IMG/VR virus record: IMGVR_UViG_3300005286_000487
Location: 1 to 51,261 of that record
Origin: a virus
Taxonomy: Duplodnaviria > Caudoviricetes
Reading direction: 5' to 3' (one strand)
DNA length: 51,261 bases
Shown: positions 1 to 51,261 of the stretch, in pieces
Layout: every line of letters starts with the position of its first letter
Position numbering within the stretch: the stretch's first letter is position 1
Made by a program: the position numbers and the translations under genes
Notes under the pieces: generated by a model
Seen by the model: the letters and a program-made list of their open reading frames with translations, nothing else
Told to the model about the DNA's origin: nothing
The model's database searches: none

Positions 1-1467
1 TTAGGAGTGGAAAACAATGCTGCGAAGCTTATAACCGCGCGGTTTTTCGGGGTCTCGTTCTGCACAAATGGACTTAACCAAAATGCTGACGATCTGCTTC
101 TTCTCGGAGGGGAGGGTTTCCTCCCATGAATCGCGGGTGTGTTGGAGGAGTAATATCAATTGGTCATCGGAAAAGCTGTTTTCTTTGGCTGCCTGTTCTG
201 CTGCCAGTTGCTGCTCTATTTCAACTTGTCTGGCGTTGAAGAGGTTAATTTGTTCACGGAGTTCATCCATTTCGATAAGGTCGGACAGGAACAGCTGTTG
301 AAGTCTTTTTCGTTTCTGTCGGATGCTCTCTAACTCTTTCCGCAAGGATTCTTCGTTGGAAAGGGCGGGCTTTTTCCCTTCTTTGCTTAACCCGATCTTG
401 ATGTTTTCGGCGCGTAGCTTTAACTGCTCAAGAAAGAACTGCTCAAGTTTGTCCTCGCGGATCTGGAATTTATGGCAAGCGCCTGGTTTGGTGAATGAGC
501 AACGATAGTAATGGATCGGCTGACCAAGCGTTTTCTTGTTTTGGCTATGATACTTCGTGCCGTTTAGAACATTGCCGCAGTTAGGGCATATGACCAGACC
601 TGAAAAGATGTAATCGGACACGATCCCGCGCGGCGTCTTCATTGCTTGCCCGTCCATTACCTTCTGTACGTAATCAAAATCCTGCTTGTCAATGATGGGA
701 GGCAAGACATTTTCAACAAGCACCCAATTTTCCTTTGGTTTGATCGTCGTCGTTGTGCCTTTTTGGGTCGTGTAATTGTATCGCAGAGTCCCGATATAAA
801 GGGGATTGCGTAGGATTTTCTGGACGGTGTTTACGGAAAAAATAGCTCCATATTTAGTCCGGGCGCCGATGTTGTACAATTCTTCCGCTACAGTGTTCAG
901 GTTTGCATACTTCATGTACAGCTGAAATATCTTGCGGACGAGGTAGGCTTCATCTTCGTTCACGATCAGCTCTTCACCAATCTTATCATAGCCAAAAGGA
1001 GCTTTTCCGCCTGGGCGCTTTCCTTGGCGAGCCTTTTCTTCCTTCCCGAACTTTGTGCGCTCCCCAAGGTTTTCTCGCTCCCATTGGGCGAGAGCTGCCA
1101 CGAGGGTGATGAAGAGCCTGCCAATGGCGGTTGTGGTGTCATATACTTCGGTGGCAGATTTAAATTTCACCTGGTACTCGTCAAACTCCTGCAGGAGCTT
1201 ATAGAGGTCCAAGACGGAGCGGGTAAGGCGATCTAGCTTGTAAACCAAAACAACGTCTATATGCCCCCCTCTGACGTCCCTGAGCAGGCGTTGAAGCTCT
1301 GGACGATTCATATCCTTTGCGCTGATTCCCTCGTCTACGTAATAATCCGCGATCTCCCATCCCTGGGATGTGACGTAAGCAGTCAATCGTTCACGTTGGG
1401 CAGGGATGGAGTACCCTTCCTTCGCTTGTTCTTCGGTACTTACCCGAATGTAAATACCAACCCGCAT
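1..1467 (-). CDS. Large serine recombinase (prophage integrase)
   Basis: YIRVST catalytic Ser motif, KLDRLTR, recombinase domain, Zn-ribbon CPNCG...YYRC, C-terminal coiled coil; 488 aa. Confidence 0.95.
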   Translation of the reverse strand: MRVGIYIRVSTEEQAKEGYSIPAQRERLTAYVTSQGWEIADYYVDEGISAKDMNRPELQRLLRDVRGGHIDVVLVYKLDRLTRSVLDLYKLLQEFDEYQVKFKSATEVYDTTTAIGRLFITLVAALAQWERENLGERTKFGKEEKARQGKRPGGKAPFGYDKIGEELIVNEDEAYLVRKIFQLYMKYANLNTVAEELYNIGARTKYGAIFSVNTVQKILRNPLYIGTLRYNYTTQKGTTTTIKPKENWVLVENVLPPIIDKQDFDYVQKVMDGQAMKTPRGIVSDYIFSGLVICPNCGNVLNGTKYHSQNKKTLGQPIHYYRCSFTKPGACHKFQIREDKLEQFFLEQLKLRAENIKIGLSKEGKKPALSNEESLRKELESIRQKRKRLQQLFLSDLIEMDELREQINLFNARQVEIEQQLAAEQAAKENSFSDDQLILLLQHTRDSWEETLPSEKKQIVSILVKSICAERDPEKPRGYKLRSIVFHS

Positions 1468-1758
1468 ATGGTCATCTACCCTTTCTATTTCGTTTTATGT
1501 TTATGCGAAGCGGTTGGATGTTTATCCTACCGCTAGGGGTTTGTCTGGAGGAGTTAATAGCTAAGTGTAACTGTGATATCCATGCTTTCTGAGAGGAATG
1601 CTTCTGGGCTCAATCGATCAGAAGGGGTATCAACCGGCACATAGGCCATATCTTTGCCATTCCTAAAGGAATGTTTATTGGGGCGTTGCAACTTTCTTTG
1701 GGGTATCATCCGTATGAATAATAAGATATTGATATCAAAAGTTACGCTATTAATAAAC

Positions 1759-1786
1759 AAAAAAGGAGAGCGACTGCTCTCCTTTT
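1759..1786. terminator. Bidirectional intrinsic terminator closing the leftward immunity/helicase operon
   Basis: AAAAGGAGAGC-GACT-GCTCTCCTTTT hairpin directly after the stop at 1788. Confidence 0.8.
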
Positions 1787-1787
1787 A

Positions 1788-2135
1788 TCATGCAGACTGG
1801 TTTTTCATGAGCATTTCTTCTGTTACGGCATCTACAACATTCTTCATTACAGCAGCAACTTCTCTCGCTCTGTCATAAATAACGGTTTCTCGACCAAACT
1901 CAGTCATGATTGCTGATTGTAGAAATTCCTTTTCATCAAATAAGTAAGTTGTAGTAATTTCTTCCCCTTCATCAATGAAAACCAGTTCGGCCTTTGTGCC
2001 ATTTTCCCATTTAGAAAATTTAACTTGACTGTAATCAGGATCCATTGCATTCTCGATAAGCTCAGAAGGCCAGAGTGGATTTAGATACATCGCTTCCCAT
2101 AGCTTTTTCCTTAGGGCATCAACCATTTGTGACAC
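1788..2135 (-). CDS. Hypothetical acidic protein, 115 aa, coupled to the helicase
   Basis: Overlaps helicase 3' end by 17 bp; AGGAG RBS upstream. Confidence 0.75.
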   Translation of the reverse strand: MSQMVDALRKKLWEAMYLNPLWPSELIENAMDPDYSQVKFSKWENGTKAELVFIDEGEEITTTYLFDEKEFLQSAIMTEFGRETVIYDRAREVAAVMKNVVDAVTEEMLMKNQSA

Positions 2136-4002
2136 TCCTTATCATTTTTTCTAAATGTACGATAATTTGGGGCAAATCTCTTTCGGCATACCCAAAATCC
2201 TCTATCGTCCATTTTTGCCGATCTCCGTATTTTTTTTGCAGCATGACTGTCAGGTAAACGGCAATGATAGCAGCATTATCCCCAACTTCAAGAACCCAGC
2301 GCATATCAGTCCGAAGTGGGAGTTGAGTAAGTTCGAACCCTTCTTTCTTCAAACCAGCGTCCACTAGTATTTGGGTCGGGATATCATGCTTAATTTTATG
2401 ATCGAAAGAAGTCCTCACCATCATACGGAATTTTTTGGGGTTTTTCAATAAAGGATTTGTATCCGTCGGCCGGTCTTGTTGTAGAACCATTTTCCTGAGC
2501 TCAGTTTCCGAATGATTTGGTAAAAGATCTCTTAACTTCTTCACTCTTTCTGCAATTACCTTTTCATACTCTTCTTGTTTACTTGCTGCTTCTGTATATT
2601 CATAGTATTCGGATGAATAATAGAGATCACCTTCTAAGGTTACCGTTCCAATTTCTTGGGCGCTCGGATTGCGGAGAACTTTTTCGAGTTTTCGCTCGCT
2701 CTTTTCTTGTTGCTGTACCATTTTAAGAACATCACAATATTCACTTTCCTTTTTGTATTCATCCCAAAGAGGATCCAAACCAAGATCGCGGTGTGCGATT
2801 ACAACTCCAATGTTATCCTTAGGCGAACGCACTTCCTCTTTTGGAACGCTTCGTAGAATTCGGCCAATAAATTGGGCATAAGGTGCAAGGCTACGATACG
2901 GTCTAAAAATAGCTGCAACTGATAAATACCTATGGTCATATCCTTCTCCGAGCATTGCAACATGCAGCACAGCATCAACTTGGTGACTTTCCACTTTTCT
3001 GAGAGCTTCTTCCTTTTCGGTTTTTGGCATCTTGCTGTGAACAACTACTGTGCGGAGCCCGGCATCTTCATACAAAGATTTAACAGCTTGAGCATGGTTG
3101 ATACTGCAGCATACCCCAATAATTTTGTGAGGGACATCACTTGCGTTTTTGCGCTCATTTAATTCTTCGATACTTGCTTCGACAATCTGTTTATTGCATT
3201 CAGGTGAAAGGGCAACACTCTTTGAAATGAATTCTTCGTCTTTAATACCTAACTTGCGAATTTCCTCTAATGTATATCGAGTAGGGTTATCGCCAATTGT
3301 AAGGTATACTTTTTCAGGAATCAGACGAAAATTCTCAAGAGTTTTAACAATTCCCAGTGCCATAGCTTTCCCTAAGCGATAATTTGTTACTACGAGGCCC
3401 TCAATTGGTTTTCGGTCGGTTCGGAAGGGGGTACCAGTTACCTTTAAAACTTTGGCGCCAGAAAAATATCGTAATGCCTCTTGCCATGTCTCAGCAGGAG
3501 AATGATGAGCTTCATCGATAATGATCATATCAAAAAAATTCTCTCCAACTCTGTTAAGCAATGAATTTCGATGAGCGGTGGTTAATTTGTGAATGTTTAG
3601 AATGACAATATTACTTTTTTCAAGCTCTTCTTGAAGCGTGTCTTTATCATATTCAGTTACGATAGGTAGTTCTGAATAGGTTTCAAACACTTTCCGTGCC
3701 AGCCAAAAGTTCTCAGGAGAAGAGGGGTCCAATGATTCCATCACATGATCTTTAATAACGAGTTGCGGAGTAATTATAAGCACACGGCCATGACTAATTC
3801 CATACGGCGCTAAAGCTATCACTCCGGTTTTACCAGCACCTGTCGGGAGCACTACGACAGCGTGATCTGATGATTTATCCACTAAATAATGCTTGCAAAT
3901 ATCCAAGTACGCTTCGTATTGAGGTTCACGAAGTTCGCCAGTATTTTCAAGGATGTTTGGATTAGCATTAAGGAAATAGCGCTCATCAAATTTTTGGAAC
4001 AT
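2119..4002 (-). CDS. Superfamily 2 DEAH-box helicase (ResIII-like) with uncharacterised C-terminal region
   Basis: LREPQ Q-motif, LPTGAGKT Walker A, IIIDEAHH, TGTP, MLGEGYD, QFIGRILR. Confidence 0.9.
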   Translation of the reverse strand: MFQKFDERYFLNANPNILENTGELREPQYEAYLDICKHYLVDKSSDHAVVVLPTGAGKTGVIALAPYGISHGRVLIITPQLVIKDHVMESLDPSSPENFWLARKVFETYSELPIVTEYDKDTLQEELEKSNIVILNIHKLTTAHRNSLLNRVGENFFDMIIIDEAHHSPAETWQEALRYFSGAKVLKVTGTPFRTDRKPIEGLVVTNYRLGKAMALGIVKTLENFRLIPEKVYLTIGDNPTRYTLEEIRKLGIKDEEFISKSVALSPECNKQIVEASIEELNERKNASDVPHKIIGVCCSINHAQAVKSLYEDAGLRTVVVHSKMPKTEKEEALRKVESHQVDAVLHVAMLGEGYDHRYLSVAAIFRPYRSLAPYAQFIGRILRSVPKEEVRSPKDNIGVVIAHRDLGLDPLWDEYKKESEYCDVLKMVQQQEKSERKLEKVLRNPSAQEIGTVTLEGDLYYSSEYYEYTEAASKQEEYEKVIAERVKKLRDLLPNHSETELRKMVLQQDRPTDTNPLLKNPKKFRMMVRTSFDHKIKHDIPTQILVDAGLKKEGFELTQLPLRTDMRWVLEVGDNAAIIAVYLTVMLQKKYGDRQKWTIEDFGYAERDLPQIIVHLEKMIRSVTNG

Positions 4003-4020
4003 GGTAAATCTCTCCTTTGC

Positions 4021-4575
4021 TTATTGTTCCAGCCACTTTATATATCCAAACCCGCCCTTTGACCGCGCAACTGCATCTGCTTTCTCCGGGAAGATTAAGG
4101 ACAAGCGATAATACACAAATTCTTCAGAAACAAGGAACTCATCAGCCAGCATGGAAATGTCCACTGGTTGGTCGTAGGAGATGACCACTTGCTGTAGCAT
4201 CTTCAACGGCATGTAGAGGTAGGCAGAAAAATTCTTGGCTTGGCGTTCCTGGTGAGCATGAACCGCCCTTGTCGTTTGCATCTGGCTGATAGTATGTAGG
4301 TACAGGTGAGCAAATTCCTCTCCTAGCAATTCCTTATACTTGATATAATTGGTACCTTTCGAGATATAAATAAACCCTTTCCGAAACCCCGTACAAACAG
4401 AGTACGTAAGGTTTGGCTCCGGAGAGGGCTTTATTTTCATCTTGTAGTAGGCGCAAATCTCTTCGATGTCGATTTGATCCGGATACTTGTAATGAAATTT
4501 ATTGAGGACGTTGTTCGCACGTTCCTCCATCATGTTGTAGCTGTACTGGGAGGGGAGAACATTAGCGAGCTTCAC
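4021..4575 (-). CDS. ImmA/IrrE-family metallopeptidase
   Basis: EEFAH and ERQAKNFSAYLYMP motifs; adjacent to repressor. Confidence 0.85.
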   Translation of the reverse strand: MKLANVLPSQYSYNMMEERANNVLNKFHYKYPDQIDIEEICAYYKMKIKPSPEPNLTYSVCTGFRKGFIYISKGTNYIKYKELLGEEFAHLYLHTISQMQTTRAVHAHQERQAKNFSAYLYMPLKMLQQVVISYDQPVDISMLADEFLVSEEFVYYRLSLIFPEKADAVARSKGGFGYIKWLEQ

Positions 4576-4577
4576 GA

Positions 4578-4997
4578 TTAATCTTCTGGCTCCTCATCGT
4601 CGTCGTTTTCGATGTCATTGAGAATTGCATCCCACATTTTGATTAGTTTTCTGACCTTTCCCTGCGGATCAGAGGCAAGGTCATTAAAGAAGACATTGGC
4701 TTTTGGATGTTTTCTAATTTCCTCCAGTACCAATTGTTCCTCCCTAGTTAGTCCTTCAGCCAGCTTGTCCTTTTTTCCAGAAGGGGAGGGAGTAGTTCTT
4801 CCAGTCAATATGAAATCAGATGTGGAATCACACAACTCAGCTATTTTAGCTACGTCATCAACGCTGGGAGGAGTGTAGTCCCTCTCCCAGTTAGAGACTT
4901 TTTGTGCGGAAACATTTACGCGAATAGCGAATTGTTCCTGTGTCCAACCTTTTGTTTTCCGAAGTTTTCTAATTCTTTGGCCCACAGTTTCCAACAC
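4578..4997 (-). CDS. CI/ImmR-like XRE repressor
   Basis: HTH_3 (RIRKLRKTKGWTQEQFA...VSNWERD); divergent from Cro-like gene. Confidence 0.9.
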   Translation of the reverse strand: MLETVGQRIRKLRKTKGWTQEQFAIRVNVSAQKVSNWERDYTPPSVDDVAKIAELCDSTSDFILTGRTTPSPSGKKDKLAEGLTREEQLVLEEIRKHPKANVFFNDLASDPQGKVRKLIKMWDAILNDIENDDDEEPED

Positions 4998-5030
4998 AAA
5001 TCACCTCCTGATAAAGATGATAATAGCAAC

Positions 5031-5140
5031 AACTAACGTCATCCGGTAGTTAAGTAACGATATTTGAGATTTTAATTTAATAAACGCTTGACACTAACGA
5101 AAATGGTTAGTAATATACAACTAACGGATATCGTTAGTTG
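5031..5140. promoter_or_regulatory. Genetic switch: three 21-bp operators (AACTAACG-N5-CGTTAGTT) and rightward sigma-A promoter
   Basis: Operators at 5031-5051, 5092-5112 and 5119-5139 (perfect arms); TTGACA 5088-5093, 17 bp, TAATAT 5111-5116. Confidence 0.85.
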
Positions 5141-5151
5141 GAGGTGATAAA

Positions 5152-5391
5152 ATGGTTCATGTAAATGTTCGCCGAATCCGTAAAGCGAAAGGTGTAACAA
5201 AAACTCACATGGCGAACATGCTAGGTATCTCTCTTCAAGGATACAGTCATATCGAGCAAGGGAATGTTAGACTGGATGTTGAAAGGCTAAGAATTATCGC
5301 GGCTATACTCTCGGTTGAAGTAGCGATTTTTTTTGATGATGAACTAACGAAATCCGTTGTAGAAAAATTAATGCAAGCAAAACCGGCCTGA
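5152..5391 (+). CDS. Cro-like XRE regulator
   Basis: HTH_3 pattern, GGAGGTG RBS, divergent from CI. Confidence 0.88.
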   Translation: MVHVNVRRIRKAKGVTKTHMANMLGISLQGYSHIEQGNVRLDVERLRIIAAILSVEVAIFFDDELTKSVVEKLMQAKPA

Positions 5392-5416
5392 AAGGGTGAT
5401 GAAAGGAGCGGTACTG

Positions 5417-5593
5417 GTGGACATCCAACAGGTGATAAGTCAGATGCCCATAGCAGAAATCCAAAGAACTTTTGGGATTTCCCAGTCAGCAGCCATACGA
5501 CTTAAAAAAGGTCTTAACGTTCAAGTTGACTTTAGAAAAACCACAGCGTTTTTTGAAAAAAAGTTATCACTCAGAAAAGTTAATCAGTCTTAA
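5417..5593 (+). CDS. Small early protein, possible HTH
   Basis: GAAAGGAG RBS before GTG at 5417; IAEIQRTFGISQSAAIRLKKG. Confidence 0.55.
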   Translation: MDIQQVISQMPIAEIQRTFGISQSAAIRLKKGLNVQVDFRKTTAFFEKKLSLRKVNQS

Positions 5594-5737
5594 ATAATTG
5601 AAAAACAGCACTGTGGATCATCAGTGCCTTGGGAGTCACATCCAAAGATTTTCAGATGCTGGAATGGCCCTAGTAATGTTCAGTCATTTTGAACAAGCAC
5701 GCACACATAAAGATTCACCAAAGGGAGGGGATCGAAA

Positions 5738-5902
5738 ATGCGTAAAGTGATTGTCACGTTGCCTCCAAACTATCCTGTCAACGATCCAAACTATCCGAGC
5801 AAAGAGCGCTTGGAAATGGCTTATACGGTATTGCTTGCAGCTGCCGAAAGAAAGCTTGTATCTCAACAAGCGGCAGCAACCAAATCACAAAATACCGCTT
5901 GA
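5738..5902 (+). CDS. Small hypothetical protein, 54 aa (absent from ORF track)
   Basis: GGGAGGGG RBS; MRKVIVTLPPNYPVNDPNYPSKERLEMAY... Confidence 0.6.
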   Translation: MRKVIVTLPPNYPVNDPNYPSKERLEMAYTVLLAAAERKLVSQQAAATKSQNTA

Positions 5903-5960
5903 TGGTTTGAGAGCGCCGGATTACCGGTGCTTCCATGGACAAGCCAGAAAGGAGGTTCGC

Positions 5961-6098
5961 ATGAACTTCTCAGAAATCAACGGTCTGCACGAAACCAACA
6001 ACGCCAAGGAAGCGAACGATCTGCTTCAAGAAGGCTGGATGCTGTACGACATCGAGAAGAAAAACGGTCGCTATACCTTCTTGCTTGTGAAGGTGTAA
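5961..6098 (+). CDS. Small hypothetical protein, 45 aa
   Basis: AAGGAGG RBS before ATG 5961; MNFSEINGLHETNNAKEANDLLQEGW. Confidence 0.65.
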   Translation: MNFSEINGLHETNNAKEANDLLQEGWMLYDIEKKNGRYTFLLVKV

Positions 6099-6204
6099 TC
6101 GAAGCATCAACCATACACACAACTGCATAGAGCGCCAAGGTCAGGTGGGGTCACTGCCAAGACTCGGCGTTGCATGCAGTTGTGTGACGAAAGCGAGGTG
6201 ATAC

Positions 6205-6423
6205 ATGATGTCGATCAATCGTCATCCGGGCTATGTAAAAGCTGCTGATGAACTGACGCAAGCCTTGGTCAACTACTGCTATGAAGTGACTAAGATTGCG
6301 CCCGAGCTAAAGGAGCAGACAGATCAGCTTATGCGAAGCGTGTTGATGCAGGATAACGCGATTTTTAATCTTCTGCTTTGTAAAAGAAAAGACCCCGCCA
6401 ACGAGGGGGAGTCTGGAAGATGA
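6205..6423 (+). CDS. Hypothetical protein
   Basis: GAGGTGA RBS; 72 aa. Confidence 0.65.
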   Translation: MMSINRHPGYVKAADELTQALVNYCYEVTKIAPELKEQTDQLMRSVLMQDNAIFNLLLCKRKDPANEGESGR

Positions 6424-6472
6424 GCATGGTTACATTTTACAGTCCTTTTCGGACTAGAAGGAGAACGAACAA

Positions 6473-7075
6473 ATGGCGAACACAGCATATGCACGCCAGC
6501 AGATAGGACTGTACCTGAGATACTTTCGTCTGAACAGTTACGACCATAGCTGCAAAACGCAAGTTGGACTCGGAGCAGTAATCGGCTTGGATCAAAAGAA
6601 AATCTCGAACGTGGAATGCGGCTATGATGAACCGAGCCTGCAAGTAGCAGCTGAATGGTGCAAGGCTACCGGGTGGTATGAGGGATGGGACCTGATCAGT
6701 CACGTTTATGGACTGGACCCATTTGGATTCGTCCCGGTGAATCCAATCCTGAATCAAGATGTCGCTAAGGCGTTACATAACCTGAAACGGCAGATGAAGC
6801 AAGCGCGAGAGGCAATTGACTTGCTCATCGACGAGGAACCGGAGATTGACTTGGCGGTACGCCGCGGAACGTATCAGATGGACGCTACTACGAAGAACTT
6901 GAAAAAGCAAGTCGCCGATTTGATCCCGGCAGTAAAAACATATTTTTACGCTTTGGAACGTGAAGATCGGGCGGCCATGCGAGAGATCGGGGCCATGTGG
7001 AACAACGAAGCACTATCAGAACAAGTAGCCATGCCGAAGATTAGTCAGCTGGACATGCTGGCGACTACTCGTTAA
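6473..7075 (+). CDS. XRE-family HTH regulator
   Basis: TQVGLGAVIGLDQKKISNVECG HTH; AAGGAG RBS. Confidence 0.75.
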   Translation: MANTAYARQQIGLYLRYFRLNSYDHSCKTQVGLGAVIGLDQKKISNVECGYDEPSLQVAAEWCKATGWYEGWDLISHVYGLDPFGFVPVNPILNQDVAKALHNLKRQMKQAREAIDLLIDEEPEIDLAVRRGTYQMDATTKNLKKQVADLIPAVKTYFYALEREDRAAMREIGAMWNNEALSEQVAMPKISQLDMLATTR

Positions 7076-7087
7076 GGAGGGTTCGAA

Positions 7088-7279
7088 ATGTCTTCAAATC
7101 GCGACTGGAATCAACGCGTACTCGCGGTCTTGGAAAACACATACGCTTACGACGCAAGCATGACGGAACTGCTGCTGCCGGAGATCGCAAAGCGTTACAC
7201 GACAGCGGACGAGCAAAACGAAAATTACCGGGTAAGGCTGGCACATTTCAAAGCAGATAACAGGGAGGAAACGCCGTGA
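7088..7279 (+). CDS. Hypothetical protein
   Basis: AAGGAGG RBS; 63 aa. Confidence 0.6.
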   Translation: MSSNRDWNQRVLAVLENTYAYDASMTELLLPEIAKRYTTADEQNENYRVRLAHFKADNREETP

Positions 7280-7446
7280 ACGAACAGACGTTGCGAAAAC
7301 GCCTAACCTTTTATCAAAAGATGATGATGGTTGCCAAAACAGCTGGTGATATGGCTGCGCACGAGGTGTACAAGCAGATCACTCGTCAGCTCTCTGAAGA
7401 ACTGCAACAAAAAGAAAAGACCGCCCGCGGCGAACGGACGGCCTAA
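7276..7446 (+). CDS. Hypothetical protein, 56 aa (absent from ORF track)
   Basis: GGGAGG RBS, GTGA overlap with upstream stop; MNEQTLRKRLTFYQKMMMVAK... Confidence 0.6.
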   Translation: MNEQTLRKRLTFYQKMMMVAKTAGDMAAHEVYKQITRQLSEELQQKEKTARGERTA

Positions 7447-7501
7447 CCCATAATGATTCAGCACTTGTAGCATATCACGCTACTTGAAGGAGGACAAGCC
7501 T

Positions 7502-7747
7502 GTGACAATCAAAAAAACTGTGGCTTCACAGATTACTGAACTTCAACGTGAACTTGAAAACGATGAGCAGGCATATCGGCACGCAGATGACGAGTGGCGC
7601 GCGGTTGATGTTGAATACGTGAGACTGAAACGCCTGCGCGAAGAGCTGGACGTCCATAAACGTGACTTGATTTGCGAGATCGAGTGGAGAAACAAAGAAA
7701 TCGCCGCGCTGCAGGAGGAACTGAAACATGAACGCATTAGTGCCTGA
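7502..7747 (+). CDS. Coiled-coil hypothetical protein
   Basis: AAGGAGG RBS before GTG 7502; heptad pattern. Confidence 0.6.
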   Translation: MTIKKTVASQITELQRELENDEQAYRHADDEWRAVDVEYVRLKRLREELDVHKRDLICEIEWRNKEIAALQEELKHERISA

Positions 7748-7952
7748 TTTTCCAGCATATGTGGAGCAAACGGAGCCGATTCGGCAAAAGCAACTGCTGC
7801 CCCTTGCTTTCGATGCGGGCGATGACGGACTGGAATGGGTGGTGCGCGATGTGATCGAGGAACTGGAGTTTCTGATCGACCTACGCGCAATCATGGCGCC
7901 AGAAGACTTCCGTGAGGAAGTAAGGACTCAAGCAAGGCGACTTTTGAAGTAA
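7728..7952 (+). CDS. Hypothetical protein
   Basis: GGAGG RBS; overlaps upstream gene. Confidence 0.6.
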   Translation: MNALVPDFPAYVEQTEPIRQKQLLPLAFDAGDDGLEWVVRDVIEELEFLIDLRAIMAPEDFREEVRTQARRLLK

Positions 7953-8254
7953 TACGGCTTCGTCTCTGCGCAGACGGCATAAGAACCACCTTGTGCCGTC
8001 GACGGGTGGACGAATCCATCCATCCATACATAAGCGAGGTAACAAGTGTGGCGCAGTCTTTGGAGCTGCAACCGCCGCGTAGAGGTTGGGGCGCGGCAAG
8101 CCTCGTGTCCAATCAGAAGGGAGTGTTAAAAATTCAGTACAGAAAATGAAAAAGACCCAGCGCGGCAACGCTGAGTCTCGGTCGATAAAGCTTGATTGGG
8201 AATCGTACTTCCATCGTAGCTGATCGGCCTTCACAAATCAATAGGAGGTATAAC

Positions 8255-9193
8255 ATGGCACTTGCTATCGCAACAACGAAAGACATGGACCGTGAAGTCT
8301 GGCTCCAGTTTCGTCGGAAAGGCATCGGTGGAAGTGACGCAGCCGCGATCGCTGGACTGAGCAAGTGGAAGTCGCCCGTGGCGGTCTACCTAGAAAAAAC
8401 GGGACAAGCACCGCTGGAAGAGACACAAAGCGAGGCATCACACTTCGGGACGATTCTGGAGGATGTAGTTGCGCAAGAGTTTAGTCGTCGGACGGGTTTG
8501 AAGATAAGGCGCTGCAATCAAATGCTCCAGCATTCCGAGTATCCTTTCATCCTCGCTAACGTTGACCGTCTGATCGTTGGCGAAAAGACAGGCTTGGAGT
8601 GCAAAACAGCCAGCGAGTATCTGAAAGGCGAATGGGATGGCGAAGACGTTCCAACCCAGTATCTTATTCAGTGCCAGCACTATATGGCGGTAACCGGATA
8701 CAGCGCATGGTGGATCGCCGTGTTGATCGGCGGAAACAAGTTCGTATACAAGAAGATCGAGCGTGACGAGGACATCATCCAGTACCTGATCCAACTTGAA
8801 TCGGACTTTTGGAACAACTATGTGGTGCCGCAAGTGCCTCCGATGATGGATGGTTCGGAAGCGTCCACGAACTTGCTGAAAACCATCTATCCCATCGGCG
8901 AGCCTGCCAGCGAAACAGAGCTGCCCTTGGAAGCGGATATGCTCATTGAGCAACTGGAACAAGCCAAAGAGCAGTCCAAGCAGGCTGCAGAACGTGTCGC
9001 GGAGCTGGAGAACCGCCTGAAAGTCATGTTGGGCAAGTACGAAACAGGTATCGCCAGCAAGCACGTGGTTACCTGGAAGAACGCAACCAGAAGCATTATC
9101 GACAGCAAAGCGCTGGCGAAGGATCACCCCGACCTCTACCAACAGTACCTGAAACCATCCGTCTCGCGCCGATTTAGCGTGAAGACGGTGTAA
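8255..9193 (+). CDS. YqaJ-like viral recombinase exonuclease
   Basis: WLQFRRKGIGGSD, ANVDRL, LECKT, QCQHYM motifs; AGGAGG RBS before ATG 8255. Confidence 0.93.
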   Translation: MALAIATTKDMDREVWLQFRRKGIGGSDAAAIAGLSKWKSPVAVYLEKTGQAPLEETQSEASHFGTILEDVVAQEFSRRTGLKIRRCNQMLQHSEYPFILANVDRLIVGEKTGLECKTASEYLKGEWDGEDVPTQYLIQCQHYMAVTGYSAWWIAVLIGGNKFVYKKIERDEDIIQYLIQLESDFWNNYVVPQVPPMMDGSEASTNLLKTIYPIGEPASETELPLEADMLIEQLEQAKEQSKQAAERVAELENRLKVMLGKYETGIASKHVVTWKNATRSIIDSKALAKDHPDLYQQYLKPSVSRRFSVKTV

Positions 9194-9206
9194 GGAGGGC
9201 GTAAGA

Positions 9207-10046
9207 GTGGCTACAAACCAAGATGTCAAAAACCAGTTGGCAAGCAGGGCGAGTCAACCCGCCCAGCAACCGCAGTCTCCTGAGCAAACTATTGCGGCCT
9301 ACCTGAAACGTATGGGGCCGGAGATTGAAAAGGCGCTCCCGTCACATATGAACGCTGATCGCATGGCAAGGATCGCGCTGACTACCATCAGGACCACGCC
9401 GAAACTGCTGGAGTGCAATGTATCGTCGCTGCTCGGAGCTGTTATGCAGGCCGCGCAGCTGGGCCTGGAACCCGGGCTCATCGGACACTGCTACATCATT
9501 CCGTATGGCCGCGAGGCGCAATTTATCATCGGGTACAAGGGCATGATCGACCTGGCTCGCAGGTCTGGCAACATCGAAAGCATATACGCTCACTGCGTGT
9601 ACGAAGCGGACGAGTTTGACTATGAGCTGGGCCTGCACCCGAAACTGCATCATAAGCCAGCGACAGGTCGTCGTGGAGAAATGAAATACGTCTACGCTGT
9701 GGCTCACTTCAAAGATGGCGGGTATCAGTTCGAGGTCATGGACAAAGAAGAAATCGAGAAACGCAGGTCCAGATCAAAGGCAGCCAAGAACGGTCCGTGG
9801 GTTACCGATTATGAGGAAATGGCCAAGAAAACGGTCATCCGCCACATGTGGAAGTACCTGCCGATCAGCATTGAAATCCAGCAGCAAGCCACGCAGGACG
9901 AAGTGGTTCGAAAGGATATCTCCAGCGAGCCAGTAAGCGTGTATAACGAGGCGATTGACGTCAATATCACTTCTGCTGAGAGCGTACCGCTGGACGAAGA
10001 AAAACAAGCAGACTCTAGCGAAAACAGCACGCTTTTTGACGAGTGA
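9207..10046 (+). CDS. recT: RecT-family single-strand annealing protein
   Basis: QAAQLGLEP, AQFIIGYKGMIDLARRSG, EMAKKTVIR motifs; follows YqaJ. Confidence 0.93.
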   Translation: MATNQDVKNQLASRASQPAQQPQSPEQTIAAYLKRMGPEIEKALPSHMNADRMARIALTTIRTTPKLLECNVSSLLGAVMQAAQLGLEPGLIGHCYIIPYGREAQFIIGYKGMIDLARRSGNIESIYAHCVYEADEFDYELGLHPKLHHKPATGRRGEMKYVYAVAHFKDGGYQFEVMDKEEIEKRRSRSKAAKNGPWVTDYEEMAKKTVIRHMWKYLPISIEIQQQATQDEVVRKDISSEPVSVYNEAIDVNITSAESVPLDEEKQADSSENSTLFDE

Positions 10047-10222
10047 TGCCTCAGGAAGAAAGGTGGTTTCCACTCCCGGACCTATACCGCACATTGGGCG
10101 ATCCAGACACGCTCAAGAGATTTGCCGCAGCGTATATGATGCGGTACTACCCGGAGTGGAAGCCACTCAAGATCAATAATTACAGAGTCCTGGCTGAAAG
10201 GAGAGAAATAGATGAGTCATAA
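10046..10222 (+). CDS. Small hypothetical protein, 58 aa (absent from ORF track)
   Basis: TGATG coupling to recT; MPQEERWFPLPDLYRTLGDP...RYYPEWKPLKI. Confidence 0.6.
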   Translation: MPQEERWFPLPDLYRTLGDPDTLKRFAAAYMMRYYPEWKPLKINNYRVLAERREIDES

Positions 10223-10746
10223 CAATTACGATAACGAACAATTCAAGGGCAGTGTTTTAAATGAACTTTCAAAGTTGGATACCAAAGTCCGCCAGGAATT
10301 AGATGTAATTTTAGCTGACACTGCACACCTACACTTAACGGAACTTGCGAAGTGCGAATCACCAATCGAGTCAATTATGCTTCTGTGGTTAAGGCACTAC
10401 TTTCTGATGCGTGACCAGGAATACAAACAGTGGGATAACTTCCCTTTAATATCCATCGAACCACAAAGAACAGTAGAGAAAGGAAAGAAAAAATATCGAG
10501 TGGACATAGCTTTAGATTGCTTGTTTAAAGGCGAAAATCACAGCTTTGCAATTGAATGTGATGGCCATGAATTTCATGAAAAGACGAAAGAACAAGCAGC
10601 AAGAGATAAGCAACGGGATAGAGACTTACAATCCATGGGATACAGGGCGCTTCGATGCACTCAAGATTGTGGAGAAAGTAACAGGCATCTATGACGAAGA
10701 AATGGCTTATCTCAAAAAGATATATCCAGACAACAATTGGTTATGA
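10212..10746 (+). pseudogene. DUF559/Vsr-like PD-(D/E)xK nuclease, apparently frameshifted near the 3' end
   Basis: CESPIE, YRVDI, AIECDGHEFHEKTKEQAARDKQRDRDLQ; the usual RFTGSEI segment is missing and a protein-like tail continues in another frame to 10746. Confidence 0.55.
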
Positions 10747-10818
10747 AGACAAGAACGGATCTAACGCCAGTCCCCCTTTACTGGGCGGGCGTTTTACGAA
10801 AGGAGGCGATTTAGTAAT

Positions 10819-11931
10819 ATGGCAAGTCCTCAACCTACAGATGCACACCTGAGGTTAGCACACTCTCTTTTTGAAGAGATCGCAATGCGAGACTTTTCGA
10901 AGCGTCAGCGGAGCATCATTGATTTGGTACTAAGGCTGAGCTGGGGGTGCGGTAAAAAAGCTTGGATGTATGACGGATATGCAGACTTCGAGGCTGTTGG
11001 TGTGTACCGAAACGTAGTGAGCGAAGAGCTGCAATATCTGGAAAGGAACCAAGTGATAAGGTGGTTTCCTGAGTACCGAATCATCATGCTGAACAAACAT
11101 TTTGACGACTGGACGATCGCACGCAAGAAAAAAACTTCGTCGGAGCACATGAAAAAGCTGGTTAATAGCAGCTTACAAAACATTGAAGTCACCAACGTTT
11201 TATTGTCGACGTTATTACAAAACATTGATCAGAACAACGAATCATTGTCAGGATCAATAAAAAATATGACAGGCGACAATAAAAAATATGATGGGGATAA
11301 CTCTTCAAACCCTTGCGGCTCTAAGGACGAAGAGGGGTCTAAAGAAAGTCTTTTAAATAAATCTATTAAAATATCTTCTTCTACGAACGAGATACATAAC
11401 GGGATCGGCATCAATGACACTGTTCTGGAAGAAGAGTTGGAACTGAATGAAATGGAGCTGGCGTTCAAACGAGCAGAAGAAAAGATGATCACCAAAACAG
11501 GTCGCATGTATTACCTGAAAGGGGACGAACCAAAAAATATCCATTCGTTTCTTCTCAGTGGAGGAACAGTGGACATGCTCCTAGCTGCCATAGACGAAGC
11601 ATTCGATCAGTATCAGCCCCGTTATCCAAGTGACAAAATCACTTCAATCAACTACTGCCTGACGTTCGCTTGGAAAAAGCTTGAACGAGACAAAGCGATC
11701 GGGAATGGTAAAGATGCACAACCTATGCCTGCTCGCAGCCAACTTCAGCCAAGACAAAGGCGGAACAACGTCGTACCAATGGTGGACAAGCTGCCAGAGA
11801 GTGTTCAGTGGCAAATGAAGCAGGAGCAGGACGGGGCTATCCAACCGAGCAAAGGAAGGCTACTGCAAGACGATCCCGAGTTGATGGCAAGGCTCGAACG
11901 CATGAGAAAGTCAAGGACAGCAAGCAGGTAG
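10819..11931 (+). CDS. Phage replication initiator (O-like N-terminal wHTH)
   Basis: MASPQPTDAHLRLAH...FSKRQRSIIDLVLRLSWG; position after RecT; internal DNA repeats. Confidence 0.8.
   Translation: MASPQPTDAHLRLAHSLFEEIAMRDFSKRQRSIIDLVLRLSWGCGKKAWMYDGYADFEAVGVYRNVVSEELQYLERNQVIRWFPEYRIIMLNKHFDDWTIARKKKTSSEHMKKLVNSSLQNIEVTNVLLSTLLQNIDQNNESLSGSIKNMTGDNKKYDGDNSSNPCGSKDEEGSKESLLNKSIKISSSTNEIHNGIGINDTVLEEELELNEMELAFKRAEEKMITKTGRMYYLKGDEPKNIHSFLLSGGTVDMLLAAIDEAFDQYQPRYPSDKITSINYCLTFAWKKLERDKAIGNGKDAQPMPARSQLQPRQRRNNVVPMVDKLPESVQWQMKQEQDGAIQPSKGRLLQDDPELMARLERMRKSRTASR
11173..11380. repeat. Putative replication origin (iteron-like repeats plus AT-rich tract) inside the initiator gene
   Basis: TTACAAAACATTGA at 11173 and 11215; CAATAAAAAATATGA at 11255 and 11277; AT-rich 11340-11380. 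Confidence 0.6.
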
Positions 11932-11947
11932 AACAGGAGGGATACGG

Positions 11948-12781
11948 ATGCAAGTACGATCGGCATTTAACCTCACTCTCGCAAAATCAGAACCATTTGG
12001 TCTCGTTAATTGCGATTTTTGGCAAAACGATCAGGGCGATGTCTTTATGACCATTGCGCAATTAGCTGGAGCGCTCGGATACTCTGATCGTTCTGGAGTC
12101 GACAAAATCATTCAGCGAAATGAATACCTGGAGGAAGCCGATTTTTCAGTACAGGACAAATTGTCCGGCACTGACGGAAAGCTCTACACCACACGACTTT
12201 TTACCGAGGATGGCATTTACGAAGTGGCGATGCTCGCCAAGACTCCTGCGGCACGTAAATTTCGTGGGTGGGTGCGTGAAGTAATTAAAGCAATCCGCAA
12301 GCATGGCATGTACGCGAAGGATGAGCTGCTAGATAACCCGGACCTACTGCTGGATGTCGTCTCCAAGCTGAAAGCAGAGCGCGACAAGCGGATGGCAGCA
12401 GAAACTAAGGCACTTGTCCTAGAGCAGCGTGTAGCGGAGTACGAGCCGAAGATCACCTACCTGGATCAGATTCTGCAGTCCAAAGATACGGTGACAATTA
12501 CGCAGATTGCCAAAGACTACGGCATGAGTGGACAAAAGCTGAACCAAATCTTGAACGAGGAAGGGGTTCAGTACAAACAAAACGGACAGTGGTTGTTGTA
12601 CAGGAAGTATCACGATAAGGGCTACACCAAGTCTTATACGGTTGATGTCGTTCACACCAACGGTCAGCAGACCGTCAAGATGAACACGCGTTGGACGCAA
12701 AAGGGGCGGCTGTTTATACACGATGTGCTGACCAGACGAGGATTTGTAGCAATGATCGACCGCCGCGATATCGGGGCATAG
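11948..12781 (+). CDS. Phage antirepressor (Bro-N plus KilAC/ANT)
   Basis: FTEDGIYE, ARKFRGWV...IRKHGMY, ITQIAKDYGMS, TRWTQKGRLFI. Confidence 0.9.
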   Translation: MQVRSAFNLTLAKSEPFGLVNCDFWQNDQGDVFMTIAQLAGALGYSDRSGVDKIIQRNEYLEEADFSVQDKLSGTDGKLYTTRLFTEDGIYEVAMLAKTPAARKFRGWVREVIKAIRKHGMYAKDELLDNPDLLLDVVSKLKAERDKRMAAETKALVLEQRVAEYEPKITYLDQILQSKDTVTITQIAKDYGMSGQKLNQILNEEGVQYKQNGQWLLYRKYHDKGYTKSYTVDVVHTNGQQTVKMNTRWTQKGRLFIHDVLTRRGFVAMIDRRDIGA

Positions 12782-12796
12782 AGGGAGGTCGCGAGG

Positions 12797-13060
12797 ATGG
12801 ACAATACTCTGCTTCGCAGGATCAACCAGCGCCAAGAAGCGCCTGTAGGAACACTGACGCGCGGTTTGATCTATTCTGACGACGAAATCATACATGACCT
12901 GCTGTTCTTTTACCGCGATGCTGGTTTGATTACCTTCGGCGGAGAAGAGATCAACGACAGAACGGTGATACGAGTGAGGAGGGGAAGGCGTGGGACAAGC
13001 AAAAGAGCTCCGCATCGTCATACCAGGCAATCCGCCAACGATAAACCACGTCTATCGTAA
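12797..13060 (+). CDS. Hypothetical protein
   Basis: GGGAGG RBS; 3' end overlaps rusA. Confidence 0.5.
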   Translation: MDNTLLRRINQRQEAPVGTLTRGLIYSDDEIIHDLLFFYRDAGLITFGGEEINDRTVIRVRRGRRGTSKRAPHRHTRQSANDKPRLS

Positions 13061-13382
13061 CGTCTCCATCAATCGGCGCATCACCACAAGAGACGGTCAA
13101 CGCTGGGTCAGAGACGTGCAAGCAATCGCCATAGCAACTATTCAACAGCAAAGTTGGCAGAAGAGTGCAAACGAGAAATTGGTTGCAGAAGTCATGATCT
13201 ATTGGCCAACCCGGCGAAAGCGAGACGTCGAGAACGTTGGGAAGCTGCTTTGGGACGCACTGGAGGGCATTGTGTACGAAAATGACCACTGGCTGCTGCC
13301 GCGATACATGGACTTCTCAGTGGACAAGCATAACCCGCGGGTGGAAATCAGGTTCTATCGATTCGAAGAAGGAGTCGCATAA
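12990..13382 (+). CDS. rusA: RusA-family Holliday junction resolvase
   Basis: PPTINHVY, KRDVENVGKLLWDALEGIVYEND, NPRVEI. Confidence 0.85.
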   Translation: MGQAKELRIVIPGNPPTINHVYRNVSINRRITTRDGQRWVRDVQAIAIATIQQQSWQKSANEKLVAEVMIYWPTRRKRDVENVGKLLWDALEGIVYENDHWLLPRYMDFSVDKHNPRVEIRFYRFEEGVA

Positions 13383-13393
13383 AGAGAGGGAGA

Positions 13394-13627
13394 GTGTGGA
13401 AGATGAGCAGATTAGCGCCTAATAGATACGGCACAGATATGCGGGCGCGTAAAAGAACAGAGCCGGTACAGGCCGTAAACAACGAATGCATAACGCGGCC
13501 CATGACACCCGCTGAGCGCGCATGGATGGACTCACTGCCGAAGCCGCATCCAAAGTCCAAAATTATTGGCATGAGCATTGCGGCTGAAAAGGCCATGAAG
13601 CGCAAAGGAAAGGGCTACGTAGGGTAA
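13394..13627 (+). CDS. Hypothetical protein
   Basis: GAGGGAG RBS; basic 77-aa ORF. Confidence 0.5.
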   Translation: MWKMSRLAPNRYGTDMRARKRTEPVQAVNNECITRPMTPAERAWMDSLPKPHPKSKIIGMSIAAEKAMKRKGKGYVG

Positions 13628-13842
13628 CGCAGCCCATGCCCGCCGAACAGTTCGCGAACGTTGTTGTAGACGCGGACGTGCATGTCCGGGAAGACAAAAG
13701 CAATTTCTCCATCTGCCAATCGTAGTTTGTGAGACGGTTGCTCTATGACAAAAGGGACCTCCATCGCCTGCAATGCTTCTTTCAAATAACCAACATCAGA
13801 CCATGGAACCGCATAGTAAAACGACTTTTCCATACGAAACAC
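13615..13842 (-). CDS. Hypothetical protein, divergent from the tyrosine recombinase
   Basis: AAAGGAG RBS; globular-looking 72-75 aa ORF. Confidence 0.6.
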   Translation of the reverse strand: MFRMEKSFYYAVPWSDVGYLKEALQAMEVPFVIEQPSHKLRLADGEIAFVFPDMHVRVYNNVRELFGGHGLRYPT

Positions 13843-13883
13843 ACTCCTTTTTCCACATCATATCGCACTAGGGAGGGTATCGC

Positions 13884-14426
13884 ATGAATTTCGTTGAGCC
13901 AATACGTAATCCAGGAAAGATCGAGGAAATGAAACAACTACTGTTGCAGCAATCGGAACGGAACTACTTTTTGTTCGTGATGGGCATAAACACAGGATTG
14001 CGAATATCTGATCTGCTGCGCTTGAAAGTGGCGGACGTGAAAGGTAAGAGTCACATCATCTTGGTTGAGAAGAAGACGGGCAAGCGAAAACGGTTCTTGA
14101 TCAATGACAATCTGCGGAACGAGGTCGATCAATACGTCATTGGCAAGAAAGGCGACGAGTATCTGTTTGCCTCAACGAAAAGACCGCTGCCGATTACGCG
14201 AGTCAGGGCCTATCAAATCATCAACGGAGCTGCGAAGAAGATAGGACTGAGCGAGATCGGTACACATACACTTCGCAAGACGTTTGGCTACCACTTCTAT
14301 CAGCGGACGAAGGACATTGCGACACTTCAAATGATTTTCAACCATTCGCATCCTTCGATCACGTTGAGATACATCGGTATCACGCAAGACTTGATCGACG
14401 ACGCGGTGAACAGATTCAGCTTGTAG
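13884..14426 (+). CDS. Minimal tyrosine recombinase (catalytic domain only, 180 aa)
   Basis: TGLRISD (R), EKKTGK (K), HTLRKT (H-x-x-R), NHS (H), RYIG (Y); no N-terminal core-binding domain. Confidence 0.92.
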   Translation: MNFVEPIRNPGKIEEMKQLLLQQSERNYFLFVMGINTGLRISDLLRLKVADVKGKSHIILVEKKTGKRKRFLINDNLRNEVDQYVIGKKGDEYLFASTKRPLPITRVRAYQIINGAAKKIGLSEIGTHTLRKTFGYHFYQRTKDIATLQMIFNHSHPSITLRYIGITQDLIDDAVNRFSL

Positions 14427-14463
14427 AGGCTGGGAACAAACGCTCAATTAAGTTAAATAGGCG

Positions 14464-15573
14464 GTGAAACGCATGAGGATGCTGTCGTTATTCGCTGGCA
14501 TCGGCGGAATTGATTTAGCAGCTCATTGGGCCGGCATAGAAACGGTAGCGTTCTGTGAGATCGAGCCGTATTGCCAGAAGGTTTTACAAAAGAATTGGCC
14601 TGGAGTGCCAATCTTTGATGACGTGAGAACGATCAATAAACAGCAACTCATTGAAAAGGGGGTCATAGGGGATGAGCGATCAATTGACATTATTTGCGGA
14701 GGATACCCTTGCCAACCTTTCAGTAATGCCGGGCAACGCCTTGGCGAAGAAGACGACCGTCACCTCTGGCCAGAAATGCTTAGGCTTATCAAAGAACTCA
14801 GGCCCACTTGGGTCCTTGGAGAAAATGTTGATGGACACGTCACTTTGGGGCTCGACACTGTGCTTGCTGACTTGGACGAAGCGGGTTACACCGCAAGGGC
14901 GTTTGTTATTCCAGCTGCAGCCGTCTACGCGCCGCACCAACGCAAAAGAGTCTTCGTTGTGGGCCACACCGAGCGCGGCGGATGCGGTGGGGAGTCATGG
15001 GGGCGGACAGGGACGATCACTCAGAACCGATATAGCCAACTGGAAGAAGGGGATGTGGCCTACTCCAAAAGCATCGATTCGGGGAGATTGTCCATCCGAG
15101 CGTGCGCGTCGAAGCCCGGATTTGCATGCAGCAGTCAAGATGTGGCCAACACCCAGGGCGAACGATGCGGAGAAACGTGGGAACTTCGACGTAACGAACG
15201 AACGGAACGGATTACCGGGAGCGGTAAAACATTGGCCAACTCCAGCAGCACAGGACGGGAAGAATTCAGCCTTGCCACCTTCACAGATGGATCGGGACAC
15301 GGTTCCAGGCGCAGTAATGAGAGAAGGACACCAAGGGCAACTGAATCCAGAATGGGTGGAAACCTTGATGGGCTTTCCGATTGGTTGGACAGATTTAGAT
15401 GGCCAGCCGCAATGGGATTAGATCAGTACGATTGGGAGCCATCCCGGGTGATAACCGGCATGAAAGGAAAGGTCCGGGAGGCGCGGTTGAAGTCTTTAGG
15501 GAACGCAGTAAATCCGGTCCAGGTGCTCCCGATCATTTGGGGTATAAAGCAGATTGACGATCAGGCAATTTAA
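14464..15573 (+). CDS. C5 cytosine DNA methyltransferase, alpha chain (motifs I-VIII and X)
   Basis: LFAGIGG, GGYPCQPFS, ENV, RKRVF, LGNAVNP; motif IX absent in this frame. Confidence 0.92.
   Translation: MKRMRMLSLFAGIGGIDLAAHWAGIETVAFCEIEPYCQKVLQKNWPGVPIFDDVRTINKQQLIEKGVIGDERSIDIICGGYPCQPFSNAGQRLGEEDDRHLWPEMLRLIKELRPTWVLGENVDGHVTLGLDTVLADLDEAGYTARAFVIPAAAVYAPHQRKRVFVVGHTERGGCGGESWGRTGTITQNRYSQLEEGDVAYSKSIDSGRLSIRACASKPGFACSSQDVANTQGERCGETWELRRNERTERITGSGKTLANSSSTGREEFSLATFTDGSGHGSRRSNERRTPRATESRMGGNLDGLSDWLDRFRWPAAMGLDQYDWEPSRVITGMKGKVREARLKSLGNAVNPVQVLPIIWGIKQIDDQAI
14672..15421 (+). CDS. Nested alternative-frame methyltransferase beta chain (motif IX plus four W[PA]TP repeats)
   Basis: 249-aa ORF fully inside the MTase gene; purine-rich RBS-like run; ends LNPEWVETLMGFPIGWT. 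Confidence 0.8.
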   Translation: MSDQLTLFAEDTLANLSVMPGNALAKKTTVTSGQKCLGLSKNSGPLGSLEKMLMDTSLWGSTLCLLTWTKRVTPQGRLLFQLQPSTRRTNAKESSLWATPSAADAVGSHGGGQGRSLRTDIANWKKGMWPTPKASIRGDCPSERARRSPDLHAAVKMWPTPRANDAEKRGNFDVTNERNGLPGAVKHWPTPAAQDGKNSALPPSQMDRDTVPGAVMREGHQGQLNPEWVETLMGFPIGWTDLDGQPQWD

Positions 15574-15598
15574 CTCTTTGTGTAGGGAGGAAAAGATC

Positions 15599-15925
15599 AT
15601 GGAAACTTATTCGTTTGAACAAGCGAAGCAGCATGCGTTGGATTGGTGCAATAATAACCCAGGCTGGAAACGCATTTGCGATATAGAGAACACTGATGCG
15701 CTGTACTGCACTTTCTCCGAATTGCCTAAGAAGGAGCAAAAATACTGGCTTGATACTTATGGGGAATACTCCGCCGAATCTGCTTGGCGCGAGTTTGGGC
15801 GCGGTAAATGCAAGGTACCTTATGGCTTCATCACTGGGAAAGGTGAGTTCTACGACGACGTTCTAAAGGTTCCATTGCACCATAATTTGATGCAGGTCTA
15901 CAAGGTCGGTAAAAGGGCTGTTTAA
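15599..15925 (+). CDS. Hypothetical protein
   Basis: GGGAGG RBS before ATG 15599. Confidence 0.7.
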   Translation: METYSFEQAKQHALDWCNNNPGWKRICDIENTDALYCTFSELPKKEQKYWLDTYGEYSAESAWREFGRGKCKVPYGFITGKGEFYDDVLKVPLHHNLMQVYKVGKRAV

Positions 15926-15945
15926 CAAAATAGTTAGGGAAGGAA

Positions 15946-16197
15946 GTGCAATATCTCATGTGGCCGATGCATGCAAAGAACGGCTTGAAGCGCGGTGACC
16001 GAGTAAAACACATCAACAGCCATCGCAGCAAGTGGAAACACCTGGTCAACGGCGAGGTGGAGGACATCTCCATGACGGAAGAGTCGGTTTATGTGAAGTG
16101 GTACGACGATAACGGAAATCCAGTTCACTGGGCGAAGTACGATTGCCACAAGATTGAGAAAAGAGACGAGGGAGGAAAGAACGATGGGACAATTTGA
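15946..16197 (+). CDS. Hypothetical protein, possibly SH3/KOW-like
   Basis: LKRGDRVKH...GEVEDI...VYVKW pattern. Confidence 0.55.
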   Translation: MQYLMWPMHAKNGLKRGDRVKHINSHRSKWKHLVNGEVEDISMTEESVYVKWYDDNGNPVHWAKYDCHKIEKRDEGGKNDGTI

Positions 16198-16774
16198 AAC
16201 AAAGCACACAGCCTTTAACCTGACTTTCAAGGAGCATCCCGTTTTCAAGGATCAGCAAATCGTTGAAGACAGCGCGGGCGATGTGTTCCTTTGGATCGAT
16301 ACTGACAGCGGAAAAGTAAGCTTTGGCGGCAAATACTTTCAAATCTACAACGAGCAGAAGCTTGTCCAGGCGATGAAGAATTTCGCTTATATCGCACATG
16401 AGTTCGTGGAAAAGGTAAAAGCCGGGAAGGACCATGAGCAGAATTTGTATGATCAGTTCCAAAAGGCGCTGAAATTTGAGGAACAGGTCACCGAGTGGAA
16501 AAAGCCTGTCAAGTTCTTCGAAATCCATTGCCCGTATTACGCACTGATTAAAGCGCCAGATAAAGACCAGGCGATCAAGGTGTACACGGAGCATGTGGCA
16601 GAAGATGACGGCACGCTGCACGAAGAAATTAGTGAAGTAGATCGGGATTACGCGCTTGTCTCTTTCAGTCGCGGGGCAAAAGAAGACAAGAAAGAGGTTC
16701 CGATTTTGGAAATACTCAAGGACTTTCAAAGTGAAGGTAGCGCAGTGCTGCTCATTGGCAGCGATGTCTTGTGA
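16184..16774 (+). CDS. Hypothetical phage protein
   Basis: GGGAGG RBS before ATG 16184. Confidence 0.7.
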   Translation: MGQFETKHTAFNLTFKEHPVFKDQQIVEDSAGDVFLWIDTDSGKVSFGGKYFQIYNEQKLVQAMKNFAYIAHEFVEKVKAGKDHEQNLYDQFQKALKFEEQVTEWKKPVKFFEIHCPYYALIKAPDKDQAIKVYTEHVAEDDGTLHEEISEVDRDYALVSFSRGAKEDKKEVPILEILKDFQSEGSAVLLIGSDVL

Positions 16775-16787
16775 TGGAGGTCGGGAT

Positions 16788-17126
16788 ATGACAGAGCAGC
16801 AGATCATTGAAACGCTGGCAACGAAGGTGATGGGGTGGTCAACAAAGAGCAAACAATCATCTTTCTGGCTTGATTTTGAGGGGCATTTGCGACCGAAACG
16901 TAGTTGGAACCCACTCCAAAACATAGCAGATGCGTGGCAGGTGGTTGAACAAATTAAAAAAGACGGATTCGATGTACAGATTTATCGCGGACAAGGATTT
17001 ACGAGCGTTGAAATCATCGAATCAAGCCAGGGGATGATTATTGGCGAGTATGAAGGGGTAACAACACAGGAGTCTATATGCCACGCTGCACTCAGAGTAT
17101 TCGCTGCTGACTTAACACAACGGTAA
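16788..17126 (+). CDS. BC1872/ABA-sandwich-like phage protein
   Basis: LATKVMGW...WNPLQNIADAWQVVE...SICHAAL. Confidence 0.7.
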   Translation: MTEQQIIETLATKVMGWSTKSKQSSFWLDFEGHLRPKRSWNPLQNIADAWQVVEQIKKDGFDVQIYRGQGFTSVEIIESSQGMIIGEYEGVTTQESICHAALRVFAADLTQR

Positions 17127-17152
17127 TTGAGATCCATAAGGAGGAAACCCAA

Positions 17153-17569
17153 TTGAATATCAAAGAGGCAAAAGAAGCACTAGCAGCCAAAGGTATTCGC
17201 CAATTGAGAAAAGGCGAGTCTTTAGCTGATGCTATAACCTCTATTTACAGAGGTGTACCTAGAAAGGGATACGAATACAAACGCGCTGACGGAAGTCTGA
17301 TGCATAGAAATGAGATCGTCCGAACAGCACATAGAGAGGCACTTTCTAAAACAGTACAAGAACCGTACTATGTAGGTCCTAAAGCAATAAACATAGACGA
17401 TATACCAGCGTGCGATGACTTCAGAGACGACCTTTCACAAGCAGGAACCATAGCTAAGTGCCAATATTGCAGCCGCCCACTGAGAGTCGATGAAGACGAG
17501 TACGATAGTTTCGACATCTTATGTTGTGTACGCTGCATGGACCACGCCATCTTAGAGCATTGCATGTAA
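17153..17569 (+). CDS. Hypothetical protein with C-terminal Zn-binding CxxC pairs
   Basis: AAGGAGG RBS; CQYC...CVRC. Confidence 0.7.
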   Translation: MNIKEAKEALAAKGIRQLRKGESLADAITSIYRGVPRKGYEYKRADGSLMHRNEIVRTAHREALSKTVQEPYYVGPKAINIDDIPACDDFRDDLSQAGTIAKCQYCSRPLRVDEDEYDSFDILCCVRCMDHAILEHCM

Positions 17570-17632
17570 GATAGGGGACACGAAGGTGCGTATTAACAAA
17601 CCACACGATTTGTAAAGAAAGGCGGAGAACAT

Positions 17633-18013
17633 ATGCAAGTTTTGATCAAGGTTAATAATGAGCAAGAGGAACAGGTGGTCAAGAAACTGATAAATGCAAT
17701 GCGCGAACTTGATTTTCTCGAAGACTTAGAAAGTGCAGACGAAAAATATGCTCCACCCGGCGAGCAGTATCTGGATCCATTTGAGTATCGTTTATTGCGA
17801 GAAAATTACCCAGCGGTCTCCGTGGAGGTTGATCCTGCGGTCAGGGAAATGGAGTTTGACGACTCAAATTTCATAACCGGGACATGCAGTTCTTGCGGTA
17901 AGACGACAGAAGGGCTGATTGATAACAGACCGATTACATTTTCCGAATATACTGAGTTGGCAAGTAGGGAGTCTACTGAGTCTTGGAAGTGTGAATCATG
18001 CTTTGGCGCTTAA
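17633..18013 (+). CDS. Hypothetical acidic protein with Zn-finger
   Basis: CSSCG...CESC. Confidence 0.7.
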   Translation: MQVLIKVNNEQEEQVVKKLINAMRELDFLEDLESADEKYAPPGEQYLDPFEYRLLRENYPAVSVEVDPAVREMEFDDSNFITGTCSSCGKTTEGLIDNRPITFSEYTELASRESTESWKCESCFGA

Positions 18014-18056
18014 ATTGACACAACAATCGATTTGAAAAACGAAAGGGGTATGTAAG

Positions 18057-18347
18057 ATGGCAGAAGTAAAAGTCGAGCGCGTATTGGTTCAGGGGACTGT
18101 AACATTCACGGTGTCATGCAACGATTTGAAGGGGTTGGTGACACCAGAGCAAGCGGCGGACGAGGAGTTCATGAAAGAGTGGCTTGCAGACAAAGCCTTT
18201 AAGCTGATTGACTCAGCGGATGAAGAAGTAGAGTACGAAAACGAGGTTCCCGTGAAGATCAGCAAGGAAACCGCAGATAAGCATACAGGCAACATTGTTG
18301 ATTCAAGTGTCTGGAAAGAAATACTGGCGGAACATCGAGCGGAGTAG
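18057..18347 (+). CDS. Hypothetical acidic protein
   Basis: AAAGGGG RBS; 96 aa. Confidence 0.7.
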   Translation: MAEVKVERVLVQGTVTFTVSCNDLKGLVTPEQAADEEFMKEWLADKAFKLIDSADEEVEYENEVPVKISKETADKHTGNIVDSSVWKEILAEHRAE

Positions 18348-18390
18348 TCTTTTTACAAACCATTACTTTTGTATCTATGGAGGGAAGACA

Positions 18391-19035
18391 GTGAAAAAGC
18401 GCCAGCGGGACAAGATTCTGAAAATCGTTGCTCGTCAGATCAATAGCGGTGACTTTACAAAGCTGAAGCCAGTCCACTTCCGGTGCGTCGACAAAACGAT
18501 TAGTGACTATATAACCAAGAAATACATTACAGAGTGGCAGCCTTGGTGGTACGACCAAGGCTGCAATCGGAGTAGCATGAGTCTCAAGGATGAGCATAAA
18601 AAGTTCTTTGATCAGTGCCGGAAGGAGTTGCAGGCTTGGACAGGCATTGATATGGAGAAATATCGCCAGTATTTTGAACTCAACCACAAAGATAAGTCGA
18701 AAAGGAAGCGTGGCAACCGCAAGCCGCGGAAGGAAAAGAAGCAGCCGATCAGGAAACTCAGGAATCCGCGCGAGTACAAGATTCGCGTGAACGAAGGTAA
18801 TGATCCGACTTGGAAAACGATCATTGCGGAGCCAGCCTTCCAGTATAAAGGATATGAGTTCTTTATTGCTCACTATGAAGGCCGCTGGACAGTCTCTGAT
18901 GTTGTTTCAGGAGCAAGGATCGCTCGCGATACTCGTTACAAACGAGCCGTAAAATACGCCAAGGGGCTGATCGAGAAACACTTCGATCGCTATGTTGCGA
19001 TGGTGGAGAGACTCAGACAGGAAGAAACAGCATGA
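18391..19035 (+). CDS. Hypothetical basic protein
   Basis: GGAGGG RBS before GTG 18391. Confidence 0.7.
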   Translation: MKKRQRDKILKIVARQINSGDFTKLKPVHFRCVDKTISDYITKKYITEWQPWWYDQGCNRSSMSLKDEHKKFFDQCRKELQAWTGIDMEKYRQYFELNHKDKSKRKRGNRKPRKEKKQPIRKLRNPREYKIRVNEGNDPTWKTIIAEPAFQYKGYEFFIAHYEGRWTVSDVVSGARIARDTRYKRAVKYAKGLIEKHFDRYVAMVERLRQEETA

Positions 19036-19265
19036 CCGAAGTAGAGGTAAGCCTGAATGAAGGCCAACGCTTCCTGATCGAAGACACGGACAGCGTTGCG
19101 GTGATCATGGTGGACAAGGTGACTATCCTGCCTGTCGCAAATCAAATCATCTACAGCGGATACTCATTCGATGTTGACTATGCGAGGATGGACTTCGCCA
19201 GCAGGCGTAAGGTTCAGATGGTGATGAATACCAAGTTGGAAGCATTTTTTGGCGAAGATGATTGA
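19032..19265 (+). CDS. Hypothetical protein
   Basis: ATGA overlap with upstream stop. Confidence 0.65.
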   Translation: MTEVEVSLNEGQRFLIEDTDSVAVIMVDKVTILPVANQIIYSGYSFDVDYARMDFASRRKVQMVMNTKLEAFFGEDD

Positions 19266-19277
19266 GGAGGGAACGGG

Positions 19278-19688
19278 ATGCAAAAACGCGAGATCAAGTT
19301 TCGGGGGAAACGCAAAGACAACGGAGAGTGGGTGTATGGCTACATCTGGATCATTCCGGTGTTGCAAATTCATTACATTTTGACAGGCAAAATTGATATG
19401 CGCGATTGCTCCATCGAGAAATATGAAGTCGATCCAGCATCTGTCGGACAATTCACCGGACTCCGCGACAAGAACGACCGTGAGATTTACGAGGGGGACA
19501 TCCTGGGAAAAACGTCCGAAACAAGCGGGCTGTCATATCGCTACACCGTTGAATGGGACTCCGAAACTGCACGCTTTATGGCAAGAGGAAAACATTTTCA
19601 GGAACTGGTGTCTGACTCATTGGAGCGCTGTTGTGAAGTCATCGGCAATATCTACGAATCGCCAGAACTCCTGGAGGTGGGAGAGTAA
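19278..19688 (+). CDS. YopX-family protein
   Basis: REIKFRG...GQFTGLRDKNDREIYEGDIL...EVIGNIYESPELL. Confidence 0.9.
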   Translation: MQKREIKFRGKRKDNGEWVYGYIWIIPVLQIHYILTGKIDMRDCSIEKYEVDPASVGQFTGLRDKNDREIYEGDILGKTSETSGLSYRYTVEWDSETARFMARGKHFQELVSDSLERCCEVIGNIYESPELLEVGE

Positions 19689-20008
19689 TGGAGGCAGGAC
19701 GTGAGCTTGATGTGAAAGTTGCTGAAGCGTTGGGGTGGAAGCCGTATCTTGATGAGGATTTCAACGACTGGGCCACAGAAAAAAATGGTTGGGTGCCTGA
19801 GTTCTCAACCAAATGGGGCAGCATGGGCGTGCTGGTGGAGGAAGCACGGAGCCAAGATATTTTACTCGATCACGACATTTATATGGACGGCTATGTTGGT
19901 TGCGCAAGACGTTTCGAGGCACTGGACTGTCCATGTTATCAAGCAGGAGACACAGCGCCACATGCGGTTAGCATGGCGTTCCTAAAGTTGAAAGGCGTTG
20001 CAATTTAA
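19688..20008 (+). CDS. BC1872/ABA-sandwich-like phage protein (second copy)
   Basis: GRELDVKVAEALGW...PEFST...TAPHAVSMAFL. Confidence 0.7.
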   Translation: MEAGRELDVKVAEALGWKPYLDEDFNDWATEKNGWVPEFSTKWGSMGVLVEEARSQDILLDHDIYMDGYVGCARRFEALDCPCYQAGDTAPHAVSMAFLKLKGVAI

Positions 20009-20235
20009 CAAAAGAAAAAGCCACTCTTTCGAGTGACTATCTGCAAGCGGATATCAGCTTCAGTCAGTTGTACACCTTGTTCGTCCTTTTCGTGCAACTC
20101 GGCAACCAGATCTGATAGAGCATCAAACATATTGCGTATTGGATTGGACACGATCGTTCCCCCTTTTTTACAGTTTATTGCGAGTGACCAGGTTTTCTTC
20201 TTGATAAGAGCAGGAACATCTTTTTTATCGGACAT
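20005..20235 (-). CDS. Hypothetical protein (antisense cassette)
   Basis: AAAGGA RBS; 76 aa; 3' end runs through a minus-strand terminator. Confidence 0.5.
   Translation of the reverse strand: MSDKKDVPALIKKKTWSLAINCKKGGTIVSNPIRNMFDALSDLVAELHEKDEQGVQLTEADIRLQIVTRKSGFFFC
20009..20038 (-). terminator. Minus-strand intrinsic terminator
   Basis: AGTCACTC-GAAA-GAGTGGCT-TTTTCTTTT on the minus strand. Confidence 0.65.
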
Positions 20236-20259
20236 GCTTGATCGATCCTTTCGTTAGAG

Positions 20260-20433
20260 CTAGTCCAACTCCATTGCGATTACATTTTTGATACCGTGTA
20301 TCATTTCTCGGAGCACATCAGTAGACAAGTCTTCATCGCGATCACAATAGGTTTCAACGTTCTCAATCAATTGTCGAGCATGTGCTAAAACCTTATTTTT
20401 TCGTTCTAATTGCTCCAGCAAGCTATCAGACAT
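20260..20433 (-). CDS. Small helical hypothetical protein (antisense cassette)
   Basis: GGAGG RBS before ATG at 20433; MSDSLLEQLERKNK. Confidence 0.6.
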   Translation of the reverse strand: MSDSLLEQLERKNKVLAHARQLIENVETYCDRDEDLSTDVLREMIHGIKNVIAMELD

Positions 20434-20574
20434 TGCGTTACCTCCAGCCAATGTAACAGTTCTTGTGTCTAGTTTACATTGGCTGGAAACAAAAAAATAG
20501 CCCCCAACCGGGAGCCCGAATATGCGTTCGTCAAAACAATTATACCACGAGCAAACGGACAGGGGGAACAGAAG

Positions 20575-20772
20575 ATGAGCGCTGTTGAAAAAGAAGAGTT
20601 TGTGGTAAAATATCCCTTAGAGAAGGGCGTCAGGGTCGTCATAATCGAGGACGGCAATGTCGTAGAGAGTTGTAAACTCGAAGCTCACCACAGGTTCACG
20701 ATCATCACCCAGGATGACAAGCTACTAGATACCGAAGAGACCAAACGCAAACGATACCGCAAAGCCAAATAA
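20575..20772 (+). CDS. XtrA/YqaO-like small phage protein
   Basis: VRVVIIEDG...FTIITQDDKLLDTEETKRKRY; upstream of late activator; AGGGGG RBS. Confidence 0.55.
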   Translation: MSAVEKEEFVVKYPLEKGVRVVIIEDGNVVESCKLEAHHRFTIITQDDKLLDTEETKRKRYRKAK

Positions 20773-20781
20773 AGAGCCTGA

Positions 20782-20846
20782 CTGAAAAGCAGAGGGCGTC
20801 AGAATGTTCACCCAATACGGGTGTGTTCTGGCGCCCTTTTTATTTT
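20782..20846 (+). terminator. Terminator/attenuator after the XtrA-like gene
   Basis: AGGGCGTCAGAAT/GTTCTGGCGCCCT stem plus U-tract, preceded by a small CTG-AAAAG-CAG hairpin. Confidence 0.65.
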
Positions 20847-20865
20847 GCCCAAAGGAGGACAAGCC

Positions 20866-21081
20866 ATGGCAAAGATATACGAAATCATGAAAGAGAAACG
20901 GAAGCGCCGGAATGAGCCGATTAGTTTCGCGAAGCATCTGGGCGGAGCCATAGAGCGGTATAAGCGGCGGGCAGCACCGGCCAGGACAACAGAGGTAATG
21001 ACCATCGATCAAATCAAGAAGCTGATGGGAGACACAGGCAAACGTCAGTTCCTGAAAGACAGAAACAAAGCTCGCAAATAA
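20866..21081 (+). CDS. Hypothetical basic protein
   Basis: AAGGAGG RBS before ATG 20866. Confidence 0.6.
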   Translation: MAKIYEIMKEKRKRRNEPISFAKHLGGAIERYKRRAAPARTTEVMTIDQIKKLMGDTGKRQFLKDRNKARK

Positions 21082-21102
21082 ACGCACTGGGGAGGGGTTC
21101 TC

Positions 21103-21609
21103 ATGCACGATTTGCTGATGGGGTATAAACAGACACGGAAAGGCTTGAACGCCGCATATGAGGCACTCAGGAAGGCGACGGAAGCCGGAAACGAGGGAGC
21201 TATGGCCGAGCGGCAGATAATTGGCGAAATGCGCGGGGAAGTGGAATGGATCATCGAGTGGTTGGAGACAGGTCGGCGGCCGGGGAACAGAAGAGGCATT
21301 GAGCGGCGAGCAGCGTACGAGCGAGAAAAGCTGATGGACCCGGTACGTATGCAGGCATTCGTCTCCCGGGGCACCGCGGGGAGCCCGTGTAACCTGACCG
21401 AGTGGCAGAGGTTTCAACTAGAAGATGCTTTGTCCAGCCTCACAGAGCGGGAGCGCGAGTGCTATGTGTTAACGCATGGCGAAGGCTTCTCGTTCGAGGA
21501 CACAGCTCGCCTGCTGAATATCACAAAGAGCAGCGTGCAGACACTCGTCACTCGGGCACAGACCAAAATTTCAGAACGAGTTACAAACAGTCTATTCTTC
21601 GTTGGATAG
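21103..21609 (+). CDS. Sigma70 region-4-like late transcription activator (Xpf-like)
   Basis: IEWLETGRRPGNRRGIERR; LTERERECYVL...GFSFEDTARLLNITKSSVQT HTH. Confidence 0.85.
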   Translation: MHDLLMGYKQTRKGLNAAYEALRKATEAGNEGAMAERQIIGEMRGEVEWIIEWLETGRRPGNRRGIERRAAYEREKLMDPVRMQAFVSRGTAGSPCNLTEWQRFQLEDALSSLTERERECYVLTHGEGFSFEDTARLLNITKSSVQTLVTRAQTKISERVTNSLFFVG

Positions 21610-21680
21610 GCTGTTTATTTTTTACGGTCAAAGGGAATGAGGAAAGGAGAATTTTTCGTATGTACAGGGGGAGTGAGGTA

Positions 21681-21869
21681 ATGGGTTTGGATTTAAGGGT
21701 AAATGAACCTTGGTTAACGACAGGGGCCATACAGTTAGCTGTTTTTTCAATCATTTTGCTTGTTGTCTTGATAATCATACATACATTCGTGCCCAGATTT
21801 TTGAGAGGCATTTTTAATGCTGCTGCTATGTTAGGGGGAATCTACCTGTTCGCAAAGTGGATTAGCTGA
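21681..21869 (+). CDS. Small two-TM membrane protein (moron)
   Basis: GAGTGAGG RBS; two hydrophobic segments; AT-rich. Confidence 0.6.
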   Translation: MGLDLRVNEPWLTTGAIQLAVFSIILLVVLIIIHTFVPRFLRGIFNAAAMLGGIYLFAKWIS

Positions 21870-22005
21870 AACGGTCGTTTTTTGTCATACGAAAGCCCGC
21901 TATATACGAAAGGACTTTTTCTTTCGCGAACCCCTCCTACCGCCCGGGAAACTGGGCGGATTTTTATAAGAAAAGCATCCGTCTTGAACGGATGCATAGA
22001 GAAGA

Positions 22006-22230
22006 CTAGAACTCAACAGAAAACCTTGGTGTATATAATTGTCCTGAAGGTCTTGCGGAAGAAATTTTTGAAATGGTAAAACTACGGATCTCGTTGCGCA
22101 TCTGACACCACCCAAAAAAACGAGTATCACGGAAAGAATAAGGCTCAACAAGCCTTTGCTCACCATCGTAAATAATGAAGACCATTTCTCTACGAGCACC
22201 GCAGGTTCTAATTGTTTCTATAACGCTCAT
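22006..22230 (-). CDS. Stand-alone WYL-domain-like protein
   Basis: IIYDGEQRLVEPYS...FFGWCQMRNEIRSFTISKISS; GGAGG RBS; minus-strand terminator about 21970-21995. Confidence 0.7.
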   Translation of the reverse strand: MSVIETIRTCGARREMVFIIYDGEQRLVEPYSFRDTRFFGWCQMRNEIRSFTISKISSARPSGQLYTPRFSVEF

Positions 22231-22264
22231 CGTTTCTCGCCTCCAATCAGAAAGGGGTCAAAAA

Positions 22265-22471
22265 GTGAATAAGGTCATACAGTTAAAAAGACCAATCAGT
22301 GACGATTACATAACATATGTACCAGAGAACAAACCACCGATTGAGACTGCAGTCTTCGTTTACTGCAAAGGATGTAAGAAAAAGCATCTTTTGTACCCTG
22401 TTTATGATGAGGACACCTACCAGATTGGATGGTGGTGGTGCTTTAACTTAAACGAACCGTTTCGTGTCTGA
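22265..22471 (+). CDS. Small Cys-containing hypothetical protein
   Basis: AAAGGGG RBS before GTG 22265; CKGC. Confidence 0.5.
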   Translation: MNKVIQLKRPISDDYITYVPENKPPIETAVFVYCKGCKKKHLLYPVYDEDTYQIGWWWCFNLNEPFRV

Positions 22472-22498
22472 GTGTTCATAGGAAGAAGGCTGATTTTT

Positions 22499-22810
22499 AT
22501 GGATTTTATCAAAGGGGAAATCACAGCATATTGCTTCATGGTACAAAGAGGGAAGCCTGCGGCTATGATGCCAATTCAAGAAAGATTTCGTGAAGGTGTC
22601 ATCAATTTTGTGACTAATCAAGAATTGCAAGTGTATACCGAGCCTTTAGCAGAAGGTTGGGTTGCATTGTGGATATATAAGTATCCGCATATTCTCGACG
22701 TCATAAAAAACATCCCGCAGACTCCTTCTTCTGTGTTTGACCATTGGATACTCGGAAAGCTGTTCGGTTACGAAGAATCAGCAATCCAAGAATTTGTAAC
22801 TAAGGTTTAG
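22499..22810 (+). CDS. Hypothetical protein
   Basis: MDFIKGEITAYCFMVQRGKPAA...HWILGKLFGY. Confidence 0.65.
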   Translation: MDFIKGEITAYCFMVQRGKPAAMMPIQERFREGVINFVTNQELQVYTEPLAEGWVALWIYKYPHILDVIKNIPQTPSSVFDHWILGKLFGYEESAIQEFVTKV

Positions 22811-22938
22811 CGATACTCTGTTCCGGTGCACTTAGGGCAAGGAGGCAGTGTATCTGTGTTATCATCAAGACTAACTGATTGACCACAACTTTTGCAGATG
22901 TAAGTACCTTTTCCGGGTTTCTCACCAGTTCTTGGCAT
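22807..22938 (-). CDS. Zinc-ribbon microprotein, 43 aa
   Basis: TGEKPGKGTYICKSCG...LPPCPKC; AAGGAGGTG RBS. Confidence 0.75.
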   Translation of the reverse strand: MPRTGEKPGKGTYICKSCGQSVSLDDNTDTLPPCPKCTGTEYR

Positions 22939-23072
22939 ATGTATCACCTCCTTCAGAATAAAAGGTTTGATAACACTTGCGTTAAATCCTTTCAAATGTC
23001 GGAAAATGTCGGTCGAAAGTTGTAGGATAATAGTCCTTTCTGTTGAATCAAGTAGCAGGGAGGGAGTTAAAT

Positions 23073-23309
23073 TTGGATCAAATTCAAAAAATATCTGAAG
23101 CAGGGGCCATTGCATTACTTGAAGTATTAGGTTTGTGGATTTTCCTGCCTATAATTGTATTTTTTATGATAGCTTGGGTCATCAAGTTAAGAGGACAGCT
23201 TTTCAACTTTGTGTTTTTTATTTTTATGTTTGCAGTTATTTATGTCTTCATTACACAAGGACTGCAAACGATACCCACGGTTTATTACGATAAAGTAGGC
23301 ACCCTATGA
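23073..23309 (+). CDS. Small membrane protein (moron)
   Basis: GGGAGGGAG RBS before TTG; two TM segments; followed by terminator 23299-23319. Confidence 0.6.
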   Translation: MDQIQKISEAGAIALLEVLGLWIFLPIIVFFMIAWVIKLRGQLFNFVFFIFMFAVIYVFITQGLQTIPTVYYDKVGTL

Positions 23310-23361
23310 GGTGCTTTTTCTTTTGCAAAACAACTCAAACAATGGTGGTGGTGATGATGTA

Positions 23362-24129
23362 GTGTCAACCGACTGGGACGATATCAAACGGGAGTACGAG
23401 ACGACAGACATTTCTTTGTCCGACCTAGCTGACAAGCACGGAATCAAGTACCCGACCATGAAAAGTCGAAAACAGCGGCAAGGATGGACGAAGGACGCAT
23501 CCGCAGACGCAAAAGATGCATCTTCTCAGGCTCGGGATGCATCCAAACGGAGCCGAGCAGGGCCGCCGCGAGGCAATAAGAACGCAGTGGGGCATGGAGC
23601 TCCCAAGGGTAATCAAAACGCCGTAGGAAACGACGGAGGAGCGCCGAAGGGCAATTCCAACGCCGTCACCCACGGCTTTTTTCGTAAGTTCTTTCCGGAA
23701 GAGACGCTGGAGATCATGGAGCAGATTGAAACCAGGTCACCGCTGGACATGCTCTGGGACAACATTGTGATCCAGTACACAGCGATCATCCGGGCGCAGC
23801 AGATCATGTTTGTCCGCGATCAGCAAGACGAGACGCGAGTGCTAAAAAAGCAAAAGGAAGGCGAAACATCGTTTGAACAAGAGTGGGAATACCAGCACGC
23901 CTGGGACAAGCAGGCGACCTTCCTCCAGGCACAGTCCCGCGCCATGGCGACGTTGCAGTCGCTCATTCGCCAATACGAGGACATGTGCAACAAGGGTCTG
24001 GCGACCGAAGAGCAACGCCTGCGAATAGAAAAGCTGAAGGGCGAGGTCAAATTGCTTGAGCAAAAAGCAACCGCAGAAACCGACAAGCCAATCGAGATCC
24101 TCATCAAGCGAAAGGATGATGCCAAATGA
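23362..24129 (+). CDS. terS: Terminase small subunit
   Basis: N-terminal HTH, three G[AP]PxGNxNA repeats, HGFFRKF; precedes TerL. Confidence 0.88.
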
Positions 24130-25412
24130 TCGAAAAAGAAGTAAACCCGCATTTCGAGGACTTCCTTTTCGACTGGCAACATAAGTTTTATTTCCTGGTT
24201 GGTGGCTATGGATCGTCGAAGAGTTACCACGTCGCTCTGAAGCTCATCCTGAAGCTACTGGACGATAAACGCACCGCGTTGGTAGTGCGTGAGGTTTACG
24301 ATACCCATCGCGATTCTACCTACTCGCTGCTTGAAGAGATCGTGACCGACTTGGGGCTAGATGGGACGATCAAATGCATCACGTCTCCCATGCAGATCAG
24401 GTTTCCGAATGGCAGCAAGATCATTTTCAAGGGTATGGACAAGCCTGCAAAGCTCAAGTCAATCAACAATGTCTCCATCGTGTGGGTGGAGGAATGCTCT
24501 GAAGTGAAGTATGAGGGATTCAAGGAACTTACAGGGCGTTTGCGGCACCCGACACTTCCGCTGCACATGATCTTGTCGACCAATCCTGTCAGCACATCAA
24601 ATTGGTGCTACAAATACTTTTTCAAGGACAGCAAAAAGAAACATCATGTTCTGGATGATGCTGATTTGTACCGTGATCGAATCACTGTGGTGAAAAACAC
24701 GTACTATCACCATTCGACGGCTGATGACAACTTGTTCCTGCCGCCGAGTTACATTGAGCAACTGGACGAGTTGAAGATACATGATCCTGATTTGCACAGA
24801 GTAGCCCGAAAAGGCCAATTCGGAGTAAACGGGGTAGTTGTATTCCCTCAGTTCCAAACGCAGACACACGAGGCTGTTATGGCTGCCATACGAGCCATCA
24901 GAAAGCCGATCATGCGGAACGGGATGGACTTTGGATTTCAGACATCCTACAACGCATTGTTACGTCTGGCTGTCGATCATAACGAAAAAATCCTGTACAT
25001 CTACTGGGAATACTACAAAAACAAGATGACGGATGACCGGACAGCAGAGGAAATCGACGAATTTCGGCAGTCCGGGGAACTGATCAAAGCAGACAGTGCC
25101 GAGCCAAAGACGATACAATTCTTTAGGCAAAAGGGGTTCAACATGCGTCCGGCTAAGAAGTTTCAAGGCTCTCGAGCGCAGTATACCAAGAAGATCAAAC
25201 GCTTCAAGAAAATCATCTGCTCTGATCGGTGCCCAAACGCCATCGAAGAGTTGAAGGAGCTCACTTTCGCAGTCGATAAGCAAGGGGAGATCATCGAAGA
25301 CGAGTTTACGATCGACCCACACACGCTGTCGGCTATTTGGTATGCGCTCGATGATTACGAAGTGTCAGACCTGAAAGGCGGCTCTGTTTGGTTCCCGGAA
25401 GAAAGGAGGTAA
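24126..25412 (+). CDS. terL: PBSX-family terminase large subunit
   Basis: GGYGSSKS Walker A, VWVEEC Walker B, GMDFG and ADSAEPK nuclease motifs. Confidence 0.95.
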
Positions 25413-25416
25413 GGAC

Positions 25417-26913
25417 ATGTTTCTCGATTTGAATATTTTCGACTCTAACCAACAAGAGCATATCGACAGCATCATATTGCGTGGCAAAATGTCGGAAATG
25501 AGCATCGAGCAGATCATCAACGAAGAAATCAGCGAGTGGCGAGCATCCAAGAAGCGAAAGTGGATGGTCACAGGCGAGAACTACTACAAGAACAAAACGG
25601 ACATCCTGCAACGCGAACGAAAAGCCGTTGGTGCTAGTGGCGCGTTAGAGCCAGTACCAAACCTTGCGAATAACCGACTAGCCAACGCCTTTGCACGCAA
25701 ACTGGTCGATCAAAAGGTGGGCTATCTGCTCGGCAAACCGCTGAGCATACAAGCGGATGCCGAGGAATACGTAGAAGTTCTCGGCAGTTTCTTCGACAAG
25801 GCTATGATGCGTAGGCTACAGTCCATCGGAAAAGAGGCAATCAACAAAGGTATCGCATGGTTGCATGTCTACTACGACGAAAAAGGCGCACTGAGCTTCA
25901 AGAAGATGCGAAGCGAGGAAATCATACCACTCTGGCGAGACGATGCTCATACGGTCTTGGATGCGATTATCCGCGTGTATGATGTGGTTGTTTACGAGGG
26001 CACGAAACGAAATGTCGTAACCAAAGCGGAGTGGTGGGACACGCAAGGCGTAAGACGGTACACATACAATGGCATAGGTCTTACTGCTGACGTGGAAGCA
26101 GGAGACGTTGGATCGCATTTTACTGTTGTTTCAAACGGCGTAGAAACACCGCTTAACTGGTCAGTCATTCCGTTTATTCCATTCAAGTACAACGAAGAAG
26201 AGCAGCCGCTGATTGAGTTGATTAAATCGCTTGTAGACGACTACGACCGCAACAAGAGCGACAACAGCAATAACCTGGAGGACTTGCCGAACAGCCTCTA
26301 TGTTGTCAAAAACTATGACGGTACGAGCGCATCTGACTTCCGCAAAAACATTTCCACGTATCGGACTGTATTTGTATCGGATGACGGGGACTTGAAATCC
26401 GTAGGCATCGAAATCAACACCGAAGCCTTGAAAAACCACATGGACATGTCGCGGAAAGATATTTATGAGTTTGGGCGCGGCGTAGATACGCAGTCCGATA
26501 ACTTCGGTGGCGATAAGTCAGGCGTGGCACTTAAATTCCTCTACGCTGACCTTGACATGGATGCAAACATGATGGAGACAGAGTTTCAGGCATCATTGGA
26601 ACAATTGCGCTGGTTTATTGATGTGCATTTGTACAACACAACCAAGGTTGATTACAGCGGAGAACAAGTTGACTTCATCTTTAACCGCGACATTCTGATC
26701 AATGAGACGGACTCCATCTCCAATGCGAAGAATAGTGTAGGCATTATCTCAGACGAGACGATCGTTTCCAATCATCCATGGGTAACCGACGCCAAGGACG
26801 AAATGGAACGACTGAGAAAGCAGAAGGATGATGCGCTTGAACAGGTTAATCACTATGGGGGTCTGAGAGGAGGCAATTCAAATGCTGACCAAGGAGGCGT
26901 CCCGCAGGATTAA
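25417..26913 (+). CDS. SPP1 gp6-like portal protein
   Basis: LVDQKVGYLLGKP, SGVALKFLYADLD, FNRDILINE. Confidence 0.93.
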   Translation: MFLDLNIFDSNQQEHIDSIILRGKMSEMSIEQIINEEISEWRASKKRKWMVTGENYYKNKTDILQRERKAVGASGALEPVPNLANNRLANAFARKLVDQKVGYLLGKPLSIQADAEEYVEVLGSFFDKAMMRRLQSIGKEAINKGIAWLHVYYDEKGALSFKKMRSEEIIPLWRDDAHTVLDAIIRVYDVVVYEGTKRNVVTKAEWWDTQGVRRYTYNGIGLTADVEAGDVGSHFTVVSNGVETPLNWSVIPFIPFKYNEEEQPLIELIKSLVDDYDRNKSDNSNNLEDLPNSLYVVKNYDGTSASDFRKNISTYRTVFVSDDGDLKSVGIEINTEALKNHMDMSRKDIYEFGRGVDTQSDNFGGDKSGVALKFLYADLDMDANMMETEFQASLEQLRWFIDVHLYNTTKVDYSGEQVDFIFNRDILINETDSISNAKNSVGIISDETIVSNHPWVTDAKDEMERLRKQKDDALEQVNHYGGLRGGNSNADQGGVPQD

Positions 26914-27100
26914 TTACTTGATCGAGCAACTGTGCCTATCTCATACCGCTACGTTGCATAAAGGCGAAAAGATTAACAACGATGACATGCAGGCTTTGGC
27001 TGCACTGATCTCTTCCATCGAACCAACTATTGGTGAAGGAATTGGCGTTATCGGCTTTTTGGCTGGTGACGCCAATGATACGGGAGGAGATGACGAATGA
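26882..27100 (+). CDS. Hypothetical protein
   Basis: GAGGAGG RBS; coupled to MuF gene. Confidence 0.55.
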   Translation: MLTKEASRRINYLIEQLCLSHTATLHKGEKINNDDMQALAALISSIEPTIGEGIGVIGFLAGDANDTGGDDE

Positions 27101-28755
27101 AATCCGAGGATTATTGGGCGAGGAGGATGGAAACGCTCAATGAGGCGCAGCTTGCTAAAGGCGGCGACTACATCAAGAAAATGAACGAGGAATACGCCAA
27201 GGCAATGGCCTCGATCCAGCGAGACATCAACGTCTTTTATCAGCGTTTTGCAACCAACAATTCAGTGAGTCTCGCAGAAGCTCGGCAAATGTTGAAAGCC
27301 GGTGAACTGAAAGAGTTCAAGTGGAGCGTCGAGGATTATATCCAAAAGGGTCGAGAGAACGCCATTGATCAACGCTGGATGAAAGAGTTGGAGAATGCCA
27401 GCATCAAAGCGCGCGTAAGTCGTTTGGAAGCATTACAAGTGCAGATGAGGCAGCAGGTTGAGATGTTGGCTGCTTCCAAGCAGAAAGGCATCACCGACCT
27501 GCTCGGAAACAAAATCTACAAGGACAACTATTATCACTCGATCTTTGAATTGCAAAAAGGCGCAGGCTTCGGCTCGTCATTTGCTAAACTCGACAGCCGG
27601 TTCATCGATAACGTACTAACAACACCATGGGCGCCAGACGGAGCAAACTTCAGCTCACGAATCTGGAAAGATCGCGCCAAGCTAGTGGCCGAACTTCAAA
27701 CGACGCTGCTTCAAGGATTTATCCGCGGTGATCCATCGGACAAGCTCATTCAGCAGCTCATGGTACGGATGGGAGTGTCCCGGTCCAATGCTGAGAGGCT
27801 GGTACTTACAGAGGCGGCCTTCTTTTCGGGGCATTCCCGCCGCACAGCGTATACAGAACTCGGTGTCGACGAATTCAAGAACGTGGCCACACTGGATAAA
27901 AGGACATCAACGATATGCAAGACGATGGATGGAACTGTATTCAAGGTATCCGAGGCACAGCCGGGTGTTAACTGCGCGCCTTTTCACAGCCGCTGCAGAA
28001 CGGTGGATATCCCGCATTACGATGGCAATGTAAATGAGCGAACAGCGCGCGGCGACGACGGCCAAACATACGATGTGCCTGGAGACATGACCTACAAAGA
28101 ATGGGCCGGTGAACATCTGGACGGTGCCGTCGAAGAACCGCCAAGCCAGAGTTTTAACCGGAAATTTAATCCAAAGGCAAGTTACCACATTGAGATGCCA
28201 AACACCCCGGAGCCTGTATTGGAGAAAATTGCGGAAGTAAACCGGAGCATCGCTCGCCAAGGGCACAAAGATGCCAAGGAAATCATGGTGATAATGGACG
28301 CGGCTGGCCAGGAGATTGGGCGGGCGATCGGGGAAATTAACCGAGTCATGTTCACGCCAGAGATTCATGAAACGCTGCTTGTCGCACCGCGTAATTCCAT
28401 CACGTTAACCCATAATCACCCACGGGGAACACGAGTGAATGTGAAGGACGCACGCAACCTGGCACTGTACCCTTCCCTTGCTCATATTGTCGCGACGGGC
28501 CACGATGGCGGATTGAGTCATGTATCCACTCTTGGCAACGTGGTAGACCTGGTCATGTTCAACGAGGTGATGGCGAGAGCAGCCCAAACGGTCGACACTC
28601 GATTACAAAAGGATAAGAAGTATGCTACAATGTCCTCAAGTTTACGAGATGAATACTTTGATTATCTCGTGTTGCTGGAAATCGTAAAAGAACTGGGGTG
28701 GGAGTATGGCGAAGAGTTCGAGGCATCAAAAGGAAAAGATCGGTTTGATCGATGA
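27097..28755 (+). CDS. MuF/SPP1 gp7-like minor capsid protein with C-terminal JAB-like extension
   Basis: ATLDKRTSTIC...APFHSRCR MuF motif; about 200-aa tail with THNHP-x5-NVKD. Confidence 0.88.
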   Translation: MKSEDYWARRMETLNEAQLAKGGDYIKKMNEEYAKAMASIQRDINVFYQRFATNNSVSLAEARQMLKAGELKEFKWSVEDYIQKGRENAIDQRWMKELENASIKARVSRLEALQVQMRQQVEMLAASKQKGITDLLGNKIYKDNYYHSIFELQKGAGFGSSFAKLDSRFIDNVLTTPWAPDGANFSSRIWKDRAKLVAELQTTLLQGFIRGDPSDKLIQQLMVRMGVSRSNAERLVLTEAAFFSGHSRRTAYTELGVDEFKNVATLDKRTSTICKTMDGTVFKVSEAQPGVNCAPFHSRCRTVDIPHYDGNVNERTARGDDGQTYDVPGDMTYKEWAGEHLDGAVEEPPSQSFNRKFNPKASYHIEMPNTPEPVLEKIAEVNRSIARQGHKDAKEIMVIMDAAGQEIGRAIGEINRVMFTPEIHETLLVAPRNSITLTHNHPRGTRVNVKDARNLALYPSLAHIVATGHDGGLSHVSTLGNVVDLVMFNEVMARAAQTVDTRLQKDKKYATMSSSLRDEYFDYLVLLEIVKELGWEYGEEFEASKGKDRFDR

Positions 28756-28879
28756 TGCGCCAATCCGGTTAGATTACAGCAAATCATCCGAGGAACGCGT
28801 AGCCGATTATATCCGACAGGTCAATGAGCCATTTGAAAAGGCGCAGACTGAATTTGAAAAAGGGCAATCAAATAAATGA
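28706..28879 (+). CDS. Small ORF after MuF (candidate immunity protein), 57 aa, absent from ORF track
   Basis: MAKSSRHQKEKIGLIDDAPIRLDYS...; GGGGTGGGAG upstream; TGCTACAAT extended -10 at 28623-28631; terminator 28882-28918. Confidence 0.5.
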   Translation: MAKSSRHQKEKIGLIDDAPIRLDYSKSSEERVADYIRQVNEPFEKAQTEFEKGQSNK

Positions 28880-29015
28880 GCAAAGCACTCTCAGAAATAA
28901 CGAGGGTGCTTTTTGTTTACTTGAAATTCCGCCGTTTCGGTACTGTCGGCGTAAAAGAACAGGACATCACCGGACGCGACCGGGTTAACAAGCGAAGATG
29001 AAAGGATGGTCATAT

Positions 29016-29642
29016 ATGGATTGGTTGAAAGAACTGCTCAAGGGAATGCAATTAACCGATGAGCAAATCAAACAAATCACAGAAGGGGTTGAGGGCAATT
29101 ACAAAGGTTACGTGCCTGAGCATCGCTTTAAAGAGGTTAACGATGCGAAAAAGTCGCTGGAATCCACCCTGAAAGAGCGGGATCAGCAACTGGCTGACTT
29201 GAAAAAGTCGGCAGAAGGTAACGAAGCCTTGCAAGCAAAGATCAAAGAGTTGGAAGATGCGAACAAACAAGCCGCTGACAAGTACCAAGCCGAGTTAAAA
29301 GAACTGCGTACCACCACGGCGCTGAAACTCGCATTGAATGGAAAGGTTCACGATCCTGACCTTGTGGCTGGTCTGCTGGACAAAACCAAAATCGAATTGG
29401 ACGAAACAGGCAACGTAAAAGCTGGTTTCGACGATCAAATCAAAGCCTTGCAAGAGAGCAAGGCTTTTTTGTTTGTGCCTGAGAAGAAGGAAGAAGGGTT
29501 CCAATTCCGGGGCATGAATCCAGTGGACGGTATGGGTGCAGGCGGCGAAGGAAAACAGCCGAACATTGGCAAGCAGTTAGCTGAACAAAACAAACAGGCT
29601 GGCGCAGCGATGCAAGAAGCCCAAGCAAACTATTTCAAGTAA
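29016..29642 (+). CDS. Capsid scaffolding protein (GP20-like)
   Basis: MDWLKELL, YVPEHRFKEVN, IKALQESKAFLF; coiled coil. Confidence 0.88.
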   Translation: MDWLKELLKGMQLTDEQIKQITEGVEGNYKGYVPEHRFKEVNDAKKSLESTLKERDQQLADLKKSAEGNEALQAKIKELEDANKQAADKYQAELKELRTTTALKLALNGKVHDPDLVAGLLDKTKIELDETGNVKAGFDDQIKALQESKAFLFVPEKKEEGFQFRGMNPVDGMGAGGEGKQPNIGKQLAEQNKQAGAAMQEAQANYFK

Positions 29643-29659
29643 AACGGAGGTAAAAGACA

Positions 29660-30019
29660 ATGAGCAAATTTGTAGAAACAAGCTATGGATCACCGAAACA
29701 AATCCTCAAATTCCCTGACCATTATGTCGCAATTGCGGTAACGGTTGATGATTCAGGCGTTTCCGCTGGCCTGGATGGCAAAAAGATCGTGCCTGCCGGA
29801 ACAATCATCGGCGGCGGATTCTTGGGAGACGACACGAAAAAGGCGGTAAAAACAAACGGTGTCGGCGCAGAAGGCGTGCTGTTAAACGATACAGACGTAA
29901 CGTATGGCCCGGCTCCTGGTGCAGCCGTTATCCATGGTTTTATCGCAACAAGCAAACTGCCAGAAGCACCTGTAACGGATGCTGTGACAGCACTCAAACA
30001 GATCACGTTTATTAAGTAA
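29660..30019 (+). CDS. Head decoration protein
   Basis: GKKIVPAGT...GVLLNDTDVTYG; between scaffold and major capsid protein. Confidence 0.75.
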   Translation: MSKFVETSYGSPKQILKFPDHYVAIAVTVDDSGVSAGLDGKKIVPAGTIIGGGFLGDDTKKAVKTNGVGAEGVLLNDTDVTYGPAPGAAVIHGFIATSKLPEAPVTDAVTALKQITFIK

Positions 30020-30037
30020 GCAAAGGAGAGAATATAA

Positions 30038-31084
30038 ATGCCTACAATTTTTGATCTTATCAATGCGCGCAATATTGCCACGTACTACGAAGAAAACGGA
30101 TCAAACAAGATTCCGTATCTCGGCGAAACGCTTTTCCCGGCACGCAAACAGCTAGGTCTTGATCTGAGCTGGATTAAAGGATTTAACGGCCTGCCTGTAT
30201 CTTTGAAACCATCCGAGTTCGATGCAAAGGCAACGCTGCGTGACCGCGTGCAAATGAACAAAATCGACACAGAAATGCCATTCTTCCGCGAAGCTATGCG
30301 TGTTGGTGAGAAAGAACGTCAAGAACTGCTTCGCTTGATGTCCTCCACTAACTCGCAATATCTGATGCCCGTTATTAATCGTATCTACGATGACGCAACC
30401 AACCTGGTAAACGGCGCTCGTGTTATCTCCGAGCGAATGATTATGCAGCTGTTGTCTACAGGTAAAATCTCGATTGCTGCCAATCGTTTGAACTACGACT
30501 ATGACTACAAGCTGCCAGCCGAACACAAAGAAACGCTGACATCAACCGATCAATGGAGCGACCCAAACAGCAATCCAGTTGATGATATCCGCACATGGCA
30601 AGATAAAGTCGAGGATGACACCGGAGTACGTCCAACTCGTGCAATTTGCACACGCAAAACATGGAATTACCTGTTGACAAACAAAACGATTCGACTGGAC
30701 ATGAATCCAGCTGGTGGTCAAAACATCATCCTCACTGACTCCATGTTGCAGCAATACCTCGCGGCTAAGCTTGGCGTTTCCGCGGCGGTGTACAACAAAA
30801 AGTTTGCGCTTGAAGTTGGCGGAGCAGCTCAAAATTTCTATCCAGACGACTACTTCACACTCATCCCTGAAGGTAACCTTGGAAACCTGTACTACGGCAC
30901 AACACCAGAAGAGGCTGATCTGATGAGTGGCGGAACGTCCGCGGAAGTCCAGGTGGTCAATACAGGCGTGGCAATCACAACTGTTAAAGAGCCGCATCCG
31001 GTCAATGTTGAAACGATCGTTTCTCAAATCTGCCTACCATCCTTCGAGACGATCGATACGATCTTTATCGCGAAAGTGGCGTAG
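30038..31084 (+). CDS. Major capsid protein (lambda gpE-like family)
   Basis: YLGETLFP, EMPFFREAM, YGTTPEEADL; 348 aa. Confidence 0.92.
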   Translation: MPTIFDLINARNIATYYEENGSNKIPYLGETLFPARKQLGLDLSWIKGFNGLPVSLKPSEFDAKATLRDRVQMNKIDTEMPFFREAMRVGEKERQELLRLMSSTNSQYLMPVINRIYDDATNLVNGARVISERMIMQLLSTGKISIAANRLNYDYDYKLPAEHKETLTSTDQWSDPNSNPVDDIRTWQDKVEDDTGVRPTRAICTRKTWNYLLTNKTIRLDMNPAGGQNIILTDSMLQQYLAAKLGVSAAVYNKKFALEVGGAAQNFYPDDYFTLIPEGNLGNLYYGTTPEEADLMSGGTSAEVQVVNTGVAITTVKEPHPVNVETIVSQICLPSFETIDTIFIAKVA

Positions 31085-31133
31085 AGAGCGGATTTCTCCC
31101 CTCTCTATTTTCCTGAAAGGAGTGTAGCTTACT

Positions 31134-31310
31134 GTGGCAAGAGTAAAGGCTCAGGAATCCGTAGCGGTTCGCTGGACAGCAAACGTGAAGTATAACGGCA
31201 AACGATACCGCGCTGGCGAGCAGGCTGAAATAAAGCCTGAAGATCGGGATGAACTGCTTGCGGCAGGCGTCATTCGCGAGGAGGCACCAGATGGAAACGT
31301 ACCTGATTAA
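31134..31310 (+). CDS. Small head-associated protein, 58 aa (absent from ORF track)
   Basis: AAAGGAG RBS; NVKYNGKRYRAGE...LLAAGVI. Confidence 0.65.
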   Translation: MARVKAQESVAVRWTANVKYNGKRYRAGEQAEIKPEDRDELLAAGVIREEAPDGNVPD

Positions 31311-31647
31311 GCTGAAGTCTCTGCTCGGTATCCTAGTTGACGATACCAGCAAAGATGGTCGGCTCTCATTCGCGTTGGGCTTTGTTACCGATGCAATCAA
31401 GAGCTATTGCAACCTTACGGAAGTGCCGGCCGCGCTAGAAAACTTAGTTCTGCAAATGGCGGAGGATTACTACCGGAGCAAGTATTCCGAAGAATTTCCG
31501 CAAGCTCAGGTAGTCCAGAGCGTAAAGCGCGGAGACGTGACGACGACATTCGGCGCCGCAAAAGCGAGCGTGAAGGCGGGGCCCGGAGCGGTGTTCGTCC
31601 AAAACTACACGGCACAGCTTAACGCATTCCGAAAGCTGAGGTGGTAG
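31291..31647 (+). CDS. Head-tail connector/adaptor
   Basis: IKSYCNLTEVPAALE, SVKRGDVTTTF, LNAFRKLRW. Confidence 0.8.
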   Translation: METYLIKLKSLLGILVDDTSKDGRLSFALGFVTDAIKSYCNLTEVPAALENLVLQMAEDYYRSKYSEEFPQAQVVQSVKRGDVTTTFGAAKASVKAGPGAVFVQNYTAQLNAFRKLRW

Positions 31648-31648
31648 T

Positions 31649-32020
31649 ATGCCATTCGGCAACCTTGTTATGGAGCGCCTCGCTTTAGAGGCAACATACG
31701 ACGGTCTCTGCACCGTTACCGAGTTTCAACAGGTAAAAGACCCCGCGACGAAGGTAACCAAGCAGAAACAGGTCGTGGTTCTTCAAGATCAGCCCTGCGC
31801 GCTTTCACAAGTGACGCTGGCAGCCGCTCAATCAACCGACACGAGCAATCGGATTGATTATGACACTAAGCTATTCATCTCGCCTGACATCACAATAAAA
31901 GCCGGTAGTCGTATCCGTGTCATCCAGGATAGCATGGACTATGAGTTTGAATCGGCTGGCGATCCCTTTCGGTATCCGACCCATCAGGAGATCAAGTTGA
32001 AGCGAGTTGCGCGCTCATGA
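31649..32020 (+). CDS. Head-closure protein (XkdH-like)
   Basis: QPCALS, KLFISPDITIKAGS, YPTHQEI. Confidence 0.75.
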   Translation: MPFGNLVMERLALEATYDGLCTVTEFQQVKDPATKVTKQKQVVVLQDQPCALSQVTLAAAQSTDTSNRIDYDTKLFISPDITIKAGSRIRVIQDSMDYEFESAGDPFRYPTHQEIKLKRVARS

Positions 32021-32421
32021 ATCGAATGGGCAATTTTGAGTTCGGAGAGCTGAAGGAGTTTCAAAAAAAACTCGAGCAAATGGGACAGAACTTTGATGCC
32101 TTTGTCGAGGAATGTATCCGAGAGTTGGCAGCGCGCTTGCTGGCTAAAACGATCGCCCGCACACCAGTAGACACAGGTGACTTGCGACGAGGCTGGACAA
32201 TCGGCGCCACCCAACGCGTCGGCGATAACTTCCTCGTCGAGATCATCAATCCGGTCGAATACGCCATGTATGTGGAGTTCGGGCATCGCACCCGTAATCA
32301 TACCGGATGGGTGGAAGGCCGCTTTATGTTGACGATCTCCGAGGTGGAACTAGAAAGGGAAATGCCCGCAATCCTGAATCGTAAGCTACAGCAGTTCATG
32401 GACAGGCATCTGGGAGGGTAA
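32017..32421 (+). CDS. HK97 gp10-family tail completion protein
   Basis: TPVDTGDLRRGW, YAMYVEFGHR. Confidence 0.88.
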   Translation: MNRMGNFEFGELKEFQKKLEQMGQNFDAFVEECIRELAARLLAKTIARTPVDTGDLRRGWTIGATQRVGDNFLVEIINPVEYAMYVEFGHRTRNHTGWVEGRFMLTISEVELEREMPAILNRKLQQFMDRHLGG

Positions 32422-32425
32422 TGGT

Positions 32426-32851
32426 GTGGAACAAGTCAAAAATGCAATCATATCACGTCTGGTCGCCCGCGATCCAGAATTTCCGGTATACGATGAACGA
32501 GTAGAACAAGGCTTTCAGGAGCCTTGTTTTTTTGTACTCCAAATCAGTGGCGGGCAAACGAAAGAAGTTGACCGACGATACCGGCGTACGCTGATGTTCG
32601 ATGTGCACTATTTTCCCTCGGACAGCTTGGAAAAGAAAACAGAGTGCCAGCGCGTGGCAGAACAGCTCTATGAACAACTGGAGTATGTGGAGTGGAGCGG
32701 CATCCTGTATCGGGGCCATGAAATGAAACATGAGGTCGTGGACGATGTTCTGCATTTTTTCTTGAGCTACAACATGCATCTCATACGACAGAAGGCTACT
32801 GCAGCTAAGATGCAACGTTTGGAAATGGAGGGACATATCCGATATGACTGA
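32426..32851 (+). CDS. Tail terminator (XkdJ-like)
   Basis: VEQGFQEPCFFV, FDVHYFP, VDDVLHF. Confidence 0.8.
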   Translation: MEQVKNAIISRLVARDPEFPVYDERVEQGFQEPCFFVLQISGGQTKEVDRRYRRTLMFDVHYFPSDSLEKKTECQRVAEQLYEQLEYVEWSGILYRGHEMKHEVVDDVLHFFLSYNMHLIRQKATAAKMQRLEMEGHIRYD

Positions 32852-33026
32852 AAAAGCAGAGGAACAAATGGCTCCGACCTTTACAAAACAGCAATTTTTA
32901 TCATCGAAGCAATTTACTGCACAAGAGAAAGATGTGGTCAACGCGGTGCTGCAGGATAGGGAGAGGTACTCAGTTGCAGCAGCTAAAAAGATGGTAAGAG
33001 ACTTTCTGAAAAAGGAGGCGAAATAA
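32844..33026 (+). CDS. Small tail-associated protein
   Basis: FTKQQFLSSKQF; located before sheath. Confidence 0.7.
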   Translation: MTEKAEEQMAPTFTKQQFLSSKQFTAQEKDVVNAVLQDRERYSVAAAKKMVRDFLKKEAK

Positions 33027-34340
33027 TTGAGTGGTGGAACATGGACAACTCAAAACAAAGTGCGGCCAGGCGTGTACGTTAAGGTAAGTAGCGACCCGCA
33101 ACCATTGGGAACCGTAGGCGATCGTGGTATCGCGACGATGGCTTTGCCCCTCAGTTGGGGACCAGCCAAAACGGTGATTCAGGTAGAGGCGGGAGCTGAC
33201 ATCAAAGACGCGCTTGGCTACGATATCACTGATGCCGAGATGTTGCTGGTTCGTGAGGCTTTGAAACGGGCTAAGACGCTCTTGCTGTATCGACTGAATG
33301 AAGGTACTAAGGCATCCGCAACCATCGGAACCCTTTCTGTAACTGCCAAGTACGGCGGTGTGCGTGGTAACGATATCACTTTGGTTATTCAGCAAAATAT
33401 CGATGATGACACGCTGTTTGACGTGAAAACGCTCGTAGGTGGTCGTGAAGTCGATTTCCAGACCGCAACAGACGCCTCGGGGCTGTCATCCAACAATTGG
33501 GTTACCTTTGGCTCGGGTTCGCTTACAGCGACCGCAGGCACGGCGTTAACTGGAGGTAATAACGGTGCAGTAACCAACGCTGACCATACTGACTACTTGG
33601 CTGCGATCGAACTGTTTGATTTTCAGACAATGGCTCTCGTTTCTGACGATGCAACACTCAAGAGTGTATACGTTTCATTCACGAAGCGGCTTCGCGACGA
33701 GGAAGGGAAAATGATTCAAACAGTTGTCGCGAACTATCCATTAGCCGATTATGAGGGCGTGATCAGCGTGAAAAACGGCGTATTGCTCTCGAACGGCACG
33801 ACGCTCTCTGCAGCACAAGCAACTGCTTGGGTGGCCGGAGCAACAGCAGGGGCACAGATGAATCAGTCGCTGACCTACCAAGCCTATGATGATGCAGTCG
33901 ATGCTGTGCCTCGCTATTCCAACTCGCAAATTGAGGCTGCCATCAAAAGCGGAGAATTTCTCTTTACGCAAAACAACGGACGAGCTGTCGTCGAAACGGA
34001 TATCAACACGTTCACCAGCTACACTCCAGAAAAGCGTCGGCACTTCTCCAAAAACCGTGTCATGCGTGTGTTGGACGGGATCGCGAATGATTTCAAACGT
34101 ATCTTTGAAACTTTTTACATTGGCCGGGGCGACAACGATGATGACGGGCGTAATTTGTATCGGAATGAGTGCAACACATATATGGTAAATCTGCAAGGAA
34201 TCAGAGCGATTCAAAACTTCGATTCGCAGAAAGATGTGGTCGTCTTTCCTGGTGAAGAAGCTGATGCGGTATATGTCGGCGCTTATGTCCATCCAGTAGA
34301 CTCGCCCGAGAAGTTTTATTTTGATGTCAAAGTAAGGTAG
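33027..34340 (+). CDS. Tail sheath protein (XkdK-like)
   Basis: GGTWTTQNKVRPGVY, KNRVMRVLD. Confidence 0.93.
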   Translation: MSGGTWTTQNKVRPGVYVKVSSDPQPLGTVGDRGIATMALPLSWGPAKTVIQVEAGADIKDALGYDITDAEMLLVREALKRAKTLLLYRLNEGTKASATIGTLSVTAKYGGVRGNDITLVIQQNIDDDTLFDVKTLVGGREVDFQTATDASGLSSNNWVTFGSGSLTATAGTALTGGNNGAVTNADHTDYLAAIELFDFQTMALVSDDATLKSVYVSFTKRLRDEEGKMIQTVVANYPLADYEGVISVKNGVLLSNGTTLSAAQATAWVAGATAGAQMNQSLTYQAYDDAVDAVPRYSNSQIEAAIKSGEFLFTQNNGRAVVETDINTFTSYTPEKRRHFSKNRVMRVLDGIANDFKRIFETFYIGRGDNDDDGRNLYRNECNTYMVNLQGIRAIQNFDSQKDVVVFPGEEADAVYVGAYVHPVDSPEKFYFDVKVR

Positions 34341-34355
34341 GAGAGGTGAGATGGC

Positions 34356-34823
34356 ATGAAGTTTTTGCACGCGAAAGATACGATCTCTGGACAAGAGGCC
34401 CGCGCATACGCGACAATCAACGGTCAAGTCGAGGAAATGTTTTATGCCAAGAAAATCGAGGCGAAGGCCAAGAAGACGAAAAAAGGCATTAAGACGTTGA
34501 ACAAGCGCGGCACCCAAAATAAAGCAACTGGCTGGGAAGGCACTGGCTCCTTGACGATTTATTACGTCACGTCTCTCTTTCGCAAAATGATGTTGGAATA
34601 CATTAAGAACGGGAAGGACACTTACTTTGACCTGCAAGTCGTCAACGAAGACCCCACCTCGTCGATTGGAAAGCAGACTGTCATTATCAAAAACGTAAAC
34701 TTGGACGAAGTTACTCTTGCTGCTTTTGATGTTGATGCTGAAGTGTTGGAGGAGGAGATCAGTTTCACCTTCGATGACGCTGACATCCTGGATGAGTTTG
34801 GCAAGCCTGTCCTTGGCGAATAG
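34356..34823 (+). CDS. Tail tube protein (XkdM-like)
   Basis: DTISGQEARAY, NEDPTSSIGKQ, FTFDD. Confidence 0.9.
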   Translation: MKFLHAKDTISGQEARAYATINGQVEEMFYAKKIEAKAKKTKKGIKTLNKRGTQNKATGWEGTGSLTIYYVTSLFRKMMLEYIKNGKDTYFDLQVVNEDPTSSIGKQTVIIKNVNLDEVTLAAFDVDAEVLEEEISFTFDDADILDEFGKPVLGE

Positions 34824-34866
34824 ACTATTGCCCTTTCATAAACAAAACTAATTGGAGGATTATACA

Positions 34867-35289
34867 ATGAACAATTTGAGCGTATTTTTCATGGAGAACG
34901 TCGACACAAATATTACCGAAGAGTTCGAGGTTTCAAAACGCTTCAAGGATGCGGAAGGCCAGCCGGTTCCGTGGAAACTGAGAACCATGACCGAAGAAGA
35001 AAATGAATCGATCCGTAAGTCGGCTCAGAAACGGACAAAGGTTCGGGGCGGACAATACACGACCGAGACAAACAACGACGAGTACCTTGCGAAATTGGCC
35101 GTTGCCAGCGTGGTATACCCGGATTTGAAGGATGCAGAGCTGCAGCGCTCTTATGGTGTGATGGGGGCGGACAGGCTGCTTCGCAAAATGCTGCTGCCAG
35201 GTGAATATTCGAGCTTGCTCGAAAAGGTCCAAGAAATGAACGGGTTCGACTTGGACATCAATGAGCTGAAGGAAGAAGTAAAAAACTAA
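34867..35289 (+). CDS. Tail assembly chaperone (XkdN-like)
   Basis: SVVYPDLKDAELQRSYGVMGA, MLLPGEY; ends in slippery A-AAA-AAC. Confidence 0.88.
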   Translation: MNNLSVFFMENVDTNITEEFEVSKRFKDAEGQPVPWKLRTMTEEENESIRKSAQKRTKVRGGQYTTETNNDEYLAKLAVASVVYPDLKDAELQRSYGVMGADRLLRKMLLPGEYSSLLEKVQEMNGFDLDINELKEEVKN

Positions 35290-35453
35290 TCGAGGAGGGC
35301 GATGGTGAAGCGAATTACGCTTACTACGCCCTCCATGAGTTGAAAATTCTGCCGCACGAGCTTACACGGATGACGAGGCGGGAAAGAGCTGCTATCTATG
35401 CGATGATTGATGTTCGGGTTGTAAAAGAAAAGGAACTAAAGAAAAAAACATAG
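35280..35453 (+). other. -1 programmed frameshift extension of the tail chaperone
   Basis: Heptamer AAAAAAC 35280-35286; -1 frame KLIEEGDGEANYAYYALHELKILP...KKT stops at 35453. Confidence 0.8.
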
Positions 35454-35507
35454 CCACCATCAGGTGATTTTGATAATATTTACAAAAAGATTCTGAGAGG
35501 GATTGCT

Positions 35508-35945
35508 ATGAAAAAGTTAGGGCTTTTGCTTCTGTTGCTCTTGGCTTTTATTGCTGGATGTGCAGAAAATCCAAACACAAACACTCAAAATTCTTCTACG
35601 TTACCAGACAAGATTCCGGTTGTAGCGAAGAACTACAAGAGTGAGTACACGTTCGAGGTTCTATTTTACGTGCCTGAAAGCCGATACTACTATGTCCAAC
35701 AGAAGGAAGGGAACGTCACAAAGGAATCTGCAGATGCCATTGTAAAAGAGCTGTATTCAAAAGAGGCTTGGGCAGAAAACGGCGGGCAGCTAGGGAATGT
35801 ATTAATTTATGATAGCTCCCAAAAGCTAAAAAAAGGCGAGAGGCCAGATTCAAACATCGTAGAGTCTGCCGAGTATGCTTCTCGGTCGAGTGAATTATAT
35901 GTTAATGGTGAGCCAACCCCCTTTGAACCTTCGGTAGAAAAGTAA
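35508..35945 (+). CDS. Lipoprotein moron
   Basis: MKK, hydrophobic stretch, IAGC lipobox; own terminator 35960-35984. Confidence 0.8.
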   Translation: MKKLGLLLLLLLAFIAGCAENPNTNTQNSSTLPDKIPVVAKNYKSEYTFEVLFYVPESRYYYVQQKEGNVTKESADAIVKELYSKEAWAENGGQLGNVLIYDSSQKLKKGERPDSNIVESAEYASRSSELYVNGEPTPFEPSVEK

Positions 35946-36004
35946 TAAATAATTGACACAAGCACCCTAAACAGGGTGCTTTTTGTTATGGAGGAGGGAG
36001 AAGC

Positions 36005-38443
36005 TTGGCTACCGTAAGAGCAAGCCTACAACTCTTTGATCGATTTTCGCAAAATATCAACAGAGCAAATCAGGCTATGCAGACGATGAACAGCACCATA
36101 GAACGACTGAAGCAGTCACTACAAGCGCGAATCAGCCTGGAAATCGACATAAATGCAGCATTGGCGCATGTCGAGCAAATGAAAGAGCGAATTAGAACCA
36201 TGGGTGGATCAAGTGCAATCCATGTTGTAATCAATATCAACGATGTGTTACAAAGAGTTACTCAGCTGAGGCAAAGGATTCACGCTGAATTAACAGATGC
36301 TACAGTGCAAGTCATGCTGGATGCAGGAAGTGTCTTAACACATGCAAGGTCCTTGAAACAGACAATCCATAATGCACTTTCCTTGCCTCCAATTACCGTT
36401 TCGTTGAACACTACCTCGATAATGGCTCAATTGGCTACATTACGAGCGAGTTTTGCAAACAGTGCTACAAATGCTCTAGTTGTACACGTCAATTTAGATG
36501 TATCCGGCGCGATGGCGCAAGCACATACATTACGATCCCGAATCATTGCAGCAATCGGCACCATTTCCACTACACTTCAGGTTCATTTGCCACCAACCAT
36601 CACCCAGATGGTGGAGAATCTACGGGCGCTGATTTTGAAGTTGTTGTGGGCCGTCCGGAGACTCAATCAAAATTTCCCAGTGGGCAGCGCAGCTCAACTT
36701 GAAGCAGCACTACTTCGTATCGCTCGTTTAGAACAGCGGATCAACGAGTTACAACAGCAACTCAATAATCGTATTCGTAACGGCGGAAGTGCCGCTGGCG
36801 GGCTTCTTGGTAACCTTCAAGGGATCGCCTCAGCCTATTTATCAGTAGCTGGTGCAACACGTCTCTTGCATGCCACCATAGGTGGAGCGATGGAACAACA
36901 AAAAATGTTGGACATGCTAATTGCCCGTACTGGAAGTAGAGAAGTGGGTACGGCTATGTTTGAAAAATTCAAAGAAGATGCCTTGAATGCCGGTATGGAA
37001 GTCAAAGATGCCCTCACTGGCGTATTGTCCTTCTTCTCAATGACAAGAAACACAGATCAGATTTCCGAGTTGAATAACATCGCCCAGCGTCTAACTGCTT
37101 TTGACACGACAGGTCAGGGATTAAGCGGAGCCGTCTTTTCAGTAAAAGAAGCGATGAGCGGCGATCTCGTTTCACTGGCAGAACGATTCAATATGAATAA
37201 AGCACAAATGCGTTCGGTTGGCTTGGATACCGCGGCAAAGAAAGGAGATATGGCGGCTTTCATTCAGGCGTTCAACAAACTGCTTGAAATGCAAAGTATG
37301 GGTAAAAAAGCGTATGAAACCATGTTGAACAGTCCAGCGAAAAAGTGGGAAATTCTCTTGAATCGTCTTAAATCTGCTTTTGCTGATGCGGGACAGTCGG
37401 CTGTTCAAGCACTTTTACCTCTTATCAACTTGTTGAATCGAGCGTTCGAAGAAGGAAAGTTTAAAGACGCTTTTGGCGGGCTACAAGCAGGTTTATCACT
37501 TTTTGCAGCAGGAACTGCTTCTGTGGTCGGTTTTCTCATCGATCACTGGACTACTGTGCAAAACGTTCTTCTCACGGTAGGTGCTGTTTTGGGATGGTTG
37601 GCAGTCATGTGGCTTGTGCAGTGGGCTGCGGCTGCCTGGCCGGTGCTTGCAGTGATAACTGGTATAGTCCTACTCATGGAAGTATTGAATCACTTCGGTA
37701 TTTCAACTAGCCAGATAGTAGGTTTTGTCGGCGGAGTTTTTGCTTTACTGTTTGCTTATCTGCAAAACAACTTTGCTGTATTTTGGAACTCATCGCTTGC
37801 CGTTGCTGAGTTTTTTGGAAACGTCTTTATCGATCCGGTGTATGCGATAAAAAAACTTTTCTATGACCTAATGAAGACTGTTACCGACTACATGGGCGAC
37901 ATGGTGAATAATGCGATTCGCAATTTAAACTGGCTGATTGAAAAGATCAATAGTATTTCCGGTACCACAATTTCGCTTGTTCAAGAGTTTGACCAAAATA
38001 AATGGGTCGAAGGGTTTAAGCCAGAAACGCACAGAGATGTCTTTGATCTGTCTAAATACCAGATGGAACACAAGAATCTTGGAGAAGCCTTCGAAAAAGG
38101 AAAACAATTCTCACTTAATGCTTTGAGTACCAGCAAAGATTTGGCTAGTGGCTTTAACCGAGACGACATTCTAGCAAAATGGAACACCAATCCTCAAAAC
38201 ATTAACAGAGTGAACGAAGTTGGCAAAATCAACGACAAAGTGGATATCGCAAGCGAAGACCTGAAGGTGATGCGAGAGCTGGCCGAAATGAAAAACATCC
38301 AGAACTTTGTAACGCTCACGCCTACTGTGCAGGTTCAAACTGGTGATATCAATAACGGGCATGACGTAGACACGATCATCCGGCGCATCGAGCAACATCT
38401 GGAGGAAGAGTTTGTGGCATCAGCTCAGGGGGTGTATACCTAG
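36005..38443 (+). CDS. Tape measure protein
   Basis: Long helical 812 aa with TM segments; SGDLVSLAERF; after chaperone. Confidence 0.88.
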   Translation: MATVRASLQLFDRFSQNINRANQAMQTMNSTIERLKQSLQARISLEIDINAALAHVEQMKERIRTMGGSSAIHVVININDVLQRVTQLRQRIHAELTDATVQVMLDAGSVLTHARSLKQTIHNALSLPPITVSLNTTSIMAQLATLRASFANSATNALVVHVNLDVSGAMAQAHTLRSRIIAAIGTISTTLQVHLPPTITQMVENLRALILKLLWAVRRLNQNFPVGSAAQLEAALLRIARLEQRINELQQQLNNRIRNGGSAAGGLLGNLQGIASAYLSVAGATRLLHATIGGAMEQQKMLDMLIARTGSREVGTAMFEKFKEDALNAGMEVKDALTGVLSFFSMTRNTDQISELNNIAQRLTAFDTTGQGLSGAVFSVKEAMSGDLVSLAERFNMNKAQMRSVGLDTAAKKGDMAAFIQAFNKLLEMQSMGKKAYETMLNSPAKKWEILLNRLKSAFADAGQSAVQALLPLINLLNRAFEEGKFKDAFGGLQAGLSLFAAGTASVVGFLIDHWTTVQNVLLTVGAVLGWLAVMWLVQWAAAAWPVLAVITGIVLLMEVLNHFGISTSQIVGFVGGVFALLFAYLQNNFAVFWNSSLAVAEFFGNVFIDPVYAIKKLFYDLMKTVTDYMGDMVNNAIRNLNWLIEKINSISGTTISLVQEFDQNKWVEGFKPETHRDVFDLSKYQMEHKNLGEAFEKGKQFSLNALSTSKDLASGFNRDDILAKWNTNPQNINRVNEVGKINDKVDIASEDLKVMRELAEMKNIQNFVTLTPTVQVQTGDINNGHDVDTIIRRIEQHLEEEFVASAQGVYT

Positions 38444-39126
38444 TGGCTGAATACGGGATATGGCTCAGCTTCAACAACCAAGAGGAAGGGTTTCAGATAC
38501 CTGTGACTCCTGCCTCCATCGAGATCAGCGAAGGCGGGAACAGCAAAACCTACGACGTGGCAGCGCTCGGCGAGATCAACGTGATCAAGAGCCCTAAGCT
38601 CTCAGAGATTAACTTCGAAAGCGAGTTTCCGGGCACTGATTATCCATACTGCGTCACAACGCCAAAAGACCCCTTCTATTACGTGGAGCTAATCAACAAG
38701 TGGCGGGCAACCAAAAGGCCAATCCGGTTCGTATTTACTGGAACGGCCTTTGACATCAATATGGCAGCCAGTATCGAGTCGTTCGACTGGAAAGAAGTTG
38801 CTGGCGAACAGGGCGACATACAGTACAGTATGAAACTGAAAAAATACGTGTTTTACGCTGCCAAGCGAGTAGTCGTAACACAAGCATCTGGCAGCGCTCC
38901 GGCAGTTGTCCAGCAAGGGCAACCTGCACGTCCGACCGACAAGCAGCCACCGAAAACGTACAAACTGGCACCCGGCGATAATCTGTGGACCGTCTCTAAA
39001 AAGGCTTTCGGCACGGATGCATACGTCAATGAGATCCAAAAGCTAAACGGGATTACAGACGCGCAACTCAAAAAGCTGCCAATAGGCTTGGAGCTTCAAC
39101 TGCCGAAGGTGGGGAACTATGCTTGA
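38443..39126 (+). CDS. LysM-containing tail tube initiator (XkdP-like)
   Basis: LGEINVIK, FESEFP; C-terminal YKLAPGDNLWTVSKK LysM. Confidence 0.85.
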   Translation: MAEYGIWLSFNNQEEGFQIPVTPASIEISEGGNSKTYDVAALGEINVIKSPKLSEINFESEFPGTDYPYCVTTPKDPFYYVELINKWRATKRPIRFVFTGTAFDINMAASIESFDWKEVAGEQGDIQYSMKLKKYVFYAAKRVVVTQASGSAPAVVQQGQPARPTDKQPPKTYKLAPGDNLWTVSKKAFGTDAYVNEIQKLNGITDAQLKKLPIGLELQLPKVGNYA

Positions 39127-40084
39127 AATCCTGATTGACAACAAAGACGGAAATGTATGGGATATTTCTGGGTTAGTTTCTTCTGTCTCGTGGGACACGG
39201 TACGGATTGGTAAACCATCCAAACTGGAAGTTACGTTCATTAAAGGGGCTATCTACGAGGACAAAAGCTTCAAGTACAACAACGGCGACATCATCCGATT
39301 CAGAAAAGACGGGATGAACGTGTTTTATGGATACATCTTTGATATCAACAGCGGCAAGGACGAGTTGGTTAAAGTAACAGCCTATGATCAACTCCGGTAC
39401 CTCCTCGCCAATGACACGTACGTTTTCAAAAACGTCACAGCCATACAGGTAATCAAGCAGATAGCTGATGACTTCCGCTTAAAAACGGGAGTTTTATCTG
39501 ACGCCGGGTATAAGATTCCGACTCTTGTTGAGGACAATAAAAAGCTTCTCGATATCATCTACAAGTCACTAGACCTGACTCTCATTAACACGGGACGAAA
39601 TTATGTACTTCTCGACGACTTCGGTGAGATTTCATTACGCAACGTTGAGGACATGAAACTTGACTTCGTGCTTGGCGATGGCAGCCTGATGTATGACTAC
39701 GACTACAAGCGCTCAATCGATAGTGACACGTACAACCGTGTGAAAATTGTTAGAAATAACAAGAAAACAAAACGCCGTGATGTGTACATGGCCCAAAGCA
39801 ATACGATCGGTAAGTGGGGCTTGTTGCAACTGTATCAGACGGCAGATGAAAATGCGAATGACGCTCAAATCAAGCAACTTCTGGATACTCTTATGCGCGT
39901 GAAAAATCGCGAGAGTAAAATCTTTACCATCAAGGCGATCGGGGATATTCGAGTAAGAGCAGGCTGCTATTTGCCAGTCATCATTGAAGAAATCGGGATC
40001 AATCAGTATTTTCTCGTTGATGAATGTAGCCACAGTATCGAAGGTGAGGACCACACGATGACCGTAGATTTGAAGGTGATTTAA
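39119..40084 (+). CDS. Baseplate hub protein (XkdQ-like)
   Basis: TAYDQLRYL, SIDSDTYNRVK, WGLLQ. Confidence 0.88.
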   Translation: MLEILIDNKDGNVWDISGLVSSVSWDTVRIGKPSKLEVTFIKGAIYEDKSFKYNNGDIIRFRKDGMNVFYGYIFDINSGKDELVKVTAYDQLRYLLANDTYVFKNVTAIQVIKQIADDFRLKTGVLSDAGYKIPTLVEDNKKLLDIIYKSLDLTLINTGRNYVLLDDFGEISLRNVEDMKLDFVLGDGSLMYDYDYKRSIDSDTYNRVKIVRNNKKTKRRDVYMAQSNTIGKWGLLQLYQTADENANDAQIKQLLDTLMRVKNRESKIFTIKAIGDIRVRAGCYLPVIIEEIGINQYFLVDECSHSIEGEDHTMTVDLKVI

Positions 40085-40347
40085 TGGGCATACTCGACAC
40101 GATAAAAAAAGCTGGCCTCGGAGCGGTGGAAGCCGGAAATCCGGTAGCAATCCTATACGGAAACGTGAAGAGCATAAATCCTCTTGAGGTAATCGTAGAT
40201 CAACGCTTTACCCTCACAGAGGATTTTTTGATCGTTCCAGAACGAATCAGAGAGCTAGTTCCTCCGAATGAGCTGAAGCCGGGTCAACAGCTGCTTTTAC
40301 TGAGGGTGCAGGGGGGAAACCAGTACGTTATATGGGATAGGGTGTGA
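40084..40347 (+). CDS. XkdR-like (DUF2577) spike protein
   Basis: LKPGQQLLLLRVQGGNQYVIWDRV. Confidence 0.8.
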   Translation: MGILDTIKKAGLGAVEAGNPVAILYGNVKSINPLEVIVDQRFTLTEDFLIVPERIRELVPPNELKPGQQLLLLRVQGGNQYVIWDRV

Positions 40348-40352
40348 TTTTG

Positions 40353-40754
40353 ATGATTCCACAGGGCGGTGTATTACCGACCAATCAGCCGGTTACGTAC
40401 ACTCAACAAACGAGCCGGACCTATCGCTGGGACCAAGAGAACAAACGAATCGTCGGTATGGTCGATGGGATCGAGGCAGTCAAGCAAGCTGTTTATAAAA
40501 TCCTGTCATCGGAGCGATTTCATTACATGGTGTACAGCTGGCTGTATGGGACAGAAACGCAGGGCCTGATTGGAGAGGACACCGCCTTCATTCGTTCTGA
40601 GCTGAAGCGTCGCGTGTCTGAGGCGTTGTTGCAGGATGACCGCATCAACGCAATCGAAGACATGCAGGTAACCGTGGATGGAGACAGCGTTTTGGCAAGA
40701 TTCACGGTCATATCGGTCTTCGGTAGATTTTCCTCAGAGAAGGTGGTGAGGTGA
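40353..40754 (+). CDS. XkdS-like (DUF2634) baseplate protein
   Basis: EAVKQAVYKILSSERF...YS..YG; EALLQDDRI. Confidence 0.85.
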   Translation: MIPQGGVLPTNQPVTYTQQTSRTYRWDQENKRIVGMVDGIEAVKQAVYKILSSERFHYMVYSWLYGTETQGLIGEDTAFIRSELKRRVSEALLQDDRINAIEDMQVTVDGDSVLARFTVISVFGRFSSEKVVR

Positions 40755-40755
40755 G

Positions 40756-41841
40756 GTGTATGAAGAACAGACGTTTGATGTAATTATGGCTCGTCTCTTG
40801 AGCCGGGTTCCAAACGACGTAGACAAAAGGGAGGGAAGCATCATCCATGATGCACTTGCGCCAGCAGCAATTGAGTTGGCACAGGCATATCGGGAATTGG
40901 ATATCAACCGAAACCTCTCATACGCAGATACTGCCACTGATGAATATTTGGAACGGCGGACAGCGGAGTTCGGGGTGACCCGGGAACCTGCTACAAAAGC
41001 GCGCCGGAAAGGGGAGTTCTTTGACAGTCAAGGCACTCCGCTGGATATTCCGATCGGCAGCAGATTCTCGCTATCTGATCTGAACTATGTTGCTGTTAAG
41101 CGACTGGCACTCGGACAGTACGAGATGGAGTGCGAAACACTTGGCGTTGTTGGAAACCAGCATTTCGGCGTTTTGCTGCCCATCGAATACATCAACGGAT
41201 TGGCGCGGGCTGAGCTGACTGACGTTATCGTACCAGGTGAAGACGAGGAGTCGGATGAGTCTCTGCGCATTCGTTACTTTGAAACCATCAACTCGCAGCC
41301 TTTTGGTGGAAACATCGACGAGTACAAGGCGGAGATTAGGAAGATTCCGGGTGTCGGAGGTGTAAAAGTCTTTCCTGTATGGCAGGGCGGTGGAACCGTT
41401 AAGTGCACAATCATAGCTAGTGATTTCGGCCCTCCTACATCGGAACTCGTCGATGAGGTACAGACCTTCATCGATCCAGTACAAAACAGCGGACAAGGCT
41501 TGGGATTGGCCCCAATTGGTCACCGAGTAACGATCAGAGGCGTAACCGCAGTAAACGTCGATATCGCGACCAACCTAACGCTCAGCGGCGTAACTACGGG
41601 TCAAGTGGAGGCGGAGATTGCGCAGGTGATAGGTGATTACCTCATGACCTTGAGGAAGGCTTGGAGTTCCATGCAACCTGGTGAGGGCATCATTGTGCGA
41701 ATCAGTCAAGTAGAAGCCCGTATACTTGGTGTGAACGGTGTTGTTGACGTGTCAGGCACCAAGCTGAACGACATTGAAGCAAACCTGCAATTGGCACCTG
41801 AAGAAGTTCCGCGGGCAGGAGTGATTACACTTGGAACTTAA
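40756..41841 (+). CDS. Baseplate J/gp47-like protein (XkdT-like)
   Basis: DKREGSIIHDALAP, GEDEESDESLR, GLAPIGHRVT. Confidence 0.92.
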   Translation: MYEEQTFDVIMARLLSRVPNDVDKREGSIIHDALAPAAIELAQAYRELDINRNLSYADTATDEYLERRTAEFGVTREPATKARRKGEFFDSQGTPLDIPIGSRFSLSDLNYVAVKRLALGQYEMECETLGVVGNQHFGVLLPIEYINGLARAELTDVIVPGEDEESDESLRIRYFETINSQPFGGNIDEYKAEIRKIPGVGGVKVFPVWQGGGTVKCTIIASDFGPPTSELVDEVQTFIDPVQNSGQGLGLAPIGHRVTIRGVTAVNVDIATNLTLSGVTTGQVEAEIAQVIGDYLMTLRKAWSSMQPGEGIIVRISQVEARILGVNGVVDVSGTKLNDIEANLQLAPEEVPRAGVITLGT

Positions 41842-42421
41842 CAGACTCCTTTCTTATCTTCCCGAGTTACACGCTGAAATCAGAGAGTTTCAAGAAATAA
41901 CACACACCGAGCAGAGCGAGTTTGATTTGCTCAATCGATCGATAAAACAGTTATTCGACGAGCAATTTGTTCTTACAGCAAGCGAGCAATACCTTGCTCG
42001 CCGCGAAAAAATGCTCAACATTCAGGCTGATCCAGCTAAAGAGTCTCTGGATTTTCGCCGGAAAAGGCTGATCAACCGATACTCGACTAAGGCTCCGTTT
42101 ACAGAACGGTACCTGCAGCAACAACTTGATAGGCTGGTTGGTGCTGGTGTTGCGATTGTAGGTGTAGATGTACAAAACTATTTGCTGTCGGTCGAAGCAA
42201 AGATCAACGATGCGGCTGTCTTCGAAGAAGTCATCCACACCGTTGAAAAAGTGAAGCCCGCCAACATGGTTTACATCCAGCAAACAGCAGTTCATGACTC
42301 AATCCACTTGGAAGAACGGATATCAAGGGCTGCGCTGACAAGAATGACTGGTTTGTCCACCACATGGCAACTTGGCGTGACGCCTTTTGCTGTTCGAGGT
42401 GAGGAGGTGCAAGTCAAGTGA
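41831..42421 (+). CDS. XkdU-like (DUF2313) baseplate protein
   Basis: ESLDFRRKRL, VKPANM. Confidence 0.85.
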   Translation: MELNRLLSYLPELHAEIREFQEITHTEQSEFDLLNRSIKQLFDEQFVLTASEQYLARREKMLNIQADPAKESLDFRRKRLINRYSTKAPFTERYLQQQLDRLVGAGVAIVGVDVQNYLLSVEAKINDAAVFEEVIHTVEKVKPANMVYIQQTAVHDSIHLEERISRAALTRMTGLSTTWQLGVTPFAVRGEEVQVK

Positions 42422-42702
42422 TAGAGAGTAGCTTTCTTGGAACAGTTGCAGGATTCATAAACAATTACGTCTCAAAGGTGCTCTTGAACGGGACTGTCGA
42501 GATCACTACCTTTTCCAAAAAGGAAGTTCGGGACAACGTGCTGCATCTGGAATATTTGGTGCCAGCAGCTGTTGTCAGCGAAGTGCGGCTCATACAGTTG
42601 CAAAATGCTGCTGGAAAGACCGTTAGCTCGAACACTGTTTATGTACCGATATCAACAGATACATTTATCAAGCAAAGCATCGAAGTGAGCGAGGTGATGT
42701 GA
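42418..42702 (+). CDS. Tail/baseplate protein
   Basis: Coupled ORF in tail operon. Confidence 0.65.
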   Translation: MIESSFLGTVAGFINNYVSKVLLNGTVEITTFSKKEVRDNVLHLEYLVPAAVVSEVRLIQLQNAAGKTVSSNTVYVPISTDTFIKQSIEVSEVM

Positions 42703-42703
42703 T

Positions 42704-42979
42704 GTGGCATATCAAGCAAAGGTGAACTGGCAATACGGCGAAACGCCAACCGAGGAAGACGCAAACCGTTGGGAACAAGGTATTGCAGATGCGCATGTAA
42801 TTATCGACATCGTACAGCCGATGGTTTTGAGCCACGAGACTCGTATTAAAGCACTTGAAAGCTCACTGGCCAACGACCTCCGCGACAACCTGTTTTCGTT
42901 TGATTTTGCGTCAACAACGGGGCTGAACATCGAGGCGGGCTGGGTAGACCAGGCGAACGCGCAGTTGGTCATCAAATAA
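42704..42979 (+). CDS. Short tail-fibre-associated protein
   Basis: MAYQAKVNWQYGE...DANRWEQGI fibre-type N-terminus. Confidence 0.65.
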   Translation: MAYQAKVNWQYGETPTEEDANRWEQGIADAHVIIDIVQPMVLSHETRIKALESSLANDLRDNLFSFDFASTTGLNIEAGWVDQANAQLVIK

Positions 42980-43024
42980 CAGTCGCTCACCCGAGCGGCT
43001 TTTTTCATGGAAAGGGGGAGGAAC

Positions 43025-44539
43025 ATGCCGAGCATTACAATTGTTGCGGACTCATCATGGAAAGATACCTATGTGAACGAACACAATCCAACAACCAACT
43101 ACGGTACTGCCGCTAGTCTTTTAGTTGGTTTGTATCAGTCAGGATCAAACATAAGGAAATCTGCAGCATATATAAAACCATCTTTAGCATCACTGCCAGC
43201 TAATATCAGAGTGACATCCGCGATCCTTAAAGTTTATACATCGCCATCTAGATCAACGGACGGAATGCCTCATAAAGTGGTTCGAGTGACAAGTGATTGG
43301 GACCCAATGACATTAGTTAGCGCCAATGCTCCAACCGTTGATACGGTCAAATATGATGCTCCTATTGCCACAAATGCTTATGCGTCAATTGACATTACGC
43401 CAATAGTGGCCTCGTGGGTGGATGGTAGTAAACCAAATTACGGTGTCAAAATTATCAATGACGGAACCGTTGGGCAAGGTGAGTGGTCGTGGTGGTATAA
43501 CGCATCAGAACATCCCTCTAACAAACCGATGCTCGAAGTCACATATGAGTTTTTGAACAAACCGCCTACGCTTACGCTCACCAGCCCTTCCGATAATCAA
43601 ACATTAGCGGAAGGTAGCACGTTTCCAATCGCGGGCGAGGCCAGCGACGCCGACAACGGCAATGTGGTTACTGTAAAGTACAAGATCAACAACGGCACAG
43701 CGAGGGCTATCGCCTCCGGCGTATCGGATGGCAGCAGTCCTCTTTCTTTTGCCAAAACGCTGACCTACAGCAACAAGCGCCTATGGGACGGAGCAGTCGA
43801 TGTCACCGGGGCTGACCTGGCCGAAAACGTTGACCACGTCCTGACCGTTTGGGCCGAGGACGACCAGGGCGGCAAGAGCGAGGAAGTCACCCGCAAATTC
43901 CGAGTGATTTGGAACCGCCCGCCTACGATCAGCGGCGAAAATGGAGACCTCGGCATCATGGAGGAACCGCCATCGGTCGAGTATACCGTCACAGACCCGG
44001 AAACCAACCCGTTTACGATCACCGAGAAGATCAACGGCGAGGTGATCCGCACGTTTGCTGGCGTAGCCGGGCAGCAGGAGACGGTCACGATACCGCCTGA
44101 TATGTGGCTCAGGCTTGAGCCAAGCGTCCAGCATGAGTTGACCATCGAAGCAACAGATAGCCAGGGCATGATAGCGATCAGGACGTACACGCTGACGCGG
44201 TTCGTGGACAAGATCGTGTTTTCGCTGGATTTCGCGACCATGCAGCAAGAGACGAAAGACTTTTTCACGACAGACGTTGCCGCGAAAAGACTTCTGCTCA
44301 CACCGATTTGGGACCTGCCCCCAGGCGCGATCCTGCTCGTCGAAGTTTGTAACAACGCCTACGATGCGGAGCCGACGTGGGAAGACGCCACTATCGTCGT
44401 CAAACTCAACCGTGCGCACCTGTTCAGCAACACAACCAAAACAGCAGCGCAGTGGGGCATTAATTTCCGGATCAAGATCGAGAAGGGGACGGCCATCGGG
44501 CCAATATACGTGAAAGGTGTAGGAGGTGCTTTTGATTGA
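43025..44539 (+). CDS. Putative receptor-binding/tail appendage protein (DNRLRE/CBM96-like N-domain plus Ig-like repeats)
   Basis: DTYVNEHNPTTNYG...KPMLEVTY, then NKPPTLTL and NRPPTISG Ig-like modules. Confidence 0.7.
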   Translation: MPSITIVADSSWKDTYVNEHNPTTNYGTAASLLVGLYQSGSNIRKSAAYIKPSLASLPANIRVTSAILKVYTSPSRSTDGMPHKVVRVTSDWDPMTLVSANAPTVDTVKYDAPIATNAYASIDITPIVASWVDGSKPNYGVKIINDGTVGQGEWSWWYNASEHPSNKPMLEVTYEFLNKPPTLTLTSPSDNQTLAEGSTFPIAGEASDADNGNVVTVKYKINNGTARAIASGVSDGSSPLSFAKTLTYSNKRLWDGAVDVTGADLAENVDHVLTVWAEDDQGGKSEEVTRKFRVIWNRPPTISGENGDLGIMEEPPSVEYTVTDPETNPFTITEKINGEVIRTFAGVAGQQETVTIPPDMWLRLEPSVQHELTIEATDSQGMIAIRTYTLTRFVDKIVFSLDFATMQQETKDFFTTDVAAKRLLLTPIWDLPPGAILLVEVCNNAYDAEPTWEDATIVVKLNRAHLFSNTTKTAAQWGINFRIKIEKGTAIGPIYVKGVGGAFD

Positions 44540-44808
44540 ACATCCAGACATCAAACGTCCGGCCAGTCAGCCAGATTCAAGGCGAACGCCAAGAGTTGGA
44601 GCAAGAAAAAGCAGTGCTGCAACAAAAGGTATCGCAGCTCACAGAAGACAAAACTACGCTTATGTTGGCTATCACTGATATGTATGAGCAGAACCTGGCT
44701 CTTGAAGAAAAGAACAAAAACGTCATGCTGGCGATGACGGAGGTCTACGAGTTGCTGCTGCCATTGCTGCCAGAAGAAACCGAACAAGAAGGAGGAGGAA
44801 CAACCTGA
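44536..44808 (+). CDS. Coiled-coil tail-associated protein
   Basis: Repeated MLA(I/M)T(D/E)xYE motif. Confidence 0.65.
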   Translation: MNIQTSNVRPVSQIQGERQELEQEKAVLQQKVSQLTEDKTTLMLAITDMYEQNLALEEKNKNVMLAMTEVYELLLPLLPEETEQEGGGTT

Positions 44809-44930
44809 TGCACCCTATGTCGCCTATTTATGCAGACCTGATCCGCGAAGGTCTGAAAACCATCGAACAAGTACCAGAAAAAAACCGCGCCGAAGTCGAA
44901 GCGCTTGTGAACGCCGATGCAGCAAATTAA
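44808..44930 (+). CDS. CD1375/XkdX-like small protein (absent from ORF track)
   Basis: IYADLIREGLKTIEQVPEKNRAEVEAL; GGAGGAGG RBS. Confidence 0.75.
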   Translation: MHPMSPIYADLIREGLKTIEQVPEKNRAEVEALVNADAAN

Positions 44931-44991
44931 ACGTGCTGCTGAAGCGTTTTTATTATGGCTGCTACTGTCGCTGAGAGGAGGTGAGCAAAAC

Positions 44992-45123
44992 ATGGCAATC
45001 GCGGTGATCTACGTGACTCTCATCATCGAAGGCAATAAGACATATGCCCAGGTGCCAGCAAGGATCAAACCAGAAGTAAAGAGCCAACTGGAAGTTTTGG
45101 GCTTGCCCGAACTGGCCCAGTAA
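44992..45123 (+). CDS. CD1375/XkdX-like small protein, second paralogue
   Basis: IYVTLIIEGNKTYAQVPARIKPEVK; GAGGAGGTG RBS. Confidence 0.75.
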   Translation: MAIAVIYVTLIIEGNKTYAQVPARIKPEVKSQLEVLGLPELAQ

Positions 45124-45211
45124 GTTTTTCTATGACACCAAGACTGACAGCAAGCCCCGATCCGACCGGGGCAATTTTTATTGCCCACCGAGGCAGAGAG
45201 GAAAAGAGCGA

Positions 45212-45607
45212 ATGGACAACTTTATCAAAACAGGAATTGCTATCGGAGGGGCAGCAGCCTCTTTTCTTTTTGGCGGCTGGTCAGCATTGCTCAGTGTGCT
45301 ACTCGCATTCGTCATTTTTGATTTTGTCACTGGTCTGATTGCAGCCGGAATGGAAGGAAAGTTAAAAAGCAAGGTCGGTATGATCGGCATTGCGCGGAAG
45401 TTGTTCATTTTTTGCATGGTCGCGATTGCGCATCTGATCGACATGTCGCTTGGTGACCAAAATTTCATCCGCGACGCGACGATCTTTTTCTATCTGGCGA
45501 ACGAACTGCTGTCCATCATCGAGAACGCGGGACGCATTGGCCTGCCCGTTCCGGAATTGATTAAGCGAGCGGTAGAGGTACTGAAAGGGAAAGGGGAGGG
45601 CAAATAA
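45212..45607 (+). CDS. Phage holin (Phage_holin_4_1-like)
   Basis: DFVTGLIAA, LKSKVG..GIARK, NELLSIIENAG..GLPVP. Confidence 0.92.
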   Translation: MDNFIKTGIAIGGAAASFLFGGWSALLSVLLAFVIFDFVTGLIAAGMEGKLKSKVGMIGIARKLFIFCMVAIAHLIDMSLGDQNFIRDATIFFYLANELLSIIENAGRIGLPVPELIKRAVEVLKGKGEGK

Positions 45608-45608
45608 C

Positions 45609-46469
45609 ATGCAAATCACGGAAATGCTGCTCACGAACCAAACGGCCAGACCAGGCACAAAGATTGTCCCGAAAGGACTGGTCATCCACTGGACAGCCAA
45701 CGAGGGCAAGGGAGCCGATGCGGTGGCAAACCGGAACTACTTCAACAAGCCGACGACAGAAGCCAGCGCGCACTACATCGTGGACGACAGGCAGATCATC
45801 AGGTGTTTGCCCGAGACGGAAATGGGCTATCACGTAGGAGCCAAGTCGTACAAACCCGAAGCTTTGAAGCAGCTCAGTTCGTACCCGAACAATTGCACGA
45901 TCGGCATCGAGATGTGTGTGAATGTGGACAGTGATTTTCGAGCGATGTATAAGCGAACGGTGGAGCTGGCCGCGGACATCCTCCGGCGGTACGGCTGGAG
46001 TGTGGACAAGCTGTGGCGCCACTACGACATCACAGGTAAAAACTGCCCGGCTTACTTCGTGTCAGATGATTTTGCACGCAAGTACACTGGCCTGACAGCA
46101 CAGCAGGCGTGGGCGAAGTTCAAAGACGATGTGCATAAGTTGCTAACAAGTAATCCACAACCTACACCTAAACCTGTGGATAAAGTTTCCATCGAAGTCA
46201 ACGGAAAGTTGCTGCCGGTGCAGGGCTTCCTCAAAGATGGAGTATCTAGGCTGCCAGTTCGGGCGGTGGCCGAGGCCGCTGGCGTCGTTCCTGGGTGGTG
46301 TGATACCAACAAACAGGTCACAGTCAACGGTGTTGTCATGCCGGTCACAATCGACGCTGGAACGTCATATACCCCTGCTCGGGACTTGGTTGCGGCGCTC
46401 GGCCTGCAGGTCGAATGGGAGCAAACTACCAAAACAGTGAAACTTTCGAAAGGATGTGTTTGCAAATGA
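45609..46469 (+). CDS. N-acetylmuramoyl-L-alanine amidase endolysin (Amidase_2) with C-terminal binding domain
   Basis: VIHWTAN, SAHYIVDD, IGIEMC, RHYDITGKNCP. Confidence 0.93.
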   Translation: MQITEMLLTNQTARPGTKIVPKGLVIHWTANEGKGADAVANRNYFNKPTTEASAHYIVDDRQIIRCLPETEMGYHVGAKSYKPEALKQLSSYPNNCTIGIEMCVNVDSDFRAMYKRTVELAADILRRYGWSVDKLWRHYDITGKNCPAYFVSDDFARKYTGLTAQQAWAKFKDDVHKLLTSNPQPTPKPVDKVSIEVNGKLLPVQGFLKDGVSRLPVRAVAEAAGVVPGWCDTNKQVTVNGVVMPVTIDAGTSYTPARDLVAALGLQVEWEQTTKTVKLSKGCVCK

Positions 46470-46798
46470 TGCTGGATCAAGTGATCATGTTCTTCCAGGA
46501 GTGGGGTTGGCTAATGGCTCTGTTCCTTTTTGTTGCGGTACTCATGGCAGCCGACTTCTTCCCGCGTGTATACGAGTTTGTGGCGCACATCGAGAGCAAA
46601 TATCCTCACTTCGAGACGCTACTGAATAAGAAAGAGCAGGAGCTGATCGATCGGTATGAGTTCCTGCCAGCTCGGATCCGCAACGGCTTTGCTCTGATCG
46701 GCGGGAAAGTTGCATGGGCATGTCTGGTTACCAGGATGTATCGCTTCATGCGAGAACGGACCAAACGAACGATAAATAAAGAAGAAACCGAGGTATAA
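46466..46798 (+). CDS. Membrane protein coupled to endolysin
   Basis: ATGA overlap; N-terminal TM; followed by terminator 46806-46850. Confidence 0.65.
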   Translation: MMLDQVIMFFQEWGWLMALFLFVAVLMAADFFPRVYEFVAHIESKYPHFETLLNKKEQELIDRYEFLPARIRNGFALIGGKVAWACLVTRMYRFMRERTKRTINKEETEV

Positions 46799-47025
46799 GA
46801 CAAGCGCCCCATTTGGTAGAGAGATCTGCTAGATGGGGCTTTTCTATTTTCTGGGACAAATGTATTATGTAGTTATGTGGATGAGTGACTTAAGAATCAT
46901 TTTGTTATGTGCCCAAAATTCAAGTGTAGGTGTTCATCCTAAATAAGTTCCTGAAGGAAAAACTGGAAGGAATTTGTTATTTATTGTCGAACAAAACAAA
47001 CACCAGTATTGAAGGAGCGAATAAC

Positions 47026-48336
47026 ATGACTGCAGAAATAGGGATCATGAATAGAATGGGTGTAGCATTAGCAGCTGATAGCGCAGTTACTGTTGGTTCT
47101 AGCGGAAGGCAAAAAGTATTCAATTCTGCTGATAAGTTGTTCTCTTTATCAAAAAGACATCCGGTCGGTATCATGGTATACGGCGGGGCAGATTTCATGG
47201 GGGTTCCGTGGGAGACTATAATTAAAGTATATCGAGAAGGTCTTGGAAAGGATACCTTCCCTAAACTGAGCGAATATGCGGATAACTTTTTTGAATTTCT
47301 AACCACTGACCAGCGATATGTGACTGAGCAATCAGAGGAAATGCTTGTATTAAGAAATTTTTACGCGCATCTCAACGTCCTCTTAGAAAGAGTTAATAAA
47401 GTCATTTACGCTGTCTTCAAAAATGCTGAGCCTTTTGAGTATCAAGTTGCACATATTCTTTCTGCAGAAGTGGAGTATGAGCTACATTCCCTGAATAGAT
47501 TAAAGTACCTACAGGGTTTTAGTGAGGATTTTATTTCTGAATTTTTAGGCAAACACGGTTCAGGTATTATACAAATAATTAATGATCAAATTAACTTTAC
47601 TGTGGACGATGATACCTTACATTGGATGCTGCAAATATCCGCTTTATTATTTTGTAAGGATATTTTTCAACACAATACGACTGGTGTTGTTATAGCTGGA
47701 TACGGTGATGACGAAATTTTTCCAATACTACATGAATACACAGTTGAAGGCATTGTTAATGGTGTTTTAAAATACAAGTTAAAGCAGGTAACAGAAGTAG
47801 CTGCTGAACGGTCGAGTGAAAAAGTAACTGCTGCCATTTTGCCTTTCGCACAGCAAGAAATGGTTCACTCATTCACGAAGGGTATTGATCCGGCGTTAAA
47901 GAACACAATAATAGAGACACTGCATAATGTATTAAAGCACTATCCAGGGGCTATTGACCATGCGCTAATGGAAAATGGTGAGGGGCCTCTAAGTGATAGT
48001 TCAAGTGAGATTATCAAACAGGTAAGTTTAGATGCATTTGAAGCAATTCAAAAACACATAGAGAAAATACAAATGGAAGTATATGCAAGACCAATCGTTG
48101 ACATTGTTTCGATACTTCCAAAAGATGAATTGGCTGCAATTGCAGAAGCATTAGTTAATCTTACTTCTTTTAAAAGAAAAGTTTCTATTGATGCAGAGAC
48201 AGTTGGTGGGCCAATAGACGTTGCTATTATTTCTAAAGGCGACGGTTTTATTTGGATAAAGCGAAAACATTACTTTAAGCCTGAATTGAATTACAATTTT
48301 TTCCAAAATTACTTAAGAGGTGATAATCATGCTTAA
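47026..48336 (+). CDS. Putative Ntn-hydrolase / proteasome-beta-like protein (moron)
   Basis: MTAEIGIMN..GVALAADSAVT...ADKLF, C-terminal TVGGPIDVAII; AAGGAG RBS before ATG 47026; AT-rich. Confidence 0.7.
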   Translation: MTAEIGIMNRMGVALAADSAVTVGSSGRQKVFNSADKLFSLSKRHPVGIMVYGGADFMGVPWETIIKVYREGLGKDTFPKLSEYADNFFEFLTTDQRYVTEQSEEMLVLRNFYAHLNVLLERVNKVIYAVFKNAEPFEYQVAHILSAEVEYELHSLNRLKYLQGFSEDFISEFLGKHGSGIIQIINDQINFTVDDDTLHWMLQISALLFCKDIFQHNTTGVVIAGYGDDEIFPILHEYTVEGIVNGVLKYKLKQVTEVAAERSSEKVTAAILPFAQQEMVHSFTKGIDPALKNTIIETLHNVLKHYPGAIDHALMENGEGPLSDSSSEIIKQVSLDAFEAIQKHIEKIQMEVYARPIVDIVSILPKDELAAIAEALVNLTSFKRKVSIDAETVGGPIDVAIISKGDGFIWIKRKHYFKPELNYNFFQNYLRGDNHA

Positions 48337-48508
48337 GTTAGGTGTTATTCCCGAATTCGCAAATGAGAATAAACAATTCTTTAAGTTGCCTGAAGTGAAA
48401 ACTAAACATGATCATTTTAAAAGAGAAAGAAAGCCCATCGAACAAAGTGTTGCAGACTCAATAATTGATGAGGTTAAGAAAAAAGCAACACAAAGAAAAT
48501 TAAAATAA
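48329..48508 (+). CDS. Small basic protein coupled to the Ntn-hydrolase-like gene
   Basis: GAGGTGA RBS, 8-bp overlap; terminator 48513-48544. Confidence 0.6.
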   Translation: MLKLGVIPEFANENKQFFKLPEVKTKHDHFKRERKPIEQSVADSIIDEVKKKATQRKLK

Positions 48509-48546
48509 CTATAAAATACTCCACTTAATAGTGGGGTATTTTTTAA

Positions 48547-48595
48547 TTGCATGTTCGCAAGTTGTTCGCATATAATACAAGCGAACTAACGTTCT
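48547..48595 (+). promoter_or_regulatory. Sigma-A promoter with Gram-positive LexA (SOS) box
   Basis: TTGCAT-18-TATAAT (48547-48576); CGAAC-TAAC-GTTCT at 48582-48595. Confidence 0.75.
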
Positions 48596-48613
48596 TATCT
48601 GGAGGCGAACAGC

Positions 48614-48829
48614 ATGAGAAAGCAACTGCAAAGAGCCATAGAACGGCATCAGCATATCCATATCATCTACTTGTCTGGAGACGGCCAGACAACACAGCGA
48701 ACCTTGCGGCCCCTCGAAATCGCAGGCGACCGACTGAAAGCGTACTGTCTTGCACGGCGAGCGCCGCGTGTCTTTGTGATTGACAACATCCTTGCTGTGC
48801 AATCGGTGGTGGAACGCCATGCTATCTGA
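48614..48829 (+). CDS. Small WYL-like protein
   Basis: IIYLSGDGQTTQRTLRP...AYCLARRAPRVFVIDNILA. Confidence 0.7.
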   Translation: MRKQLQRAIERHQHIHIIYLSGDGQTTQRTLRPLEIAGDRLKAYCLARRAPRVFVIDNILAVQSVVERHAI

Positions 48830-49172
48830 TAAAAGGTCATCAAAATTAACCAATCCAACACTAGGACGTTTCGTGCTTCCTCAACAGCGGGAATTGTACT
48901 TGCAGATGAAGGAAGACGAGAAGCTGGTACATATGCCTGTGCTTGAGCAGGACGAGCTGGAGTCTTTCCAGTACCAACTCCGTGACTCGGCCCGCGAGGA
49001 CTACGCCATCACGGTAACTTGGTGGAAACAGGTAAAAGGCGAGCTGGGAACAACCTGTTCCATGTGGGGCACCGTGAAGTGGATCGATCAGAACGCGCGA
49101 CGGATCAAGCTGGTAAATGATGAAGATGTTCAATGGGTTCCATTAGATAATGTAACAGCGATTTCAAGTTAA
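48819..49172 (+). CDS. YolD-like protein
   Basis: RFVLPQQRE...PVLEQDELE...GTVKWID. Confidence 0.8.
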   Translation: MLSDKRSSKLTNPTLGRFVLPQQRELYLQMKEDEKLVHMPVLEQDELESFQYQLRDSAREDYAITVTWWKQVKGELGTTCSMWGTVKWIDQNARRIKLVNDEDVQWVPLDNVTAISS

Positions 49173-49279
49173 GTGATTGTCGAAGGGTGTCGGACAATTA
49201 CCCTTGCTCACCCTTGGGTACTTGGATTATCGTGGAAATGTCACGAATATAGTCCTAGGACCATCAGGAGGAAAAGCCA

Positions 49280-50233
49280 TTGAAATTTTTGAAGTTCATA
49301 GGTTGGGTTTTTATTCCTTATATCATGATCCTTTTTCAATGGAAGAAGATCGGGGCGATTGGTAAGGGATTAGGAACCGCATGGGCATTAATTGTTCTGA
49401 TTTCTAGTATTGGTAATGCTGCCAGCGAGAAAAAGCCAGTTCAAACAGTTTCAATTCAAGAGAATAAGTCTACAGAGGTAAAGCAAAAGGAAGTAGCTCA
49501 AATAGCTTCCCAAAATCAATCGAACCAGACACCTACAACCGACTCTCAAGCGGTAACGCCAACTGCCTCACGTATTCAAGCGAAAGTTCTTGAGGTAACA
49601 GACGGCGATACAATCAAGGTTGAGTTAAACGGTAAGGAGGCAGCTGTTCGTTTTCTTCTGGTCGATACCCCGGAAACCAAACATCCACAGCATGGCGAAC
49701 AGCCCTTCGGAAAAGAAGCATCAAATTTCACTAAAGATTTGCTAAGTGGGAAGACGGTAGAGTTAGAACAGGATGTTAATAATGGACCCGATAAGTACGG
49801 TAGGCTCTTGTATTACATCTATGTGGAAGGGAAGTCTGTCCAAGAAATGCTACTTGAAAAGGGGCTAGCTAGGGTTGCGTACATATATGCTCCAAACGTA
49901 AAATACGTTGATCAGTATAAGGCGATTCAAGAAAAGGCGCAAAAGGAAGGACTTGGTATTTGGTCCGTAGAGAACTATGCCCAAGAAGATGGTTACCATC
50001 CGGATGTTATTAAGAAAAATGAGCCGGCATCTACCAAAGCACAAACAACTGTGTCCGAGTCGAAAGAAAACACTCAACCAGCCCCGGTCACTACACCGCA
50101 GCCAGTTCAGGAAGTGTACTATGCGAATTGTAGCGAAGCAAAGGCTGCAGGTGCTGCTCCTCTGTATAGGGGAGAGCCTGGTTATAGAGCAAAGTTAGAT
50201 CGAGATAACGACGGTGTAGCTTGCGAAAAGTAA
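49280..50233 (+). CDS. Membrane-anchored thermonuclease (SNase) with Excalibur Ca-binding domain
   Basis: DGDT, RFLLVDTPET, DKYGRLL; YANCSEAKAAGAAPL...DRDNDGVACE. Confidence 0.92.
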   Translation: MKFLKFIGWVFIPYIMILFQWKKIGAIGKGLGTAWALIVLISSIGNAASEKKPVQTVSIQENKSTEVKQKEVAQIASQNQSNQTPTTDSQAVTPTASRIQAKVLEVTDGDTIKVELNGKEAAVRFLLVDTPETKHPQHGEQPFGKEASNFTKDLLSGKTVELEQDVNNGPDKYGRLLYYIYVEGKSVQEMLLEKGLARVAYIYAPNVKYVDQYKAIQEKAQKEGLGIWSVENYAQEDGYHPDVIKKNEPASTKAQTTVSESKENTQPAPVTTPQPVQEVYYANCSEAKAAGAAPLYRGEPGYRAKLDRDNDGVACEK

Positions 50234-50240
50234 TAAACGA

Positions 50241-50277
50241 ACCCGTCTCCGCGCTGGGCAGAGGCGGGTCTTTTTTT
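50241..50277 (+). terminator. Intrinsic terminator
   Basis: ACCCGTCTC/GAGGCGGGT stem plus T7. Confidence 0.75.
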
Positions 50278-50552
50278 CAGTACCTGTCCATGTAGTCCGA
50301 CATGTAGACGAATCTGGCCCCGCCGCCGATCATGTACCGTTTCAACTTCTCTCGAAACGTCTGGTCTGCTAGTGCCAGCTCAACCACAAACGCCTGAGCA
50401 CTCCCGAGCGACCGATTCCGTTTTGCTCTCCCGTTGAATATCGGATTCCGGAAGTCGAGGTTATCCGCGATCTGGATCAGGTTGCTGTATGTTACACGCG
50501 AATGCGTCGATGTTACCCGTGGTAATTCAATAAAAGATTCCCCGATGTCCAT
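50277..50552 (-). CDS. Hypothetical protein
   Basis: Purine-rich RBS before ATG at 50552. Confidence 0.55.
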   Translation of the reverse strand: MDIGESFIELPRVTSTHSRVTYSNLIQIADNLDFRNPIFNGRAKRNRSLGSAQAFVVELALADQTFREKLKRYMIGGGARFVYMSDYMDRY

Positions 50553-50690
50553 TCCTCTTTCACTCCCTTCCCGGTTCAATTCAAAAACGTCAGAAAATTA
50601 GCTTGATGCAGAAACATCATTCAGCACAGTGCACAGAGAAAGGCCCCTTCGAAATAGCGGGGAAGGGGAAGCGCAGCATAGCGCTACACA

Positions 50691-51047
50691 CTACCGATAG
50701 ATAACATCACCGCGCTTGATCGATCCATCAAGTGCTGCTCTAACGAGCTTCTCATCATCAAAGCTTATACGCTTTCCCGTCCCAACTTCCTCTGCTTGCA
50801 CCCGTCCGCGACTTACCGAAACGACCCGATATCCCCCTTCCGAAGAAACCGGAGCAGCAGGCACGTAAAGCGAATGAGCGATGGACAAAAGGACTCCAAA
50901 ACTCAGGACGGCCAGCAGGCTCCAGGACGTTTTCTTGGCCAGGTTTTCCACGTCCGCCGGAGTGTCGCTCTCATCAAAATCATCAGGCTCATCATAAAAA
51001 CGCGGCGGCCGTCGATCTTCGCGGTAGTACCTACGCTTTCTGGACAT
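50691..51047 (-). CDS. Single-TM hypothetical protein
   Basis: TM segment WSLLAVLSFGVLLSIAHSLYV; overlaps upstream ORF. Confidence 0.6.
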   Translation of the reverse strand: MSRKRRYYREDRRPPRFYDEPDDFDESDTPADVENLAKKTSWSLLAVLSFGVLLSIAHSLYVPAAPVSSEGGYRVVSVSRGRVQAEEVGTGKRISFDDEKLVRAALDGSIKRGDVIYR

Positions 51048-51261
51048 CAGCAGCCACCGCCCTTCTGACTGGCACCGGAGTTCCGATGCCCATGCGTTTC
51101 GGTTCGCTCGTTGCCTGGCGTTCTGCGATCCGGGCGAGTGCCAATGGCTTCAAACGCTCCTTCACCCATCCGCTAAAGTTCAAGCTGCCCGACAACTCAT
51201 ACATCTCTTTTTCAATCACGTCGTCAAGATTGAAATAGACCGTCCTACGATCCGACGCCAT
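51031..51261 (-). CDS. Putative ribbon-helix-helix DNA-binding protein
   Basis: RTVYFNLDD...EMYE...NFSGWVKERL strand-helix-helix pattern. Confidence 0.5.
   Translation of the reverse strand: MASDRRTVYFNLDDVIEKEMYELSGSLNFSGWVKERLKPLALARIAERQATSEPKRMGIGTPVPVRRAVAADVQKA

Follow-up and report, generated by a model that had tools for sequence, protein, structure and literature searches.

Ordered, position-specific junction elements in an accessory-gene region of Brevibacillus siphophages and their possible role in gene exchange

Described systems and the layout of the locus

The promoter-early stem-loops (PeSLs) of T4-type phages have been associated with gene shuffling (PMC2839356, PMC4122927). 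In these papers, PeSLs are short intergenic motifs repeated mainly within a hyperplastic region whose small genes are non-essential; where related phages differ by an insertion, deletion, or replacement, the difference ends at a motif, and homologous recombination between motifs is credited. There, PeSLs are composites of promoter and terminator, and all copies are alike. The idea of Susskind and Botstein and of Clark concerns short conserved boundary sequences in mosaic phage genomes, described in the accessible part of PMC3029335 as conserved gene-boundary stretches that have unrelated genes on either side and are proposed substrates for homologous exchange. For dif modules of Acinetobacter plasmids, excerpts of three reports (PMC13141974, PMC12907356, PMC10132070) describe pdif (XerC/XerD) sites, many dif-like sites per mobile replicon that delimit small shuffled gene modules, with host Xer as the proposed engine. 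There are also single-recombinase Xer modules, including xerS beside difSL and archaeal xerA/dif; the extract of PMC5357621 that covers them gives dif as a site of partial dyad symmetry, with 11-bp half sites on either side of a 6-bp central exchange region, both halves being bound by RipX.

The window, which is the whole 51,261-nt stretch of viral DNA analyzed here, resembles PeSL regions and boundary sequences in its conserved motifs between unrelated genes. Like integrons (IntI, attI, attC), it has an array of co-oriented, promoterless single genes, a site-like repeat, and, as in some related members, a tyrosine recombinase at the head. Its features are as follows, with scores in bits from the weight matrix described below.

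8255..10046, + strand: YqaJ-like exonuclease and RecT, phage recombination genes (PF09588, E 2.5e-42; PF03837, E 7.7e-62)
12990..13382, + strand: RusA Holliday-junction resolvase (PF05866, E 2.8e-12)
13884..14426, + strand: small tyrosine recombinase, 180 aa, catalytic domain only (PF00589, E 6.4e-24; phrog_216, E 6.6e-66)
14433..14458, + strand: type a junction, GGAACAAAC GCTCAA TTAAGTTAAAT, 6 nt past the recombinase stop (9.9 bits)
14464..15573, + strand: C5 cytosine DNA methyltransferase (PF00145, E 5.4e-42; phrog_363)
15570..15590, + strand: truncated type V junction, TTAAC..TGTGTA then directly GGGAGG, by comparison with V of L005, L083, L090, and L093 (7.9 bits)
15599..15925, + strand: slot gene, 108 aa, no family, homologue in L081
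15922..15942, + strand: type T junction, TTAACAAAA TAGTTA then GGGAAGG, no right arm (20.2 bits)
15946..17126, + strand: three slot genes (15946/15958-16197; 16184-16774, phrog_3930; 16788-17126, Phage_ABA_S), no element between them
17112..17137, + strand: type B junction, TTAACACAA CGGTAA TTGAGATCCAT, right arm degenerate (22.4 bits)
17153..17569, + strand: slot gene, 138 aa, no family, 97.8% to L094 in a block bounded B-to-C
17593..17618, + strand: type C junction, TTAACAAAC CACACG ATTTGTAAAGA (24.4 bits)
17633..18013, + strand: slot gene, 126 aa (phrog_34113)
18015..18040, + strand: type D junction, TTGACACAA CAATCG ATTTGAAAAAC (21.8 bits), a type also found in L002, L009, L010, L054, L090, L093, and L096
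18057..18347, + strand: slot gene, 96 aa, no family
18352..18377, + strand: type E junction, TTTACAAAC CATTAC TTTTGTATCTA (15.8 bits)
18391..20008, + strand: four tightly packed genes (18391-19035, phrog_14524; 19032-19265; 19278-19688, YopX; 19688-20008), no elements between them
20005..20015, + strand: truncated type F junction, TTAACAAAA GA.., a full F following the homologous gene in L002, L009, L010, and L054

Junction elements, their types and their order

The repeated sites are real and not a product of chance, as confirmed with a weight matrix of 26 nt built from 146 elements, all of them from other loci, with the window left out of training. Over 40 Markov-simulated windows, the maximum score averaged 12.4 bits and peaked at 18.4. 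The sites at 17593, 17112, 18015, and 15922 top all 40 simulations and therefore exceed chance, while 18352 tops the mean simulated maximum only. The site at 14433 does not reach significance with this general matrix and is supported instead by its position after the recombinase stop. A repeat search groups 17593, 18015, and 18352 as a single 22-nt family. The bare 8-mer TTDACAMA is not enriched window-wide (16 found vs 14.7 expected); 8 of the 16 copies fall within 15922-20012.

All five sites that the original prediction called full were found at the coordinates it gave. Every site overlaps or follows a stop codon; next come a ribosome-binding site and a gene in the same orientation, and no promoter-like match was found at any junction. 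This bears out the predicted array of co-oriented single-gene slots that lack promoters and have a repeated site between them. The proposed 8-8-8 layout reads better as 9-6-9, that is, arm, 6-nt centre, and arm. The proposed palindrome is weak: paired arm positions are no commoner than column shuffles predict, with no hairpin-like signal. Nor was a stable hairpin found (MFE −0.96 vs −0.59 kcal/mol for shuffles), and the element matches no Rfam family. A weak copy placed at 15554 actually lies at 15570. The site at 15922, taken for a weak or half copy, does lack a right arm but scores above all simulations, and the partial copy at 20005 holds up as a left arm with part of the centre. It ends where the terminator (20038-20019, minus strand) of the reverse-strand genes 20005-20451 begins.

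The junction elements form one family of about ten types (a, A, V, T, B, C, D, E, F, G). The left arm, TTAACAMAA, is common to all; the 6-nt centre differs by junction type and is kept within a type across phages; and a right arm, TKWGWWAA, often but not always lies 3' of the centre, ahead of the ribosome-binding site of the next gene. In a set of 159 distinct elements, selected by left arm and centre alone, the types agree at positions 1-9 and 17-24 and differ by type at 10-15. Conservation of the left arm is far above that of the right, which is modest, with T or G at position 18. Types T and A mostly have no right arm, yet they hold their place and act as breakpoints. The TAA of the left arm often doubles as the upstream stop codon. 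At element positions 2-4, it does so at 15570 (where it ends the methyltransferase gene), 15922, and 20005 in the window, and in 15/26 copies of type C, 9/12 of F, and 7/11 of E. The next start codon lies 3-31 nt past position 24, mostly 11-19 nt.

The types follow a fixed sequence along the region: recombinase slot, a, A, V, T, B, C, D, E, F, G. In 28 related loci (352,763 nt), strict elements number 123 on the gene strand and 1 on the opposite strand, and the canonical order holds in 92 of 97 adjacent type pairs with 5 against, a level reached by 0 of 2000 label shuffles; these counts are not independent because the types were defined on the counted loci and the loci are related. The genes beside the elements are mostly unrelated. 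For example, the 22 upstream ORFs at the 26 type C copies fall into 20 families and the 24 downstream ORFs into 20, and across 718 anchored same-type pairs flank identity is only 0.26-0.29 right up to the element. At 18352, 34 nt are 94% identical to L002 7513-7546; the genes on either side are unrelated. Unlike PeSLs, the junctions have no promoter-like match or stable hairpin, comprise about ten types in a fixed order, and occur in temperate siphophages of a Gram-positive genus. Relative to the boundary-sequence idea, they differ in being recognizable at most junctions of a single region, in having an arm motif in common, and in being ordered.

Breakpoints at the junctions and how genes may be exchanged

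Homology breakpoints cluster on the junction elements, as an examination of gene gain and loss in relatives, suggested by the original prediction, bears out. Window positions 17112-17612 match L094 at 97.8%, spanning B position 1 to C position 20, and L009 5988-6148 matches L081 at 98.8% in a block also bounded by elements. Contigs of X5 and X6 part from the window at 14450 and 14458, within type a. At type T, L094 homology begins at 15921, and loose ends lie at 15918, 15921, and 15921 in X6 and X7. Blocks or contigs begin exactly at 17112 in L094, X5, and X7; breaks fall at 17612/17613 in L094, X7, and X4; an X5 contig departs at 18373; and loose ends lie at 20009 and 20010 in the truncated F. 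Among contigs from four other studies, 9 of the 21 listed loose ends within 13884-20020 are on elements, which cover about 4%; the other 12, and 26 of 35 block ends, fall outside strict elements. The 138-aa slot gene stands behind a type D element in X4 instead, and different junction types precede 5 of 14 recurring gene families. In the two inspected closely, the N6-methylase family and that of the window's T-slot gene, homology sets in at the start codon or just past it and not in the element; therefore, not all exchange uses junctions.

We favor, at a probability of roughly 0.45, a reading in which the sites are conserved, position-specific linkers of a hypervariable accessory-gene region of Brevibacillus siphophages and prophages, at which genes are exchanged by short-homology recombination. 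Related phages would meet by co-infection or by infection of a lysogen, and same-type junctions would recombine, so that the gene or genes between them are swapped while gene order and expression signals are kept. We infer that exchange most likely proceeds via about 20-40 nt of junction and ribosome-binding site, with phage RecT and YqaJ, or host RecA, as possible catalysts. The junction length counts against this, 20-26 nt being close to the minimum for RecT-type recombination. The phage's own RecT, YqaJ, and RusA are candidate machinery, an observation that favors short homology, and the shuffling mediated by PeSLs in T4-type phages offers a precedent. The original prediction had noted that the spacers differ and that recombination would have to tolerate this. 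The centres do differ, but they are type-specific and kept between phages in fixed order; exchange between same-type sites of two genomes therefore needs no such tolerance. Since types T and A lack a right arm and still act as breakpoints, a homology linker fits better than a two-armed recombinase site. Homology alone leaves unexplained the shared arms around a 6-nt type-specific centre, and equally the resemblance of the 9-6-9 shape to the host dif site.

Because of that shape, Xer-type site-specific exchange remains a serious rival, though we consider it rather unlikely. The junctions would be dif-like, putative Xer sites in which a tyrosine recombinase binds two arms of ~9-11 nt on either side of a 6-nt crossover region. 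The ordered exchange of cassettes would be a natural counterpart of recombinase-mediated cassette exchange with heterospecific sites; because the centres differ by position, sites of one genome would not recombine with each other, only same-type sites between phages. The enzyme would be host CodV/RipX (XerC/XerD), which would account for arrays in phages without a recombinase, and the phage's small Xer-like recombinase would be an optional extra. The shared and type-specific positions of the 159 elements match dif architecture, and discontinuities lie inside the centre or at its border with the right arm (window 15922, 15570, and 20005; L010; L006 vs L007). Same-type duplicates bracket single genes (T-T in L054, C-C-C in L082). 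The Brevibacillus chromosomal dif reads ..ATAA TATATA TTATGTAAACT; the majority left arm matches the inverted RipX arm at 7/9 positions and the right arm the RipX arm at 6/9, although this 13/18 is a single post-hoc comparison among several motifs tried by eye. The right arm of type a, TTATGTTAAAT, is identical to the E. coli XerD arm printed in PMC3025954. The best solved relatives of the phage recombinase are XerC-like, XerA, XerD, and XerH, and the tie of its family elsewhere to an 11-6-11 site (see below) resembles xerS beside difSL as given in the PMC5357621 extract.

Several features speak against such exchange. In most T and A elements the right arm is missing altogether; its conservation is modest, and T or G stands at position 18 in place of the A of dif. 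Neither accessory sequences nor FtsK-type control is evident. The near-identity of same-type elements keeps breakpoints from being placed inside the centre, and the cross-type cases inspected start homology at or just after the start codon. Sites of the pdif kind flank modules in alternating orientation, unlike the elements here, of which 123/124 copies share one orientation. The position-specific centres, the types without a right arm, and a phage as the replicon are further differences from pdif.

Less probable still is that the elements are expression signals, combining a stop codon with an A-rich spacer and translation-initiation context, or a putative regulator site comparable to mycobacteriophage "stoperators". 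Recombination would then be a by-product of the elements being the region's only non-coding, shared DNA. The use of the element TAA as a stop, the spacing to the start codon, a strand bias that tracks gene orientation, and the better conserved left arm are all consistent with this. However, a pure signal would have no need of a type-specific centre in fixed order across phages; promoter-like matches, an Rfam family, a hairpin, and arm covariation were all looked for and not found in the elements; and other tightly packed junctions of the same operon (5000-13800, 18391-20008) carry no element.

The small recombinase and its adjacent site

The junction array does not require the 180-aa recombinase. 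In an unbiased scan, the type C pattern occurred in 16 viral contigs, of which 5 carry the gene. Of 13 new type C records, 8 are at least 90% complete, and the gene is present in 1 of these and absent from 7 of the 8 proviruses. Phages Jimmer1 and Abouo have the array and no recombinase (0/2). Conversely, 67 of 80 recombinase-bearing loci hold 0-1 junction elements. The gene lies downstream of the array in G013, and L091 has type a without it. All 14 type C genome loci are from Brevibacillus, 6 of them on one B. fortis chromosome.

The original prediction was that this recombinase, at the array head, inserts, excises, or shuffles cassettes at all sites in the manner of an integron, with co-occurrence of gene and array as a check; arrays occur with or without the gene, and these counts do not sustain it as the engine. 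Although its catalytic residues are present (R40, H128, R131, H154, and Y163, read from an alignment), the co-oriented, promoterless array lies immediately downstream, and the same-type duplicates resemble insertion products, an integron-like system is very improbable given this distribution and a fixed junction order that free shuffling would erode. Unlike in integrons, the elements are 24-26 nt without a folded-hairpin signal, and the recombinase, which is dispensable and encoded in the same orientation as the array, consists of the catalytic domain alone.

The recombinase gene is one of those that occupy the slot ahead of junction a. A type a or A element, whole or shortened, lies 0-45 nt past the gene's stop in 10/10 Brevibacillus-type loci with downstream DNA (whole in the window, L002, L004, L005, L007, L008, L009, and L011; shortened in L006 and L010), a point also in favor of the integron-like reading. 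Of the proposed attI-like role of 14433, this positional tie stands and the array-wide engine does not; the recombinase probably acts on this adjacent putative site. Residues 15-177 align to residues 109-275 of XerC-like 4a8e (E 1.5e-13). An Xer-like gene adjoining an 11-6-11-type site recalls xerS/difSL as described in that part of PMC5357621, and differs in that the phage protein has no N-terminal domain and a dimer-resolution function is putative at most.

Viral contigs hold 542 relatives of the recombinase. In other phages, the family is tied to an 11-6-11 site, with the gene nearby in 58/58 site-bearing loci with enough flank. The site of these distant relatives, TTACACAMAATATAAGATATGGGTAA, lies 119-141 nt downstream in 21/58 loci. 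It is equally linked to an ArpU-like activator gene (56/58), and a promoter or operator role is therefore possible.

The junction elements and their types

The genome in this virus record is temperate and siphophage-like. The features that bear on the array are as follows.

1-1467, minus strand: large serine recombinase
8255-9193: YqaJ exonuclease
9207-10046: RecT
12990-13382: RusA
13884-20008, plus strand: array region, with the 180-aa tyrosine recombinase (13884-14426), a C5 methyltransferase and eleven small genes
21103-21609: sigma-70 region-4 protein

Every gene from 13884 to 20008 lies on the plus strand, and most of the eleven small genes match no Pfam family. The methyltransferase (about 73% to P. 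larvae phages) is the sole product of the array region that resembles known phages. Its gene (14464-15573, plus strand) also holds a second ORF of 249 aa in another frame (14672-15421, open for 750 nt) that bears a repeated WPTP motif; the Pfam match covers residues 4-193 of the 369-aa frame only, with none in the 249-aa frame. This may reflect a frameshift or two overlapping products.

The original prediction placed a repeated palindromic site of 8-8-8 layout between these genes, with five full copies and three weak ones. The coordinates of the five are borne out, while the layout is not. Among 159 distinct elements, chosen by left arm and center only, positions 1-9 read TTAACAMAA (C at position 5 in 158/159) and positions 17-24 read TKWGWWAA (G at position 20 in 133/159, A at position 23 in 131/159). 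Since these arms are shared and positions 10-15 are specific to each junction type, the profile is 9-6-9. Past position 24, conservation declines into a G-rich ribosome-binding site. Types T and A are mostly without a right arm, and their center directly abuts GGGAGG. Positions 2-4 (TAA) double as the stop codon of the upstream gene in 15 of 26 copies of type C, 9 of 12 of type F, and 7 of 11 of type E.

Table. Centers (positions 10-15) of the junction types.
a: GCTCAA
A: TGCTCA
V: TGTGTA
T: TAGTTA
B: CGGTAA
C: CACACG
D: CAATCG
E: CATTAC
F: GAGAAA
G: TATTTC

A weight matrix was built from 146 elements, all from loci other than the window. In simulated windows (n = 40), the mean maximum was 12.4 bits and the largest 18.4, and the sites at 17593, 17112, 18015, and 15922 scored above all simulations.

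Table. Weight-matrix scores of sites in the window.
17593: 24.4 bits
17112: 22.4 bits
18015: 21.8 bits
15922: 20.2 bits
18352: 15.8 bits
14433: 9.9 bits

For the weak copies proposed at 15554, 15922, and 20005, an element is present in each case, but the first had been misplaced and lies at 15570; the three are a truncated V type, a T type, and a truncated F type, respectively. A match of 15.5 bits at 32880-32905 (plus strand), in the structural-gene region, is of a size that simulated windows also reached and is regarded as a chance match. The bare 8-mer TTDACAMA, uninformative alone, is not enriched over the whole window (16 occurrences vs. 14.7 expected). A repeat search put 17593, 18015, and 18352 into one family. 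A loose palindrome scan of 81 loci (761 matches vs. 439-479 in shuffles) was too noisy and was therefore replaced by type-aware calls.

Relatives were found via the recombinase, and the best 80 of 542 were used. The closest recombinase-bearing relatives have the same elements with the same spacers in the same order, and we take this comparison of sequences to be the decisive evidence for the elements. The observation behind the original prediction is thus confirmed and enlarged.

Order, flanking genes, and breakpoints

Scans for the exact type C pattern matched 16 viral contigs and, among genomes, 14 loci, every one of them in Brevibacillus; a single B. fortis chromosome accounts for six of these. 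The element is also present in the named phages Jimmer1/2, Abouo, Davies, Osiris, and Powder. Across 28 non-redundant loci (352,763 nt), strict elements lie on the gene strand in 123 cases and on the opposite strand in one. Adjacent types stand in canonical order 92 times and out of order five times, which was reached by none of 2000 label shuffles; this count, like those for the flanks, comes from related loci with crude gene calls, and the types were defined on the same loci as counted. The order is also kept in the Brevibacillus genome loci. In one B. fortis locus (L112), a stretch of 5.2 kb holds the series T B T B C D E F G B C, and this is two arrays in tandem or a partial duplication.

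The genes on either side are mostly unrelated. Around 26 copies of type C, the 22 upstream ORFs form 20 families and the 24 downstream ORFs form 20 families. For same-type pairs (n = 718), anchored identity is at background (0.26-0.29) up to the element and again from 13 nt past it; the high identity within elements partly reflects their selection. For example, window 18351-18384 is 94% identical to 7513-7546 of the related locus L002, where both flanking genes are unrelated, and another relative (L008) has a homologue of the gene downstream of 18351-18384 with the element absent. Strict fidelity of genes to their slots was rejected: of 14 gene families that recur, only nine stay with one junction type, and five stand behind different types. 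In two families examined closely, homology begins at or just past the start codon.

The original prediction expected breakpoints between relatives to fall in the sites, and the ends of gene gain and loss do often fall on elements. Among blocks in which two loci are at least 85% identical, window 17112-17612 (97.8% to L094) spans position 1 of a B element to position 20 of a C element, and L009 5988-6148 (98.8% to L081) spans position 1 of a C element into the following element; further blocks start at 15921 (type T) and at an A element. A strict element is at most 10 nt away from 6 of 18 left block ends and from 3 of 17 right ends. Independent contigs from four other studies were compared over 13500-20500, counting only the parts that a contig covers. 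Of the 21 loose ends shown in 13884-20020 (with seven more beyond those shown), nine are on elements (14458; 15918, 15921, 15921; 17112; 17138; 18373; 20009, 20010), and elements occupy about 4% of that interval. Of the other 12, each lies within a gene or at junction 19269, which has no element. One isolate's contig carries 17112-17612, then 808 other letters, then 19266-19637.

The run of co-oriented genes is interrupted at the truncated F junction itself by two small genes on the reverse strand (window 20005-20451), which have a terminator of their own (20038-20019). This arrangement is common to L089, which is 97.6% identical over window 20043-21965.

The 180-aa recombinase and its link to the array

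The recombinase matches PF00589 over residues 22-164 (85.1 bits vs. a cut-off of 27.1; E 6.4e-24) and also phrog_216, and its alignment is to the catalytic domain of Xer proteins, in the XerC-like structure 4a8e to the C-terminal domain (109-275) only. As in other tyrosine recombinases, the catalytic residues sit in the conserved fold, and those claimed for it could be located in the 4a8e alignment: R40 (LRISDL), H128/R131 (HTLRKTF), and H154/Y163 (HSHPSITLRY), with the lysine placed within KKTGKRK (63-69), its exact position not fixed.

The array does not, however, depend on this gene, as the original prediction had supposed. Only 5 of the 16 type C contigs have it, and neither Jimmer1 nor Abouo does. 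Three of the 16 were previously known, all with the recombinase. Among the 13 new records, a small homologue is found in two (51% in G004; 47% in G013, in which the array precedes the gene), two more match only 345-349-aa integrase frames (E 1e-5 and 4e-4), and a homologue is absent from nine. In records at least 90% complete, the small recombinase is present in one of eight. Conversely, of the recombinase loci (best 80 of 542), 11 have at least three elements and 67 have none or one. These counts indicate that the array does not need the recombinase gene and that the gene mostly occurs without the array; the original prediction had itself named a motif equally common in phages without the recombinase as evidence against it, and the counts bear this out. 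The integron-like interpretation finds partial support: the array, the breakpoints, and the gene-adjoining site stand, but the dependence on the recombinase does not.

The gene-adjoining site is the type a element at 14433, 6 nt past the recombinase stop. In every Brevibacillus-type locus with downstream sequence, the stop is followed at 0-45 nt by an element of type a or A, either complete or truncated, and the window's recombinase probably has 14433 as its cognate site. Single-recombinase Xer modules are the nearest known counterpart of this recombinase and its adjoining site.

More distant relatives carry a 26-nt site, TTACACAMAATATAAGATATGGGTAA, with at most three mismatches in 36 of the best 80 of 542 loci, and an unbiased scan found it in at least 120 stretches. 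Among the matches listed, linkage was counted on the 58 stretches with at least 3.5 kb upstream: the recombinase ends 119-3399 nt upstream in 55, and it lies 1.7-2 kb downstream in the remaining three. We read TTACACAMAATATAAGATATGGGTAA as 11-6-11 with 8/11 dyad matches. It may be a recombination site, or it may be a promoter/operator, because an ArpU-like activator gene (phrog_248) is equally linked to it (56 of 58 among the matches listed).

In low-GC relatives (L035 8591-8705; 36/80 recombinase loci), the recombinase gene overlaps the end of the ArpU-like activator gene and is followed in order by a terminator, an inverted pair AATTACACA..GTGTAATT, and a conserved site AATTACACACAATATAAGATATGGGTAATT, rightward of which the DNA differs between phages. 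The L012 provirus has two small recombinase genes (5793-6335 and 10706-11251); the second has the 26-nt conserved site at +85 nt with three mismatches.

Proposed exchange at the junctions and its relation to known systems

We tentatively favor, at a probability of roughly 45%, an account in which phages would exchange DNA at linkers by short homology, as proposed for PeSLs and boundary sequences. RecT, YqaJ, and RusA are candidate machinery for this in the phage. Types without a right arm still keep their place in the order and act as breakpoints, which we count in favor of short-homology exchange.

A less likely but serious alternative is site-specific exchange of the Xer type. Shared arms around a type-specific center in a 9-6-9 layout resemble the architecture of dif, described in a Xer review as 11-bp half sites with partial dyad symmetry and a 6-bp central region (PMC5357621). 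In Xer-type core sites the central region is 6-8 bp long. Brevibacillus dif reads ..ATAA TATATA TTATGTAAACT; in post hoc comparisons, the majority junction arms agree with its RipX arm at 7/9 and 6/9 positions, and the right arm of type a is identical to the E. coli XerD arm printed in PMC3025954 (11/11 in L005 and L054). Host Xer would account for arrays without a phage recombinase gene, and several discontinuities lie at or within the element center. However, types T and A mostly lack the right half, conservation of the right arm is modest, dyad pairing is no better than in shuffles, and the match to the dif arms is post hoc. In its strongest form, which we consider unlikely, mosaicism would be programmed: ordered heterospecific dif-like sites, with shared putative recombinase-binding arms and a position-specific 6-nt crossover, would be acted on by host Xer and, where present, the phage recombinase. 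Whenever two phages meet, accessory genes could then be traded singly, one slot at a time, with no deletions and with gene order kept, as a natural equivalent of recombinase-mediated cassette exchange. The five of 14 families behind different types, and the homology that starts at or just past the start codon in the two families examined closely, count against strict slot exchange under either mechanism.

That the elements are expression signals only is improbable: no sigma-70 promoter or intrinsic terminator matches at any junction, the sole plus-strand promoter-like match in the array (18647) is within a gene, and Rfam-type families gave one sub-threshold match (ctRNA_p42d, 20008-20042 minus; 21.2 bits vs. 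a gathering score of 50). Pairing of the arms equals the column-shuffle expectation at all eight arm pairs, and an RNA hairpin or cruciform was rejected, with no arm covariation and an MFE of -0.96 vs. -0.59 kcal/mol for shuffles. Resemblances by eye to a TnrA box, a DnaA box, ECF-type -35/-10, extended -10, integron R''/R' cores, and the immunity-region operators (about 5100) were dropped for wrong spacing or indels. An integron-like array driven by the recombinase is very improbable, since the array occurs without the recombinase and the recombinase mostly without the array.

Among known systems, PeSLs, lambdoid boundary sequences, Acinetobacter pdif modules, and integrons come closest, and the junction system fails defining features of each. 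Promoterless co-oriented cassettes, as in integrons, are seen in the window genes 13884-20008. IntI-type integrases, however, are about 320 aa, with an N-terminal domain and an IntI-specific insertion, whereas this recombinase has 180 aa and PF00589 only; attC sites are 57-141-bp imperfect palindromes acting as folded single strands, whereas the elements are 24-26 nt with no folding signal; and the recombinase gene is co-oriented with the array and often absent, rather than always present, divergent, and adjacent to attI. In pdif modules, the XerC/D and XerD/C sites at the two ends are inversely oriented, while all but one of the 124 strict elements lie on one strand. Like PeSLs, the junctions repeat one motif between the genes of a hyperplastic region, and indels and replacements end at it, but they show no match to a strong sigma-70-type promoter or a terminator stem-loop and no stable fold. 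As in mosaic-phage linkers, a short conserved junction has unrelated genes on either side. By analogy, the system would work most like PeSL or boundary-sequence shuffling; two PeSL papers attribute exchange to homologous recombination between motifs (PMC2839356, PMC4122927).

What is new is that the junctions are typed and ordered and share one arm motif, and that they occur in temperate phages of a Gram-positive genus. No prior description of the junctions was found in the literature outside supplements, and a published Brevibacillus phage comparison gives a different motif, in Jenst and SecTim467 (PMC4909266). The origin of phage genome mosaicism is a long-standing question, with homologous exchange at conserved linkers set against random illegitimate joins sorted by selection; it has stayed open largely because linkers are not findable at most boundaries (PMC3029335). 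Here the boundaries are explicit, typed, and ordered, in cultured phages and many Brevibacillus prophages, and the question is therefore directly testable by crosses. If the dif-like reading were true, Xer-exploiting elements would extend from integration to slot-wise gene exchange in phages. The junction types also offer a coordinate system to annotate and compare the accessory region, where anti-defense and other host-interaction genes are expected.

Several low-GC phages (L014, L015, L049, L075, L077, L079, L080) carry a hairpin repeat, AAAAGAGCAGCTAGCAAAAGCTAACTGCTC, between early genes, two to three per locus, which may be the junction element of another phage group. In B. fortis, L234 and L237 (G014:C1:3236813 and 3265841) are dif-like sites 29 kb apart near mid-chromosome, with the same right arm and nearly the same right flank; the interval resembles an IMEX-like island that has inserted at dif. 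Another genome (G016) also has two dif-like sites, on separate contigs.
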